Assembly: GCA_037440445.1 (NCBI GenBank)
Contig: JBBIUA010000003.1
Span: 128,040 to 192,039, forward strand
Origin: Ignavibacteria bacterium
Lineage (GTDB): Bacteria > Bacteroidota > Ignavibacteria > Kapaibacteriales > UBA2268
Direction of reading: 5' to 3'
Length of the DNA: 64,000 bases
Of this stretch, positions 1-64,000 are shown piece by piece. The notes below the pieces were generated by a model. That model saw nothing but the letters and a program-made list of their open reading frames with translations, searched no databases and was not told the origin of the DNA. Within the stretch, counting starts at the first letter, position 1. Each line of letters starts with the position of its first letter. The position numbers and the translations under genes were made by a program.

Positions 1-769
1 TTATGTCGAGATAATAACTTGCAGGTTTAACCAAAATAATATCCGCACCTTCGATTAGGTCTTGTTCGGCTTCGCGGACAGCCTCGTCTGAATTGCGGAA
101 ATCCATCTGATGCGATTTTCTATCGCCAAATTTTGGAGCCCCTTGAGCTGCTTCTCGAAAAGGACCATACAAAGAAGAGGCAAATTTAGCACTATAACTC
201 ATTATTGGAATATCGGTGAATCCATTTTCATCAAGTACTTCACGGATAATCTGCACTCGACCATCCATCATATCGGATGGTGCAACCATATCGGTTCCTG
301 CGCGCGCCTGCGACAATGCTATTTTTGCATATATTTCAATTGATTTATCGTTTTCTATAACATCGCCAGCCAAAATCCCACAATGACCATGACTCGTGTA
401 TTCACATAGGCAAACATCTGTTATAACAATTAGATTTTTTACTTCTTTCTTTATTGCCCTAACAGCTTTTTGAATTATCCCGTTATCTGAATATGCATCA
501 CTTCCCATTGGGTCTTTATTTTCTGGAATTCCAAATAGAATAACTGCTGGAATACCAAGATCTGCAATTTCTTTACATTCTTCGACAATATTGTCGATGG
601 ACATTTGAAACACTCCGGGCATCGATTTAACTGGATTCTTCACTTTTTCGCCGTAAATAACAAAAAGCGGATAAATCAAATCGTTTTTACTAATACTTGT
701 TTCGGCTATCATATTACGCATAAGTTCATTCTTGCGAAGCCTCCGAAATCTCCAAAATTTTTCTCCCAT
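1..769 (-). CDS. hemB: Porphobilinogen synthase (delta-aminolevulinic acid dehydratase), 3' end runs off the window
   Basis: Reverse-strand translation from the ATG at 769 reads [37 protein letters not shown]...[11 protein letters not shown]...[13 protein letters not shown]. This carries the active-site Lys motif VKPA and the ALAD TIM-barrel signature. It has no stop inside the window and is not in the ORF track because it is truncated. Confidence 0.88.
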
Positions 770-852
770 ATCTCATCCCTTTTAATATAAAATTCAAATT
801 TAACACTAAAATTCTTTTTGCTTATTCTTTAACCTTTTTATATATTACATTT

Positions 853-1815
853 TTGTCAAACATTAACATTTTAGAAATGCAAAGCAAATCGGATAATATT
901 CGACTTTCAATTTCAGAAAGAACAAAAACACAGTTGCGAGAACTTCTAAAAAATCCTTTAGATGTAACCAAATTGGATTTACATCTTCGCGAACTCGAAG
1001 AGATCCCTTTTGAAATTTTTCAATTTAAAAATTTAAGGGAATTAAACTTAAAAAATAATCACCTAAAAAAACTACCCCAAGAGATTGCAATACTTCAATC
1101 TTTAGAAAAATTAGAACTTGGCGGGAACTCCTTTGGAGAATTTCCTGACGTTATTACTAAACTTGAAAATCTGAAATATTTGGACTTAAGTTGGAATGCA
1201 ATTAGTTCGTTACCCGATTCAATTGGAAACCTTAAGAAATTAGAAACTTTAAACTTAAACAACAACCAATTAACTCAATTACCCGAATCCATCTGCAAAC
1301 TTACAAATCTAAAAAACCTTGCTATTCACAACAATTTCCTAACAACTCTTCCATCTGACATTGGAAATCTAACTAATTTAGAAGAGCTTTATGCTTTCGA
1401 AAACAAACTCGAATCTTTACCAGATTCAATTGGTAATTGCAAGAAACTTCGCAAATTGGAACTTCAACAGAATTTTCTTGCCGAAATACCAAACGAAATT
1501 GGCGAATTGGAAAAATTGGAAAAACTCCGACTTTATAAAAATATGCTACGAAAATTGCCTTCGGAGATTGGAAAACTCCAAAATCTTACAAAACTTTTAC
1601 TTTATGAAAATCAAATCGCCGAACTTCCAGAAACCATAGGAAATCTTACGAATCTTATTGAGTTTGATATAAGCGGGAATGAATTGATGGCACTTCCAGA
1701 AAGTTTTTACAATTTGAAGAACTTGTCGCGCATTTCACTTGCAAATAACCACTTCCCAAAAGATTTCGTTTTCATATTACGCGAAAGATTTCCAGCATCG
1801 ATTATAGAATTTTAA
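853..1815 (+). CDS. Leucine-rich repeat (LRR) protein, no signal peptide
   Basis: About twelve tandem 23-residue LxxLxLxxNxLxxLPxxIGxL repeats (LRELNLKNNHLKKLPQEI, LETLNLNNNQLTQLPESI, and so on). The N-terminus is hydrophilic. Confidence 0.8.
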   Translation: MSNINILEMQSKSDNIRLSISERTKTQLRELLKNPLDVTKLDLHLRELEEIPFEIFQFKNLRELNLKNNHLKKLPQEIAILQSLEKLELGGNSFGEFPDVITKLENLKYLDLSWNAISSLPDSIGNLKKLETLNLNNNQLTQLPESICKLTNLKNLAIHNNFLTTLPSDIGNLTNLEELYAFENKLESLPDSIGNCKKLRKLELQQNFLAEIPNEIGELEKLEKLRLYKNMLRKLPSEIGKLQNLTKLLLYENQIAELPETIGNLTNLIEFDISGNELMALPESFYNLKNLSRISLANNHFPKDFVFILRERFPASIIEF

Positions 1816-1817
1816 AA

Positions 1818-3158
1818 CTATTGTTGCCAATCAACTCGTTCGAGGTATTTCGTATCGATATTGCCGGCAAGGAAATCTGGATTATCCATCATTTTTAGAT
1901 GGAAAGGAATTGTTGTAGGAATTCTTTCGATAACAAATTCTTCCAAAGCTCTTTTCATTTTAGCAATCGCTTCTTGGCGATTTTTCCCCCAAGTAATCAA
2001 TTTTGCAAGTAATGAATCATAATAAGATGGAACAACATACTCTTGGTAGATATGAGAATCAATACGAACACCGTGACCACCAGGAAAATGTAAACTCGTT
2101 ATTTTACCAGGCGATGGTCGAAAATCATTGTATGGGTCCTCTGCAATAATCCGGCATTCAATTGCGTGGAACTTCGGCTCCTGAATAGAAAGCGACAAGG
2201 TTTCTCCCGAAGCAATTCTTATTTGTTCCTTGATTAAATCTACAGATAAAGACTCTTCGGTAACAGGGTGTTCCACTTGGATTCTTGTATTCATTTCCAT
2301 AAAATAAAAATTTAACTCTTCATCGACAAGGAACTCAATAGTTCCTGGACCGATGTAATTTACAGCTTTAGCCCCAGCAATGGCTGCTGCGCCCATCCGC
2401 TGACGCAATTCTGGAGTTACAACTGGGCTCGGAGCCTCTTCGATAAGCTTTTGATGCCTTCGTTGAAGCGAACATTCCCTTTCATTTAAATGTATTACAT
2501 TCCCAAACTTATCGCCAAGAACTTGAACTTCAATATGACGAGATTTGCCAAGCAACTTTTCGATGTAAACATCGGGACTACCAAAGAAGCTACCAGCTTC
2601 GGCTTTTGCAATTCCAAAGGATTTGACTAATTCATCTCGGTCACGAACAACACGCATTCCTCGACCACCTCCTCCAGCAGCAGCCTTGATAATTATTGGA
2701 TAACCAATTTCTTCAGCAATGCTAATTGCTTCATCAAGAGAATGAACTATTCCATTGCTACCTGGAATAACTGATACGCCAGCCTTTTGCATTGTTTCTT
2801 TTGCAACAGACTTATTCCCCATTCGTGAAATAGAATCTGGCTTTGGACCGATAAAGATAAAACCCGAAGCTTCGCAAATCTCGGCGAAAGTAGCATTTTC
2901 GGCAAGAAAGCCATATCCGGGATGAATTGCATCGCAATTAGTTATCTGCGCTGCAGAAATTATAGCAGGAATGTATAAATAACTTCGCGATGGTGGTGGA
3001 GGTCCGATACACACAGCCTCGTCGGCAAATTTCACAGGGAGCGATAAAGAGTCTGCTTCGGAATAAACAACAACTGTTTTAATCCCTAATTCCTTGCAAG
3101 CACGAATAATTCTTAATGCAATTTCGCCACGATTCGCTATGAGAATTTTATTTATCAT
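1818..3158 (-). CDS. accC: Acetyl-CoA carboxylase biotin carboxylase subunit
   Basis: Starts [20 protein letters not shown], with an ATP-grasp glycine loop ([14 protein letters not shown]) and the conserved [14 protein letters not shown] motif. ATG at 3158 sits 10 nt after the accB stop. Confidence 0.95.
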
Positions 3159-3168
3159 AATAGTAGAA

Positions 3169-3651
3169 TTAATCGGGTTTAATAAGCATCAGAGTTTGAT
3201 TGTATTCAACGGGCTTACCATTTTCAACAAGGATTTCCGCAATAGTTCCAGCAATATCACTTTCAATCTCGTTCATTACTTTCATTGCTTCAACAATACA
3301 CAAGGTTTGACCTGGAACTACGTGACTACCAACTTCAACAAAGGGCTCGGATTCTGGTGAAGGTGCTCGATAGAATGTACCCACAATTGGCGATGTAATC
3401 TTATGGTAAGTTGAAGCAACGGAAACATTCGAAACCTTCGGTTCCTCCTTTTCCTCTACTGGTTCAACAATTAATTCATTTGAAATTTGTGTGGGTTGGA
3501 CAAATCTTTCTGGAGTGGTTTGGACAATGTGGTTCATTTCGGGTATCTTCCTCGAAAGGGAAATTTTTATACCTTCTTCCTCTATAGTCAAATCGGTAAG
3601 TGTACTTTGGTCAAATATCTTTAAAATTTTTTTTAAATAATTTAAATCCAT
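3169..3651 (-). CDS. accB: Biotin carboxyl carrier protein of acetyl-CoA carboxylase
   Basis: C-terminal biotinyl domain with the [10 protein letters not shown] biotinylation motif; lies immediately upstream of accC. Confidence 0.9.
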
Positions 3652-3659
3652 ATTTATCC

Positions 3660-4235
3660 TTATTGATTTTCTTTAACCCGTTCAACATATTCGCCACTAC
3701 GGGTATCGACTCGAATTAAATCCCCTTCGTTTACAAAAATTGGAACTTGGATGGTAAATCCACTTTCAAGGACAGCAGGTTTAAGAACATTTGTTGCAGT
3801 ATCGCCACGAACACCTGGCTCGGTTTGAACAACACGAAGATTCACATGGGGAGGTAATTCAACTCCAATAGGTTGTCCATCGACAAAGTTGATTAGAACT
3901 TCTTGGTTTTCAGTCAAAAAATTCACAGCATTTCCAACAAGGTCAGCATCGAGCGGAATTTGCTCAAATGTGTCCATATCCATAAAATAAAATGTATTAC
4001 CATCGCGGTAAAGATATTGGAAATTCTTTCGTTCAACATAAACAAATTCAATAGACTCACCAGAACGGAATCGGTATTCACTCAATCTACCTGTTTTCAT
4101 ATTACGCATTTTCACCTGATAAAAGGCACGAAGGTTTCCAGGTGTTCGATGTTCGGATTCAAGAACAATGTGTAACTCACCATTAAAATTAATTACTGCG
4201 CCAGGCCTTAAATCCGAAGTTGTTCCCATTGGCAT
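3660..4235 (-). CDS. efp: Elongation factor P
   Basis: [24 protein letters not shown]...KPGKG-like loop...GDTATNV...[13 protein letters not shown] is EF-P over its whole length. Start set at the ATG at 4235, which follows GGAGA-N7. The longer tracked ORF (to 4337) would overlap the tRNA-Cys gene. Confidence 0.88.
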
Positions 4236-4280
4236 ATTTTTGTCTCCGTTTAGTTTAACTAAGCAATAAGTATAAAAAAG

Positions 4281-4351
4281 AGGTGCCAGCCGGATTCGAA
4301 CCGACGTAGGAGGTTTTGCAGACCTCTGCCTAACCACTCGGCCATGGCACC
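4281..4351 (-). tRNA. tRNA-Cys (anticodon GCA)
   Basis: Reverse complement GGTGCCATGGCCGAGTGGTTAGGCAGAGGTCTGCAAAACCTCCTACGTCGGTTCGAATCCGGCTGGCACCT folds as a cloverleaf. It has a 7-bp acceptor stem, anticodon loop CUGCAAA and T-loop TTCGAAT. CCA is not encoded. Confidence 0.85.
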
Positions 4352-4622
4352 AATAAGAACTACAAAATTAAGCAAAAATTTCAAATTACAAAGCATTATT
4401 GATTTTTAATTTAACTTGAAATTACTTAATGAGTTATTTTAGTATCCTATGTATTAACAATTTTGATAATCCGAGAATTCTTCTGAAATTTTGATTAATA
4501 AATAGCATAATCATTTAATCGACATTCGAAATCTTTCATCCAAAGAGTAAATATCTTCATAATATTTTAATTAAAATAGATTGGCTATCTTTTCGTAATT
4601 TTGAATTTTATAATTATTATGA

Positions 4623-5600
4623 ATGAAAGCAATTGTACCTGTTGCTGGGATTGGTAGTAGATTAAGACCACATACTTACTTCTTGCCTAAGGTTTTGTTA
4701 AATGTGGCGGGCAAGCCTATTTTGAAGCATATACTTGATTCACTTATACACCTTGAGCTCGATGAAATCCTTATTGTTACTGGTCATTTAGGCGATGAAG
4801 TTGAAAAGTATGTTCGGGCGAACTACAAATTTCCAATAAGATTCATTTCTCAAACTGAACCTCTTGGTTTAGGTCATGCAATTTGGTGCGGTTCGGAATA
4901 TTTCGCTGGCGAACCCTTATTGATTGTTCTTGGGGATACAATTTTCGACGCCGATTTGCAACTTATTGCCAGTCAAGAATTGTCCGCTTTAGGAGTTAAA
5001 GAAGTTTCAAATCCTTCTCGCTTTGGAGTTGTTGTTACTAACAAAGATGGAACCATTTCTCAGTTGATTGAAAAGCCAGAAAAATTCATTTCGAACCTTG
5101 CAATTGTTGGAATTTACTTCATAAAAAATTCACATTTGCTGAACGAATGTTTAAATGAACTTTTAGAAAAAGATATAAAAACAAAAGGTGAATTCCAGTT
5201 AACCGATGCTTTGCAGTTGATGATAGACAAAGGAGAAAAGTTTGTTACAATTCCAGTCGACGGTTGGTATGATTGTGGTAAACCCGAAACTTTGCTAGAA
5301 ACGAACCGATATCTTCTTTCAAAAAAACCATATATCCGAAATATTCCCGATTGCGTTGTTATACCTCCAGTTTTTATCGACGACAATGCAGTAGTTAGAC
5401 GCTCTGTAATTGGGCCATATGCAACAATAGCCTCTGGATGCATTGTTACCGATAGCGTCATTAGAAATTCTATAATAAGTGATGGTGCAAAGGTAGAGTC
5501 ATATCTTCTTGAAAATTCAATAATTGGAAATAGTGCTGTAGTTCGGGGTTCGTTTTTTCAAATGAATGTTGGAAATTCGAGTGAAATTAATAGTGTTTGA
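4623..5600 (+). CDS. NDP-sugar pyrophosphorylase (sugar-phosphate nucleotidyltransferase domain plus C-terminal left-handed beta-helix)
   Basis: N-terminus [16 protein letters not shown]...[14 protein letters not shown] is the G-rich NTP-transferase loop. The C-terminus has hexapeptide repeats ([31 protein letters not shown]). Confidence 0.7.
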
Positions 5601-5620
5601 TTGTTAAACTTGGTGGAATT

Positions 5621-6769
5621 ATGGAAAGAAGAAGAACATATCTTTTTACATCGGAATCAGTTGGGGAAGGGCACCCCGATAAAATTTGCGACCAAGTCTC
5701 CGATGCTGTTTTGGATGCAATGCTTGCAGATGACCCTGAAAGCCGAGTAGCGTGTGAGTGCTTTGCTACTACTGGACTAATTATTGTCGGGGGAGAAATT
5801 ACAACCCGGACATACATCGACCTTCAACAATTGGTTCGCGGTGTTATCCGGGACATTGGTTACGATAAAGATGGATACCGTTTCGATGCTAACTCCTGCG
5901 CCGTTATTAATGTCATCAACCATCAATCCGAAGACATTGCGCTTGGGGTCGATACTGGCGGAGCCGGTGACCAAGGAATGATGTTTGGGTATGCTATTCG
6001 AGAAACACCCGAGCTTATGCCCGCAACAATTATGTATGCACATAAATTAGTCAAAAGACTTTCAGAGATTCGGAAAAAAGAACCATATCTTATGCCTTAT
6101 TTACGACCCGATGCAAAATCCCAAGTTACTATTGAATATTCGGATTCTGGGGAAATTCTTCGAGTTGATACTGTTGTTATTTCCACTCAACACGACCCCG
6201 ATGTTACTCAAAGTAGAATCAAGGAAGATGTTATTGAACATGTAATCAAAAATGTTATTCCAAATGAATATTTGGATAATCGTACGAAATATTATGTGAA
6301 CCCAACGGGTAAATTTGTGATCGGCGGTCCACATGGCGACACAGGTTTAACAGGAAGGAAAATCATAGTCGATACCTATGGTGGTCGTGCACCTCACGGC
6401 GGGGGAGCTTTCTCGGGCAAAGACCCAACAAAGGTTGACCGTTCCGCTGCTTATGCTGCTCGCCACATAGCCAAAAACATCGTTGCTGCTGGAATTACGG
6501 ATGAATGCACGATTCAACTCTCCTATGCAATCGGCATTGCTCAACCTGTTTCAATTCACATTAATACCCACAACAAATCCAAAGTCCCTGAAGAAGTATT
6601 AGAAAAATTTGTTCACGAGAATATAGATTTAACACCCCGAGGAATTATAAAGCGATTCGACCTCCAGAAACCAATTTATCGACAAACTGCTGTCTACGGT
6701 CATTTCGGACGCGAAGAATTTCCTTGGGAAAAACTTGACCTTATTGATATGTTTAAAACTTTATTGTGA
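5621..6769 (+). CDS. metK: S-adenosylmethionine synthetase
   Basis: Matches MetK: [46 protein letters not shown] and the [10 protein letters not shown] motif. Start taken at ATG 5621 after GGTGGA. Confidence 0.95.
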
Positions 6770-6794
6770 TGTTATGTAATTATAAGGAAAAGAA

Positions 6795-8150
6795 ATGGGA
6801 AAATGTAAACCAAAAAAAGTAAGCCAGAGCGAAATTGTTGTAAACTACCCTCCAAAGAAAGCAAAAGGAAAATTTGATGAAGTCCCTGGACAATATTGCG
6901 TTCGCGACATTTCTCTTGCAGAAGAAGGACAGAAATTAATCGATTGGGCAGAGTCGAGAATGCCTGTATTGATGCATCTTCGCCAGATGTATAAAAAAAC
7001 AAAACCATTTAAAGGTTATAAAATATCAGGTTGTCTACACGTAACAAAAGAGACCGCTGTATTAATTCGTACACTTGTCGAGGCAGGGGCCGAGGTTTCT
7101 TGGAGTGGTTGTAATCCTCTTTCAACAAACGATGCTGTTGCAGCTGCCCTTGCCAAACAAGGTATTTCTATTTTTGCATGGCACGGAAATTTGGAAGATT
7201 TTTACTGGTGCATTGAGCGAACTATCGATAAGCCCCCACATCTAACTTTGGACGATGGTTGCGATTTAATCAACACAGTACACGAAAAATATCCAGAAAT
7301 GGCAAAAAACCATATTATCGGAGGGACAGAAGAAACAACCACTGGTGTCCATCGCCTTCGGGCAAGACAAGAGGCTGGCCAATTGCTTTATCCTGTATTT
7401 GCAGTTAACGACACCGAGACGAAATGGGACTTCGATAACGTCTATGGAACTGGGCAATCAACCCTCGATGGAATTATGCGCGCAACATCTGTCCTAATTG
7501 CAGGCAAAACAGTAGTTGTTGCAGGTCATGGGCATTGTGGTTCAGGTGTTGCAAAACGTGCAAAAGGGCTTGGAGCCACAACCATCATCACCGAAGTTAA
7601 ACCCACCGCCGCTATTAAGGCTTTGCTCGAAGGTCATCAAGTAATGACAATGGACCAAGCTGCCGAAATTGGAGACATTTTTATCACAGCAACAGGTTGC
7701 AAAGATGTAATCCGACGCTGGCATTTCGAAAAAATGAAAGATGGTGCTATTGTCTGTAATACTGGTCATTACGATGTAGAAATTAATATCCCCGAATTAG
7801 AAGAACTTGCCGTGTCCAAACGAACGATTCGGGAAAATTGCGAAGAATACACTCTAAAAAATGGTAAAAGGATATATCTTCTTGCTCAAGGTCGACTTAT
7901 TAATCTTGCGGCTGCAGAAGGTCACCCTTCGGAAGTTATGGATATGAGCTTTGCTAACCAATTTATGGCTCTACTTAGATTCGTCGAAGCCCACAAGGAA
8001 GGCAAACGATTTCCTATCGAGGTTATGGATTTACCACCTGAACAAGATGAATTCATCGCTACTTTGAAATTGAAATCGATGGGTATTGAAATCGATAAAC
8101 TTACCCCTGAACAGGAAAAATACCTAAAAGATTACCTTGCTGGAACTTAA
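6795..8150 (+). CDS. ahcY: Adenosylhomocysteinase (S-adenosyl-L-homocysteine hydrolase)
   Basis: ADISLAEEGQKLIDWAE...NAD-binding GxGxxG (VVAGHGHCGSGVA) and C-terminal KLTPEQEKYL are typical of SahH. RBS AGGAAAAG. Adjacent to metK. Confidence 0.93.
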   Translation: MGKCKPKKVSQSEIVVNYPPKKAKGKFDEVPGQYCVRDISLAEEGQKLIDWAESRMPVLMHLRQMYKKTKPFKGYKISGCLHVTKETAVLIRTLVEAGAEVSWSGCNPLSTNDAVAAALAKQGISIFAWHGNLEDFYWCIERTIDKPPHLTLDDGCDLINTVHEKYPEMAKNHIIGGTEETTTGVHRLRARQEAGQLLYPVFAVNDTETKWDFDNVYGTGQSTLDGIMRATSVLIAGKTVVVAGHGHCGSGVAKRAKGLGATTIITEVKPTAAIKALLEGHQVMTMDQAAEIGDIFITATGCKDVIRRWHFEKMKDGAIVCNTGHYDVEINIPELEELAVSKRTIRENCEEYTLKNGKRIYLLAQGRLINLAAAEGHPSEVMDMSFANQFMALLRFVEAHKEGKRFPIEVMDLPPEQDEFIATLKLKSMGIEIDKLTPEQEKYLKDYLAGT

Positions 8151-8186
8151 TCCTTAGAATATGAAAAGTCAATATTTAAAAAACTT

Positions 8187-8215
8187 GGGGCGGATTTCCC
8201 GCCCCACTATTTTTG
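8187..8215. terminator. Rho-independent terminator hairpin GGGGCGG-ATTTC-CCGCCCC followed by a T-run
   Basis: Perfect 7-bp GC-rich stem read directly, then ACTATTTTTG. Sits between convergent ahcY and the 1153-aa gene and can act in both directions. Confidence 0.65.
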
Positions 8216-8224
8216 GGGGTTGCT

Positions 8225-11200
8225 TCATGGGTTCAAAAGGAACTTCTTATAAATCACTCCTTTTGGAGTTGTTATCCTAACAAAATAAACACCGAATGGA
8301 ACAGAAGATGTATTCCAAACGAAGAACATTGTTGGATTAGCATTTCCGAAAACTAATTCTCCTATCTGATTATAAATATTAATTTCCCTTATCTCCCCTT
8401 CGAATCGAATTTCTTGCAAATTGTTAATTTCAGTTACCTTAACAAATTCATCGGGTTTTTGTTCATCAGTAGAATTAATATTTTTCACAATAAATTTTTT
8501 GGTTTCCGACCAGTCACTTTCCAGTTTGCCCGAAAACACTTTAACTCTCCAGTAAAACCAAGTCTCGGCTGGTGCAGAATTAAGTTCATAGGTGTTTTGA
8601 TTATATAAAATAGCTTGTTTCATAATAAATTCAAATTCTGGGTCGTAAGCAATCTGGAAAGTATAAAATGCATCGGCTGTTGTAAATTCCCAAGAAAATT
8701 CAATTGGTAGTTCAAGATACGAACCCTCTTCAGGTTGGAATAGAGTTGGTTCCCGTAAAGAAGTAATAAATGAAAATATTTCACTCCAAAAACTTGTTGA
8801 AGTTTGATTTACAGCGCGAACCCGCCAAAAATACCTCGTCCCATACGAAAGTTTAGAAATCTGATAAGAAGTATCGGTAGTTTGTTCGTCGATAATCAGA
8901 TTTGCAAAGACTGGGTCGGTTGAAATTTGTAGTTCGTAATAATCGGCTTTATCGACAGAAAGCCAGCGAAGATGGTCGGTTATCTTCAAATTCAGAATAT
9001 TATTTTCTGGATAAACCAGAGTTGGGAATGTCAAATAATTTTCTGGTACGGTTTTAAACCAAGAAATTTCCGACCAAGGGCTTTCCAAATCGTCTTTCAT
9101 TGCCTTTACACGCCAAAAGTAACGTGTCGAATATGCAAGATTGCGATAGACAAAATATGTCGAACCAACCACAACGTATCTTTCCACTCCCATAAAGAAA
9201 TCAGGGTCTTCTGAAATTTGAACTTCATATTTGGTTGCTCCAGCAACTTCATTCCAACGAAGCAAACCAGTGATCGGAGCCAAAGTGTCGGCAAACGGAG
9301 GGACTAAAAGTCGGGGCTTGGGTAATTGAGTTGTAAAAGTAAACACTTCGGACCATTGACTATTACCTGATTCGCCAGTAGCACGTACTTTCCAATAATA
9401 AACAGTTGCAGGTTCAAGGTCGGAATATTCGAATTGTTCACTTTTAACATCGACAATTTCTACCTGATTATTAACAAATTGTTTATCCGAAGAAACTACC
9501 AAGTAATAATGTATTGCTCCAGGAACTGGACTCCACCGTAAAATTCCACTTATTGGGATATTCTTTGCTTGATTCTCGGGGAAAATTAGAAATGGACTTG
9601 CAAGCATAGTTCGAAACTTTCGTATTTCGGACCATATTCCATATTGTTCGCCACGAACAAGACGAACCCGCCAGAAATATTCCGTATAATAATCCAAATC
9701 ATCCACATTAATAATGGGATTTTGAACAATTGTATCCTTTACAATATTTTTGAAATTTTTATCCAATGCTAACTGAAATTGGTAACCCCAAGCATTGTCG
9801 CTTGCAAGCCATTGGAATTGAACCATTAAGGGCATGTCAATCGTGCTATCCAACGGAGAAAGTAAATTAATTCTTTCATAGATAGTCGTGAATGATTGAA
9901 CCTCCGACCAAATGCTAACGCAATTTTCACGCTCCGAACGAATCCGCCAGTAGTAGGTTTTGCCAGGAAGTAATAAGGAAGAGGAAAAGACATAGAAAGT
10001 GTCCACAATGCTTGCAGTATCTTTAATCAAAATTTGAAAATTTTGGTCAGTGGCTATTTGAATATGATAATTTTCGCCAAGAACATAACGACTCCACCGA
10101 AACGCAGGGGTTAATGAAACATTAATTTCGTTATTTGCTGGCAAAATTGGTTTTGGAACACCAATACTACCAGAACCGATGCAATATTCACCAACCCCAG
10201 CAAAGACAGTTTCAAGTCTATTATAGTGACTATTGTAGGTTGTAGTTAGTTCTCTGAATTCTCCTTCTCCTTCATTTGAGCGATAATACACTTTAAAATC
10301 AGTGGCAGAATTAAATCCACTTAATCCAGACAAATTAAAGTACAGATAACCCGAAACAAAATTACTTCCCTGCTTTGTTATTACCCACCGATAAGGTAAT
10401 ACAGAACAAGGACCACCTTGATTCAAATTATGTGGTGGATATCGGTGTTTTTCAACTGTAATTTTCCCTGTTCCACTTAAACTGCTCAAAATTAATGTTG
10501 TATTTGTATTATACATACTGTTTACAAAATTGTATTCTCCGGCAATCTCAATCGGTAAAGTTACAGCATCCATTTTGAAAATAAATTTATATGCGCGATA
10601 TGTACCAAATGTAGAGATAAAATCCAAAGCAACTTGTTTCGAGGGAGTAACTTCAGTCAGCAAGTGATTATGACCACCTTCAGACATCGCTCCGCCCCAC
10701 GCAATCAATGTATTTCCATTTGGTAGCCTTTGAGCTCCACCTGCTGCTGGAGAAGCAGTGTTTAATGGTGAACGATACTCCCAAACTTTTGTTACTCGAC
10801 GATTGGCTTCGTCAATTTGGTATTCTACTGCACGCGAAAACCTACTACTATTTGGACGCAAATTACCATTATCGAAAAGCAGAATGTTGCCATTAGATAG
10901 CTCTCTGGGGTCGTGTTGGTGCGAAAATCCGAAAAAATTATCTATGGTATCATTAACAAAAGTAAATTCATTGTTACGACATCTACTACCACCCATCCTC
11001 CAGATTATTTCACCTGTTTGCTTATTAATCTTAGTAATTTCATCCATATGGCGGCAAGAAATTAATAGATTACCATCGCTAAGAAGCTCTATTGAATTGA
11101 TGTGAAATGGGCGAATATAACTTGCTTGAAGATCAATATCATCAGTTGCATCCAAAACAGAAAAGTGGTCTATTGCATTCCATTGCCAAACAACCCGTCG

Positions 11201-11686
11201 TGTTCGGTAGTCGATTTCCTGCAAAATAAAATTATTCACTCGTGCATTAGGATGCCCATTGGGCACATATCGCGACATATCAATGTATACATCAGCTTCG
11301 GCAATTACAAGATAATTACCATTAGGAAAAATAAGGAAATCGTGAAAATCAGTGGAATATCCCACAGCTCCTACAGTATCTATTACATTAAAATTCGAAT
11401 CGAGAACGAAAATGCGGGAAGATAAAATATCATAAGCCGAAAGTTTCCCATTCGGGTGCATTTTGAAGTCAATAAATCCATGGTTAACAAAACCAAAATT
11501 CTTATAGTAAGCCTTTTCGCCACTATGGTCGTAAACTGCCAAGGATTGGTCCATTGGTGCCAAAAATAAATATCCCGGTTCAGGATTATTCCAAGTAGTT
11601 ATTTGGATTAGGTCCTCATCTGCAAAAAGAATATTTACTACCTGCAAATGCAGAATAATTACCAGTAATATTTTAATTGTTTTCAT
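8225..11686 (-). CDS. Secreted arylsulfotransferase(ASST)-like beta-propeller protein with ~6-7 FN3-like repeats and a T9SS C-terminal sorting domain
   Basis: Signal peptide. The N-terminal ~350 aa carry HINSIELLSDGNLLISCRHMDEITKINKQTGEIIWRMGG and QRLPNGNTLIAWGG, an ASST-type propeller. There are repeated ~90-aa units ending YYWRVRA/YFWRVKA...WSE. The C-terminus ...FGVYFVRITTPKGVIYKKFLLNP is a T9SS CTD. Confidence 0.55.
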   Translation of the reverse strand: MKTIKILLVIILHLQVVNILFADEDLIQITTWNNPEPGYLFLAPMDQSLAVYDHSGEKAYYKNFGFVNHGFIDFKMHPNGKLSAYDILSSRIFVLDSNFNVIDTVGAVGYSTDFHDFLIFPNGNYLVIAEADVYIDMSRYVPNGHPNARVNNFILQEIDYRTRRVVWQWNAIDHFSVLDATDDIDLQASYIRPFHINSIELLSDGNLLISCRHMDEITKINKQTGEIIWRMGGSRCRNNEFTFVNDTIDNFFGFSHQHDPRELSNGNILLFDNGNLRPNSSRFSRAVEYQIDEANRRVTKVWEYRSPLNTASPAAGGAQRLPNGNTLIAWGGAMSEGGHNHLLTEVTPSKQVALDFISTFGTYRAYKFIFKMDAVTLPIEIAGEYNFVNSMYNTNTTLILSSLSGTGKITVEKHRYPPHNLNQGGPCSVLPYRWVITKQGSNFVSGYLYFNLSGLSGFNSATDFKVYYRSNEGEGEFRELTTTYNSHYNRLETVFAGVGEYCIGSGSIGVPKPILPANNEINVSLTPAFRWSRYVLGENYHIQIATDQNFQILIKDTASIVDTFYVFSSSLLLPGKTYYWRIRSERENCVSIWSEVQSFTTIYERINLLSPLDSTIDMPLMVQFQWLASDNAWGYQFQLALDKNFKNIVKDTIVQNPIINVDDLDYYTEYFWRVRLVRGEQYGIWSEIRKFRTMLASPFLIFPENQAKNIPISGILRWSPVPGAIHYYLVVSSDKQFVNNQVEIVDVKSEQFEYSDLEPATVYYWKVRATGESGNSQWSEVFTFTTQLPKPRLLVPPFADTLAPITGLLRWNEVAGATKYEVQISEDPDFFMGVERYVVVGSTYFVYRNLAYSTRYFWRVKAMKDDLESPWSEISWFKTVPENYLTFPTLVYPENNILNLKITDHLRWLSVDKADYYELQISTDPVFANLIIDEQTTDTSYQISKLSYGTRYFWRVRAVNQTSTSFWSEIFSFITSLREPTLFQPEEGSYLELPIEFSWEFTTADAFYTFQIAYDPEFEFIMKQAILYNQNTYELNSAPAETWFYWRVKVFSGKLESDWSETKKFIVKNINSTDEQKPDEFVKVTEINNLQEIRFEGEIREINIYNQIGELVFGNANPTMFFVWNTSSVPFGVYFVRITTPKGVIYKKFLLNP

Positions 11687-11694
11687 AGGTTACC

Positions 11695-14610
11695 TCAATT
11701 TTTGAAAATAATAAGAGGTAGTCGATAAATACTTCTATTTGTGTGCAAAACGAAATAATATAAACCATTAGGAGGATTCGTTAAATCTACTTCTTGATTG
11801 CAAGCAGGGGAACGAAACTGATTTATTTCCATTTCTCTTAAACCCATTATATTAAATATTTCAATCTTAATGACTTCCTCATCCCTGTTTTGAACGATGA
11901 TTTTTCCACTCGAAGGATTTGGATAAATCAGAATTGAAGATGTTTGTTCAAATACACTACTTGGCTCCGAAATAGAAAAAATTTGGCTTTCGGCATAAAT
12001 ATTTTTATTTTTTAAAGAGGTAATACGAACTTTGTAATCATCGCCAACAGGCAACAAATTCGAAACATTCCAAATGTATTTACCAAATGCACTGTAAATT
12101 GAATCTGATATATTCATTATTGGGGCATTCCCTTTGAATAGTGTAATCACGAAAGCAGGATATATGTTATGCTTCCACTCAATTTTTACATCCCTTTCCT
12201 TAAGCCATTTATCGCCACTTACAGGTGAAACAATTGTTACAAATGGCTCTTTAACCTCAAATGTATACTCATCGGACCACTCACTTGTCCCGTAGTTGTT
12301 TACTGCTCTAACTTTCCAACTATATTTCCCCACGGGCAATTTTCCAAGATTTAAAATGTTTGTCTTCAACACATCGAAAGTTGCTTCGGCAGGAAATGTA
12401 CCATCAATTTTTTTAAATAAAAGTTGAGAATGATTCACATTTCCTCTGGGGGTCCATTGACAAACCACTGCCTCCTCGGTATTCAAAACGGAATTATTTG
12501 CTGGGTAGGTTAAAATTGGTTTCAAAGGCATTGAAGCAAAATCTTGGGTACCAAAAATATATTCACCGTCAAGAGTTTCTACACTCGCAAAAAGAAGATT
12601 GCCAAGTGTGTCATAAATTGATTCCAATGGTTCAAAAGGTTCATCGGGGGACATTCGCCGAAATACTATAAGATTTTTCCTATGCAAACACAAAGGAAAT
12701 TTATTCAGGTCGAAACCCAGAAGCACTTTCGATTTTGTTATCTTTTCGGTTTTAATTATGACTTTATACTGATTAACCAAGGGTGAAGAGCCAACAAAGC
12801 GAGGATAAAGAGGTGCGTTTGGATACTTTTCTAAAGTGATTTTTGAACCATCCTCGTCGGTCAATTCTTCGAAAATTGCAAAAACACCTGTATTGATATT
12901 GGCGTTTTGGAAATCCAAGATACTATCGGGAATTAACTGAGAAATATTTTCAAATGATACAATTGCTTCCGGAACAATTGTAGGATATGGGAAACGATAA
13001 GCCCGATAAGAAGTTGTTTGGAAAGAGACCCCTTTAGGGAAAGACAATTCAAATTCTATTTCGCCAGCGGGATTAACTTCGGTTACAATCCGAATATGCC
13101 CCGAATTCACGCCACCCCAACCAATAACAGTATTACCATTTGGAAGGCGTTGTGTCGAACCCATTGTTTCCCCAAAAATGTCAGGATTATTCCGGTATTC
13201 CCAAACGAGTTCTGCGGTTAAGTTCTGTTCATCCAATTTATATTCAACTGCGCGAGAATAAGGTGGATTGTGTTGATTCCCGTTGTCGTAAAGTGTTATA
13301 TTTCCATTGGGAAGACGACGAATATCATGTTGATATGAAAAGTAAGTAGGCTCGTTTTCGGGATGTTCATTAAAAAATTTAAATTGGTTTTTCTTTCCAC
13401 CAAGTCGCCAGATTATTTCACCTGTTTCACGGCTTATTTTTGTAATTTCAGAAAGATGCCGCGAAGATATTAACAAATGTCCATCGTAATCCAATTCAAC
13501 AGCATTAATGTGAATAGGGTCGACGGCAATACCATTTAGCGGGGCGTAACTATCAGTTATTGGGATGTAGTCCCAACTTCGCCATTGAAAGACGACATTT
13601 TTATCAGCATCCAATTCTTGAACAATGCTTCCAAGTACAATTGCATTAGGATTACCTTCGGGAATGATTTGGCTCATATCAACTGGTTGCGGGTCGTATG
13701 AAATAAGGAGGTAGTGACCATTGGGCAACATTTTAAAATCGTGAAAATCTGCAATATACCCGCCCTGACATTGGATTGTGTCGATAATTTTTAAATCAGG
13801 GTCCATAACTTCCATATATGCTTCAGCCCAGCCCCAACCCTGTGGAATATGGGATGTAATTATATGACCATTGCTCAACAACCCATTTGGTTGCACCTTG
13901 AAATCGAAGCCAGGAAGAGGAACTTTTTTATATTTTACTGGCTTCCCGTCATTATCGAGAATCATTAGGTAGCTTCTGTCGACTCCACTTCCAAAATTTG
14001 CAAGATAAATGTATCCAGGAGCAGGATTGCGAACGGAATCAATAATAATCTTTGGAAAATCAGCAGGAATTGAATCTTGAAGTATATCTTCGCTAATGGT
14101 TTTCTCAACCTGATTGAAACTTAAAAGGGCTTTGCTTATTTCGGGAAAGCTGTCTGAAAAATATTTTACAAAAATTTTCTTCTGCTCGAATGGGGTGATT
14201 TTGGAGGTTCGGAATGAATATTTTTCTCCTGTAAATTCGATTAAGACTTCTTCATCTGTGGCAAATAATCTATGTACTTTGATTGAAATTGTTCTTTTAT
14301 CGTTAGAAAGATTAATATCAAAACTATGTTCCCCACTTTTTTCTCCAACAATCTTAAATTTGCTAAAAATGTCGCTGAAATTTATTTCTCTGTCAAATCG
14401 AAGAATTATTGGAGTTTGTAGCGAATGCATATTTGTGTTGGGCACGGGATATATATATGTTAATTTTTGACTAAATAAAGGATAATTCAAGAAGCAAAGT
14501 AGGAAAAGAGAAAATATTCTATGCATATTTAACCTTGGTTTTATTACTTTAAACAATGAATAACTATTTTTTGGCTGATTTGTTACATTTTTGTAATCTT
14601 TCATACTCAT
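11695..14610 (-). CDS. Paralogous ASST-like beta-propeller protein with Ig/FN3-like domains and a T9SS C-terminal sorting domain
   Basis: Aligns blockwise with the upstream gene (NPAPGYIYLA, HINAVELDYDGHLLISSRHLSEITKISRETGEIIWRLGG, QRLPNGNTVIGWGG). The C-terminus ILIYPNPSSGKIIVQN...GLYYFVLHTNRSIYRLPLIIFKN is a T9SS CTD. Confidence 0.55.
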   Translation of the reverse strand: MSMKDYKNVTNQPKNSYSLFKVIKPRLNMHRIFSLFLLCFLNYPLFSQKLTYIYPVPNTNMHSLQTPIILRFDREINFSDIFSKFKIVGEKSGEHSFDINLSNDKRTISIKVHRLFATDEEVLIEFTGEKYSFRTSKITPFEQKKIFVKYFSDSFPEISKALLSFNQVEKTISEDILQDSIPADFPKIIIDSVRNPAPGYIYLANFGSGVDRSYLMILDNDGKPVKYKKVPLPGFDFKVQPNGLLSNGHIITSHIPQGWGWAEAYMEVMDPDLKIIDTIQCQGGYIADFHDFKMLPNGHYLLISYDPQPVDMSQIIPEGNPNAIVLGSIVQELDADKNVVFQWRSWDYIPITDSYAPLNGIAVDPIHINAVELDYDGHLLISSRHLSEITKISRETGEIIWRLGGKKNQFKFFNEHPENEPTYFSYQHDIRRLPNGNITLYDNGNQHNPPYSRAVEYKLDEQNLTAELVWEYRNNPDIFGETMGSTQRLPNGNTVIGWGGVNSGHIRIVTEVNPAGEIEFELSFPKGVSFQTTSYRAYRFPYPTIVPEAIVSFENISQLIPDSILDFQNANINTGVFAIFEELTDEDGSKITLEKYPNAPLYPRFVGSSPLVNQYKVIIKTEKITKSKVLLGFDLNKFPLCLHRKNLIVFRRMSPDEPFEPLESIYDTLGNLLFASVETLDGEYIFGTQDFASMPLKPILTYPANNSVLNTEEAVVCQWTPRGNVNHSQLLFKKIDGTFPAEATFDVLKTNILNLGKLPVGKYSWKVRAVNNYGTSEWSDEYTFEVKEPFVTIVSPVSGDKWLKERDVKIEWKHNIYPAFVITLFKGNAPIMNISDSIYSAFGKYIWNVSNLLPVGDDYKVRITSLKNKNIYAESQIFSISEPSSVFEQTSSILIYPNPSSGKIIVQNRDEEVIKIEIFNIMGLREMEINQFRSPACNQEVDLTNPPNGLYYFVLHTNRSIYRLPLIIFKN

Positions 14611-14824
14611 TTTGTTTTTGTTTTTGACTCTATTGGCAAAATATTTAGAGTAATAATTTTAAAAAATAGTTCTAAGAATGAAATTTCTGTCAATGTTTCC
14701 GACAATATTTTGTCATATAAATAACTACAAAATTTAAGAGGTTTACAAAAATCAAATTTTTCAGAAAACCCTTGAATTTGATGGATTTTCATTATTATTG
14801 CATTTTTATAATTCTCGTAGTCAA

Positions 14825-16114
14825 ATGACAAAATCAAAATTTTGGGTTATTGCCACAAATGAGTATCTTCGATATTTGAAATCCAAGAGTTTTTGGATTA
14901 CTACATTTGTTCTCCCGATTGCTTGGATACTATTTCTTGTCGTACCAAATGTTATTGCAGTAATGTCATTCAAAAAAACAGAAATGAAAATAGCCGTTGT
15001 CGACCGCACTAATTCAAAATTGGGAAATGAGATAGTACAATCGGAAAGCAAAACCTTCTATCTTGAAAATCGCGATGTTAAGGCTTTGAATCAAGAAATC
15101 ATCGAAGGCAAATTAGATGGTTATATTTTGCTAAAAGATGACGACTTAAAGAATAATTCTACTGTATTGTTTACCAAAGGTGGCGGGGGATTAAGCCTTA
15201 TAAATGTTGTAGAAAAGACTTTGACCGAGGTTTTCCGTAAATATAGACTTTTAGAAAAGGGTATCGACCCCCAAATAGTTAACTTTGTACTGGATGAAGT
15301 TAAAATTGAAACTAAAAAAGTTACAAAAGAAGGAATTGAAAAGGATTATGCAAGTTTCTACGGAATTCTTGGCTATATAATGGCTTTTCTAATTTACATT
15401 CTTCTCTTCATATATGGCGCAATGGTTATGCGAGGAGTGATAGAAGAAAAAACCAGTCGAATCGTCGAAATTTTGCTTTCTTCGGCCCGACCATTCGACA
15501 TTATGTTTGGCAAAATTCTTGGGATTGGTTCTGTTGGACTAACTCAAATACTTATTTGGCTAATTTTCACTGCAATATTAAGTCTGTTTTCAACTCAAAT
15601 TATCAGTCTCTTTGTTTCACCCCCCAACATCTCTTCGGAAATCGATGCCCTTTCTCAGACTACACAAACGCCAAATTTCGAAATTCCACCTTTACCTTTG
15701 TTGCCTGTTTTAGTTTTCATTGCCTATTTCATCCTTGGTTATTTCTTTTTTGCAACTTTATTTTCTGGAATTGGGGCTGCTGTAGACCAAGAACAAGATG
15801 CTCAAACTATTAGTACTCCTGTTTACTTATTTCTAATTATCCCTATTATGTTTGTTTCTGCAGTTATGGCTGACCCCGAAAGCACGCTTTCGGTTTGCCT
15901 CTCGCTCGTTCCACCTTTTACACCAATCCTAATGACAGTGAGAATTTTCGCAGCATCTGTTCCCGCCTGGCAGATAATTTTATCTTTTGTTCTCTTGATT
16001 CTTTCAATTTTTGGAAGTATCCTTCTTTCGGCAAAAATTTATCGAATTGGGATATTGATTTATGGGAAAAAACCAACATTCAAAGAAATTTACCGTTGGC
16101 TACGCCAAGCTTAA
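14825..16114 (+). CDS. ABC-2 family transporter permease (no adjacent ATPase)
   Basis: MTKSKFWVIATNEYLRYLKSKSFWITTFVLPIAWILF... has one N-terminal TM, a large extracytoplasmic loop and five C-terminal TMs, typical of NatB/ABC-2 permeases. The tracked ORF starts earlier at 14798, so the start is uncertain. Confidence 0.65.
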   Translation: MTKSKFWVIATNEYLRYLKSKSFWITTFVLPIAWILFLVVPNVIAVMSFKKTEMKIAVVDRTNSKLGNEIVQSESKTFYLENRDVKALNQEIIEGKLDGYILLKDDDLKNNSTVLFTKGGGGLSLINVVEKTLTEVFRKYRLLEKGIDPQIVNFVLDEVKIETKKVTKEGIEKDYASFYGILGYIMAFLIYILLFIYGAMVMRGVIEEKTSRIVEILLSSARPFDIMFGKILGIGSVGLTQILIWLIFTAILSLFSTQIISLFVSPPNISSEIDALSQTTQTPNFEIPPLPLLPVLVFIAYFILGYFFFATLFSGIGAAVDQEQDAQTISTPVYLFLIIPIMFVSAVMADPESTLSVCLSLVPPFTPILMTVRIFAASVPAWQIILSFVLLILSIFGSILLSAKIYRIGILIYGKKPTFKEIYRWLRQA

Positions 16115-16124
16115 ATAAATTGAA

Positions 16125-16424
16125 ATGAAAAGCAAAAGATATGAAAAAAGCATAAGAATTGATACTGTTCTAAGTGACTTAATTGAAAATATCGTTGATA
16201 AAAAGAAAAACCCGTTGCTTCGCATTGAACTTGCCTGGCAGGGAATTTTTCCTGAATCCATCACTCGAAATTGCCAGCCAGTGCATTTTCGTAAAGGAAT
16301 ATTAACTGTTAAATGTTCGAATTCAATTTGGAAATCCGAAATGATTTTTCATAAATTTCAAATGATAGAAAAAATTAACAATAAATTAGGTGAAGAATTA
16401 ATTTTGGATATAATTTTTCGGTAA
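16125..16424 (+). CDS. DUF721 family (DciA-like) small protein
   Basis: 99 aa; LLRIELAWQGIFPESITRNCQPVHFRKGILTVKCSNSIWKSEMIFHKFQMIEKINNKLGEELILDIIF matches the DUF721 pattern (W..a.G..ia..t.P..l..G.L.V.v.ss.W..EL......il.kiN..lG...i..I.F). Confidence 0.5.
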   Translation: MKSKRYEKSIRIDTVLSDLIENIVDKKKNPLLRIELAWQGIFPESITRNCQPVHFRKGILTVKCSNSIWKSEMIFHKFQMIEKINNKLGEELILDIIFR

Positions 16425-16449
16425 TTTTTATTTTAAAAAAGGGGGTATT

Positions 16450-18456
16450 ATGAAAAGGTTTTACTCTTTGACCCTAATTCTTCTTGCAGTTTTGAGTATT
16501 TCCTTGAACGCTCAATACGTTCGGCGAGTTATAGTCGAAGAAGCCACAAACGCATCTTGCGGACCTTGCGCTGCCCAAAATCCCACTTTTCAAAAGTGGT
16601 TGTCAAATCATCTCGACCGTGTAATTCCAGTTATTTATCACGCTTGGTGGCCCGGTCCTAATGACCCAATGTATTTATACGATACAATTATGAATAAAAC
16701 TCGAATTCAATATTACGGAATAACCGGTGTTCCAAGCGGTAGGATCAATGGAAAGATTGCTACTCCATCTGGTTCATATTACGCAGGAGCCGTCGCCGAT
16801 ACAGTGGCATTAACCAACGAACTAAAACAAACTCCTTTTTACTCATTCATTAGTGTTTCCATTATTGATTTCAACTTTAATACTAATGATGGCTCTGGTT
16901 CCGTTAAAATCGAAATTGCAAGCGATATACCTCTTTCAAACAAATTTTTGCGGGTAGCAATTTGCGAAGAACATCACTACTATGAAAATGCTGGAACTAA
17001 TGGCGAAAAAGACTTCTACTATCTTGTTAGACAAATGCTTCCCAATGCAAGAGGAACTCTCTTTAATATTGCCGCAGGAGAATCTCAAACCTTCGAATTT
17101 ACTTTCAATGTTGATCCATCTTTTACCGACGACTTGTATGCTGTTGCTTTCATTCAAGACGAAGCTAATAAAGAAATTCTTCAAGGCAACTGGACTAAAA
17201 GCACTAACACAACAGAACCTGATTTCTATGTAATGTTAACAACCGATAACCTTGTTAATGTTGGGAATACCAACGACGTTTTCCAGTATGAATCGCTGGT
17301 TTTGAACAACACACCCGAAGAAGTCATTTTCGATTTAAGCATTTCAGGCGATATTCCATCCGACTGGACAGCAAAAATTGATAAAGATTTAACCCAACTA
17401 GTAGCTCCACCAAAATCTAAGGCAAATGTTACTGTAATTGTCCAAATTGGCTCGACACCAACATCGGCGGAAGTTTTGCTTAACTTAAAAAAGAACACAA
17501 ATAATACTGAATTAACTACTTCTTCTATGAAAGTTTATCATTCAGGAATTCAAAGACTACATATACTTGGTGGTGAGCAGAAACATTCTATTATGCCTAT
17601 TATAGAATCATCATTTGGCAAAGGATATGTATCGGACATTTCTTTGGATGATATGAGTGCTAATGCTTCAAAATTCAACTCCCTAAAAACAATAATCTGG
17701 GATGGGAGCACTTCTGGTGATTTCACTGCTTCCTCGGCTAACATCATAACAAACGCAATAAGTAATAACAGAAATATTTTCATTCTTGGAGGTAGAATTA
17801 CCCCTGGTCTAATTTCAAATGGAATCTTACCATACTTTGGTCTTGCTTTTATTGCTTACTGCCGCGAAGGTTACTATTCTCCATACTCTGTAACTCTTGC
17901 TGGCGTTCCTGGTGACCCAATAACTGGCGATTTTGGAAATAATATTCAAGGAAATTTGATTAATTACTTGTTACCTCTATATCGAATTGTTAACAACCAG
18001 ACTACAAGTCCAATTATGACATTCGCAAAATCGGCAGACTCAATTTTCGCTGTAAAAGTTGAGTTTAATAAATCGCGTGCTATTGTTTTGGGTATGAATC
18101 CTTTCATACTTTCCAACCAAACAATCCGCGAAAAATTAATTACTCGCTCACTACTATGGCTCGAAGGCATTTCTAATGTTGGTTTAGAGGAACTCGATGT
18201 AGATATTTCAATTTCCCCTAACCCAGCTTCGAATATTGCCTACTTAACAATGATTACAAAAATCCCCACCGAGAATATTGTTGTGCGGTTGCACGACATT
18301 CAGGGACGAACTTTAAGGACAATATTCGAAGGAACTTTAAACGAAGGAACAATTACAATTCCCATTTCTCTTGCAGGTTTGCCACCCCAAACAATCTATG
18401 TAACTATTGAAAGTAAAATCGGAAGCAAATCAATTAAACTGATTAAGGCTGAATAA
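16450..18456 (+). CDS. Secreted T9SS cargo protein with an N-terminal CGPC thioredoxin-like/Omp28-like domain
   Basis: Signal peptide. EEATNASCGPCAAQNP carries a CxxC motif. The C-terminus ISISPNPASNIAYLTM...IYVTIESKIGSKSIKLIKAE is a T9SS CTD. RBS AAGGGGG. Confidence 0.5.
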   Translation: MKRFYSLTLILLAVLSISLNAQYVRRVIVEEATNASCGPCAAQNPTFQKWLSNHLDRVIPVIYHAWWPGPNDPMYLYDTIMNKTRIQYYGITGVPSGRINGKIATPSGSYYAGAVADTVALTNELKQTPFYSFISVSIIDFNFNTNDGSGSVKIEIASDIPLSNKFLRVAICEEHHYYENAGTNGEKDFYYLVRQMLPNARGTLFNIAAGESQTFEFTFNVDPSFTDDLYAVAFIQDEANKEILQGNWTKSTNTTEPDFYVMLTTDNLVNVGNTNDVFQYESLVLNNTPEEVIFDLSISGDIPSDWTAKIDKDLTQLVAPPKSKANVTVIVQIGSTPTSAEVLLNLKKNTNNTELTTSSMKVYHSGIQRLHILGGEQKHSIMPIIESSFGKGYVSDISLDDMSANASKFNSLKTIIWDGSTSGDFTASSANIITNAISNNRNIFILGGRITPGLISNGILPYFGLAFIAYCREGYYSPYSVTLAGVPGDPITGDFGNNIQGNLINYLLPLYRIVNNQTTSPIMTFAKSADSIFAVKVEFNKSRAIVLGMNPFILSNQTIREKLITRSLLWLEGISNVGLEELDVDISISPNPASNIAYLTMITKIPTENIVVRLHDIQGRTLRTIFEGTLNEGTITIPISLAGLPPQTIYVTIESKIGSKSIKLIKAE

Positions 18457-18484
18457 TTCATTAAGTCTTCAGGTAAAAAATTCA

Positions 18485-18516
18485 GGGAGGCTTTGCGATG
18501 CCTCCCTTTTTGTTTT
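18485..18516. terminator. Rho-independent terminator GGGAGGC-TTTGCGAT-GCCTCCC followed by TTTTTGTTTT
   Basis: Perfect 7-bp stem read directly. Lies between convergent genes ending at 18456 (+) and 18559 (-) and can act in both directions. Confidence 0.65.
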
Positions 18517-18558
18517 AATTTAAGCAGATTGAACAAAATTTGAACTAAATAAATTAAC

Positions 18559-21441
18559 TTATTTTACTACTAAAAAAAGCTTTTGCTTAAGTTCTTCCCC
18601 AATTTGAATTTGGAAAATGTAAGAACCTGAAGACAATCCTTGAAATGCCTCATCTAAACTAATGATATTCAATCCTGTTTCAAGATGAACATCTTTCTGC
18701 CAAAAAATTCTATTAAGCATATCGAGTATTTTAATTCGTGCAGTTCCAAACTCATTCGTAGTTAACTTAATCTCATTAGCCGTTTCGTTTGATATTATTT
18801 CTGGTATACCAACTTTCAATCCATAATAATCATTTCCCACACTTAAAGTAGTATCTACTAAACCCACGAAAATATTATCGAACCAGACCGTTCCCGAATG
18901 TGCACGGAATAAACAATAAACTGTAGCATAAGCAAGGGGTTTCTCTGGGTAATAAATTGTTTCGGAATATTCCCAATCGTGAGTTCCTGTTGAAAACTTT
19001 GTAATTCGACCGTACCAAGGTGTTCCATCGGTGTAGTATGCATCAACATAAATGGAGTAATTTTGGTCTGATGTTCCTGAAACATTCTCTGCTTTCGACC
19101 AACCTGAAACTTTCAGAGGCAGAATAGTATTATTAGGAAAATAAATAGTTACATACATCCCGCCGGAATCCTGCTCGGTTTTGTTGACAAACTTTACGCA
19201 TCGGTTTAAATGTTGGGCATTAGTTGGAATTGTATCATACTCAAAATCCGACACATTTTTTCTTATGTATAATCTCCAAGAGTCTGGAATTTGATCGAAA
19301 TCTACATCATATTCAAAACTGAAATTAGGAACAAGGTTAGTTGTATCCACATTTTCTATTTCAACAGGAGCGTATCCAACTGAAAACAGTCCAGTCGTCG
19401 AAAAAACAACAAAAGGTATTGTAAGATTTTTGAAAATACCTCCAGCGGGAAGTACAATCTGTCCCGTAAATTCCGAAAAATTAGAATTTGCTGGGGTTCC
19501 ATCGTTCTTCAATTCCAAATCGTAAGGAACACCTATTTTTGTCAAATCAGCAATTACATACAGAGGTAAAGAAGCATTCGATTTGAATAAATCGGACGAT
19601 GAATCGGCTGCTTGAACTGAAAATTCAAACTGAACTTGGCTTGGATTTATTGATTTAATTTTTGCAATAGGATTTCGCCAAATCGGTGACATCAATATCG
19701 GCTCTTCTCCCTCATTCTTCAAAATTATCTTTGCACTATGAGGTAGCAAAAGTGAATCGCTTTTAATTGTATATAACGTTCCCCCGCTAATTGTTAAAGC
19801 ACTATCGACCATCACCTGGTTTTTTCCGTTAATTTCTGGTAGAACAATGGTATCGTTCGCATTAGGGTTAACATATACAATGCATTTTTCAAACCCCCGA
19901 GAATAATAACTTTTACCAAAATTATCGAGTCTTAGTAAATCATCAATCGAGTTCGTTGCATTTGTGATTGGTTTACCTGTAAGAATATCGAATTCTGGAA
20001 AATGAGCAAAAGTTTGATAATTTGTAGCATTTCCAAAAACAGAATTTGTATCGGCAACTAACAAATAGGAAGCGGTAACAAATAGCCTTGGTTCGGGGCT
20101 AAAATCCTTAATTCCACCCAAAGGAACCCACATCCTACCATAATCGTATTGACACCTCAACCCAAGTTCGCAAGCAGTTTTCCAATTTGATAAGGAACTA
20201 TATCCTGCCCAATGAGAATAAACAAAACCCTCGTACATTGCTCCATCGACATAATTGAGTGCTTCTAAACTCGGTGTTGCTAATCCATTATATATTATCA
20301 TTTTGTCGTCACAAGCTTTTCTTAACTCTTTGAAGAAATCAAAAAAACTTTCGAACCAAAGGTTCTCATCATAGTCCACAGGAGGATATGCATCTGGCCA
20401 TAAACTCCAAATTCGGTAGCCAGCATCGTCGACAAATACTCCATTATACCCTTGCGAAAATGCTTTCAAAACTTGTTCTATATAATTTTCCCGCCACATA
20501 TTACTCACAATGTTCATAAAATAGAACTTATATGTTGGATTTATGCAACGATTGTTAATATTCCCAAGCCATGAACCCTCTTTTGGATAACGATACATTT
20601 TCCCATCCTTAAAACAAACGAGATAAACCTCGTAACCAGTTTCTAAACCATTGATTAAAAGTTGATTAATGGAAATTGTATCTAAATCATAAGAAAATAC
20701 AAATTTCTCATTTTCGGAAAATTTATTATCGTGGGAAAGATCAACATAAACCCACACACTGTCCGGGTAGACTTTCGATAGGAGTAGAAATTTATAATCT
20801 AAGTAGGCATTATTGGAAATTGCCTCACGTTTTAAAGACAAAGGAATATAAATAGGTATGTTATCCTCGTAAAATAATTTTAAGACAAAACTATAATCGA
20901 TTTCTATCGTGTCGTCCAGAACTGTTTTCAATCGAACAAAACGGGCAGATTTTGGTAAAGAAATATTCAGTTCTGTCCCATCTACCAGAGTATCTGTCGG
21001 ATAATTAACATTTGTTGAATCGAACCCCCAATAAAGACGATATTTAACATTACCAGGAGTAAAACGGCGGTCGTGCATCCATTTGAATTTCCAATTGTGG
21101 TCATAAGTAATTGTTAAGCAAGAAGGTTCCGAAGAATGAAGAAATAGAAATTCTTGCAAGTTCATTTTGTTATACTCAGAAAGGTATGTATTCAAAGCAA
21201 CAAGGTCTTTGTAGTAAAGAATTGGATAATCTTTGTCGAAGGACCGAATGAACGCTCGTTCTTTCTGTTGTGCTTCGTCGAGAAAGATAAATCTTTTATG
21301 TGCAAGTTTGGTAAGGAAAAAATCAGATTTTATAGCAGAGTAATTGACAAGATAAGATTTTAAAAAATGCGAGCGGTAGTCATTTGGCAAAGAATAAAGA
21401 TTGACTATTGAAAGAAATAATAAAATAAATAAAAGTTGCAT
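18559..21441 (-). CDS. Large secreted protein, putative glycoside-hydrolase-like TIM-barrel domain, T9SS C-terminal sorting domain
   Basis: Signal peptide. The central region GYNGVFVDDAGYRIW...YNGLATPSLEALNYVDGAMYEGFVY...GRMWVPLGG resembles GH-like TIM barrels. The C-terminus ...LSSGSYIFQIQIGEELKQKLFLVVK is CTD-like. Strong SD AGGAGGGAG precedes the ATG at 21441. The family call is weak. Confidence 0.35.
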   Translation of the reverse strand: MQLLFILLFLSIVNLYSLPNDYRSHFLKSYLVNYSAIKSDFFLTKLAHKRFIFLDEAQQKERAFIRSFDKDYPILYYKDLVALNTYLSEYNKMNLQEFLFLHSSEPSCLTITYDHNWKFKWMHDRRFTPGNVKYRLYWGFDSTNVNYPTDTLVDGTELNISLPKSARFVRLKTVLDDTIEIDYSFVLKLFYEDNIPIYIPLSLKREAISNNAYLDYKFLLLSKVYPDSVWVYVDLSHDNKFSENEKFVFSYDLDTISINQLLINGLETGYEVYLVCFKDGKMYRYPKEGSWLGNINNRCINPTYKFYFMNIVSNMWRENYIEQVLKAFSQGYNGVFVDDAGYRIWSLWPDAYPPVDYDENLWFESFFDFFKELRKACDDKMIIYNGLATPSLEALNYVDGAMYEGFVYSHWAGYSSLSNWKTACELGLRCQYDYGRMWVPLGGIKDFSPEPRLFVTASYLLVADTNSVFGNATNYQTFAHFPEFDILTGKPITNATNSIDDLLRLDNFGKSYYSRGFEKCIVYVNPNANDTIVLPEINGKNQVMVDSALTISGGTLYTIKSDSLLLPHSAKIILKNEGEEPILMSPIWRNPIAKIKSINPSQVQFEFSVQAADSSSDLFKSNASLPLYVIADLTKIGVPYDLELKNDGTPANSNFSEFTGQIVLPAGGIFKNLTIPFVVFSTTGLFSVGYAPVEIENVDTTNLVPNFSFEYDVDFDQIPDSWRLYIRKNVSDFEYDTIPTNAQHLNRCVKFVNKTEQDSGGMYVTIYFPNNTILPLKVSGWSKAENVSGTSDQNYSIYVDAYYTDGTPWYGRITKFSTGTHDWEYSETIYYPEKPLAYATVYCLFRAHSGTVWFDNIFVGLVDTTLSVGNDYYGLKVGIPEIISNETANEIKLTTNEFGTARIKILDMLNRIFWQKDVHLETGLNIISLDEAFQGLSSGSYIFQIQIGEELKQKLFLVVK

Positions 21442-21638
21442 AACTCCCTCCTAAATTTTATTTCAAAAATAATAACTTATTTAAGAAAATTAAATTCAAA
21501 ATTATCAAATAGATTTATGGAAATCTAACAAATAAAATTTACATTAATAAATATTTTACCGAATAAAACTTTATGAATGATAATTCGTCTAAAATATTTA
21601 TAAATAAATGGATTTTCGTAATTTTGTAATTATTTTAA

Positions 21639-23699
<2,061 letters not shown>

Positions 23700-23722
23700 C
23701 CACTTTTTATTTTATTTCAAAA

Positions 23723-23749
23723 GGAGGCATAATTGCCTCCTTTTTTTTT
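23723..23749. terminator. Rho-independent terminator GGAGGC-ATAATT-GCCTCC followed by T9
   Basis: Read directly from the sequence. Lies between convergent gyrB and cdsA. Confidence 0.65.
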
Positions 23750-23761
23750 ACCTCAAATCAA

Positions 23762-24682
23762 CTACTTTGTTAAAGCAAGTAAAATTATGATTAATATTAT
23801 TGAAGGAAAAACAAACAAAATACTATCGAATCGGTCGAGAATTCCCCCGTGACCAGGCAACAATTTTGAACTATCCTTTACATTAAACTCTCTTTTGATT
23901 CGAGATTCTGCAAGGTCACCAATTTGCCCTATAACACCAACAGTCGAAGCAAAAAGAAATTGAAACACCAAAGAAAGTTCAAGATTAAACAAAGTAGAAA
24001 GCCCAAAAAATCCCAATATAGCTCCAAAGTATCCTGCAATAGCCCCTTCCCAAGTTTTCTTTGGGCTTATTGTTGGAGCAAGCTTATGTTTGCCATATGC
24101 TTTCCCAATAAAGTATGCAAAGCTGTCGCATATCCAAATCGTTCCTAAAATCACAAGAAAGAATTTAAAAGACCAAATATTATCAATTGGGTACTTTATC
24201 CCAAATAAGTAATGAGGTTGAGATACATCGCCAAAAGTTCGCAAAAGTCTGAAAAATTCTGGTAAAAAACGAACAGCCAGTAGCGAGCAAAATGAAACTC
24301 CTATCCAAAGCAAACCCAATACAATTAACGAAATTGTAAGCGAAGGATGTGATTGTTTTGTAAAAACCTTAATAAAAAATAGAAACGAAGGGAAAATAGC
24401 CAAAATTAAAAGTAGTAAAATTGCTACATCGAAAGCATCAACCTTTATTTCTGATTGCAATAAAAGATAGAATAAAGTTTGAATCAAAGAAGAAAATATC
24501 AATCCCAAGGTAGAATCGGGTTTTATGTTCGAACTTCTTGGAATCGAATAGAACTCCCATAGAGCAAGATTAGAAAATAAAACCACAACGAAAAAAAACA
24601 CAAACCCACCAAGGTATATAATTCCAATTGAAGCAGGAATTCCAATTAACGCAACCAAAACTCTTTTTGCGAGTTCACTCAT
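23762..24682 (-). CDS. cdsA: Phosphatidate cytidylyltransferase (CDP-diglyceride synthetase)
   Basis: Polytopic membrane protein with the CdsA signatures KKTWEGAIAGYFGAILG and DLAESRIKREFNVKDSSKLLPGHGGILDRFDS. Confidence 0.85.
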   Translation of the reverse strand: MSELAKRVLVALIGIPASIGIIYLGGFVFFFVVVLFSNLALWEFYSIPRSSNIKPDSTLGLIFSSLIQTLFYLLLQSEIKVDAFDVAILLLLILAIFPSFLFFIKVFTKQSHPSLTISLIVLGLLWIGVSFCSLLAVRFLPEFFRLLRTFGDVSQPHYLFGIKYPIDNIWSFKFFLVILGTIWICDSFAYFIGKAYGKHKLAPTISPKKTWEGAIAGYFGAILGFFGLSTLFNLELSLVFQFLFASTVGVIGQIGDLAESRIKREFNVKDSSKLLPGHGGILDRFDSILFVFPSIILIIILLALTK

Positions 24683-24731
24683 AATTTAACTTATTTATTT
24701 TTAGGTTTACATTAAAATTAGTAATTTTATT

Positions 24732-27700
24732 CTATAAATCATCAAAATTTGGAAACCTACCTGGGGTCCAAGGAGCCCCAACCTTGTCCAACTCTTTTTC
24801 GAAAGATGGAATTTCCGCTTCAACAACTTTTTTCAACTTGCTTAATACTTCTTTTAATTCCTCTTTAGCAATTTCAAATGATTTCTTTTGTGTTTCGGTG
24901 GGTTCTTGAGTTGTACTCCAAAGACCCGTAAGAATATAACTCAGTCGTTCGATTATCGAGGGTGGTTGATTCTCATTCAATCGAGCAATTGTCTGATTCC
25001 CAGAAAGTTTCATCTTCAAAGAATCAAGTAGATAGCCAATTTCTCGCAATTTATTCAAACTTGCATCTTCAAATTGGTTCGAGGAAAGAAATGCATTTTT
25101 TATAATCTGAATTTTTTTGGTCGTTTCGTTGAGAAGCGAGTTTGTACCCATCACTGCATTTTGAAGTTTCGCAACTTTTCGTCGAAAATTCAAAAGCGAA
25201 GTCAAATCCTTTGGTGGCAAGGAAAGATTATTCAATAACTTGCATTCAAATTCTACAGGCTTGGTCATTGGTGAAATTTTTCCATCGACGCTTTTGAACA
25301 TTTGTACTTTGTATTTTCCAGGAACAACCGCCATCCCAGAATTATAGTTTAAATTCACACTATCGGAAATTGGTTCAGTATTTGGATAACGTAAATCCCA
25401 AGAGATACGATTAAAACCAGGGCTTGGATTTTTAATAAGAGTTCTAACAATATTTCCGTCGCTATCATAAATTTTAAAAATCAAAAGTGGACTTTGCTCC
25501 AAATCCTCGGATGTAAGTTCTTCAAATGGCGGATAATAAACAGGTTTTCCTTCCTTTTCTATTTCTTTTTCTTTTTCCCTACGAATCTCCTTTCGAGTTT
25601 TAATCTTCTCTTTTAGGTAATAGGTAAAAGTAGCGCCAAATGGGGGATTTTCTGCCCGCCAAAATGAACTACCATTTTCGTATTTAATTCTTGATTCATC
25701 TTCATTATAAATTAAAGCAGGTTTAACAGGGAAAATAACAGCTTCTTTTGATAAAACTTCATCGTTCAAATTCCTAAGGAATGAAATATCGTCCAGAATA
25801 TAAATTCCACGACCAAAAGTTCCTACAACAAGGTCGTTTTCTCGTTTCTGGATTTCAAGGTCCCGCACTGCAATAGTTGGGAAATCGCCAGTGAGTTTAA
25901 GCCAATTCTTTCCTTGGTTTGTGGAAACAAAAAGACCAAACTCAGTACCAACAAACAATAAGTTTGGGTCAATAAAATCCTCGACAATAGTATAAACCGA
26001 GCCATTTAAAGGAAGATTTGAACTAATATTTATCCAAGTCTTGCCTAAGTCAGTAGACTTTAAAACATAAGGTTTAAAATCGGCATTTTTATGGTTATCG
26101 AAAGTAGCATAAATAACATTCTGGTTATGGTTGGAAGCAAATAAATCGCTAACATATGTAGTTTCGGGGACGAAGGGAAACTTATCGATTTTACGCCAAG
26201 TATTTCCACCATCGGTTGTTATTTGAATCAAACCATCATCAGTTCCAACAATAAGCAAATTTTCATTCAAGGGAGATTCAGCAAGCGAAACAATGTTCCC
26301 ATAAAAGGAAGTAGAAGCATTCTTAGCAACAGCATCGGGTCCCCAAATTTTGCCCATTACAGGAAGTTTATTCCTATCTATTTGGCGAGTCAAATCCCCG
26401 CTGATTGCTTTCCAACTTTGCCCTTGGTCGTCGCTACGAAACACTTTATTTGAAGCAATATATAATCTAGTTGGTGAATGAGTACTTAACAACAAAGGAG
26501 TATCCCAATTCCATCGTAAAGCTTCGCCTTTTTCAGGCTGCGGTTGAATATAGTACACCTCTCCACTTTTCCTATCGTAACGAACCAAATTCCCATATTG
26601 CCACATTGCATAAACAATATTAGTATTTCTGGGGTCAACTTGGGCTTTGTAGCCATCGCCGCCTACAACAAGGTACCAGTCCTCGTTTGTTATTCCCCCT
26701 CTGGAAGTTGTTCTCGAGGGTCCACCCCAAGTATTGTTGTCCTGCGTTCCTCCATAAACAAAGTAAAAAGGTTCAGTGTTGTCGCAAGTTATTCTATAAA
26801 ATTGTCCAGTGGGGATATTTGCAAAGAATCTCCAAGTTGAACCATTGTCAAAGGTTTCATATAACCCGCCATCTCCACCAACCATAAAATGCTTTGTGTT
26901 ATCGGGGTCAATCCAAACTGCATGGTCATCGACGTGGCGATTGTTATTTGGAACTTTTTGTAAAGTTTTGCCACCATCTTCAGTAACTCTTAAATAAGTG
27001 TCGATAAAGAAAACTCTCTCGGGGTTTTTAGGGTCGCAAAAAACTTCGTGATAATATTGTGCTGAGCCAGAAAACCAAGAATTTCGCTTTTCCCACGAAG
27101 CACCGCGGTCAGTGGAACGATAAATTCCCCCTTTTCCATCATTCCCTTCAATTATTGCATAAATATAATCAGGATTTGCTGGGGAAATTCCCAACCCTAT
27201 TCTTCCAAGTTCACCAGTGGGTAAACCATTTTCGAGTTTTTCCCAACTATTTCCCCCATCAGTTGTTTTATAAATTGCAGCCTCTGGACCACCATTAATC
27301 AATGTCCAAACATGTCTTCTCCTTTGATAAGTTGCACAATAGAGAACATCAGGATTTCGAGGATCCATTACAACATCGGTAACTCCAGTATTTTCACTAA
27401 TTTTCAATACCTGTTGCCAACTTTGCCCTCCATCAGTCGTTTTATATAAGCCTCGGTCACCGCCCGGACCCCAAAGGGGTCCCTGTGCTGCAACATAAAC
27501 GATATCAGAACTCTTTGGATGAATAATAATTTTTCCGATATGCTCGGAATTTTTGAGACCCATATTTTTCCAGGTTTTACCACCATTTGTTGATTTGTAA
27601 ACACCATCACCCCACGAAACACTTCGTTGGCTGTTATTTTCCCCAGTTCCTACCCAAACAATGTATGGGTTGTTTGGGTCAATTGCCAAGCAACCTATTG

Positions 27701-27995
27701 AAAATGAACCTTCTTTGTCGAAAATTGGGGCAAAAGTTGTGCCTGCATTGGTGGTTTTCCAAACACCTCCGGATGCAAACGATACATAGAACTCGTTTTT
27801 ATTAAATGGGTTAACAGCAATATCGGAAATGCGACCACCAAAAACTGCTGGGCCAATAAGCCGTAATTGAATATTGCTGAAATCAATTATCACAGAATCG
27901 GTTTCATTGGAGTATTTCTTTTCAGGTGGTTTGGCAAAAGAATGATTTACAAGTAAATAGAAAATTAAAAGCGAAATTAACTTAATTTTTAACAT
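24732..27995 (-). CDS. Secreted BNR/Asp-box repeat protein (sortilin/VPS10- or GH74-like double propeller), 1087 aa
   Basis: Signal peptide plus at least 10 S/T-x-D-x-G-x-T/S-W Asp-box repeats (TTDGGQSWQQV, TTDGGNSWEKL, STDRGASWEK, SDDQGQSWKAI, TTDGGNTWRKI, STDLGKTWINI, STNQGKNWLKL). The C-terminal third is coiled-coil-like. Confidence 0.6.
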   Translation of the reverse strand: MLKIKLISLLIFYLLVNHSFAKPPEKKYSNETDSVIIDFSNIQLRLIGPAVFGGRISDIAVNPFNKNEFYVSFASGGVWKTTNAGTTFAPIFDKEGSFSIGCLAIDPNNPYIVWVGTGENNSQRSVSWGDGVYKSTNGGKTWKNMGLKNSEHIGKIIIHPKSSDIVYVAAQGPLWGPGGDRGLYKTTDGGQSWQQVLKISENTGVTDVVMDPRNPDVLYCATYQRRRHVWTLINGGPEAAIYKTTDGGNSWEKLENGLPTGELGRIGLGISPANPDYIYAIIEGNDGKGGIYRSTDRGASWEKRNSWFSGSAQYYHEVFCDPKNPERVFFIDTYLRVTEDGGKTLQKVPNNNRHVDDHAVWIDPDNTKHFMVGGDGGLYETFDNGSTWRFFANIPTGQFYRITCDNTEPFYFVYGGTQDNNTWGGPSRTTSRGGITNEDWYLVVGGDGYKAQVDPRNTNIVYAMWQYGNLVRYDRKSGEVYYIQPQPEKGEALRWNWDTPLLLSTHSPTRLYIASNKVFRSDDQGQSWKAISGDLTRQIDRNKLPVMGKIWGPDAVAKNASTSFYGNIVSLAESPLNENLLIVGTDDGLIQITTDGGNTWRKIDKFPFVPETTYVSDLFASNHNQNVIYATFDNHKNADFKPYVLKSTDLGKTWINISSNLPLNGSVYTIVEDFIDPNLLFVGTEFGLFVSTNQGKNWLKLTGDFPTIAVRDLEIQKRENDLVVGTFGRGIYILDDISFLRNLNDEVLSKEAVIFPVKPALIYNEDESRIKYENGSSFWRAENPPFGATFTYYLKEKIKTRKEIRREKEKEIEKEGKPVYYPPFEELTSEDLEQSPLLIFKIYDSDGNIVRTLIKNPSPGFNRISWDLRYPNTEPISDSVNLNYNSGMAVVPGKYKVQMFKSVDGKISPMTKPVEFECKLLNNLSLPPKDLTSLLNFRRKVAKLQNAVMGTNSLLNETTKKIQIIKNAFLSSNQFEDASLNKLREIGYLLDSLKMKLSGNQTIARLNENQPPSIIERLSYILTGLWSTTQEPTETQKKSFEIAKEELKEVLSKLKKVVEAEIPSFEKELDKVGAPWTPGRFPNFDDL

Positions 27996-28079
27996 ATCAC
28001 TACCTATTGAAAAAGTTAATTACAAAATAATTAAATTATTAATTTTCCGTTTATTTTTTATATTATTTGCTAAAAATAA

Positions 28080-29696
28080 GTGGCTTCGAAGTTACCTTTA
28101 AGGACAAAACTTGCGTTTTGGTATGGAATTATAGTAGCCTTGACGCTTTTAGCCTATGGCTCGTATACGTATTTTTCTGTGTCAAATGAACTTCATAAAA
28201 ATCTCGATGCTTCTATTTCAAAAGTTGTCGCCTCGCTCGATGTAATCCTTTCCAAAGATAATTCTGATATTCGAAATATCCGAAACAGACAAGCCTTACG
28301 ACGCAATCAAGATAAATTTGCTCTTCTAAAGGAATTAGAAGAAATGAGATTCGTCGGCCCAATTCGCCCAACAGTTCAACGTGAGAAATTTGTCGATGAA
28401 GACCTTGGCGAAATCTGGTCCGCAGTTTACGAACATATACTTTTGAACCCAAAAAATTTCTTCGTTCAAATTGCTGATACGAATAATAATATTGTCTGGC
28501 GTTCGCAAAATCTTCAGAACGATACCCTTCCTACTTTCGTTGGCTTTTCAACTATTACCCATTTCGATACAATATACGTTCCTTTGAAAACCCAAGATTC
28601 TGTCCTTCGTTTAGCTATGGAAAAGCCTCCGATTGCCAAAATCGACTCAATATTGACAACAACAAGAGTATTAAATACTGACATTCGACTTCTTATAAAA
28701 AGAACAGAAAGAGCTGTAATTTCTGTTGGTTATGTTTTGAACGACTTACGAGCCACATTAAATAAACTTTTTATGATTCAATTAATTGCATTGCCCTTTA
28801 TTCTCTTGATTTCAATTGCTGGTGGTTGGATTTTATCAACTTTTTCTTTGAGACCAATAGACCAAATAGCAAAAACTGCCGACGAAATTACTGCAACAAA
28901 CCTTAGTCTTCGACTTCCCCACATCCCAACAAATGACGAAGTTGGGCATTTGACTAAAACATTGAACAGAATGATTGAACGATTGGAACAGGCTTTCAAC
29001 CAAGTCAAAAAGTTCGCATCGGATGCTTCACATGAGTTGAGAACTCCCCTAACAATTTTGCAGGGTGAATTGGAAATTGCTCTTCATTCACGGCGAACCC
29101 CCGAAGAATACGAAGAAATACTTATAAGTGCATTGGAAGAAGTCGGTAGGCTTTCGAACATTGTGGAATCTATTTTGGAACTTTCGCGTGCCGAAACAGG
29201 ACAAATCCCATTAAATATTAAAATGGAAAATATTTCCAAAATAGCCGAAGAAGTTGCTCAAGATATCACCATTATTGCTGAACAAAAAAAAATTTCAATA
29301 ATAAAACGCATAGAACCAAATATCATTGCCCCAATCGACCCTCAACGAATACATCAAGTTCTATTGAATCTACTCGACAATTCAACGAAATACACTCCCA
29401 TTGGCGGAACAATTAGACTTGTTGTACAAAAAAATTCTAACTTCGTTGAGTTAGTTGTCGAAGACAATGGAATTGGAATACCCAAAGAAGACCTTGAGCA
29501 TATATTCGACCGAATGTATAGGGCAAAAAAAGCCGAAAATAACGGTGTCAAAGGTTTTGGTTTGGGGTTATCTATTGTAAAATGGATTGTTGAAGCCCAT
29601 AATGGTAAAATTGATGTTGAAAGTGAAGTCAATAAATTTACTCGCTTTAAAATATTATTGCCACTCGAAGAAATTGAAGAAAATAATAAGGAATAA
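28080..29696 (+). CDS. Sensor histidine kinase (2 TM, HAMP, HisKA, HATPase_c), GTG start, no cognate regulator in window
   Basis: H-box SHELRTPLTILQGELE, N box LLNLLDNSTKYT, G boxes DNGIGIP and GFGLGLSIVK. Two hydrophobic segments flank a ~190-aa periplasmic region. Confidence 0.85.
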   Translation: MASKLPLRTKLAFWYGIIVALTLLAYGSYTYFSVSNELHKNLDASISKVVASLDVILSKDNSDIRNIRNRQALRRNQDKFALLKELEEMRFVGPIRPTVQREKFVDEDLGEIWSAVYEHILLNPKNFFVQIADTNNNIVWRSQNLQNDTLPTFVGFSTITHFDTIYVPLKTQDSVLRLAMEKPPIAKIDSILTTTRVLNTDIRLLIKRTERAVISVGYVLNDLRATLNKLFMIQLIALPFILLISIAGGWILSTFSLRPIDQIAKTADEITATNLSLRLPHIPTNDEVGHLTKTLNRMIERLEQAFNQVKKFASDASHELRTPLTILQGELEIALHSRRTPEEYEEILISALEEVGRLSNIVESILELSRAETGQIPLNIKMENISKIAEEVAQDITIIAEQKKISIIKRIEPNIIAPIDPQRIHQVLLNLLDNSTKYTPIGGTIRLVVQKNSNFVELVVEDNGIGIPKEDLEHIFDRMYRAKKAENNGVKGFGLGLSIVKWIVEAHNGKIDVESEVNKFTRFKILLPLEEIEENNKE

Positions 29697-29698
29697 CC

Positions 29699-30505
29699 TT
29701 ATGGAATTCTTTTTTTAAATTCCTGATACCGTTGGGTGAATAGATTTGCCTCCGTTGGCTGTGGCAAATTATCTCCAGTAATTTTTGAATTTAATTTATC
29801 AATTCTATCTTGACTTAAAGGGTGAGTTGAAAGTAAAACTTCGAGAAATGTGCTCCCTTCGTTCTTTTTTACTTTATCAAAGAAGAAAATTAAAGAACCT
29901 GGATACCATTGCGTAGATTTCAGATATTCGTAAGCGTAGTCATCGGCTTCGTACTCATCGTCGCGGCTATTTTTCAAAAAAGCAAGACCTGCCAACAAAT
30001 TTGCAGCAATTTCAACTGTTTTACTTGGATTTTTCCCTAAAACAATATCAAGAAGAATTCCAACGCCATACATCTTAGTAAGTCGTTGAGTTGCGTGCCG
30101 GCGCTCGCAATGAGCAATTTCGTGGGCAAGAACCCCAGCAAGTGTTGCCTCGTTATCGAGGAATTTCAGTAATCCAGTGTATACATAGATATAGCCACCA
30201 GGAAGAGCAAAAGCATTTACAACATTATCGTTTTTAATAACAGTAACCTGATATTTAAAAGTATTTCTATACTTTATCTTTGGCGAAAGAAGAATCTGGT
30301 TGACAATCCCCTGGCAGTAACTTGTAACTTCAGCATTATTCAACACTGGATACTCATTAGGGTTACTTGCAATCTCCCCTTGAAGTTGCAGGCCTAATTT
30401 AGCATCATCTTCGGGGGAAAAAAGATTCACCCCGTCAGTACATCCAAACAAAAGAATTGTAAAAAAGACAATAAATTGTTTAATAAAAATTGTAACCTTT
30501 TCCAT
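29699..30505 (-). CDS. M48 family zinc metallopeptidase lipoprotein
   Basis: Lipobox LLFGC, then HEIAHCERRH (HExxH) within an M48/Ste24-like context (GYIYVYTGLL, LAGVLAHEIAH). Confidence 0.75.
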   Translation of the reverse strand: MEKVTIFIKQFIVFFTILLFGCTDGVNLFSPEDDAKLGLQLQGEIASNPNEYPVLNNAEVTSYCQGIVNQILLSPKIKYRNTFKYQVTVIKNDNVVNAFALPGGYIYVYTGLLKFLDNEATLAGVLAHEIAHCERRHATQRLTKMYGVGILLDIVLGKNPSKTVEIAANLLAGLAFLKNSRDDEYEADDYAYEYLKSTQWYPGSLIFFFDKVKKNEGSTFLEVLLSTHPLSQDRIDKLNSKITGDNLPQPTEANLFTQRYQEFKKRIP

Positions 30506-30644
30506 TTTATATGACTTTTAACAATTTCCAATTTAAAAATTTATTCGAAAAAAAATTAACAAGAATTACTAAACTCAAAAATTAATGTTAACAAACTAAA
30601 ATCAATCTTCTCTAAATTCGTAAATACTTTTTTCACAATTTAAA

Positions 30645-31238
30645 ATGATAGAATACATTACTTGCTTTTGTGCATCAAGCAATAAAGTCGATAAATTTTA
30701 CCTTGACTCCGCTTATGAATTAGGAGTTATACTTGCCCGCAACCACAAAACTGTAATATATGGTGGTGGAAAAGTTGGCTTAATGGGTCGACTTGCTCAA
30801 GGAGTGTTAGATAATAATGGACAAATCATTGGAGTTATCCCAAAATTTATGCAAAAATACGAGTTGGGACATAACGGAATTACACACCTTATAGAAGTCG
30901 AAACTATGCACCAACGCGAAGAAATAATGCTTACTCGCGCCGACTGCATCATCGCTTTACCAGGGGGATGTGGAACATTCGAGGAACTTCTTCAAGCCAT
31001 TACTTGGAAAAGACTTAAACTTACTTCTGCTCCAATTATTATTGCTAATCTGAAAAATTATTATAACAATTTGATTAAACAACTCAACAAAGCAGTCGAC
31101 GAAAACTTTATGCGAGTTGAGCATCGAAAGTTATGGGATGTTGCCAACTCAATTCCCGAAATTTACAATTTAATTCGGTCGTACGAAGGAAATTCCCAAC
31201 AAATGAAACTTATTGATGTTCAACCTAATGTAACCTAA
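30645..31238 (+). CDS. LOG family protein (TIGR00730; cytokinin riboside 5'-monophosphate phosphoribohydrolase-like)
   Basis: VIYGGGKVGLMG and PGGCGTFEELLQAITW are the LOG Rossmann signatures. Confidence 0.8.
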   Translation: MIEYITCFCASSNKVDKFYLDSAYELGVILARNHKTVIYGGGKVGLMGRLAQGVLDNNGQIIGVIPKFMQKYELGHNGITHLIEVETMHQREEIMLTRADCIIALPGGCGTFEELLQAITWKRLKLTSAPIIIANLKNYYNNLIKQLNKAVDENFMRVEHRKLWDVANSIPEIYNLIRSYEGNSQQMKLIDVQPNVT

Positions 31239-31289
31239 CTGAATCTTATTTCGAACTCTTTCGTAATTTTGATTTGGCGTTCAAATGTA

Positions 31290-34061
31290 ATGATGATAAA
31301 ATTAAGCCCGAAAGAATTTCGCTGGTCTTTCATTCTTATTTCTTTTGCATTTGCATTTATTGGAATAACCTACCAAATTAATAAGTATAAACCAACAAAA
31401 GATAATATTGTATTGATGGAACCTCAATCCAAAATTGTTAATTTGAACTCAATTCCATCGTCCATCCAGAACCAACAAGATGAAATTCCAAAAGGTAGTT
31501 TGATTGTAGAAATAAATAAAAAACCTGTTCAGGATACTACAGAAATTCAAACATATCTAAGTTATTTGGAAAACGGAATTCTAATCAAATTTTTTGACTG
31601 CAAGAAAAACCTTTTTCGTTCGCTTACTGTTGAAAAAAACCAACTTACCAAAGCGAAACTTACCCAATTGAACTCCTCGGTTCTGGTTTATCGTTTCGAA
31701 AAAAAGGAAAAAGGAAACTTCCCAACATTGAACCCCAGTGACATAATTTTAAAAATAAACGGAAAAAATTTTTTTAGCGCTCGTGAAGCAGAGTTATTAA
31801 TCTCCTCCACTTCGCCTGATCTACCAGTATTATATCAAATCCTACGTTGTGGTGATACACTTAATTTATCAATCCCCCAAAATAAGTATGTTATTGATTC
31901 ACTTACTTTACTTCGTTTTTTTGTTTCCATTATTTTCTTTGTTTTTGGATTGCTTATTGGAGTAAAGTATGCCAAACATTTCCCAGTCCGACTTCTTGCT
32001 CTATCGTTTGTGTTCTTTTCTTTTGTCTTTCTTGGTTTTGGGCAATCTGTTAGAGAAAACAAATTCTTATCTGAACTTTGGTCTTTGGTTGTAGTATTTT
32101 CATTCACTTTTGGAGTTGGCTTAATTTCGCACTTTTGGTTCTATTTCCCCGTTCGTCAATCAAAAGTTTTATCTATCCGTTGGGTTGTTCCACTGAATTA
32201 TTTTTTTTCAGCCATAGTATTTTTTCTCTTAGTCCTACATCTGATTAATTCTGAATTTAGTTATAACTCTTCATTACTTCGATTTGCCTTTGCTCCTCCA
32301 TTTCTTTATCACTTTTCCATTAGGTTTTTCTTAAGGCATAAATTAGAAAAAGACTATCGAAAGATAAATCCCACCTTTTTCCTTATATTAATTTTATCAA
32401 TAATCTTAATTCTTTTATTGCCCCTTGAATTACGGCTCTTTAAATTCAAACTACTTGCTTCTCTCATTTTCTTGCTCTTCGCAATAGTTCCTTTCATTCT
32501 CTTCTTTTACCTGCAAAAGTATCGATACTATGAAATTAGTGTACCAATACGCAGAAACTATTTCTATATCTTTTCAAAATTTCTTTGCGATAGTTTCGCA
32601 CTTGCTATTGTTGGCATTCTTCTTTACCTTGCAGCAAATTTGACAATCAAATTTCCAAACTTACATCTTGCAGGAACAACAATTGAAGTTTTAAATAAAC
32701 CTTTACCGCCAGAACGAAACCTTCAATACGAAAAATTTGCGATAGCATTTGGATTCGGTTGCGGTGTCTATCTTGTAATAATTGCTAGAAAAGCAATAAC
32801 AAAGTATTTGCAAAAGAAATTCTTTCATACCGCTTTCGATTATCGAAAAACTGCAGCAGAATTGTCCGAACTCATCGTTAGAAATATCGAACTAAGCGAG
32901 TTAGCAAAAAATGTTATCGAACAATTAGAAAAAACATTATTTCTAAAAAATGCAGGGCTTGTGATTTTCAAAGACAACAGAATATATTGTCAAGCATATT
33001 TCGGAGAAATAGCCCAAGATTTTGAAGAAAAACTTTTGCAATCCGACGAATTATTCAATTTTTTGCTTAATACTAATAACCAATTTGTCAATATTGAAAA
33101 TTTACCGAACAGTTTGAAAACTCTCCTTTTAAATAATAACTTCTATTTAGTAGTAGCAATTCGCCACCAAGAAAAATTAGTTGGAGCCCTTTTCGTTGGC
33201 GAAAAGCTTTCCGAAACTAAATTCAAATCCGAAGATTACGAGTTCATAGATATAATCACCAAAAACATAGCAATTGCTATAGTAAATTCTTTGTTTGCCG
33301 AAGAAATTGCACTTCGTGAACGATACAAAAAAGAAATTGAAATCGCACAAAAAATTCAAATTGCGTCACTTCCCAAAGAAATGCCATCGGTCGAGTGCAT
33401 GGAAATTTCTGCAGTGACAATTCCAGCGATGGAAGTTGGTGGCGATTTTTACGATTTTTTGAACTGCGGCAAGGATTCTTTAAGAATTGTTGTAGGAGAT
33501 GTAAGCGGAAAAGGAACTTCAGCCGCTCTATATATGTCCCAAGTTCAAGGAATACTTAGAACATTAAGTATATTCGAATTTTCACTCGGAGAATTGTTTT
33601 CTCAAACTAATGCACTTTTATTTAAATCTATTGAACGAGGGTATTTTATTACTGCTGTCGCTTGCCATTTCAATTTCCAAAATTCCATGGTAGAAATTGT
33701 TCGTGCAGGACATCCGGCAGTGTATTACTACAACGCTAAATTATGCAAAACAACAAAAATTGCCCCAAAGGGGATTGCATTAGGAATTGTCGATAATGAC
33801 AAGTTTAAAAAGAATTTGGAAGCAATTTCATTTCCATATTATTCTGGTGATATTTTTTTATTTGTTAGCGATGGAGTCATTGAAAAAACTTTAGAAGGTA
33901 AAGTTGAACTTTCAGAAAATGAAATTTTGGAGATTCTAACAAAATACCATCACCTTTCTCCAAATGAATTGAAGGAAAAGATTTTAACAGAAATTTGTTT
34001 TTCAAACGAGTTCACAACCGTAACGGACGACATTACAATACTTGTTGTAAAACCAAAGTAG
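31290..34061 (+). CDS. Membrane-bound PP2C-type (SpoIIE/RsbU family) serine phosphatase with periplasmic PDZ-like repeats, polytopic TM region and GAF-like domain
   Basis: N-terminal TM. Two PDZ-like segments (GSLIVEINKKPVQDTTEI, DIILKINGKNFFSAREAELLI). About 8 hydrophobic helices span residues ~200-480. The C-terminal PPM domain has GGDFYDF, VVGDVSGKGTSAALYMS and FLFVSDGVIE. The tracked ORF starts at TTG 31269; ATG 31290 is preferred. Confidence 0.7.
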   Translation: MMIKLSPKEFRWSFILISFAFAFIGITYQINKYKPTKDNIVLMEPQSKIVNLNSIPSSIQNQQDEIPKGSLIVEINKKPVQDTTEIQTYLSYLENGILIKFFDCKKNLFRSLTVEKNQLTKAKLTQLNSSVLVYRFEKKEKGNFPTLNPSDIILKINGKNFFSAREAELLISSTSPDLPVLYQILRCGDTLNLSIPQNKYVIDSLTLLRFFVSIIFFVFGLLIGVKYAKHFPVRLLALSFVFFSFVFLGFGQSVRENKFLSELWSLVVVFSFTFGVGLISHFWFYFPVRQSKVLSIRWVVPLNYFFSAIVFFLLVLHLINSEFSYNSSLLRFAFAPPFLYHFSIRFFLRHKLEKDYRKINPTFFLILILSIILILLLPLELRLFKFKLLASLIFLLFAIVPFILFFYLQKYRYYEISVPIRRNYFYIFSKFLCDSFALAIVGILLYLAANLTIKFPNLHLAGTTIEVLNKPLPPERNLQYEKFAIAFGFGCGVYLVIIARKAITKYLQKKFFHTAFDYRKTAAELSELIVRNIELSELAKNVIEQLEKTLFLKNAGLVIFKDNRIYCQAYFGEIAQDFEEKLLQSDELFNFLLNTNNQFVNIENLPNSLKTLLLNNNFYLVVAIRHQEKLVGALFVGEKLSETKFKSEDYEFIDIITKNIAIAIVNSLFAEEIALRERYKKEIEIAQKIQIASLPKEMPSVECMEISAVTIPAMEVGGDFYDFLNCGKDSLRIVVGDVSGKGTSAALYMSQVQGILRTLSIFEFSLGELFSQTNALLFKSIERGYFITAVACHFNFQNSMVEIVRAGHPAVYYYNAKLCKTTKIAPKGIALGIVDNDKFKKNLEAISFPYYSGDIFLFVSDGVIEKTLEGKVELSENEILEILTKYHHLSPNELKEKILTEICFSNEFTTVTDDITILVVKPK

Positions 34062-34062
34062 T

Positions 34063-34449
34063 ATGGAAAAAAAAGATATATTCGAAAAGATTTTCGAAAT
34101 CGTTAAGCAAATTCCGGAAGGTAAAGTTACAACATATGGACATATTGCGCGTGCTATCGGTACAAAACTTTCTGCAAGGATGGTTGGCTGGGCATTAAAT
34201 TCGTTGAAATATCGAATAACAGATATTCCTGCTCATCGAGTTGTAAATCGTTTAGGATTACTAACTGGAAAGAAGTATTTCCCCACACCAGATTTTATGA
34301 GGAGACAATTGGAATCCGAAGGAGTTAAGTTTATCGGAGATGCAGTAGATTTGGGAAATCATCTTTGGATACCGCCAATTATTGAGGAAGAAAGATTTTC
34401 TTTCAAAATTAAAAGAGGAGCCACAAAGGACTCCTCTTTTAATCTATAA
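34063..34449 (+). CDS. Alkyltransferase-like protein (MGMT DNA-binding domain, active-site Cys replaced by Ala)
   Basis: 128 aa made only of the MGMT C-terminal domain (KVTTYGHIARAIG...ARMVGWAL). The PCHRV motif is PAHRVV here. Its start lies 1 nt after the phosphatase stop. Confidence 0.65.
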   Translation: MEKKDIFEKIFEIVKQIPEGKVTTYGHIARAIGTKLSARMVGWALNSLKYRITDIPAHRVVNRLGLLTGKKYFPTPDFMRRQLESEGVKFIGDAVDLGNHLWIPPIIEEERFSFKIKRGATKDSSFNL

Positions 34450-34462
34450 TCAAACTGAAAAA

Positions 34463-37042
34463 TTAATTTAAATCCTTAATGTCGTTTTGAATTTTATCTT
34501 CGATTGCCTTATTCTCGATGAACAAATTTTCAAGGTCAAAATTGTCTATTTGGGTTTCATTCACAATTGGAGGAGCCTCGACAAATGTATATTTTAATTT
34601 CTTTTTCGAATCATCAATGTCAGCAATAATCTTTGTATTTTCTTTTACATTTCCACTTAATAAAACTTCGGCAAGTTCATCCTCGACATATTGCATAATT
34701 GCTCGTTTTAGTGGTCGAGCACCAAACTTTTCGTCGAAACCTTTTTCGACAAGGAAATCCTTAGCCTGCTGAGTTAGTTCCAAAGAAAGATTGCGGTCTT
34801 TAAGTCGGCGACGCAAATCTTCAAGTTGAATATCAATAATCTGGTAAATGTGTTCTTTAGTGAGTTTTCGGAAAATAATGAAATCGTCAATCCTGTTGAT
34901 AAATTCTGGATTAAATAATCGTTTTACTGCATCTTCAATCGATGATTTAATTGCTTGATATTCATCATCATTCGTTGGTTCAACAAATCCGAGCTTATTT
35001 CCAATTTTAAGGTCTTTGGTTCCAACATTGCTTGTCATTATGATAATTGTATTTTTGAAATCAACTCGACGCCCAAGACCATCGGTCAAAATACCATCAT
35101 CGAAAACTTGAAGAAGAATATTGAACACTTCGGGATGTGCTTTCTCTATTTCGTCCAGAAGAATAATACTATAGGGGCGACGCCGGACTTTTTCTGTAAG
35201 TTGACCGCCTTCCTCATAACCAACATAACCCGGTGGAGCCCCAACAAGCCGGGAAACAGAAAACTTCTCCATATATTCGCTCATATCAATGCGGATAAGA
35301 GCATCTTCGGTGTTGAAAAGAACGCGAGCAAGTGCTTTAGCAAGTTCTGTTTTTCCAACACCTGTTGGACCAAGAAACATAAACGAACCGATAGGTCTGC
35401 GAGGGTCTTTCAACCCAGCGCGTGCTCTTCGAATTGCTTTTGTAAGATGGTCGATAGCTTCGTCTTGTCCCACAACCATTTTTTTCAACTCTTCGGGCAG
35501 TCGCATAAGCTTTTCGGTTTCGCTTTCTGCAATCTTATTAACTGGGATACCAGTCATCATTGCAACAACATCGGCAACATCGTCTTCGGTTACTGGGAAA
35601 TAGGTTTCGCTAGATTTAATTTCCCATTCGATTTTGGCTTTTTCTAAATCTGCCTGTAGTTTCTTTTCCAAGTCGCGCAATCGTGCAGCTTCTTCAAAGT
35701 TCTGACTTTTAACTACAAGATTCTTTTGTCTACGGATGTCTTCAATTTTCTCTTCCAGTTCAATAATATTTTTTGGCACACTGATATTAGCAAGATGAAC
35801 TCGAGCACCAGCTTCGTCGAGCACATCAATGGCTTTATCGGGGAAATACCGGTCTGTAATATACCTATCGGAAAGCCTAACACAAGCCTCGATTGCTTCT
35901 TTTGTGTATTTAACATTGTGATGCTCTTCGTAGCGGTCTTTGATTTTTTCAAGTATTTCACGAGTTTCTTCGGGGGTAGGTGGGTCGATTAGGACCTTTT
36001 GGAATCTACGCTCTAAGGCACCATCTTTTTCGATATACTGACGGTACTCATCTAATGTCGTAGCACCAATGCATTGTATTTCGCCTCGAGAAAGTGCCGG
36101 TTTGAAAATATTCGAAGCGTCTAAAGAACCCGAAGCACCACCAGCCCCAACAATAGTATGAAGTTCATCAATAAACAAAATTACATCGCGAGCGCGCTCC
36201 AATTCGTTCAAGACTGCCTTCATTCGTTCTTCGAATTGTCCACGATATTTCGTCCCTGCTACCAACGAGGCTAAATCCAAACTAACAATCCGTTTGTCGA
36301 GTAAAGTTCTGGGAACCTTGCGTTGTACAATTCTCAATGCCAAACCTTCGACAATAGCGGTCTTGCCTACTCCAGGCTCGCCAATCAAAACTGGATTGTT
36401 TTTCTTTCGGCGAGCAAGTATTTGAGAAACTCGCTCAATTTCCCTTTCTCGACCAATGACAGGGTCGAGTTTGTCTTCCAATGCCAGTTTGGTTAAATCC
36501 CTTCCGAAATTATCCAAAACTGGCGTTTTCACTCTTTCTTTCATTGTTGACCTCGGGGTTTTTGGAAATGGATTTGAATGCTTACCCCAAGACTGCTCCC
36601 AAGAACGCCCGCTAATGATGTTATCCAATTCGTTCTTTACTTTCTCGTAATCTATATCGAACTCTTTCAAAATATCTCTTGCTTGGTTAGTTTCGTCCCG
36701 AAGGACAGCAAGAAGTAAATGTTCAGTACCAACAATGTCGGATTTATATATTTTTGCTTCCAGCGGGGTAAGTCGGAGAACTTTTTCAGCTTGCTTGCTT
36801 AAAGCGATATTCCCGCTTCGATTGCCAACAAAAGTATTTTCTACTTTGCTTTCAATCCGCTTTCGCAACTCATCTAAATCGATTCCAAGATTTTTCAAAA
36901 TCTTAACTGCAATACCTTCGCCTTCCCGGATTATCCCAAGAATTAAATGTTCGGTTCCAATATAGTCGTTACCCAGCCGCATAGCCTCTTCTCGACTATA
37001 TCGTAGAACATCGTGAACTCTATTTGAAAATTGTCCTTCCAT
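34463..37042 (-). CDS. clpC: ATP-dependent Clp protease ATP-binding subunit ClpC (class III Clp ATPase with UVR motif)
   Basis: Two Clp_N repeats ([21 protein letters not shown]; [10 protein letters not shown]), Walker [16 protein letters not shown] and [15 protein letters not shown], a UVR-like segment [15 protein letters not shown], and a short M-domain typical of ClpC rather than ClpB. Confidence 0.85.
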
Positions 37043-37093
37043 TATTTCCCTAAATTATCTTCAGTGGAAACGACGAAATTATTTTGGTTTTAT

Positions 37094-37897
37094 TTACTTA
37101 CCCTCGAAACCTATCAAATATTGCTTGATGGCTTTTGCAAGTGTTATTATACCTTCCAGTACTAAATTCTGCCGATAATACTTCTCTACATAATCCCAGT
37201 GGTTAAATTTGGTTCGGAAATATTCAAAACCACCACCAGTAAATATAACTGGAACATGTGAATCGGAAAAGACTTCCTTGCGAACAGTGGCAATGATGTG
37301 CAAAATTCCCCCCCAAAGGGAATTAATAATTCCGCTTGATATAGCCAATTCGGTTTGAACTTCTATGATTTTATCGGTTGTTTTTTTTCGCAACTGAGCA
37401 GAACGAAGCAAATAAGTGTTTTCTTTCAAAGATTTCAGTTGAAGTTCTACGCTCGGGAAAATCACCCCACCAACAAAATTCCTGTTTTCATCCATACAGT
37501 TTATTGTAACTGCAGTGCCCAAATCCACAGTAATTATTGGTGGTTTGAACTCTTCTGCTCCCGCAATTAAGCCAAGAATTCGGTCGGTTCCAATCCAGTA
37601 GTAATTGTTTAAATTAATTTTCTTTTGTTCCCAAATCAAGTCTTTTATATTGTAAATGTATACATCTGTTTGGGTTGAAAGAAAATTTATAATTTCAAGA
37701 GAATTAGTTTCGTTCACACTCGAATAAAGTATCCTTACTGGCTTTTTCACTTTTTCATCAAAATACTTTTTAAAATTTTGGAGAAAATTTTTAGTATAGC
37801 GAAAAGCCTTAAAGTCCTTTCCACAAAGCATTTTCATTCTGCTATTGCCGAAATCTATCGCGATGGTTTGCTCCAAAAAACTTCTACCCAAGTTCAT
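37094..37897 (-). CDS. coaX: Type III pantothenate kinase
   Basis: IAIDFGNSRMKM (ASKHA phosphate-1), GTDRILGLIAGAE, VIFTGGGFEYF. Lies downstream of and overlaps birA, the common birA-coaX pairing. Confidence 0.75.
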   Translation of the reverse strand: MNLGRSFLEQTIAIDFGNSRMKMLCGKDFKAFRYTKNFLQNFKKYFDEKVKKPVRILYSSVNETNSLEIINFLSTQTDVYIYNIKDLIWEQKKINLNNYYWIGTDRILGLIAGAEEFKPPIITVDLGTAVTINCMDENRNFVGGVIFPSVELQLKSLKENTYLLRSAQLRKKTTDKIIEVQTELAISSGIINSLWGGILHIIATVRKEVFSDSHVPVIFTGGGFEYFRTKFNHWDYVEKYYRQNLVLEGIITLAKAIKQYLIGFEGK

Positions 37898-38621
37898 AGA
37901 TTATCGAATCACCAATTGAAACAAAAATTAATTCATTTTCGGAGGATTTGCAAATTAATCGCCCAATAGAATCCAAGCCATAAGCAGTAAATTTTTTTGC
38001 TCTCCCCAAAATTTCTACTTGCTTTCCTTTAATATTAAGTTCCTTTTCCCAAAGCAACATTATTTCGTTTGGATAGAACTTAAATATGTTTTCAATTTGC
38101 TTTATCAATTCATCTACAATCTTATCGGGGGTGGAATCGATATTAAGCAATTTCAATGATGTGGCTTTTTGTTTAATATCTTCAGGGAAAGAAGTCTGAT
38201 TTACATTAATTCCAATTCCAAGGACACTGGACCAACATAAATCGCCCAGAAATTGATGTTCAACAAGAACACCAGAAATTTTTCGAAAAAAACCATCTGA
38301 ACATTTAACATAGACATCGTTGGGATATTTCAAAACAAAAACTAAATTGGGCGCAATATCTTTCAATGCATATTTTGTTGCCAAAGCACCCAATCCCTGC
38401 AAATAGGCAACTTCTTCCATGCTCTTAAAATTTTCATACTTCATAGCAAACGAAAAGTATACGTTCGAACCAAATTCCCCTTCCCATCGATTTTTGTTCC
38501 GCCCCCTTCCTTGAGTTTGATAATCGGCTGTAACAACAACGAAATTATGCTCATTTAATAATTCCTTAGCAAAATCATTTGTTGAAGTGACGGTTTGATA
38601 ATGAAATCGACGAAAATTCAT
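37884..38621 (-). CDS. birA: Biotin--[acetyl-CoA-carboxylase] ligase (no N-terminal HTH)
   Basis: ADYQTQGRGRNKNRWEG matches the BirA GRGRxGRxW biotin-binding loop; 245 aa. Confidence 0.8.
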   Translation of the reverse strand: MNFRRFHYQTVTSTNDFAKELLNEHNFVVVTADYQTQGRGRNKNRWEGEFGSNVYFSFAMKYENFKSMEEVAYLQGLGALATKYALKDIAPNLVFVLKYPNDVYVKCSDGFFRKISGVLVEHQFLGDLCWSSVLGIGINVNQTSFPEDIKQKATSLKLLNIDSTPDKIVDELIKQIENIFKFYPNEIMLLWEKELNIKGKQVEILGRAKKFTAYGLDSIGRLICKSSENELIFVSIGDSIIYELG

Positions 38622-39262
38622 TTTACATTTTCCCCAGTAATTGCACCTTGCAAATCAAAAATCATCTTATCAACTATTGTGGATAAAGCAATAGAAAAAG
38701 CAGAAGGAATTGTCGATGGTTCTTTTCCCTGCCGTTCAACCTTTTGCGTGTAGACTTTCGAAAGAACAACCTTGTTCTGGTTCGAAACTGGTACATATTT
38801 TAAAAGGGTAACTTGGATTGAAACATAAACCCAACTTCTTGATTTGTTTTCCTTATCGCTATAAGCCCGGAATTCAAGAACTTTTCCTTCGATTATATAA
38901 TCGGGAATAATAGTCGAGGACGAAACAGATACCCCAAATTTGAATGCTCTGGAAAGGTTCAGCCTCGTCAAAATGAAGTCGTTTATTAATTCTACATAAT
39001 CGGTCGTGAATCGATGGTAGTTGTATTTTTGAACTGAACCATCCCCGAACCATACCATAATCCTATTATCCACAAGTTCTTCTGGTACAGAGAAATCGTT
39101 AAAAATCACGAATGTTTCCAATTCAGCAATATTTTTGAAATTAAAAGGCATTTGATTTAAAGAATAATATTTGGTTGGAATATAAGGTGTACGAATTGAA
39201 AGACAACCAAAAAAGAACAGAAACAATATGATTTCGGGATGAAACTTTCTTGTCATTTTCAA
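38618..39262 (-). CDS. Hypothetical lipoprotein
   Basis: Signal peptide with FFGCLSI lipobox. Its stop overlaps the birA start (ATGA), so it is co-transcribed with birA-coaX. Confidence 0.5.
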   Translation of the reverse strand: MKMTRKFHPEIILFLFFFGCLSIRTPYIPTKYYSLNQMPFNFKNIAELETFVIFNDFSVPEELVDNRIMVWFGDGSVQKYNYHRFTTDYVELINDFILTRLNLSRAFKFGVSVSSSTIIPDYIIEGKVLEFRAYSDKENKSRSWVYVSIQVTLLKYVPVSNQNKVVLSKVYTQKVERQGKEPSTIPSAFSIALSTIVDKMIFDLQGAITGENVK

Positions 39263-39348
39263 ACAATTTAACCTTAATTAATACAAATTTACTGAAATGT
39301 TCGTAAAATCATTTAATTTAGTTTTTTGTATAAACTTGAAATTCAAAG

Positions 39349-40083
39349 TTGGTATACTTTATTTCCGATTTACATTTAGGATATTTCGAAGGCGAAAAGG
39401 AAAAAAAAAGAGAAGGATTATTCCTTTCTTTTCTCGATTACATTGCAACAGAAGGAAATTCGCTTGTCATTGTTGGCGACTTATTCGATTACTGGTTCGA
39501 TTACAAATTTGTTATTCCTAAAAAATTTTACCGAATCGTTTCAAAATTAGCCGAAATTAAAAGCAAAGGCATTGAGATTATTTATCTTATGGGCAACCAC
39601 GACTTCGGCCATTACAAGTTTTTTCAAGAAGAACTCGGAATTGAAATACATACCGAAGATTTGGAATTAATTTTAAATGGGAAAAAATTTTTTATCTCGC
39701 ATGGAGATGGGAAAATTACAAACGATAAAGGTTACTTAATTCTAAAAAAATTTCTACGAAATCGTTCAATTCAAAAGCTTTTCCGTCTCTTGCATCCCGA
39801 TTTAGGCTTGTGGTTGGCTATTAGTTCTTCACGTAAAAGTCGAAACTATACAACAAAACGGGTAAAGAAAGATTTCAACTCACTTTTCGAGTTTGCCAAA
39901 AAAAAGATTGAAGAAGGTTTCGATTTTGTAATTATGGGTCATTCTCATAAATCAGAATACAAGGAATATTTGGATAAAGTCTACATTAATCTTGGAGATT
40001 GGTTCACTACACCATTATGTGCCTGTTTCGATGGTTCGAAAATCGAACTTATTGAAATTAAAAAACTAATAATAAATAATTGA
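39349..40083 (+). CDS. lpxH: UDP-2,3-diacylglucosamine diphosphatase (calcineurin-like metallophosphoesterase)
   Basis: MVYFISDLHLG...VIVGDLFDYWF...LMGNHDF...FISHGDG...MGHSHK follows the LpxH metallophosphoesterase motif order. Confidence 0.75.
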   Translation: MVYFISDLHLGYFEGEKEKKREGLFLSFLDYIATEGNSLVIVGDLFDYWFDYKFVIPKKFYRIVSKLAEIKSKGIEIIYLMGNHDFGHYKFFQEELGIEIHTEDLELILNGKKFFISHGDGKITNDKGYLILKKFLRNRSIQKLFRLLHPDLGLWLAISSSRKSRNYTTKRVKKDFNSLFEFAKKKIEEGFDFVIMGHSHKSEYKEYLDKVYINLGDWFTTPLCACFDGSKIELIEIKKLIINN

Positions 40084-40092
40084 TGGGAAAAA

Positions 40093-40608
40093 ATGGAAGC
40101 ATTACAAGCAATTTTCAACAGGAAAAGCGTAAGAAATTTCACCGGTGAGGATGTTTCGGATGAACAAATTAATTTATTGCTCCGAGCAGGAATGTCTGCC
40201 CCTTCGGCGGTGAATATGCAACCCTGGGAATTTATTGTGGTTAAAAATAAAGAAACACTTCAAGCAATGGCTGATAACCTTCCATTTGCAAAAATGATGG
40301 AAAAGGCTGGGGCATGTATTGTGGTTTGCGCTATTCCTGAACTTGCTCATAGAAAGTTGAAAGAATATGCTATAATCGACTGCACTTGTGCCAGCGAAAA
40401 CATTCTCATCGCAGTCGAGGCAATTGGCCTTGGGGGTGTTTGGACAGCAATTTATCCAAATATCGATAGAATTGAGTTTGTTCGAAAACTTCTGGGAATT
40501 CCTAAAAATGTAATTCCATTGAATGCCATTGCAATTGGTATACCCACTGGCGAAGACTTACCAAAAGATAAATACAAACCAAATAAAATTCACTATGAAC
40601 ATTGGTAA
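40093..40608 (+). CDS. Nitroreductase family protein
   Basis: RKSVRNFTGEDVSDEQINLLLRAGMSAPSAVNMQPWEFIVV is the canonical nitroreductase N-terminus. Confidence 0.8.
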   Translation: MEALQAIFNRKSVRNFTGEDVSDEQINLLLRAGMSAPSAVNMQPWEFIVVKNKETLQAMADNLPFAKMMEKAGACIVVCAIPELAHRKLKEYAIIDCTCASENILIAVEAIGLGGVWTAIYPNIDRIEFVRKLLGIPKNVIPLNAIAIGIPTGEDLPKDKYKPNKIHYEHW

Positions 40609-40625
40609 CTCGAATAGAGGTAATA

Positions 40626-42035
40626 ATGAAAAAAAATGTTTTCTTTCTTTTTGTAATTACTTTTCCTTTACTTGCAAACCCGAAAGATTACATTGGTTGC
40701 TGGATAGGAAAAATTGATATCTTTAAACAAATCCTCGCAATAAAAGTTTGTTTCGAAGTCGACACAGCAAATAAACTCGCTGGGAAAATTGACATACCTC
40801 AACAAAATTCATATGGGTTGAATCTCGCTAATATTAATTTATCGAAAGACTCGATTTATTTCGACTTAATCGTAAATGTTATGAATGTTGCAAAATTTTC
40901 GGGCAAAATCTACAACCCACAAACCGAAAAGGCAAAAATTAGTGGAACATTTCGGCAAATGGGGATGATTGGAACTTTTGAACTTGAACCATTTGGCGAA
41001 GAGAAGGAAGATTCCTCCCAATCATTTTCTTTCTTCGAAGAGGAAGTTATTATTCAAAATAACAAAGGTCAACTTACAGGAACTTTTTCCCGTCCACACG
41101 AAAAAAAGAAATATGCAGTTATTATTTTCATCAGCGGAAGTGGAAAACAAGACCGCGACGAAACTATTTTCGGTTTCAAAATATTCAAACCTATTTCTGA
41201 CCATTTTGTGCAAAAAGGATATGCTACACTTCGGTTGGACGACCGAGGTGTTGGCGGTTCAACAGAAATTTCGGGCATTTCCGAGACTATTTTTGATTTT
41301 GCCTCGGACATTGAGTCAGCAATATCCTATTTGAAAACTCGCGACGACGTCGACACTTCTACTATTGGTCTTCTTGGGCATAGCGAAGGTGGTATAGTTG
41401 CCTTCATTGTTGCCTCCAGAAGAAGCGATATTGCATTTGTAATTAGTTTAGCCGGACCGACTGTTCGCGGCGATAGTTTGATACTTGAGCAAATTCGAAT
41501 ACAAATGCTAAGCCAAAACGTTCCCGATAGCCTAATTCAGCAAACCCTCCAAGCACAAAGAGAAATCTATAAGATTCTAAGAACCAATGGGGACTACGAA
41601 AAAATCCGTGAAATTGTCCTAAGGCAAATTAAAGAAGAATTAGAGTACTATCCAAAAGAAATTTCGTCGCAAATTTCAAATACTTTAATTGAACGCAATG
41701 TTCAACTTCAAGTGGAAACTGCCCGTTCCGATTGGTTCAGGACTTTTATTGATACAGACCCGCTGGACTATATCAAAAAGGTTAACTGCCCAATATTAAT
41801 TCTTTTTTGTGAACTCGACAAACAAGTTCCTGCAAAATTAAATGCCGAAAGACTTAAAAGTTTGAAAAATAAAAAAAATGTTACGCTCAAAATCATTCCA
41901 CTGGCTAATCATCTTTTCCAAAAAGCAAAAACTGGACAAATATATGAATATGGAATCTTACCTAAAAGATTTGCATATGGTTTTCTCGAAACACTGACTT
42001 CTTGGCTTAGTCAAAATATTAAAACAAAACCTTAA
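40626..42035 (+). CDS. Secreted alpha/beta hydrolase (S9/dienelactone hydrolase-like) with N-terminal beta-rich domain
   Basis: Signal peptide MKKNVFFLFVITFPLLA. Nucleophile elbow GLLGHSEGG (GxSxG). Later D and H candidates (ELDKQVP, LANHLFQ). Confidence 0.6.
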   Translation: MKKNVFFLFVITFPLLANPKDYIGCWIGKIDIFKQILAIKVCFEVDTANKLAGKIDIPQQNSYGLNLANINLSKDSIYFDLIVNVMNVAKFSGKIYNPQTEKAKISGTFRQMGMIGTFELEPFGEEKEDSSQSFSFFEEEVIIQNNKGQLTGTFSRPHEKKKYAVIIFISGSGKQDRDETIFGFKIFKPISDHFVQKGYATLRLDDRGVGGSTEISGISETIFDFASDIESAISYLKTRDDVDTSTIGLLGHSEGGIVAFIVASRRSDIAFVISLAGPTVRGDSLILEQIRIQMLSQNVPDSLIQQTLQAQREIYKILRTNGDYEKIREIVLRQIKEELEYYPKEISSQISNTLIERNVQLQVETARSDWFRTFIDTDPLDYIKKVNCPILILFCELDKQVPAKLNAERLKSLKNKKNVTLKIIPLANHLFQKAKTGQIYEYGILPKRFAYGFLETLTSWLSQNIKTKP

Positions 42036-42048
42036 TACCTTTAAACTT

Positions 42049-43152
42049 ATGAAAAGATTAATAGTAGATAAAATTTCAAAAAACTTCAACGAGAATTACA
42101 TATTAAGAAACATATCATTTGAAGTAACAGAAAACGATTTTCTTGTTTTGGTTGGTCCATCTGGGTGTGGTAAAACAACAACACTGCGCATAATTGCAGG
42201 ATTGGAACAACAGACTACAGGGAACATTATTTTCAACGATAGAATCTGGAATGACGTGCCACCTGGTAATAGAAATGTTGGTATGGTATTTCAAAACTAT
42301 GCCCTATACCCACATTTAAATGTATTCGAAAATTTAGCATTCCCATTGACAGTTCAAAAAGTTCCAAAACAGGAAATCAAACGTCGAGTATTAGAAATCG
42401 CTTCTTTACTTCAATTGGAAAAAAAATTGAAACAAAAACCTAAGGAACTTTCTGGCGGCGAAAGGCAAAGGGTTGCTTTAGGCCGGGCTATCATTCGGCA
42501 ACCAAATATTTTTCTTTTCGATGAACCTTTATCAAACTTGGATGCAAAACTCCGTGTTCTGATGAGGACAGAAATAATAAATTTGGTTCAAAGATTTAAA
42601 GTACCCTCGATTTATGTTACTCACGACCAAATTGAAGCATTAACAATGGGTACAAAAGTAGCAATTTTGAAAGAAGGTGTTATCCAACAAATTGGTACAC
42701 CCCGAGAAGTTTACTTTCACCCAAAAAATATATTTGTTGCAACATTTATAGGCTCCCCTCAAATGAATTTATTCAATTGCTTTTATTCCGATGGGATGGT
42801 TATCGAAAAGAATAAGTTATTCCAATTCAATATTTCAGATTTTCTCATTGACGCAAATAGTAAACTCGAGAATTTCCTAAAACAAAGTACGGAGTTTATT
42901 ATTGGAATTCGACCAGAAGATTTACAAATTGCAAACGAATCGTCGGGCATCATTCATTCACAAATCCGAACATACGAATATACTGGCTACGAAGCAATAG
43001 TTTACTTTGGAACCGCAGATAGTCTATTTTCCTTTATCGCAAAAGATTCTATGCTGAAATTTGAAACGAACGAGACAATCCACCTTTCTTTTGATTTTAA
43101 AAATCTTCATTTTTTCGATAAAAATGGAGACAGATTTGATTTTTTTGTGTAA
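42049..43152 (+). CDS. ABC transporter ATP-binding protein, MalK/MsmX-like with C-terminal TOBE domain, no permease nearby
   Basis: Walker A GPSGCGKTT, Q-loop, signature LSGGERQRVALGRA, Walker B IFLFDEP, H-loop VTHDQ. About 120 aa of beta-rich C-terminal regulatory domain. Confidence 0.85.
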   Translation: MKRLIVDKISKNFNENYILRNISFEVTENDFLVLVGPSGCGKTTTLRIIAGLEQQTTGNIIFNDRIWNDVPPGNRNVGMVFQNYALYPHLNVFENLAFPLTVQKVPKQEIKRRVLEIASLLQLEKKLKQKPKELSGGERQRVALGRAIIRQPNIFLFDEPLSNLDAKLRVLMRTEIINLVQRFKVPSIYVTHDQIEALTMGTKVAILKEGVIQQIGTPREVYFHPKNIFVATFIGSPQMNLFNCFYSDGMVIEKNKLFQFNISDFLIDANSKLENFLKQSTEFIIGIRPEDLQIANESSGIIHSQIRTYEYTGYEAIVYFGTADSLFSFIAKDSMLKFETNETIHLSFDFKNLHFFDKNGDRFDFFV

Positions 43153-43220
43153 AAATCAAAAAGAGCAATTTTATAAAAACAAAAAATAAATTTCTAAGAA
43201 AAAATTGCAACTAAATAGAT

Positions 43221-43571
43221 TTATTGAAGAAACAAAGAAAGAATATCCTGTGGATTAATATTTGCTTGAGCCTGCAATCCTTCGTTTTTTAGTTGCCCTT
43301 GTCGCAATGTTTCAACCTCTTTCAAGGCTTCTTCTAAAGTTTGAATTTGTTTAAATCTACCCTGACTCAAGGGATGATTATTCTCCACTTGGCTCTTATT
43401 GTCCAGATACTTTAAAGCAATATCGACAACGCTTCGTTGCCAATCATTCAATTGAAGTATGTCAATTTCTCTCCTATTCTCTTGCAAAGTTGCTTTAGTA
43501 GTCGCGGTTTTTGCAGTAATCTCTTTTACATCAAGTTTATTTTCCGTATTAGAAATTGAAACAATTTCCAT
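43221..43571 (-). CDS. Hypothetical protein (116 aa from ATG 43571 after GAGGGA; Q/E/L-rich C-terminus)
   Basis: The ORF runs to 43691, but the internal ATG has a good SD. I recognised no family. Confidence 0.4.
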   Translation of the reverse strand: MEIVSISNTENKLDVKEITAKTATTKATLQENRREIDILQLNDWQRSVVDIALKYLDNKSQVENNHPLSQGRFKQIQTLEEALKEVETLRQGQLKNEGLQAQANINPQDILSLFLQ

Positions 43572-43709
43572 CTTTCCCTCTTGTTTTTTTAAATTATTCT
43601 TTGTATTTTGGCTTTGAGCATTACATATTTTTGAAAAAAGTGAAAAACGACAAATTTCATACCAGAAAAAGAATGGTCTTACAATTGTCAAATAAAACAG
43701 GAGGCTTTT

Positions 43710-44216
43710 ATGAAATTTTTTATTCCACTTTTTATTTTACTTCTCCTTTTTTCTTGTTCAACAAGCGAAGAACAACTTTCTACTGAAGAGGAAGTAAAAG
43801 AAAAAGACAAAGTCATCGAAGTTTTGAAAGCTTACAACAAAGCCTACGAAAAGAAGAACTTCTCCGAGATGGTGAGATACCTTGCAAATGATTTGACTTT
43901 TTTTGGGAGCGACTCTGCTGAAACGATTAAGTCGCTTTCTGAGTTCAAAGTAGCAATTGAAAAGCAGTGGGAAGATATCGACTCAATGCGATATGGGGAT
44001 ATGGTCGATATTTTCATTCTTATGGATTCGAAAGGGAAGCTTGCCTCGGCAATTTATGGAATTCCTCTTGAATTGTGGACAAATGGGAAAAATGTACGTT
44101 TATTTTTACGAGTAGCACGAACATTGAAAAAAGAAGGGGGTAACTGGGTTATCGCAAGTGGTATTACTGGAATTACCCGCGCTTCAAAATCAGTTAAAGA
44201 ATTAATAGAAGAATAA
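43710..44216 (+). CDS. NTF2-like (SnoaL/DUF4440-like) lipoprotein
   Basis: Lipobox LLLFSCS. The EVLKAYNKAYEKKNFSEMVRYLANDLTFFGSD...GNWVIASG pattern is typical of the NTF2-like fold. Confidence 0.45.
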   Translation: MKFFIPLFILLLLFSCSTSEEQLSTEEEVKEKDKVIEVLKAYNKAYEKKNFSEMVRYLANDLTFFGSDSAETIKSLSEFKVAIEKQWEDIDSMRYGDMVDIFILMDSKGKLASAIYGIPLELWTNGKNVRLFLRVARTLKKEGGNWVIASGITGITRASKSVKELIEE

Positions 44217-44352
44217 ATTATTTCTTTATAACTTTTAGAAGAAAATATTTCCTCATTCATAAAGGTTCAAACCTTAGAACTTTCCATTTTAAATTTTGGA
44301 AAGGGCTTAAACTATAATTTATTCTTATTTTTGCATTTATGTTTATATAAAA

Positions 44353-47300
44353 TTGAATTTTAGAGTGAAGAAGATTATTTTTCTGGTCATCTGTTTCATT
44401 AACTATTTTCAAATTCTATTTCATACCGAATCCCAAGCACAACTCATCGATACGAAGATTGATTATCCTACCAATACTTATTTTGATGTATTGGACTTGC
44501 TAAACAACGGTCTTTTGAAGCCTTCGGGAAAAGAAATAACCCAACTTCTTGAAAACAATCATAATTTTCCTGCATACGAAAAATCAGTTTTACTTCAAAG
44601 TCAAACTGAATTCTTTTCTGGTAGAGTAGAATTTGCCAAGAAACTTTTAGAAAAATTTCTAAATAGTAATCCAAAATCTCTTTATGCTCCTTACTTTTAC
44701 GAAAATCTTGGGAACTTTTCATTCGAAATCAAACAATACGAGGATGCTAGTAAATATTATTTACTTGCTGTACAAGGTGGACAAAAAGAATACGCTTTGC
44801 GTAAGGATTATTCCTATTTTGAACTATCGGGTAGATGCCTTTATTGGAATGGTGTTGCTAAACTTATGAATGGGAAAGTTGATGCAAGTAAAGAAGCATT
44901 TGAGACTTGTTTTAGGAATTACCAAAAATCATCCATCGCCGACGATGCACTTTACTTTCTTGGCTTGATTTCAGAAATGAAGGGGGAAGAAGAAACGGCA
45001 ATCAATTACTATAAAACATTACAAAAGCAATATCCATATTCAAACGTTTTACTTGCCTCGAAAATCAGAGAAGCAAGCAATTATGTGACTCTTCGGCAAG
45101 ATGCCCAAGCACTAGTTGCACTCGATTTCGCAGAGAGGATTTACACAAAGATGCAAATCCGAGATTCTTTAGGTTTACTATATGAAAAACAGGATTATTC
45201 GGAGGACATCGAAGAGAAAATAAAGTTTCTTCGTGGCGAAGCCTATTTGATAGCATCTCGCTTCGATGAAGCTATTTTGGAATACAACGATTTCATTACA
45301 AAGTTCCCTCATTCAAAATATCTACTCGATACAAAATTAAAAATTGGTTTAGCTCTTTTAGAAAAGGGAGATTTTTTAAAAAGCATTGAACAATTCGATA
45401 GAATCATAACTGAATGCAAAGGTGAAGACCTACAACAAAAACAACTTGCAGAATTATATCGTGCTATGGCTAATCGACGCTTAGGTCGATTAAGCGAAGC
45501 ACAAAATTTGCTTTCCGAATTAGTTACGCGAAGCAACTATTCATTTTCATCAATAGTTTTACTTGAACTTGGTATGATTTACTACGAAAAAAAAGAATTC
45601 GATAAAGCAAATAAAACTTTCGAACGTGGATTAAGAGAATCTACTGACAATTTAATTACTGCTAAGTTGAATCTAATGCTTGGTGCAACAAACTTAGAAT
45701 TAAAAAACTACTCTCGGGCAATACAATACTACAAAACAGCGGAAGAACTTGCAAAACGTGCGACAAATGTTCAAATGCCAAACAAAAACTGGTTTATTGC
45801 TGAAACTCGATTGAAACAGGCAATTGCTCAAATTTATTCTTTTCGAAATGCAGAAGCAATTCCAAATCTGTTATATGTAATTGGAAACTTCCCATACGAC
45901 CAACGAAGCGAGGAAGCACTTTTTTGGTTAGCCGAAGCCTACTACCGTTCGGACATGCTACAAAATGCAATCGATAAATACGAAACTTTTATTGCGAAGT
46001 ACCCAAATAGCAAATATCGCGAAGAGGCTCTTTATGGATTAGGATGGTCATATTTCCGTTTAAAGAACTTTAGAAAATCGAGCGATATCTTTGCTAAACT
46101 TCTCGCTGAATTCCCTTCCTCGAAGTACAATGTTGAAGTTTGGCTGCGACAGGGCGACGGATATTATGTTCTTAAAGATTTTAAAAATGCTATAGAAAGT
46201 TACCGAAAAGTTATCAACCTAAGCCCAAAGAGTGAAGAAGCCCAATATGCAAATTACCAGATATGCCATTCCCTCTATAAAATGGGAAACTTGAACGATG
46301 CATATAACCAAGGGCTTGAGTTTATTAAAAAATATCCAAATTCTGCTTATGCACCAAATGCTCTATACCTCGCTGCTTGGATAAAATTCCAGCAAAAAGA
46401 GTATTCAGAAGCAATAAACAGTTTCAACTTTTTGATAGATGCTTACCCAAATAGTCTGCTTGTTCCAAGAGCAAGATATGCTATAGCTGATGCATTGTAC
46501 AATATGAGTAAATTCGAAGAGTCTGCTAAGGTTTATCAAGAAATTTTGGATAAATATCCATCAAGTCCACTCGTTGCGGATGCATTGCGAAGTCTGCAAT
46601 ACTGCTATATAGCCTTAGGCCGTGAGCAGGAAGCAATGCAAATTGCCGATGAGTATATCAATCGGAACCCTGAATCTCCTTTTGCAATGGATTTTATTTT
46701 AAAGAAAGGCCAAATGTTTTACACAGGCAAGAATTATAAAAATGCCATCGCTGAATTTCAGAATTTTATTCAAAAATTCCCAGAAAGCGATAAAAAACCC
46801 GAGGCATTGTTTTGGATGGCTAAAAGTTACCAAAGTCTGGGCGAAAGTGCAAATGTTATTAATCTTTTCAACGAGATAATTTCAAAATATAAATCCAGCG
46901 AATTTGCTCCTCAATCGATGCTCGAGTTAGGGTTGATTTATAAAACCAATGCCAATATCCAACTTGCAGATTCATTATTTACCCAACTACAAGAACAATA
47001 TTCCGACTCGCCTGAATCTGCTCAAGCAGGATTTGAACAAGCATCTATAAGATTTACTCTTGGAGACACAGCCTCAGCAATTCAAATCTGGAAAAAAATT
47101 GCTAATAATTTCGAAGGAACAGAATACGGCGACCAAAGTTTGTATAAAATTGCAATGTATTACCGACTTTCGGGTGCATACTCCGAGGCAATACGTGAAT
47201 TTACTCGTCTGGCAAGCTCTTCGCTCGACCCAAATCTTGCAGCAGAATCCCAATATCGACTTGGCGAAATTTACTACCGAATTGGCAACCGCGAAAAGGC

Positions 47301-47514
47301 AGTCGAAGAATTTTCCAAGGTACGAGATAAATTCGCTGGCATCGAGGATTGGTTTACACTCGCTCTTCTTAATCTGGGGGAACTTTTCGAACAACAAGGC
47401 AACACAGAAGAGGCAATTAACTGCTACCGCTCTATCCTTGCAACTCGCGAACCAGACGACTATACGAAAACTGCAAAACGCCGTCTCCAACTCATTGAGC
47501 AAAAATCAAAATAA
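44353..47514 (+). CDS. Giant tetratricopeptide-repeat protein with signal peptide (YbgF/CpoB-like TPR units throughout), ~1050 aa
   Basis: At least 15 TPR-like 34-mers (AYLIASRFDEAILEYNDFITKFPHSKY, ALFWLAEAYYRSDMLQNAIDKYETFIAKYPNSKY, and so on). The start is TTG 44353 or GTG 44365 (MKKIIFLVICF...). Confidence 0.75.
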   Translation: MNFRVKKIIFLVICFINYFQILFHTESQAQLIDTKIDYPTNTYFDVLDLLNNGLLKPSGKEITQLLENNHNFPAYEKSVLLQSQTEFFSGRVEFAKKLLEKFLNSNPKSLYAPYFYENLGNFSFEIKQYEDASKYYLLAVQGGQKEYALRKDYSYFELSGRCLYWNGVAKLMNGKVDASKEAFETCFRNYQKSSIADDALYFLGLISEMKGEEETAINYYKTLQKQYPYSNVLLASKIREASNYVTLRQDAQALVALDFAERIYTKMQIRDSLGLLYEKQDYSEDIEEKIKFLRGEAYLIASRFDEAILEYNDFITKFPHSKYLLDTKLKIGLALLEKGDFLKSIEQFDRIITECKGEDLQQKQLAELYRAMANRRLGRLSEAQNLLSELVTRSNYSFSSIVLLELGMIYYEKKEFDKANKTFERGLRESTDNLITAKLNLMLGATNLELKNYSRAIQYYKTAEELAKRATNVQMPNKNWFIAETRLKQAIAQIYSFRNAEAIPNLLYVIGNFPYDQRSEEALFWLAEAYYRSDMLQNAIDKYETFIAKYPNSKYREEALYGLGWSYFRLKNFRKSSDIFAKLLAEFPSSKYNVEVWLRQGDGYYVLKDFKNAIESYRKVINLSPKSEEAQYANYQICHSLYKMGNLNDAYNQGLEFIKKYPNSAYAPNALYLAAWIKFQQKEYSEAINSFNFLIDAYPNSLLVPRARYAIADALYNMSKFEESAKVYQEILDKYPSSPLVADALRSLQYCYIALGREQEAMQIADEYINRNPESPFAMDFILKKGQMFYTGKNYKNAIAEFQNFIQKFPESDKKPEALFWMAKSYQSLGESANVINLFNEIISKYKSSEFAPQSMLELGLIYKTNANIQLADSLFTQLQEQYSDSPESAQAGFEQASIRFTLGDTASAIQIWKKIANNFEGTEYGDQSLYKIAMYYRLSGAYSEAIREFTRLASSSLDPNLAAESQYRLGEIYYRIGNREKAVEEFSKVRDKFAGIEDWFTLALLNLGELFEQQGNTEEAINCYRSILATREPDDYTKTAKRRLQLIEQKSK

Positions 47515-47525
47515 CGAGGTGAAGA

Positions 47526-49099
47526 TGAAACTTTTCATTGTTATTCTTTCTGTTTTCGCAATATGTTTTAAATTATTTACCCAAAATGTTTCCCAACCAC
47601 TGGAACTTCCAAACTTTATTATCGAAGGAAAAGAACAAATCGATGTTCAAGTTGGAACAAAGCAAATGCCGGTGTTCCCGACCTATATTTCTCGTGGATT
47701 GCTCGACTCCTTAATAGTGGTTGAAAAACCAAGAAATTATGTTGTGTTTCCTGTTACTTTCCCTACTTCAAAATTTTCAAAAAAATATCCAAATGGATAT
47801 GCAAATCTTTCTGTTGGGAGTTTCCTTACAGGAAACTTTAATTGGGGTTATTCAGTAAACTTTACAGATTACGATATATTTACTTTTGGTGAAGTAAAAG
47901 CCAGCAAAGGGCATTTGGACAATGCTGGATACACAGGTATAGTTTTGGGCGCTCAATCTGAATACCTTGCACCAGATAAGTTTTTAATCTTTGGTGGAAG
48001 CAAAACAACTACTAACATAGAGTTCAAAAATCGTAATTATAAGTTATATGCAATAGACAATCCACCTTTTAGAACACAAACAGACTTTTTTGCGAAAGTG
48101 AACTCAATTGGCAATTTCGAAGGCTTTGATTTCAACACAGGCGCCAGTTTCGACATTTTTCATCAGAGTGGGGCTGGGAACTCATTGAACGAAACAACTC
48201 TTCGAGGTTTCCTCGAAATAATAAAAGCGAACTTCAATAATCAATTTGGGGGAAAAATTGCAATAGATTTTCGTTCTTTTATTAATAATTCTGCAAATTT
48301 TTTCGAAACCTACGGCTTTTACAAATTTGAATATGAACAAAACAAAATCGAACCACAAATTGGTTTTCAATTTACACGCTCGAGCAATGGCAATTCTCGC
48401 CCAATGATTCTTGCTGCCTTAAACATCGAAAGAATGTTGACACCCAACATCGAAATTTCTGGCGGAATTTCAAATAAGTTAAAAAATATTTCCTTCCACC
48501 AATTCGCTTCTGAAAATCCTTATCTTGCCGATTCAATATATCTTGACTATTCCAATTTCACTGAAATATATGCAAATCTAAAATTTCAACCGTCAAAGGA
48601 CATGTCCACAATTGTTGGTACAAAATTTTCGCTTGCAAAAAGGTATCCTGTTTTCAGGAACATTTCAAAAGAGTTCTTTATTATCGATTATCTCGATGCT
48701 ACATTTTTCCAGATTTTCGCCGAAGGTTATTGGATTGTTCCTCTTGTAGGCGATTTTTCTTTAAACTCAACTCTGAACTTTTCAACCCTTTCCAGAAACA
48801 AAAAGGAAGTTCCTTATGAACCTGTCCTAAAAGGAAGATTAGACTACCGAAGAAAATTTTTCGACAAACTAAACCTCAATCTGTTTGGCGAATCTACTGG
48901 AACAAGATATGCCGACCCAGAAAATCAGTTTTTACTCGAAGCATATAACAATATTGGATGCAACATTGAATATTCATTTTCGAATTCAATTTTTCTTTCA
49001 TTCAAAATTGAAAATTTATTAAATTCGAATGTGTGGATTTGGAATAATTATAAAGAAAGAGGTCTGAGTATTTACATTGCTTTAACTTATAAGTTTTAA
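47526..49099 (+). CDS. Predicted outer-membrane beta-barrel protein (524 aa, signal peptide, C-terminal ...YIALTYKF)
   Basis: ATG 47526 after GAGGTG, 11 nt past the TPR stop. Amphipathic beta-strands alternate along the protein. The final residue is Phe, as in OMP C-termini. The tracked ORF from 47060 is an out-of-frame upstream extension overlapping the TPR gene. Confidence 0.6.
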
Positions 49100-49100
49100 T

Positions 49101-51065
49101 ATGAATTTACAAATAGACAAAAACTTATACGATGAACGATATTATGGAGGCTTTGAACCAACCGACCCCGATGATGAGACTTTTATACTTGAAAAAATTG
49201 ACGAATACCCAGGAACTCTACCTTTTGAAACCAAAGGGTTAGAAAGCGAAAATTTAGACTTTCTTTCAGAATCTGAACAAAATCCCGAAATACCAACTAC
49301 CCTACAAAGTTACCAAATTACCAACCAAGAAGAATTAATTGAGAAAGAAATTGCCACTTACGAAGAAAAAGATTTTGAACAAAAAGAAGTCCTCCCCAAA
49401 ATTGGTAGGGAACAATTCGAAAAAGTTGGAAAAGAAGAGCGTGTACCAATTCCATATGAAAAATCTGGCATTGAAAAACTTGAGAAAGAGGTTCTACCAT
49501 ATGAAAAAGCCGGTTTGATTGAAAATGAAGAAGTTACCACATTCAAAAAAACACCCAAAGAAACTATACAAAAAGATACTTCTGAATATCAACCAAAGGA
49601 CAAACCAGTAAAATCTATTTGGGATATTTTTGAGGAAGAAACTCCAGTAATCGAAGAAACCACACAGCAAGCCGTCGAGGAAACTTCATCTATCGAAGAA
49701 GAAAAATCAGAAATAATTAACGAACAAGCCATTGACAATGAAATCGAACAAGAAACTAAACAAGAGGTAGAAGCCGCAAAAAAAGAACCCGAAACAATTC
49801 TTATCGAATCTCAAAGTATTGTTGATGTTCCTCTCGAAATTAAAATCGCCGAAATAAACCCAGAAGAATTTTCCAAAGTATTTGATGAAGATTTCCGAAA
49901 AACAATTTTGGAGGATTTAGCTAAAAGCGAACAAAGAAAAAAGGAAAAAGGTGGTAAAGAAATAGAAACCATAACTACAAAGGAAAAAGAAGAACTCCAA
50001 AGAGAACTAAATGAATCTTCTGGTGTTGAGCCCGTAAGCGAAATTATGGAATTTGACTTAAGCGAAATGCATTTGGATAAGCCTTCCGAAATCCTCGCTA
50101 AAGAATTAATTGAAAGCGGAGACCTTGACAAATTAGAAAAGAGGAAGAAAAAGGGAAGAAAAGAAAAAAAGCAACAAATTAAAGAACCCACCGAACAAAC
50201 TGCTTCATCCAGTGAAAGTGATGAAGTTGAAGAACAACACAAAGAGCATGAGCAAGTGACCGAACAGGAAATCGCTCCGACTGTTGTAGATGTTCAAAGT
50301 GAACAAAGCACCGAAGAGGCAGAAACTATAAAGGAGCCACCAACCGAAGAAACAGAGGAGAAAAAAAGACGGAAGGTCCCAGTCTTTTGGTTTGTCTTTG
50401 TAGGTCTTATTGTTTTGGCTTTACTTATTGGTGGATATTTTACATATCTTAATCTTATAAAAAAACCAAATGCAGAGAAAGAAATTGCAAATAAAGAAAC
50501 CGAGATAAACAAACCAAAAGTTCCAGAAATACAAAAGAAAGAAAAGCCAAAGGAAGAAGTTAAAACGCCAGAACCAATACAAACCCCAATAAAAGAAGAA
50601 GCCAAAGCAACAACTGATATTCAGAAAGAGAAACCCGAACCACCCCGAAAAATTGTTTCTGAAAAAACAATCAAAGAAAAAATTCCGCAAGTTAAGGGAA
50701 AACCCACCCCGGTTACTGAAAAACCCAAACCTATACGAACAGAAAAAAAATTTGCCTCGAAATTTTCATCAATCAATAAAACTAAAAAAGTAAAAATTGT
50801 CGAAGTTTCACCAGAAACCAAAACCACATTCATACCACAGTCAGAGTTTTCGATAGAAATTTTTTCCACAACAGAAATTGAAGAGGCAATTTATTGGGTA
50901 AACCAACTAAACCAAAAAGGTATAAATGCCTATATCAAACCCTACCGCTTTCGCAATATCAATCACTACAAAGTTCGAATTGGAAAATTCAGTTCACTCG
51001 ACGAAGCAAAAAATTTTGCTCGGGAACTTGGCTTCAAAAACTTCTGGATCGATAGAGTAAAATAA
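49101..51065 (+). CDS. SPOR-domain protein: ~420-aa acidic E/K-rich cytoplasmic region, one TM, K/P-rich linker, C-terminal SPOR (peptidoglycan-binding) domain
   Basis: ATG 1 nt after the beta-barrel stop. TM VFWFVFVGLIVLALLIGGYF. C-terminal FSIEIFSTTEIEEAIYWVNQLNQKGINAYIKPYR...YKVRIGKFSSLDEAKNFARELG is a SPOR fold signature. Confidence 0.65.
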   Translation: MNLQIDKNLYDERYYGGFEPTDPDDETFILEKIDEYPGTLPFETKGLESENLDFLSESEQNPEIPTTLQSYQITNQEELIEKEIATYEEKDFEQKEVLPKIGREQFEKVGKEERVPIPYEKSGIEKLEKEVLPYEKAGLIENEEVTTFKKTPKETIQKDTSEYQPKDKPVKSIWDIFEEETPVIEETTQQAVEETSSIEEEKSEIINEQAIDNEIEQETKQEVEAAKKEPETILIESQSIVDVPLEIKIAEINPEEFSKVFDEDFRKTILEDLAKSEQRKKEKGGKEIETITTKEKEELQRELNESSGVEPVSEIMEFDLSEMHLDKPSEILAKELIESGDLDKLEKRKKKGRKEKKQQIKEPTEQTASSSESDEVEEQHKEHEQVTEQEIAPTVVDVQSEQSTEEAETIKEPPTEETEEKKRRKVPVFWFVFVGLIVLALLIGGYFTYLNLIKKPNAEKEIANKETEINKPKVPEIQKKEKPKEEVKTPEPIQTPIKEEAKATTDIQKEKPEPPRKIVSEKTIKEKIPQVKGKPTPVTEKPKPIRTEKKFASKFSSINKTKKVKIVEVSPETKTTFIPQSEFSIEIFSTTEIEEAIYWVNQLNQKGINAYIKPYRFRNINHYKVRIGKFSSLDEAKNFARELGFKNFWIDRVK

Positions 51066-51540
51066 GAACTTTATTTTTAAAACTTTTCTTTCATCTTAAT
51101 CCACATTTTATTTTTTATCGGTGCTGGTAGTCATATATTCCAAAAATTTTCTTCTACTTTCATCGGCTTTATTCATCAAGTATTGAATTATTAATTGCTT
51201 CAAAAAAGACACCAATTTTTTGGACTTAAATAAAAAAATCGGGTGCAAAATATTTTTTTAAATTTCCTCGTATTTTAATCCTTCTTCTAAAAAATATGAT
51301 AGTTATTACACTTATTGACTTAATTTCAACAAAAATTAAAGAATTTTCAAGAGGAGATATCTATATAAGCAAACATATAGCAAGGCAATAACTCAGGGAA
51401 ATTTAAATAAATCAAACAAAGACAATTTAAATAAATAATCAAAAATTGTTATATAAAGAAAAGAATAAAAAATCGCACAAAATTACGATTTTAAGATCTC
51501 TGATAGCCCATTTGAAATTTAATCAACCTAATGGATTATT

Positions 51541-53115
51541 TTATATCTCTTTTGTTGAAGAATAAACAAAAATCTTTTTGATTAAATCCTTGTCTCTCTT
51601 TATTTCGCTGACATTAACAGTTCGCAGAATGTTTTCCCATCTTTCTTTGTTCTGTAAAACAAAATCTTTAGCCTTATCGTAATCATTTGGAATAACTCCA
51701 TCGAGAATTGCTTCTTCGATAGCTGTCTTTATCACACCAACTTCGGGCGAAGGACGCAATTTGAAAATATCCATAATTTCTTCGCCACGCACTGGTGATT
51801 GGAACTGTCGAAGTTTATCCTTTTCCTGAACTTGCAAAACCTTTTTCCAAACTTTTTGATAGTTGTTCAAATATTTTTTGCTTAAATTTGGGTTGTTGGT
51901 TGTAATATCGCAACGACAGAGAAGAAATAAATCCTCGAGAGCATCGCCAGCATATGCAGCAAGCCGACGAATTGCCGAATCGGTTACTCCATCGTCCACC
52001 AAAGCCATAGGCCTTTGATGTAATCGAACTAATTTTTCAACATACTCAACATTTTCCAAAGGAAGTTTCAACTTCCTGAAGATGTTCGAAACCATTCGTG
52101 CGCCAACCTCCTCGTGCCCGTGATACGACCAACCCACCCCAGGGATAAACCTTTTAGTTTTTGGCTTGCCAATGTCGTGGATTAATGCAGCAAATCGAAG
52201 AAAGGTTTTATCGGTTTGTTCCGCTACTTTATCAAGTACTTTAAGACTATGGAAAAGCACATCCTTATGGGAATACTTAATTCCATTCTCTTCAATTGTT
52301 TCAACTCCAGCCATTGCATAAAGTTCTGGGAAAATTAATTCGAGCAAACCGCTTTCAAACAACAAAATAAAACCTTTGCTTGGTCGAGCAGATTCAATAA
52401 TTTTCAAAAGTTCGTTGGTAATCCTTTCCTGCGAAACAATTTTAATTCGCTCTCGCATTTCTTTCAAAGCGAGGAAAGTCTGTTCCTCGATTACGAAATC
52501 AAGTTGAGTGGAAAACCTTATTGCACGAAGCATTCGCAACGGGTCGTCGTCAAATGTTGCTCTGGGGTCAAGTGGGGTTCGAATAATATGATTTTGCAAA
52601 TCTTTATACCCATCGAACAAATCAATTAGTTTTCCAAAATTATCATCTTGCAAAGAAACAGCAAGGGCGTTTATTGAAAAGTCCCGTCGGCGAAGGTCAT
52701 CTTCGAGTGTTCCAACCGAAACAATTGGTTTCCGACTTTTAGGCAAGTAAACTTCTTTTCGCGTTCCAACAAATTCGAATTCACTTCCTTTGACTGGTAC
52801 CATTGCAGTAAAAAAGCGAGGATAGGCTACAACCTTGGAATGAAAATGGTCGGCAACTATTTTGGCAAACTCAATTGAATCGCCTACAACTGTGAAATCG
52901 GCATCTTTTGTTGGTCGATTTAAAAGAAGGTCTCGAACATAACCCCCGACAAGATAAATTTCAAAATTATTCTTATTTGCAAGTTCCTTGATTTTCAGAA
53001 TTGTTTTGTCTTGGATTTCAATTTTAATATCGAAAGAGGTCTGATATATAGTTTCGAACTTTTTAATTCTTTTTCTTTTCTTTTCAGTAGGATTGGTAAT
53101 ATTCTCTTGCTCCAT
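51541..53115 (-). CDS. CCA tRNA nucleotidyltransferase / poly(A) polymerase family protein with HD domain
   Basis: Pol-beta NT motif YLVGGYVRDLLL...KDADF, RxxRF motif PLRMLRAIRFSTQL, HD motif HDIGKP. Start sits 1 nt after the prkA stop. Confidence 0.8.
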   Translation of the reverse strand: MEQENITNPTEKKRKRIKKFETIYQTSFDIKIEIQDKTILKIKELANKNNFEIYLVGGYVRDLLLNRPTKDADFTVVGDSIEFAKIVADHFHSKVVAYPRFFTAMVPVKGSEFEFVGTRKEVYLPKSRKPIVSVGTLEDDLRRRDFSINALAVSLQDDNFGKLIDLFDGYKDLQNHIIRTPLDPRATFDDDPLRMLRAIRFSTQLDFVIEEQTFLALKEMRERIKIVSQERITNELLKIIESARPSKGFILLFESGLLELIFPELYAMAGVETIEENGIKYSHKDVLFHSLKVLDKVAEQTDKTFLRFAALIHDIGKPKTKRFIPGVGWSYHGHEEVGARMVSNIFRKLKLPLENVEYVEKLVRLHQRPMALVDDGVTDSAIRRLAAYAGDALEDLFLLCRCDITTNNPNLSKKYLNNYQKVWKKVLQVQEKDKLRQFQSPVRGEEIMDIFKLRPSPEVGVIKTAIEEAILDGVIPNDYDKAKDFVLQNKERWENILRTVNVSEIKRDKDLIKKIFVYSSTKEI

Positions 53116-53118
53116 AAA

Positions 53119-55173
53119 TCAAGCAGCGTCTTCCTGTGTACAGAAGTATTCGATAGTTTTTTCAGCACAAGTTTTACAATAACCAAGTTTATTAATCATT
53201 GTATCGAGCATTCTATTGTAAAGGCGCTGGTTTTCTTCGTTGGTTCGATTCGAAAGAGCACCGACAAGACTTCCAGCACCAGATATGTCGGATTTTAATC
53301 GAACATCAGTAACTGCTTTAACAAGTTCCGCATTGTCCATAAAGTTATAATTTGGATCTTTCACAATGCGTTGCCCATATATTTTAATAATTGTAGTTCG
53401 AAAACTCTGTTTCTGTTCCCGAGTTTTCAGTCCCATTCTTTCTTCAACACTATTAACAAAAGAATCATCGATTTTCAAAGAAACAAGTTTTCCAGTCCTT
53501 GGGTCGCGATATGTCCAAATTTTATCACTTCCAAGATTTTTTGCATCAATCCCAATTACCATATTTACATAGTTCATAACATCCCTTTCAATCGCATCAG
53601 GTTCGTCCATATAAGCATTGAAAATAGATTTCAATACATTTTGTCGATACAATTGTTTAGCAATTTTCAAATCGTTGAAATACTTAATTCTATCATTGGG
53701 GTCTTGAACATAATCAAGGATAACAGTTTCGAGCGAAGAAAAGAAATCCCCGGCATACATACATTTTCCTTCTTGGGTTTCCGTCCGTTCAAGAAGAATT
53801 TGAATTGCTCGGCCAAGATTTCGATGTCCCAAACCTTTTTGACCAAATCTTTTCGTTATATCGGGGTCTGCATTTAATTCATTAATAACTTCGCTTAATG
53901 TTTTAAGCGATTTCTCGCCAGCAACTTCCCCAGCAGCAAGTTTCATCATTTCCACTGGAGTCAATTTATCGGACTTTGGCATTCGGGTAAGAATAATAGC
54001 AACCGAAGCAGTATAAACCAAGTTCGGGTCGATATGTAGTTTTTCGCCAGCAAATGTTGACTTTTCCCAACTACCAATAGCGTATTTTGTTAACTCCATT
54101 TGCAGTTTGTAATTTGTATTGTGGGACATATAGCAAACCCTGCAACGGTCAACTATTGGAGCCTGTTCTTTTTCTTCTAAAAACCGTGCAAATTCGTTGT
54201 TGTTGCTTGTTGCTATAATTAAAGTGTCAAGTGGCCATTTGAAGCCTTCAATTTCAATTGTTCTATTTTGAATCACACCAAGATAAACTTGAATTAAATC
54301 CTTCTTGTTTTTAAAAATTTCATCGGCAAAATGGATACCACCGCCAGCAACTCGTGCCAAAGCCCCACGACGCAAATCGAACCGATAAGGATTATCCGTA
54401 TCTGCAATGTTTAATATTCGAGTTATTGACTCCTCTCCTATCAAATCAACTGCCGAAGAAGTAATCTTATCTTTTGCTGCGTATTTTCCTGTTAAAGTTC
54501 CACGCGATTCCGAAACAGGAACAGGAAAAACTTCGACAAATTCAAGCATCTTCGATAAATTACCATCGCAAAACTCCCGAATTTGATTCCAAATGTAGTA
54601 AGTGCAAGCCCCAAGCGGACGATATAAACGATAAAATTCCTTAATTTGTGATTCACTCGCTCCAAGTTGAAGCAAATATTCGATATTTCGGTCTTTCTCG
54701 TCGAAAAGATTCATTGCAAGAATCATAGGGTCTTCGAAAGTCTGCGATTCAATCTCCTTGATTTTGCCATAACGACCGAGTTTATCCACATTTTTGAATT
54801 TAAAACTGTAGCGTCGATTTTCTGATCGAGAAATGAAATTGCGATAAAGTTGCATTAAATAATCCACAAAAAAAGTTTTACCATTACCGGGCTCACCAAT
54901 AAGGACAAAAGCCATTTCCGAAGAGGACCCGCCTTCGGCTGCATCTTTAACGAATGAAACTAAACTATTAATTTCGTCGAACATCCCAACTAAATGCTTT
55001 TTCCCTTCGCGAAAAACAAGAAAATCGTAGGTAGGTCGCCCGTTAACAATTACTTTGGCAATTTTCGAAGGGTCGCCGAGAATCATCCTTGAAATCGATT
55101 GAAATACATTTTCAAATTTTCGTTCACCATTTACCACTTTTTGAATGTGAAAATCAAGGGTTGTTATTTCCAT
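53119..55173 (-). CDS. prkA: PrkA family serine protein kinase (AAA+ N-domain)
   Basis: Walker A LIGEPGNGKTFFVDYL, Walker B-like GGIHFADEIFK, 684 aa, C-terminal LGYCKTCAEK. The architecture matches YeaG/PrkA. Confidence 0.75.
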   Translation of the reverse strand: MEITTLDFHIQKVVNGERKFENVFQSISRMILGDPSKIAKVIVNGRPTYDFLVFREGKKHLVGMFDEINSLVSFVKDAAEGGSSSEMAFVLIGEPGNGKTFFVDYLMQLYRNFISRSENRRYSFKFKNVDKLGRYGKIKEIESQTFEDPMILAMNLFDEKDRNIEYLLQLGASESQIKEFYRLYRPLGACTYYIWNQIREFCDGNLSKMLEFVEVFPVPVSESRGTLTGKYAAKDKITSSAVDLIGEESITRILNIADTDNPYRFDLRRGALARVAGGGIHFADEIFKNKKDLIQVYLGVIQNRTIEIEGFKWPLDTLIIATSNNNEFARFLEEKEQAPIVDRCRVCYMSHNTNYKLQMELTKYAIGSWEKSTFAGEKLHIDPNLVYTASVAIILTRMPKSDKLTPVEMMKLAAGEVAGEKSLKTLSEVINELNADPDITKRFGQKGLGHRNLGRAIQILLERTETQEGKCMYAGDFFSSLETVILDYVQDPNDRIKYFNDLKIAKQLYRQNVLKSIFNAYMDEPDAIERDVMNYVNMVIGIDAKNLGSDKIWTYRDPRTGKLVSLKIDDSFVNSVEERMGLKTREQKQSFRTTIIKIYGQRIVKDPNYNFMDNAELVKAVTDVRLKSDISGAGSLVGALSNRTNEENQRLYNRMLDTMINKLGYCKTCAEKTIEYFCTQEDAA

Positions 55174-55260
55174 TTTTAAATTCCTAAAAATTTTTTATCC
55201 ATTCTTTTCAAATTAATAATTTTTTTGGAATGTGCTGTTTTACTTAATAGTTTGTATGAC

Positions 55261-57534
55261 CTATTCTTCTTTTTTTGAATATTTATTTATCAACATTTCT
55301 GCTTCGGATTTAACAATTTTTTTCGTTCCTTTACATTTTGGATATTTCGAACAGGCAAGAAAATACCCATTCTTGCCCAATCGCAAAAGCATTTCGCTTC
55401 CGCATTTCGGGCAAATTTCTTCAGGAATTGGAATTGGAGTAAATTTCTTAGATTTTCTGTTGTTTTCGATTGGTTTCGTCCCTTTGCATTCAGGATATCT
55501 TGAACAACTATAGAATTTACCATATCGACCTTCACGAATAACCATTGGTGAACCACAAAGGTCGCAACGTACCTCCTCGTCAACTTCTACCGACTTTTGT
55601 GTTACTTTATGCAAAGGTTTAATATTGTTGCATTTTGGATAATTCTTGCAACCAAGGAACCTACCGTATTTACTCACTCGCACAACCATTGGAGCCCCAC
55701 AAAGTTCGCACACTACGCCGTTTACAACTTCGTTTTGAGCCTCCTCGAGCAATTTCTGAAGTGGTTCGTAAAATTTTGTTAATACATCAATATACCTTGT
55801 CTTACCTTCTGCAATTGTGTCGAGTTCCTCCTCCATCTTTGCTGTAAATTCTACATTAAATATGTCAGTAAAGAATTTTACAAGTGTGTTATTTACTTCT
55901 TTTCCTAATTCCGTTGGGAAAAATGTTTTATTCTTTAATTTCACATAATTGCGTTCGAGCAAAGTTGAAACAATAGTTGCATAAGTGCTTGGGCGACCAA
56001 TACCTTTTTCTTCGAGTTCTTTAATTAAACTTGCTTGATTGAAGCGGGGTGGTGGTTGTGTTTGTGATTTCTTTGCTTCCAAATTATCAAGTTCCAATGT
56101 TTGTCCAATTTTAACCGGCGGTAGAAGCACTTTTTCTTCGTCCGATTCTTTTTCGCTTGATGTTTGTTCTTCTTCTTGGTAAACAGCAAGGTAACCATCG
56201 AAAGTTAGAACTCGCCCTGATGCTCGAAAAACAAAATTACTATCAGAAATATCTATGGTGGTCTGTTCATATTCAGCAGGTTGCATCTGACTGGCTACAA
56301 AACGATTATAAATTAGTTCGTAAAGTGCAAACAGGTTCTTATCGAGAAATGGTTTTACATAATCGGGAGTATAGTTGATATATGTGGGCCGAATTGCTTC
56401 GTGCGCATCCTGAACATTTGCAGATTTGCTCTGGTAAACATTTGGTTTCGAGGGTAAATATCTTTCGCCATATTTGTTTCGAATGTGTTCGCGCACAGAA
56501 TCAATTGCATCTTGACTAACTCGGAAAGAATCAGTACGCATATAGGTTATTAAACCAACATTGCCTTCCTTCCCAATCGGAACACCTTCGTAAAGTTTTT
56601 GTGCCAGTTGCATTGTTAGTTTGTTCGAAAAACCAAGAAGCCGAGCAGCAGATTGCTGTAAAGTAGAAGTAATGAATGGTGGCTTTGGTTTTTCGGAAAC
56701 CTTCTTTTTCTTTAAATTTTCAACATGAAATTTACCCTGCTTTATTCTGTCGATTAATCTTCGCGCTTCTTCTTCGGAAGAAATGAAGAAAAATTTGCTA
56801 ATTCTTTTTTGATATTGTTGCTCAGTTTCGTTACGTTGAGGTTTTTGTGAACCTTCTGGGTTAACTATTTGTTTACCATCGAACTTAATAAGTCGGGCAG
56901 AGATTTTACTTTCGCCAGCAAGAAATTTTCCAAGAATGTTCCAATATGTAAAAGGCTCGAATGCTTCTATATCTTCTTCGCGTTCACAAATTAATCGAAG
57001 AGCAACGGACTGAACCCGCCCAGCAGAAAGTGCTTTTGCAGTTTTTTTAATGAGAGCATTTGAAAGAAAAGGAGAAATTTTATATCCAATCAATCTGTCT
57101 AAAACACGCCGAGCCTGTTGCGAGTAAAAAAGATTTTCATCTAGTTCGCGAGGTTGGGCAAGACCTTGTTTGACACCCTTTTCCGTTATTTCGTTGAAAA
57201 GTATTCTTTTTATATTTGGGTTAGCATTACGAATTTCTTCGGCAATATGCCAAGCAATTGCTTCGCCTTCTCGGTCAGGGTCGGTTGCCAAATATACAAT
57301 ATCGCATTGTTTTGCAGCGTTTTTTAAGTCCTTGATTACTTCTATCTTGTCCTTTAAGATTTCATACTTTGGAAGAAAACCATTTTTAATATCAACACTT
57401 AAAGTGTGCTTATTTAAATCTTTAATATGACCAACAGAGGCTTTGACAAAGAAATTCTTCCCCAGATATTTTCCAATTGTTTTTGCCTTCGCAGGCGATT
57501 CCACAACAACCAAATTTTTATCTTTCTTTGCCAT
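55261..57534 (-). CDS. topA: DNA topoisomerase I with three C-terminal C4 zinc ribbons
   Basis: N-terminal Toprim LVVVESPAKAKTIGKYLG. Active-site region YMRTDSFRVS (Tyr). C-terminal CxxC...CxxC ribbons (CELCGAPM..., CDLCGSPM..., CPKCGSEM...). Confidence 0.93.
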   Translation of the reverse strand: MAKKDKNLVVVESPAKAKTIGKYLGKNFFVKASVGHIKDLNKHTLSVDIKNGFLPKYEILKDKIEVIKDLKNAAKQCDIVYLATDPDREGEAIAWHIAEEIRNANPNIKRILFNEITEKGVKQGLAQPRELDENLFYSQQARRVLDRLIGYKISPFLSNALIKKTAKALSAGRVQSVALRLICEREEDIEAFEPFTYWNILGKFLAGESKISARLIKFDGKQIVNPEGSQKPQRNETEQQYQKRISKFFFISSEEEARRLIDRIKQGKFHVENLKKKKVSEKPKPPFITSTLQQSAARLLGFSNKLTMQLAQKLYEGVPIGKEGNVGLITYMRTDSFRVSQDAIDSVREHIRNKYGERYLPSKPNVYQSKSANVQDAHEAIRPTYINYTPDYVKPFLDKNLFALYELIYNRFVASQMQPAEYEQTTIDISDSNFVFRASGRVLTFDGYLAVYQEEEQTSSEKESDEEKVLLPPVKIGQTLELDNLEAKKSQTQPPPRFNQASLIKELEEKGIGRPSTYATIVSTLLERNYVKLKNKTFFPTELGKEVNNTLVKFFTDIFNVEFTAKMEEELDTIAEGKTRYIDVLTKFYEPLQKLLEEAQNEVVNGVVCELCGAPMVVRVSKYGRFLGCKNYPKCNNIKPLHKVTQKSVEVDEEVRCDLCGSPMVIREGRYGKFYSCSRYPECKGTKPIENNRKSKKFTPIPIPEEICPKCGSEMLLRLGKNGYFLACSKYPKCKGTKKIVKSEAEMLINKYSKKEE

Positions 57535-57619
57535 TGGGTATTGAACTCCTTAAAAGATATTCAAAAACGATAATTATCTTAATATATTTCACGATTAATT
57601 AGATTGGAGAAAAACTCTT

Positions 57620-58270
57620 TCAAAAAGCAGAAATAGTAAAACGAATTACAACATCGAATCGAACATTTACAAGGGCAAAATATTTCTTATCTGTAGTTTG
57701 TCCTAAAACTTTTCCATATTCAGATTCAAGATAAAAGTAAGGTCGACTTCGAACAACTTCAGTCAGAACTTGGGAAATCTCGTTGCTAATTATTTTGATG
57801 TGGTGGGGCTTTCTGTAAAAATCTCTAACATCAAGATTGTGGAATTCACCTAAAACGAACCGAGGCAACGTTGTGTCTTCTTCGAAATCTGTAGAATCTT
57901 TAGGATTAATCTTTCCAACTTTTGGTTTTGCAAAAATCAAAACAAATCGAACGTTTTCAATAATCAAAGAATCAACATTAGGGTTGAACGCAACATTATT
58001 CGAAAATACAAGGGAATCTATCCAATAGTTGAATTGCACTATTTCCGAAGAAGCAATCCTTTGACGATTTTTTTCAAATTCACTGTAATTAGTCAAATTC
58101 GCGAATATTTTAGAAGTATCGGGAATTGATTTATCCAAATAATTTACATAAAAATAGAAAGGAATTTGGAAACTGAATTGCTCAAATGAATTAATTACAT
58201 CAGAATAACAAGAAGTTAATAACCAAGAAATCAAAAAATATAGTATTTTTTTGAATTTGTTATTTCTCAT
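57620..58270 (-). CDS. Hypothetical lipoprotein
   Basis: MRNNKFKKILYFLISWLLTSCYSD lipobox. I recognised no family. It overlaps the upstream gene by about 11 nt. Confidence 0.45.
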   Translation of the reverse strand: MRNNKFKKILYFLISWLLTSCYSDVINSFEQFSFQIPFYFYVNYLDKSIPDTSKIFANLTNYSEFEKNRQRIASSEIVQFNYWIDSLVFSNNVAFNPNVDSLIIENVRFVLIFAKPKVGKINPKDSTDFEEDTTLPRFVLGEFHNLDVRDFYRKPHHIKIISNEISQVLTEVVRSRPYFYLESEYGKVLGQTTDKKYFALVNVRFDVVIRFTISAF

Positions 58271-59318
58271 ATCGATTCTTTCCAATAAACAAGCCAAAAC
58301 CAGCTGAAATCATTGGTTGAGTTGCAAAAGATAACTCTAAATTCAAAAATCCAAAAAGAAAGGAAAGAGTAAATCCTCCTTTTAATTGAAATTTAGTAAA
58401 TGTACTTAAAGAAACAATTATGGGACGGGCTTCGCGTAGTTCGGGGAATGGGCTATCGACAATTTCTTCTCTAAAACCGGTTGTATCCCTAATTGCTTTA
58501 AAGAAGCCATTCATATTCTCGAATTGAAAGCCTAAATATCCGCAAAGATTACCCCATCGTTGCATTGCATTTATTCCAAGAGCATAACTTGTTAAATCGA
58601 AGAAATCGCCCCAATACATTCTGTGAAGAGCAAAGTGAAACGAAAGTGCCTTGTCCTTATCCAAACCAAACAAATCAAATAAATGGTCGAAACGTTGATT
58701 TAGTCCAATAGTAAAATAAACAAAGGTTTCATCTCCCGTAGGTTCAACATAGATGCGAAAACGAATTTCATTTCGAAGTGGTGTTTCAATAATTGACTGT
58801 AAAACAGGTAAACCAGCCATAAAATCAATATGTAACCCTTCTGGATATGCAATTGTTTTGTAAGTAGAATCTGGGTAATTGTGATTTTGAGGTGCGGAAA
58901 AAATTGGGGTTGAACTACCCCCGTAAATAGTAGGTTGTATGTTGGGTTTGATTACATATCTATATATCTCGCCATTACGATATTGAGCAACTTTTGCTGC
59001 GTTAGAATCGAAAAAACCCGGTGGGACTTCCGCATCGAAAGATTTGTGCTCGTCGGGTATAATCATCCCACATACTGATAGATTCAAAGTAAAACGAAAT
59101 TTGCCATCGGGAAGGCTTGTTCCGAAAAGTGAATTATTCAAACTTTGTTCCAGTGTAGTAAATATTGGCTTTAAATAGCCTTCTAAATTTCTTGATGTGA
59201 ATAAAGTAAAATCCTTCGAAAGAACAAACCCTTTCGAAAAAAGATTACTTTGGAAAAAAGTGATAGAAACAAAGATTAATAATATATTCCTAAATCTTTG
59301 CAAATCTCTGCTCTTCAA
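58260..59318 (-). CDS. Hypothetical secreted/outer-membrane protein (352 aa)
   Basis: Signal peptide; aromatic-rich with alternating hydrophobic stretches; no recognised motif. Confidence 0.45.
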   Translation of the reverse strand: MKSRDLQRFRNILLIFVSITFFQSNLFSKGFVLSKDFTLFTSRNLEGYLKPIFTTLEQSLNNSLFGTSLPDGKFRFTLNLSVCGMIIPDEHKSFDAEVPPGFFDSNAAKVAQYRNGEIYRYVIKPNIQPTIYGGSSTPIFSAPQNHNYPDSTYKTIAYPEGLHIDFMAGLPVLQSIIETPLRNEIRFRIYVEPTGDETFVYFTIGLNQRFDHLFDLFGLDKDKALSFHFALHRMYWGDFFDLTSYALGINAMQRWGNLCGYLGFQFENMNGFFKAIRDTTGFREEIVDSPFPELREARPIIVSLSTFTKFQLKGGFTLSFLFGFLNLELSFATQPMISAGFGLFIGKNRYEK

Positions 59319-59537
59319 TTTTAAATTTGCAAATTAAAAAAACAAAAAACAAACGAAAAAGTTACTTAGAAACAATTTACATAAGCAGGGTAAAATACAA
59401 AAAAATTTTTTTGAATTTATCTTATTTTGTCAATGCATAAAACCTTTAATGAAATCAATGAACAAATCCTAATTATCCAATCAAAAAAGATTTATTAATT
59501 TGCAATGTAAAATGATAAAAGAAATTGTAAGTAGTGA

Positions 59538-60866
59538 ATGAATAATCAAGAAGAACAAAACCAAACCAAAATTGAAACAAAAAATAACGATTATAGCACC
59601 CCTCGTAATGAAATTATTAGAAAATACGAGGCAATATTGAACGATATTCATTCCAAAACCGATAGAATTGTTTTACAAAACCCTTATCCATTCGTAATCA
59701 ACTCAAAAACTGATTTAAAAACTTTAGAAGAATTACTTGAAAAGGATAAACAAAGAGAACAGGATGGATTTCCTCGAAGAATCAGAATTGGAAAATTGAT
59801 GCGCCCCGATTCGAGCGGGAAACCAAAAATTGTTATTGTTCCAACAACTGTCGAACCTAAATTTTACCACGACACCAGCGTAACCGAAGAAGAACCACAA
59901 ACCGGCGGAACAGGCGAAGAACAAGAAGGAAAAGTAATCGGGGAAGCTCCAATGCAACCTCGAGAAGGCGAGGGAGAAGGATTTGGTGCTGGTCAAGGTT
60001 CTGATTCCCGGCACGAAATTAGCGAAGAGGCTTTCGATTTAGGTAAAATTCTTACTGAAAAATTTGAACTTCCCAATATTAAACCAAAGGGAAAAAAGCC
60101 CTCTTTTACTAAATTCCAATACGACTTAACCGATATCCACCGAGGTTTTGGTCAATTACTCGATAAAAAGGCAACTACTAAGTCAATTATAAAAACAAAT
60201 CTTTTATTAGGGAGGATTAGCGAGGACTTAGAATTTGAACCATCAGAGTTACTAATTGCTCCAAGAGACCACATTTATAGAATCCTCTCGAAAGAAAAGG
60301 ATTTCGAAGCCCAGGCTGTAGTTTTTTTCATTCGGGATTATTCTGGTTCAATGCAAGGGAAACCTACCGAAGCCATTACCAGACAACACCTATTTATTTA
60401 CAGTTGGCTAATGTATCAATATCAAAACAATGTTTCAACACGATTTGTTCTCCACGATACAATAGCACGCGAAGTACCCGATTTTATTACATACTTTCGA
60501 CTCCAAGTTGCCGGGGGGACACGCGTTGCCCCAGCTTTCCAACTTGTTAACAACATCATTCAGCAAGAACGACTCCATATTGAAAACAACATTTATGTTT
60601 TCTATGGTGGAGATGGTGACGATTGGGACGAAGATGGCAAAGAAACAATCGAAGCCATTCGAAATATGTTTCCATTTGTAAATCGCATTGGCATTACAAT
60701 CGCTCGCAATCCTTGGGGAGGAGCGACTATCTCGACTGTTGAAAAATATCTTGAACGCTCCAATTTGCTCAAAGAACGACCAGATTTAATCAAAATCGAT
60801 GGATTTGTTGCCGAAACATACGATGAAAAAAGAATTATCGAAGGAATAAAAATTCTGGTAAGTTAA
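59538..60866 (+). CDS. YeaH/YhbH (DUF444, vWA-like) family protein, usual partner of PrkA
   Basis: Gly-rich GGTGEEQEG...GFGAGQGSDS. vWA MIDAS-like FIRDYSGSMQGKPTEA. Later VAGGTRVAPAF and YVFYGGDGDDWDEDG. Same domain order as E. coli YeaH. Confidence 0.65.
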   Translation: MNNQEEQNQTKIETKNNDYSTPRNEIIRKYEAILNDIHSKTDRIVLQNPYPFVINSKTDLKTLEELLEKDKQREQDGFPRRIRIGKLMRPDSSGKPKIVIVPTTVEPKFYHDTSVTEEEPQTGGTGEEQEGKVIGEAPMQPREGEGEGFGAGQGSDSRHEISEEAFDLGKILTEKFELPNIKPKGKKPSFTKFQYDLTDIHRGFGQLLDKKATTKSIIKTNLLLGRISEDLEFEPSELLIAPRDHIYRILSKEKDFEAQAVVFFIRDYSGSMQGKPTEAITRQHLFIYSWLMYQYQNNVSTRFVLHDTIAREVPDFITYFRLQVAGGTRVAPAFQLVNNIIQQERLHIENNIYVFYGGDGDDWDEDGKETIEAIRNMFPFVNRIGITIARNPWGGATISTVEKYLERSNLLKERPDLIKIDGFVAETYDEKRIIEGIKILVS

Positions 60867-60918
60867 AATATTGATTTTAAAATATCGTTTTTAGATTTTC
60901 AAAAAATTGAGGCAAAAA

Positions 60919-61623
60919 ATGAAAAAATTACTTGCATTCGCTGTTATTCTGATTGTTCCTTTCCTGGCTTTCTCGCAACCAAAATTAGAAATTGTTGGTG
61001 GTGATTCCTACGATTGGGGGACAGTAAAACCAACACAGGACCCTCTTTCAGCAAAAATTAAAATTCGTAACGCTGGCACCGAACTTTTGAAAATTACCGA
61101 AGTTAAACCAGGTTGCGGTTGCACTACTGCGCCCTTAGACAAAAATGAACTCAAACCAGGGGAGGAAGCAACTTTAGATGTAAAACTTCGAATTGCTGGT
61201 TATTCAGGCAATGTTGTAAAAAGCATACGAATTGCTTCCAATGACCCACAAAATCCGAATAAATACCTTTATCTTAAGGCAAATATTTTCCATCCTATTT
61301 CAGTCACTCCTACATCCTATTTAGCCTTCAATGAAATGACCGTCGGAAAGGAAGCTACATCGAAAGTTACAATTAAAAACAATACAAATGAAAGTATTAC
61401 TCTTTCAGATATTCAAGTGAGCCCTGAAAATCTTACTGTAAACCTGCCAAAGAAACTCACTTTGAAAGCTGGGGAATCGTTCGAAGTTGTTGCAAAAGTT
61501 GTTCCCGAGAAAAAAGGGTATTTCAATTGCACAATCAAAATCAAAACTTCTAACCCGGACCAGAAAGAAATAGTTATTCCCGGCTATGGAAATGTAAAAG
61601 AATCTCCATTGTTTAATAATTAA
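60919..61623 (+). CDS. DUF1573 domain-containing secreted protein
   Basis: Signal peptide MKKLLAFAVILIVPFLAFSQ. VKPGCGCTTAPLDKNELKPGEEATLDVKL is the DUF1573 signature. A second Ig-like repeat follows. ATG after GAGG. Confidence 0.6.
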   Translation: MKKLLAFAVILIVPFLAFSQPKLEIVGGDSYDWGTVKPTQDPLSAKIKIRNAGTELLKITEVKPGCGCTTAPLDKNELKPGEEATLDVKLRIAGYSGNVVKSIRIASNDPQNPNKYLYLKANIFHPISVTPTSYLAFNEMTVGKEATSKVTIKNNTNESITLSDIQVSPENLTVNLPKKLTLKAGESFEVVAKVVPEKKGYFNCTIKIKTSNPDQKEIVIPGYGNVKESPLFNN

Positions 61624-61718
61624 GAATAAACAAACAGGATTTAATATTTTTCTTTGAAATAACTTTTTAAATACTAAAATCTTTTAAAAAACGCAAGTTG
61701 ATTAAGTTTATTCAATGC

Positions 61719-61736
61719 TAAACAAAGTACTTTGTT
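61719..61736. repeat. Perfect 18-bp palindrome AAACAAAGTACTTTGTTT followed by a T-rich tract (possible terminator or protein-binding site)
   Basis: Read directly from the sequence. It sits 95 nt downstream of the DUF1573 gene stop. Confidence 0.4.
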
Positions 61737-62065
61737 TTCTTATTTCAGCTTTCTTGTTTCTTTTTATTTCATTAATATTACCTGATTGTCATCATTTTTA
61801 ATCCGATATTAACAAGGAGCAACAAACACCAGTTCTGTTGAATTACCAGGTAAAGTTTTCATAATTTCAGCGCAATCACCCAAGTATACTTTATTAACCA
61901 CCATAGTTACCTCTACTTTGAAATATAAAGACAAGGAAATCGGTGGTTTTAACTTCTAAAAAGAAATTTATTTTTAAACCTAAAGGGAATTAAAAAGAAA
62001 TTTTTTCATTAGATAGAATTTATATAGGATCAGTTGTGAACAAGCCATTTCTGCTCAACTTCTTG

Positions 62066-62147
62066 CGGTGGGTGAGGGACTCGAACCCCCACAGGCTTTC
62101 GCCCGGCGGTTTTCAAGACCGCTGCACTACCATTATGCGAACCCACC
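62066..62147 (-). tRNA. tRNA-Ser (anticodon TGA), long variable arm
   Basis: Reverse complement GGTGGGTTCGCATAATGGTAGTGCAGCGGTCTTGAAAACCGCCGGGCGAAAGCCTGTGGGGGTTCGAGTCCCTCACCCACCG. Anticodon loop CUUGAAA. 15-nt variable arm. T-loop TTCGAGT. Confidence 0.8.
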
Positions 62148-62242
62148 AATTTTAACATCTGCAAAATTAATAAATATTTGCAAATTTTTTATTATAAAGA
62201 ATCACACATCGTTCTTTTAAGACTTTGATTTTATTAAAGATT

Positions 62243-62875
62243 TTATCTTAAATCAATTACTTCTATTCCCTTGGGGATTTTGAACTCGAAGAAGCCCTTC
62301 CGATGTTTATATCCATAATCAATTTTCAAAAGTTTATAGTATTCATCGCTTCCATTCTCATTAAACTGTATCCCCTTAATCTCTAATTTCTCATCAAGAT
62401 ATACTTTAACAAACTGGTTTGTGGACTTCGACTTCAAAGTCAATACATCGCGGCTACCAAAAATGGAATTCAATTCTCTTTCGTACGAAATTGGACTAAA
62501 ATCCTTCCCCAATCTTTCGAAAAAATTCTGTAATCCTATACTCTGGTCAGTTTCAAAGTTAGAAACTACGACTTTTTTATCGAACGGAGAGTAATTCCAT
62601 ACAGTTTTACCATTCGAAGTAATTATCCTTTGGACACTATCTTTCTTTTTCAATTCCAATCTGTATTTGCCAAGAAAATCTACAAACAAAACTCCTTTTA
62701 TGGGTGAATTTACAACCTCGAAATTAATTTTAGCCGATTTAATCCCGAGAAGTCTATTTTGAAGTTTTTCGAAGACTTTATCTTTATCGAGCGAAAAGGC
62801 AAAAAAGGTGCTGATGAAATAAACTATAGATAGAAAAAAAAGTTTTATAAAATTATGTCTCATCTTACAAGTCAC
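62243..62875 (-). CDS. LolA-like outer-membrane lipoprotein carrier family protein (tentative)
   Basis: About 200 aa with signal peptide, beta-rich, and the LolA-like layout (...GKYRLELKKKDSVQRIITSNGKTVWNYSP...). Weak call. Confidence 0.35.
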   Translation of the reverse strand: MTCKMRHNFIKLFFLSIVYFISTFFAFSLDKDKVFEKLQNRLLGIKSAKINFEVVNSPIKGVLFVDFLGKYRLELKKKDSVQRIITSNGKTVWNYSPFDKKVVVSNFETDQSIGLQNFFERLGKDFSPISYERELNSIFGSRDVLTLKSKSTNQFVKVYLDEKLEIKGIQFNENGSDEYYKLLKIDYGYKHRKGFFEFKIPKGIEVIDLR

Positions 62876-63584
62876 CTAATTGAGGCCTTATAATCAATTC
62901 TTCGACCATAACACCATTGCGAAGTGAAGTTTCGATGTTGCAGAGAATTGTATCTGCAATTTCTTCGGGTTTCATCATTCGCTCGCCATATTTTTCTAAT
63001 ACACGAGGGCTCCAAATATTTGTCGATGTAGCACCTGGGTATACATTCATAATCTTTATATTTTTATCACGAATTTCTTCTCGCAAGGACTTACTCATCG
63101 CCCAAACTGCGGCTTTTGTTGCGGAATAGATGGAAGCATTGACAAATGTTTTGGTTACAACAACAGAAAGCATATTTATTATTATTCCGAAGCCCATTTT
63201 TAACATTTCTGGTAAAACCGCTTGTGTACACAAAAAGACCCCCCGAACATTTGTAGAAAAACTTTCTTCGAACTTCTCCAATGGAAAATTAATAAATGCA
63301 CCGCTATGATAACATCCTGCATTATTCACAAGGACATTAATCTTGATACCACTTGCTAGGATTTTGTCGTATACTGCCGCGATTTGTTCTGGATTTGAAA
63401 CATCACATGGAAAAAGGAACACTTTTTTATCCCTTCCAATAGTATGTAATGCTTCGATTAACTTATTTTTATTTCTGCTTGAAATTACAACAGTTGAATT
63501 GCGTTGGGCAAATGATTGAGCAAGTGCAAGGCCAATTCCACTGCTAGCACCAGTTATCCAAACATTTAAATTTTGATAATCCAT
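62865..63584 (-). CDS. SDR family short-chain dehydrogenase/reductase
   Basis: TGASSGIGLALA (TGxxxGxG), NNAG, catalytic YSATKAAVWAMSKSL (YxxxK). Confidence 0.85.
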   Translation of the reverse strand: MDYQNLNVWITGASSGIGLALAQSFAQRNSTVVISSRNKNKLIEALHTIGRDKKVFLFPCDVSNPEQIAAVYDKILASGIKINVLVNNAGCYHSGAFINFPLEKFEESFSTNVRGVFLCTQAVLPEMLKMGFGIIINMLSVVVTKTFVNASIYSATKAAVWAMSKSLREEIRDKNIKIMNVYPGATSTNIWSPRVLEKYGERMMKPEEIADTILCNIETSLRNGVMVEELIIRPQLGDL

Positions 63585-63586
63585 AA

Positions 63587-64000
63587 TTATTTCAGTTTGG
63601 TTGATAAAAATGAAATAATCTCAAGAGCATTCTTTATTTGGTTTTTATCGACCATATCTGAAAATTGTATCTCGGGCTTTTCGAAAATTTGTTTTGCTTC
63701 CTCATAGCGATGCTGCATCAAAAAAGCAGTGCCAAGAACCATCAAACGAAGACCTTCTCGGTGAGTATCTTCGCTTACGAAATTGCAGTATTCCTGAACT
63801 TTTTCGTATTCGTCTTTTTTCAGAGAAATTTGGGCTAATCTAATACGAATCATTTCTAATTGTTCAGGGTTTAATTGAACTGAATCTTTCAGGTGATCAT
63901 ATAAAACATAAGCCTTTTCGTTATTTCCAATAGAAAATTCAGTTTCTGCAAGGCCAAAAAGTGCCCAATCATCATCTGGGTTTTCAGCGATAGTTTTTTC
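63587..64000 (-). CDS. TPR-like repeat protein, N-terminus beyond window end
   Basis: The reverse frame stays open to the window edge. The C-terminal part ...FAETEFSIGNNEKAYVLYDHLKDSVQLNPEQLEMIRIRLAQISLKKDEYEKVQEYCNFVSEDTHREGLRLMVLGTAFLMQHRYEEAKQIF is TPR-like. Confidence 0.5.
   Translation of the reverse strand, partial: EKTIAENPDDDWALFGLAETEFSIGNNEKAYVLYDHLKDSVQLNPEQLEMIRIRLAQISLKKDEYEKVQEYCNFVSEDTHREGLRLMVLGTAFLMQHRYEEAKQIFEKPEIQFSDMVDKNQIKNALEIISFLSTKLK

Follow-up and report, generated by a model that had tools for sequence, protein, structure and literature searches.

Two adjacent minus-strand genes in a 64-kb window (the whole stretch of DNA that was analysed) from a Kapaibacterium-like bacterium form a two-gene operon, and their products, here called A and B, are anciently diverged paralogs. 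Each joins a beta-propeller of the ASST family to a C-terminal sorting domain (CTD) of the type IX secretion system (T9SS). By sequence profile and predicted fold, both belong to the branch of the family represented by Cpz4, a caprazamycin biosynthesis ASST-type sulfotransferase of Streptomyces sp. MK730-62F2 (PDB 9KF4, 9KF6) and the closest characterised relative of the pair. Judging from sequence, structure models and analogy with characterised enzymes, A and B are most likely PAPS-independent sulfuryl transferases that are exported and end up on the cell surface or in the medium. The new result here is that the B-then-A arrangement is, on the sequences compared, an ancient unit whose gene order has been conserved.

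The gene pair and its domain architecture

Gene B (11695..14610; ORF of 971 aa, with an ASST-like propeller and a T9SS CTD) is the first of the pair and gene A (8225..11686; ORF of 1153 aa, with an ASST-like propeller, a stalk of FN3 repeats and a T9SS CTD) is the second; all features given below are on the minus strand. The preliminary description of this DNA had reported two adjacent minus-strand genes of 1153 and 971 aa, and the ORFs agree with it exactly in position and length. A spacer of 8 nt separates the genes (11687..11694; TGA-GGTAACCT-ATG). The GAGG ribosome-binding site in this junction overlaps the B stop codon and lies 7 nt upstream of the A ATG, suggesting that A and B are probably co-transcribed and translationally coupled. 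Twenty nucleotides past the A stop, between the convergent A and ahcY genes, an intrinsic terminator-like hairpin was read directly (8178..8205; GGGGCGG-GAAAT-CCGCCCC, with a T-run 3 nt later), and T-runs are present on both strands.

Comparison of A and B by BLASTP (E 5e-84, 33% identity across 721 aa) upheld the proposed paralogy. The propellers alone are ~42% identical, and no third propeller copy was found in the 64-kb window by tblastn. The two proteins had been thought to diverge downstream of the propeller. BLASTP similarity runs on through a beta-sandwich of ~130-140 aa and the first FN3 repeat, so this view does not hold for those two domains; the FN3 count does differ, with six repeats in A and one in B.

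Protein A opens with a predicted Sec signal peptide (aa 1-22; 11621..11686; MKTIKILLVIILHLQVVNILFA, then DED), recognised by inspection, of which residues 2-21 form a helix in the AF2 model. The ASST-type beta-propeller follows (aa ~25-375; 10562..11614; supported by AF2 and Foldseek), and after it a post-propeller domain (aa ~381-510; 10157..10546) that is homologous to its counterpart in B by BLASTP and gave no Pfam match. Pfam matches, motif positions and repeat alignment then define tandem FN3-like repeats (aa 511-1067; 8486..10156), which had been anticipated in one of the genes; their number is six, not about seven. The repeats span aa 511-601, 602-693, 694-786, 787-879, 880-975 and 976-1067, each 91-96 aa long, and the region matches the Pfam families Ig_Rha78A_N (99 bits), Pur_ac_phosph_N (76 bits) and fn3 (70.5 bits). 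The T9SS type A CTD closes the protein (aa 1068-1153; 8228..8485; TIGR04183 and a custom CTD HMM at E 1e-14).

The true start of B is most likely Met29 (ATG at 14526), giving a protein of 943 aa, because AAGG precedes this ATG, the length fits those of relatives and the signal peptide is then exposed. ATG-initiated B-type ORFs are 941 aa long in locus L002 and 965 aa long in L004. The putative Sec signal peptide (aa 29-47; 14470..14526; MHRIFSLFLLCFLNYPLFS then QKL), again judged by inspection, has an n-region and a hydrophobic core. Its cleavage would leave Gln at +1, fitting the 'Q-rule' of Gln at +1 in Bacteroidetes signal peptides (PMC5837995). An N-terminal Ig-like beta-sandwich (aa ~50-135; 14206..14463) is suggested by a weak Pfam Big_5 match (E 0.012) and by the AF2 model, and a helical linker follows it (aa ~140-165); in the model, strands occupy model residues 22-107 (pLDDT ~90) and helices 112-137. 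PF13205 is common among homologs. The ASST-type beta-propeller of B (aa ~185-545; 12976..14058) thus lies behind a signal peptide, an Ig-like sandwich and a linker, and the N-terminal position ascribed to the propeller in both proteins holds for A only.

Past the propeller, B has the beta-sandwich in common with A by BLASTP (aa ~548-690; 12541..12969), which shows long strands in the AF2 model and matched no Pfam family, and then a single FN3-like repeat (aa 695-786; 12253..12528; KYSWKVRAVNNYGTSEWSD; Pfam fn3 E 0.011) of the same type as the repeats of A. In this part of the gene, where Ig-like modules had been described, the next domain is Kre9/KNH-like and of the Ig type (aa 795-880; 11971..12228; PF10342, 28.5 bits, cut-off 24.6). 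The protein ends in its T9SS type A CTD (aa 886-971; 11698..11955; TIGR04183, PF18962 and the custom CTD HMM at E 5e-15).

Family membership and the active site

Both proteins score far above the curated gathering thresholds, which served as family cut-offs, of two Pfam families: PF05935 (Arylsulfotrans; A 122.5 bits, B 109.6 bits, cut-off 24.2) and PF14269 (Arylsulfotran_2; A 96.2 bits, B 97 bits, cut-off 27). The sequence motifs on which the ASST assignment had originally been based are present in the translations of A (PFHINSIELLSDGNLLISCRH...ITKINKQTGEIIWRMGG...QRLPNGNT) and B (PIHINAVELDYDGHLLISSRH...ITKISRETGEIIWRLGG...QRLPNGNT). A profile built from 25 family members aligned with Cpz4 (9kf4/9kf6) over the entire propeller at E 1e-50, and with E. 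coli ASST (3elq) in three aligned segments at E 8e-12. With the propellers this much closer to Cpz4, the periplasmic, DsbL/DsbI-dependent ASST with which the pair had been contrasted was the wrong reference.

Structure prediction placed the proteins in the same way. AF2 models of A (pLDDT 88.1, pTM 0.86) and B (pLDDT 83.6) were searched with Foldseek, and for both of them Cpz4 ranked first and E. coli ASST next, ahead of all other propellers. The A model matched Cpz4 at E 4e-24 (TM 0.75-0.77) and E. coli ASST at E 1e-15 (TM 0.68); the B model matched them at E 2e-29 and E 7e-18, respectively. Over the structural alignments, identity is 26-27% to Cpz4 and 16-18% to E. coli ASST. Other propellers matched the models at E 1e-10 or weaker. 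A PQQ, YVTN or NHL propeller identity was rejected, as there was no Pfam match of that kind and such folds were merely distant in Foldseek, with the YVTN structure 1l0q at E 2e-8 and TM 0.46 against E 4e-24 and TM 0.77 for Cpz4. The preliminary description had named outcomes that would speak against it, and the opposite was found for each: the ASST match is significant, neither PQQ nor YVTN is called, the catalytic histidine is in place and the C-termini are recognised by the CTD model TIGR04183.

In E. coli ASST, His252, His356, Asn358 and Arg374 make up the active site and His436 is the sulfo-histidine, these roles being taken from a 2026 review (PMC13426309). Profile alignment to 3elq pairs these five residues, in this order, with H115, H195, N197, R212 and H258 of A; the equivalents in B are H290, H367, N369, R384 and H428. 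The Q-H of the FSHQH motif falls on Q435-H436 of 3elq, and the catalytic histidine is thus His258 in A and His428 in B. All five residues are invariant in 122/122 sequences (A, B and 120 homologs) that are ~40% identical overall, and Cpz4 has the same five at aligned positions, as HD, HxN, xR and QH. The E. coli Thr501 region aligns, at a point where the alignment is unreliable, to an Ala or Gly right before an invariant Gln319-Arg320. Arg320 is invariant in the A/B clade and absent from Cpz4, which has Gln-Leu where the clade has Gln-Arg.

Cysteines in the propellers are limited to Cys 211 and 236 in A and Cys 281 in B, so no pair is conserved. No dsb or thiol-oxidoreductase gene was found near the A/B pair when the ORFs of the window were scanned. 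On these two grounds, dependence on Dsb proteins was ruled out.

Among characterised enzymes, Cpz4 resembles A in having no E. coli-type N-terminal domain ahead of the propeller. It differs from both A and B in its length (472 aa), its place in an antibiotic gene cluster and its lack of a CTD and of FN3 or Ig modules. Cpz4 does not need PAPS and can take pNPS or MUS as donor (PMC13426309), and its acceptor is the sugar hydroxyl of a liponucleoside. Since this nearest relative is just 26-27% identical and sulfates a sugar hydroxyl, 'aryl' acceptors are not assured for A and B. E. coli CFT073 AssT (PDB 3ELQ, 3ETS, 3ETT, 4P04-07) has the Pfam family and beta-propeller fold in common with the pair. 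The E. coli enzyme resides in the periplasm as a homodimer, has a 7-stranded sandwich at its N-terminus and requires a single disulfide, which is introduced by DsbL/DsbI, encoded in the operon of the enzyme itself (PMC13426309). In contrast, A and B have no conserved cysteine pair, no nearby Dsb genes and no clear Thr501 equivalent, and T9SS export is predicted for them. Ahead of the propeller, A has no sandwich and B only the Ig-like one, and TMt to 3elq was 0.47-0.49 in the searches with both models, showing no rise from the sandwich in B.

BvASST of Phocaeicola (Bacteroides) vulgatus is a predicted lipoprotein with broad phenolic donors and acceptors, for which sulfonation of His471 has been shown (PMC12809581), and it has been placed among the classical cluster I ASSTs (PMC13426309). 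Like A and B, it is a Bacteroidota-group ASST that is not simply periplasmic; unlike them, it has a lipid anchor instead of a T9SS CTD and is a single gene without an FN3 stalk.

Sorting domains and conservation of the pair

The CTDs proposed in the preliminary description were confirmed with TIGR04183 (cut-off 23), which matched the extreme C-terminus of A at 27.2 bits (aa 1098-1151) and of B at 28.5 bits (aa 895-964). Against PF18962 (cut-off 27), B scored above the threshold at 33.1 bits and A slightly below it at 24.9 bits. With the signal peptides, these domains make A and B predicted T9SS type A cargo that would be secreted. Type A CTD cargo can be anchored or released, so the cell-surface display put forward earlier is one of the fates the pair may have. 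None of SprA, PorV, PorU and GldKLMN was recognised among the scanned ORFs of the 64-kb window. CTD-tagged enzymes are known in the Bacteroidota/Chlorobiota group, as with the Melioribacter roseus xylanase Xyl2091 (PMC8857248). T9SS type A cargo of this kind is built like A and B, from a Sec signal peptide, a catalytic domain, spacers of the Ig/FN3 type and a CTD of ~70-85 aa; A and B differ in having as the catalytic domain an ASST propeller, not a glycoside hydrolase or protease.

Export of an ASST by the T9SS had been regarded as an unusual deployment, which the distribution of homologs contradicts. A CTD is present in 101/120 of the nearest homolog clusters (at least 84%), on 92/118 propeller ORFs from 78 loci and on 90/140 further representatives at 50% identity. 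In a species-representative genome collection, the number of such loci across Ignavibacteria, Kapabacteria and Bacteroidota exceeds 570, and an exhaustive search at E <= 1e-30 returned 1,448 clusters at 50% identity. NCBI names the homologs either 'aryl-sulfate sulfotransferase' or 'T9SS type A sorting domain-containing protein'. Searches of one literature library pairing T9SS with aryl sulfotransferases returned general ASST papers and one review on thiol oxidoreductases that is unrelated, and none on T9SS-exported ASST cargo. As the T9SS-ASST design is very common in related bacteria, the finding is real yet fairly ordinary.

The B-then-A order, with A and B in separate orthologous clades, is kept in at least 12 related loci. 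The flanks of the pair differ among the three loci compared (the window, L009 and L004). In the window they are housekeeping genes (accC/accB, efp, metK, ahcY, an ABC-2 permease, gyrB, cdsA, clpB and topA); at L004 they are genes of the DUF1800/DUF1501 and TolC/HlyD types. In Kapaibacterium sp. Ch6, a close relative with a complete genome (CP058732.1), the neighbours of the pair are a two-component system of the HisKA_3/LuxR type and GNAT/GT1/EamA genes. Given housekeeping flanks in the window and different flanks between genomes, genomic context is uninformative beyond the pair. No sulfatase, PAPS-pathway or candidate donor-synthesis genes were found in the 64-kb window.

Proposed mechanism, alternatives and significance

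We consider it reasonably probable that the pair is an operon of Cpz4-like, PAPS-independent ASST paralogs which are exported by the T9SS and act by ping-pong sulfuryl transfer. A and B would be made with a Sec signal peptide, cross the inner membrane and fold in the periplasm, where the type A CTD would pass them to the T9SS for transport across the outer membrane. Removal of the CTD would either leave the enzyme tethered at the cell surface or set it free. The propeller would be the catalytic head and, if E. coli ASST and Cpz4 are a guide, a sulfate ester donor would sulfurylate the invariant histidine (His258 in A, His428 in B), the sulfuryl group would be held by His115/His195/Asn197/Arg212 in A and His290/His367/Asn369/Arg384 in B, and it would then pass to an acceptor hydroxyl without a requirement for PAPS. 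To our knowledge, PAPS-free transfer is the sole sulfotransferase chemistry that can be used extracellularly. Modules of the Ig and FN3 types may serve as spacers; the six in A would keep the head far from its anchor, and B would have just two past the shared beta-sandwich.

The same sulfo-histidine could instead use water as its acceptor, which would make A and B mainly extracellular aryl- or organo-sulfatases serving sulfur scavenging or the exposure of substrates for degradation. The predicted extracellular site, with its supply of sulfated organic matter in place of a dedicated donor, and the failure to find donor-synthesis genes near the pair would suit hydrolysis, and the Campylobacter jejuni ASST homolog AstA was reportedly first described through an arylsulfatase phenotype. 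We nevertheless regard this as unlikely, as the sulfo-enzyme intermediate of ASSTs is stable enough for crystals, no sequence feature marks A or B as a hydrolase and characterised ASSTs are described as ping-pong transferases (PMC13426309). Only a slight chance is given to the His/His/Asn/Arg/His site acting on an extracellular polymer by another kind of group transfer or hydrolysis, such as phosphoryl transfer via a phospho-histidine, with 'sulfotransferase' being merely a family label. The five residues that bind or carry the sulfuryl group are all invariant and both solved relatives are sulfotransferases, which argues for sulfuryl chemistry even though the clade has just 16-18% identity to E. 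coli ASST and 26-27% to Cpz4, has the invariant Arg320 missing in Cpz4 in place of a conserved Thr501 equivalent, and carries FN3 modules of types (Rha78A, DUF4962 and purple acid phosphatase) that usually go with carbohydrate- or phosphate-active enzymes.

It is highly improbable that the propellers have no catalytic role and act as modules for binding or adhesion, carried on a surface stalk. The long FN3 stalks are adhesin-like, and Bacteroides BtuG-family surface propeller lipoproteins and S-layer YVTN propellers are among the weaker structural matches; against this, the enzyme match is far stronger (E 1e-24 vs 1e-7) and the catalytic residues are invariant in the 122 sequences despite overall identity of ~40%.

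If A and B are sulfuryl transferases as we propose, their conserved pairing might reflect a two-component extracellular sulfation module and not redundancy, with the short-stalked B and the long-stalked A differing in donor or acceptor specificity or joining in a heterodimer (the E. coli enzyme is a homodimer; PMC13426309), and moving sulfate between environmental esters and a surface or extracellular polymer. We think this quite unlikely; if true, such a module would be a PAPS-free means of extracellular sulfation remodelling, and one that is widespread among Kapabacteria and Ignavibacteria.

ASSTs are prized as PAPS-free sulfation biocatalysts, and their physiological roles are said to be little understood (PMC13426309). 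The few that have been studied are all periplasmic, lipoprotein or cytoplasmic pathway enzymes. For the window itself, the outcome is chiefly a corrected annotation and holds little surprise. The A/B locus is part of a very large Cpz4-like clade, apparently T9SS-exported in FCB-group bacteria and often found in tandem arrays. If active, these proteins would represent a new source of sulfotransferases that are secreted naturally and are without the conserved cysteine pair of the Dsb-dependent enzymes, and would suggest that sulfate esters are exchanged extracellularly in sediments, mats and bioreactors.

Organization of the A and B genes and their products

Two adjacent minus-strand ORFs, B (11695-14610, 971 aa) and A (8225-11686, 1153 aa), match exactly the positions and lengths proposed in the preliminary description. 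The B TGA and the A ATG are separated by an 8-nt spacer (TGA-GGTAACCT-ATG), and a GAGG ribosome-binding site ahead of A overlaps the B stop codon. A GC-rich hairpin (GGGGCGG-GAAAT-CCGCCCC) lies 20 nt past the A stop, between A and the convergent ahcY, with a T-run 3 nt further on, while the ABC-2 permease gene upstream of B is divergently transcribed. Given this arrangement, A and B form a self-contained operon. The true start of B is probably Met29 (ATG at 14526), which is preceded by an AAGG motif and leaves a typical signal peptide at the N-terminus (MHRIFSLFLLCFLNYPLFS, followed by Q). Translation from Met29 yields 943 aa, compared to 941 and 965 aa for the ATG-initiated B-type ORFs of the homologous loci L002 and L004.

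The A protein begins with a clear signal peptide (MKTIKILLVIILHLQVVNILFA, followed by DED), continues into the propeller (aa ~25-375) and a beta-sandwich of ~130 aa without a Pfam family, and then carries FN3-like repeats of 91-96 aa each at aa 511-1067 (Ig_Rha78A_N, 99 bits; Pur_ac_phosph_N, 76 bits; fn3, 70.5 bits). These repeats number six, not about seven as previously counted. In B, an Ig-like sandwich with a weak Big_5 match and a helical linker come between the signal peptide and the propeller (aa ~185-545), so that the description of the propeller as N-terminal holds for A but not for B. The B propeller is followed by a beta-sandwich of the same kind as that of A, a single FN3-like repeat and a Kre9/KNH-type Ig domain. 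Both proteins end in a T9SS type A C-terminal sorting domain (CTD), as had been proposed: TIGR04183 scores 27.2 bits for A and 28.5 bits for B at the extreme C-termini (cut-off 23), and the Pfam CTD model is passed by B at 33.1 bits and narrowly missed by A (24.9 vs 27). A and B align over 721 residues (E 5e-84), including the post-propeller sandwich and first FN3 repeat, with about 42% identity in the propeller. No third propeller copy was found within the window.

Sulfotransferase fold and active site

The assignment of both proteins to the aryl-sulfate sulfotransferase (ASST) family was borne out by sequence and by structure prediction. Both Pfam ASST models score far over their cut-offs (PF05935: A 122.5, B 109.6 bits, cut-off 24.2; PF14269: A 96.2, B 97 bits, cut-off 27). 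When compared to the PDB, a profile of 25 family sequences matched 9kf4/9kf6 over the entire propeller at E 1e-50, with E 8e-12 for 3elq, the E. coli ASST; 9kf4/9kf6 was identified by Foldseek as Cpz4, the Streptomyces ASST-type sulfotransferase of caprazamycin biosynthesis. AlphaFold models of the A propeller (pLDDT 88.1, pTM 0.86) and of B aa 29-700 (pLDDT 83.6) retrieved Cpz4 as top structural match (E 4e-24 and 2e-29, respectively; TM up to 0.77) and E. coli ASST as second (E 1e-15 and 7e-18). NHL, YVTN, BtuG and WD40 propellers ranked behind these two, at E 1e-10 or weaker.

The E. coli ASST active site consists of His436, which is transiently sulfated, with His252, His356, Asn358, Arg374 and Thr501 (2026 review on bacterial ASTs, PMC13426309). 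Residues were mapped by aligning with HMMER to 3elq, in which chain and published numbering agree. His252, His356, Asn358 and Arg374 correspond to H115, H195, N197 and R212 of A, and the catalytic His436, anticipated in the preliminary description, to H258 in the motif FSHQH. The B equivalents are H290, H367, N369, R384 and H428. A, B and the best 120 database homologs share these five residues without exception (122/122), as does Cpz4. In contrast, no counterpart of Thr501 could be placed in the A/B clade, which has an invariant Gln-Arg (QRLPNGNT) instead. No conserved cysteine pair was found in the A/B propellers; the DsbL/DsbI-dependent disulfide of E. coli ASST thus has no counterpart here, and the earlier comparison with Dsb-dependent ASSTs was misplaced.

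We propose, as the likeliest route, that A and B would be exported by Sec, fold in the periplasm and pass through the T9SS in a CTD-dependent manner with subsequent CTD removal, and would then be surface-attached or released. The propeller would perform PAPS-independent ping-pong sulfuryl transfer, with His258 of A and His428 of B as the sulfo-histidine, and the Ig and FN3 modules may serve as stalks whose length differs between the two proteins. The same propellers could instead have a sulfatase-like hydrolytic role or perform group-transfer chemistry other than sulfuryl transfer, while a non-catalytic binding role is unlikely because the catalytic residues are invariant. If sulfuryl transfer is the activity, phenolic acceptors should be proposed with caution, as Cpz4 prefers a sugar hydroxyl (PMC13426309).

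Other genes in the window

A 668-aa protein encoded at 16450-18456 (+) has an N-terminal region related to Omp28 (NF045500, "Omp28-related selenoprotein", 48 bits, well short of the cut-off of 200), a Cys-x-x-Cys motif (SCGPCAAQ) and a weak CTD-like tail (TIGR04183, 17.2 vs 23 bits; custom CTD HMM, E 6e-5), and may be a third T9SS cargo beside the pair. The 960-aa ORF at 18559-21441 (-) has no Pfam family and a sub-threshold CTD tail (TIGR04183, 18.7 vs 23 bits). These two genes with A and B probably make up a run of four secreted proteins (8.2-21.4 kb). A 1087-aa Sortilin/Vps10-BNR repeat protein at 24732-27995 (-) (PF15902, 127 bits) is similar to the F510_1955 family glycosylhydrolase (151.8 bits against a cut-off of 175); it is probably secreted, as a large glycosidase-like beta-propeller.

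At 44353-51065 (+), the gene of a 1053-aa TPR protein leads into a 679-aa ORF, with ~450 nt shared between them; this ORF probably starts later and has a C-terminus faintly resembling TonB-dependent receptors. Next comes a 654-aa SPOR-domain protein with faint similarity to the gliding protein GltJ (E 2e-4), and the three genes may form a cluster related to the envelope or to motility. A homolog of the serine protein kinase PrkA (53119-55173, -) and a DUF444 (YeaH-like) protein (59538-60866, +) share a neighbourhood; the two usually work as a pair in a stress or starvation module. At the window edge, 853-1815 (+) encodes a 320-aa leucine-rich-repeat protein (LRR_14, 153 bits), a domain uncommon in bacteria.

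Spread of CTD-bearing relatives and conservation of the B-A pair

T9SS deployment of an ASST had been called unusual, but in sequence space it is not: a CTD HMM built here found the domain in 101 of the best 120 homolog clusters, the remainder being mostly fragments, and PF18962 accompanies ASST domains in most of these clusters. A one-genome-per-species scan confirmed at least 571 relatives among the 600 pattern matches listed. The closest of those listed is Candidatus Kapaibacterium sp. Ch6 (CP058732.1, 77% identity), followed by other Kapabacteria MAGs (71%), then Ignavibacteria, Bacteroidota and one Cloacimonadales MAG, which assigns the window to a Kapaibacterium-like organism; an identical copy is present on a Logan contig (run SRR11582170). 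Across 78 loci, a CTD ends 92 of 118 propeller ORFs, and 26 loci carry tandem arrays of two to five propeller genes. When 1.84 billion representatives were searched exhaustively with phmmer, 10,674 relatives passed E <= 1e-3 and 1,448 passed E <= 1e-30, with a CTD ending 90 of 140 new best representatives. Long relatives typically have two to four FN3 repeats, placing the six of A at the upper end.

Amplification much heavier than the window pair was seen in Bacteroidota and Ignavibacteria MAG loci: L036 (2-9472) has five consecutive ASST-propeller genes, all with a CTD, and L010, L020 and L029 have four each, two or three with a CTD and the last usually truncated where the locus stops. Some database relatives (P0254, a 4031-aa giant, and P0122-P0124) combine two or three ASST-like propeller stretches in a single polypeptide.

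Five loci (L002, L003, L004, L009 and L074) have a B-type gene with one FN3 motif (~940-1000 aa) and, directly behind it, an A-type gene with five or six FN3 motifs (~1150-1165 aa). One B-type gene precedes two A-type genes in L008, L011, L017 and L050, and a shorter B-type gene precedes one A-type gene in L007 and L012. In a neighbour-joining tree, the propellers form cleanly separated B and A clades; the window B is 75-82% and the window A 60-75% identical to their orthologs, against about 43% between A and B. The flanking genes, compared in L009 and L004, differ from each other and from those of the window. In L009, from the closest complete genome (Ch6), genes for a HisKA_3 histidine kinase and LuxR/NarL-type response regulator (38-2817) lie directly before the pair on the same strand; absent from the window, they are a possible dedicated regulator.

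NCBI annotation already covers proteins of this kind as "aryl-sulfate sulfotransferase" or "T9SS type A sorting domain-containing protein", and the locus belongs to a large, automatically annotated clade with sulfotransferase activity predicted from sequence. The literature searched describes a single non-periplasmic ASST, the P. vulgatus lipoprotein BvASST, whose authors considered this behaviour unusual among ASSTs studied (PMC12809581); no paper on T9SS-borne ASSTs was found in that library. That the B-A pairing is a conserved unit is a new result. The separate clades, ortholog identities, constant order and differing flanks indicate an old duplication with both copies retained in fixed order, and this history favours complementary over redundant roles for A and B.
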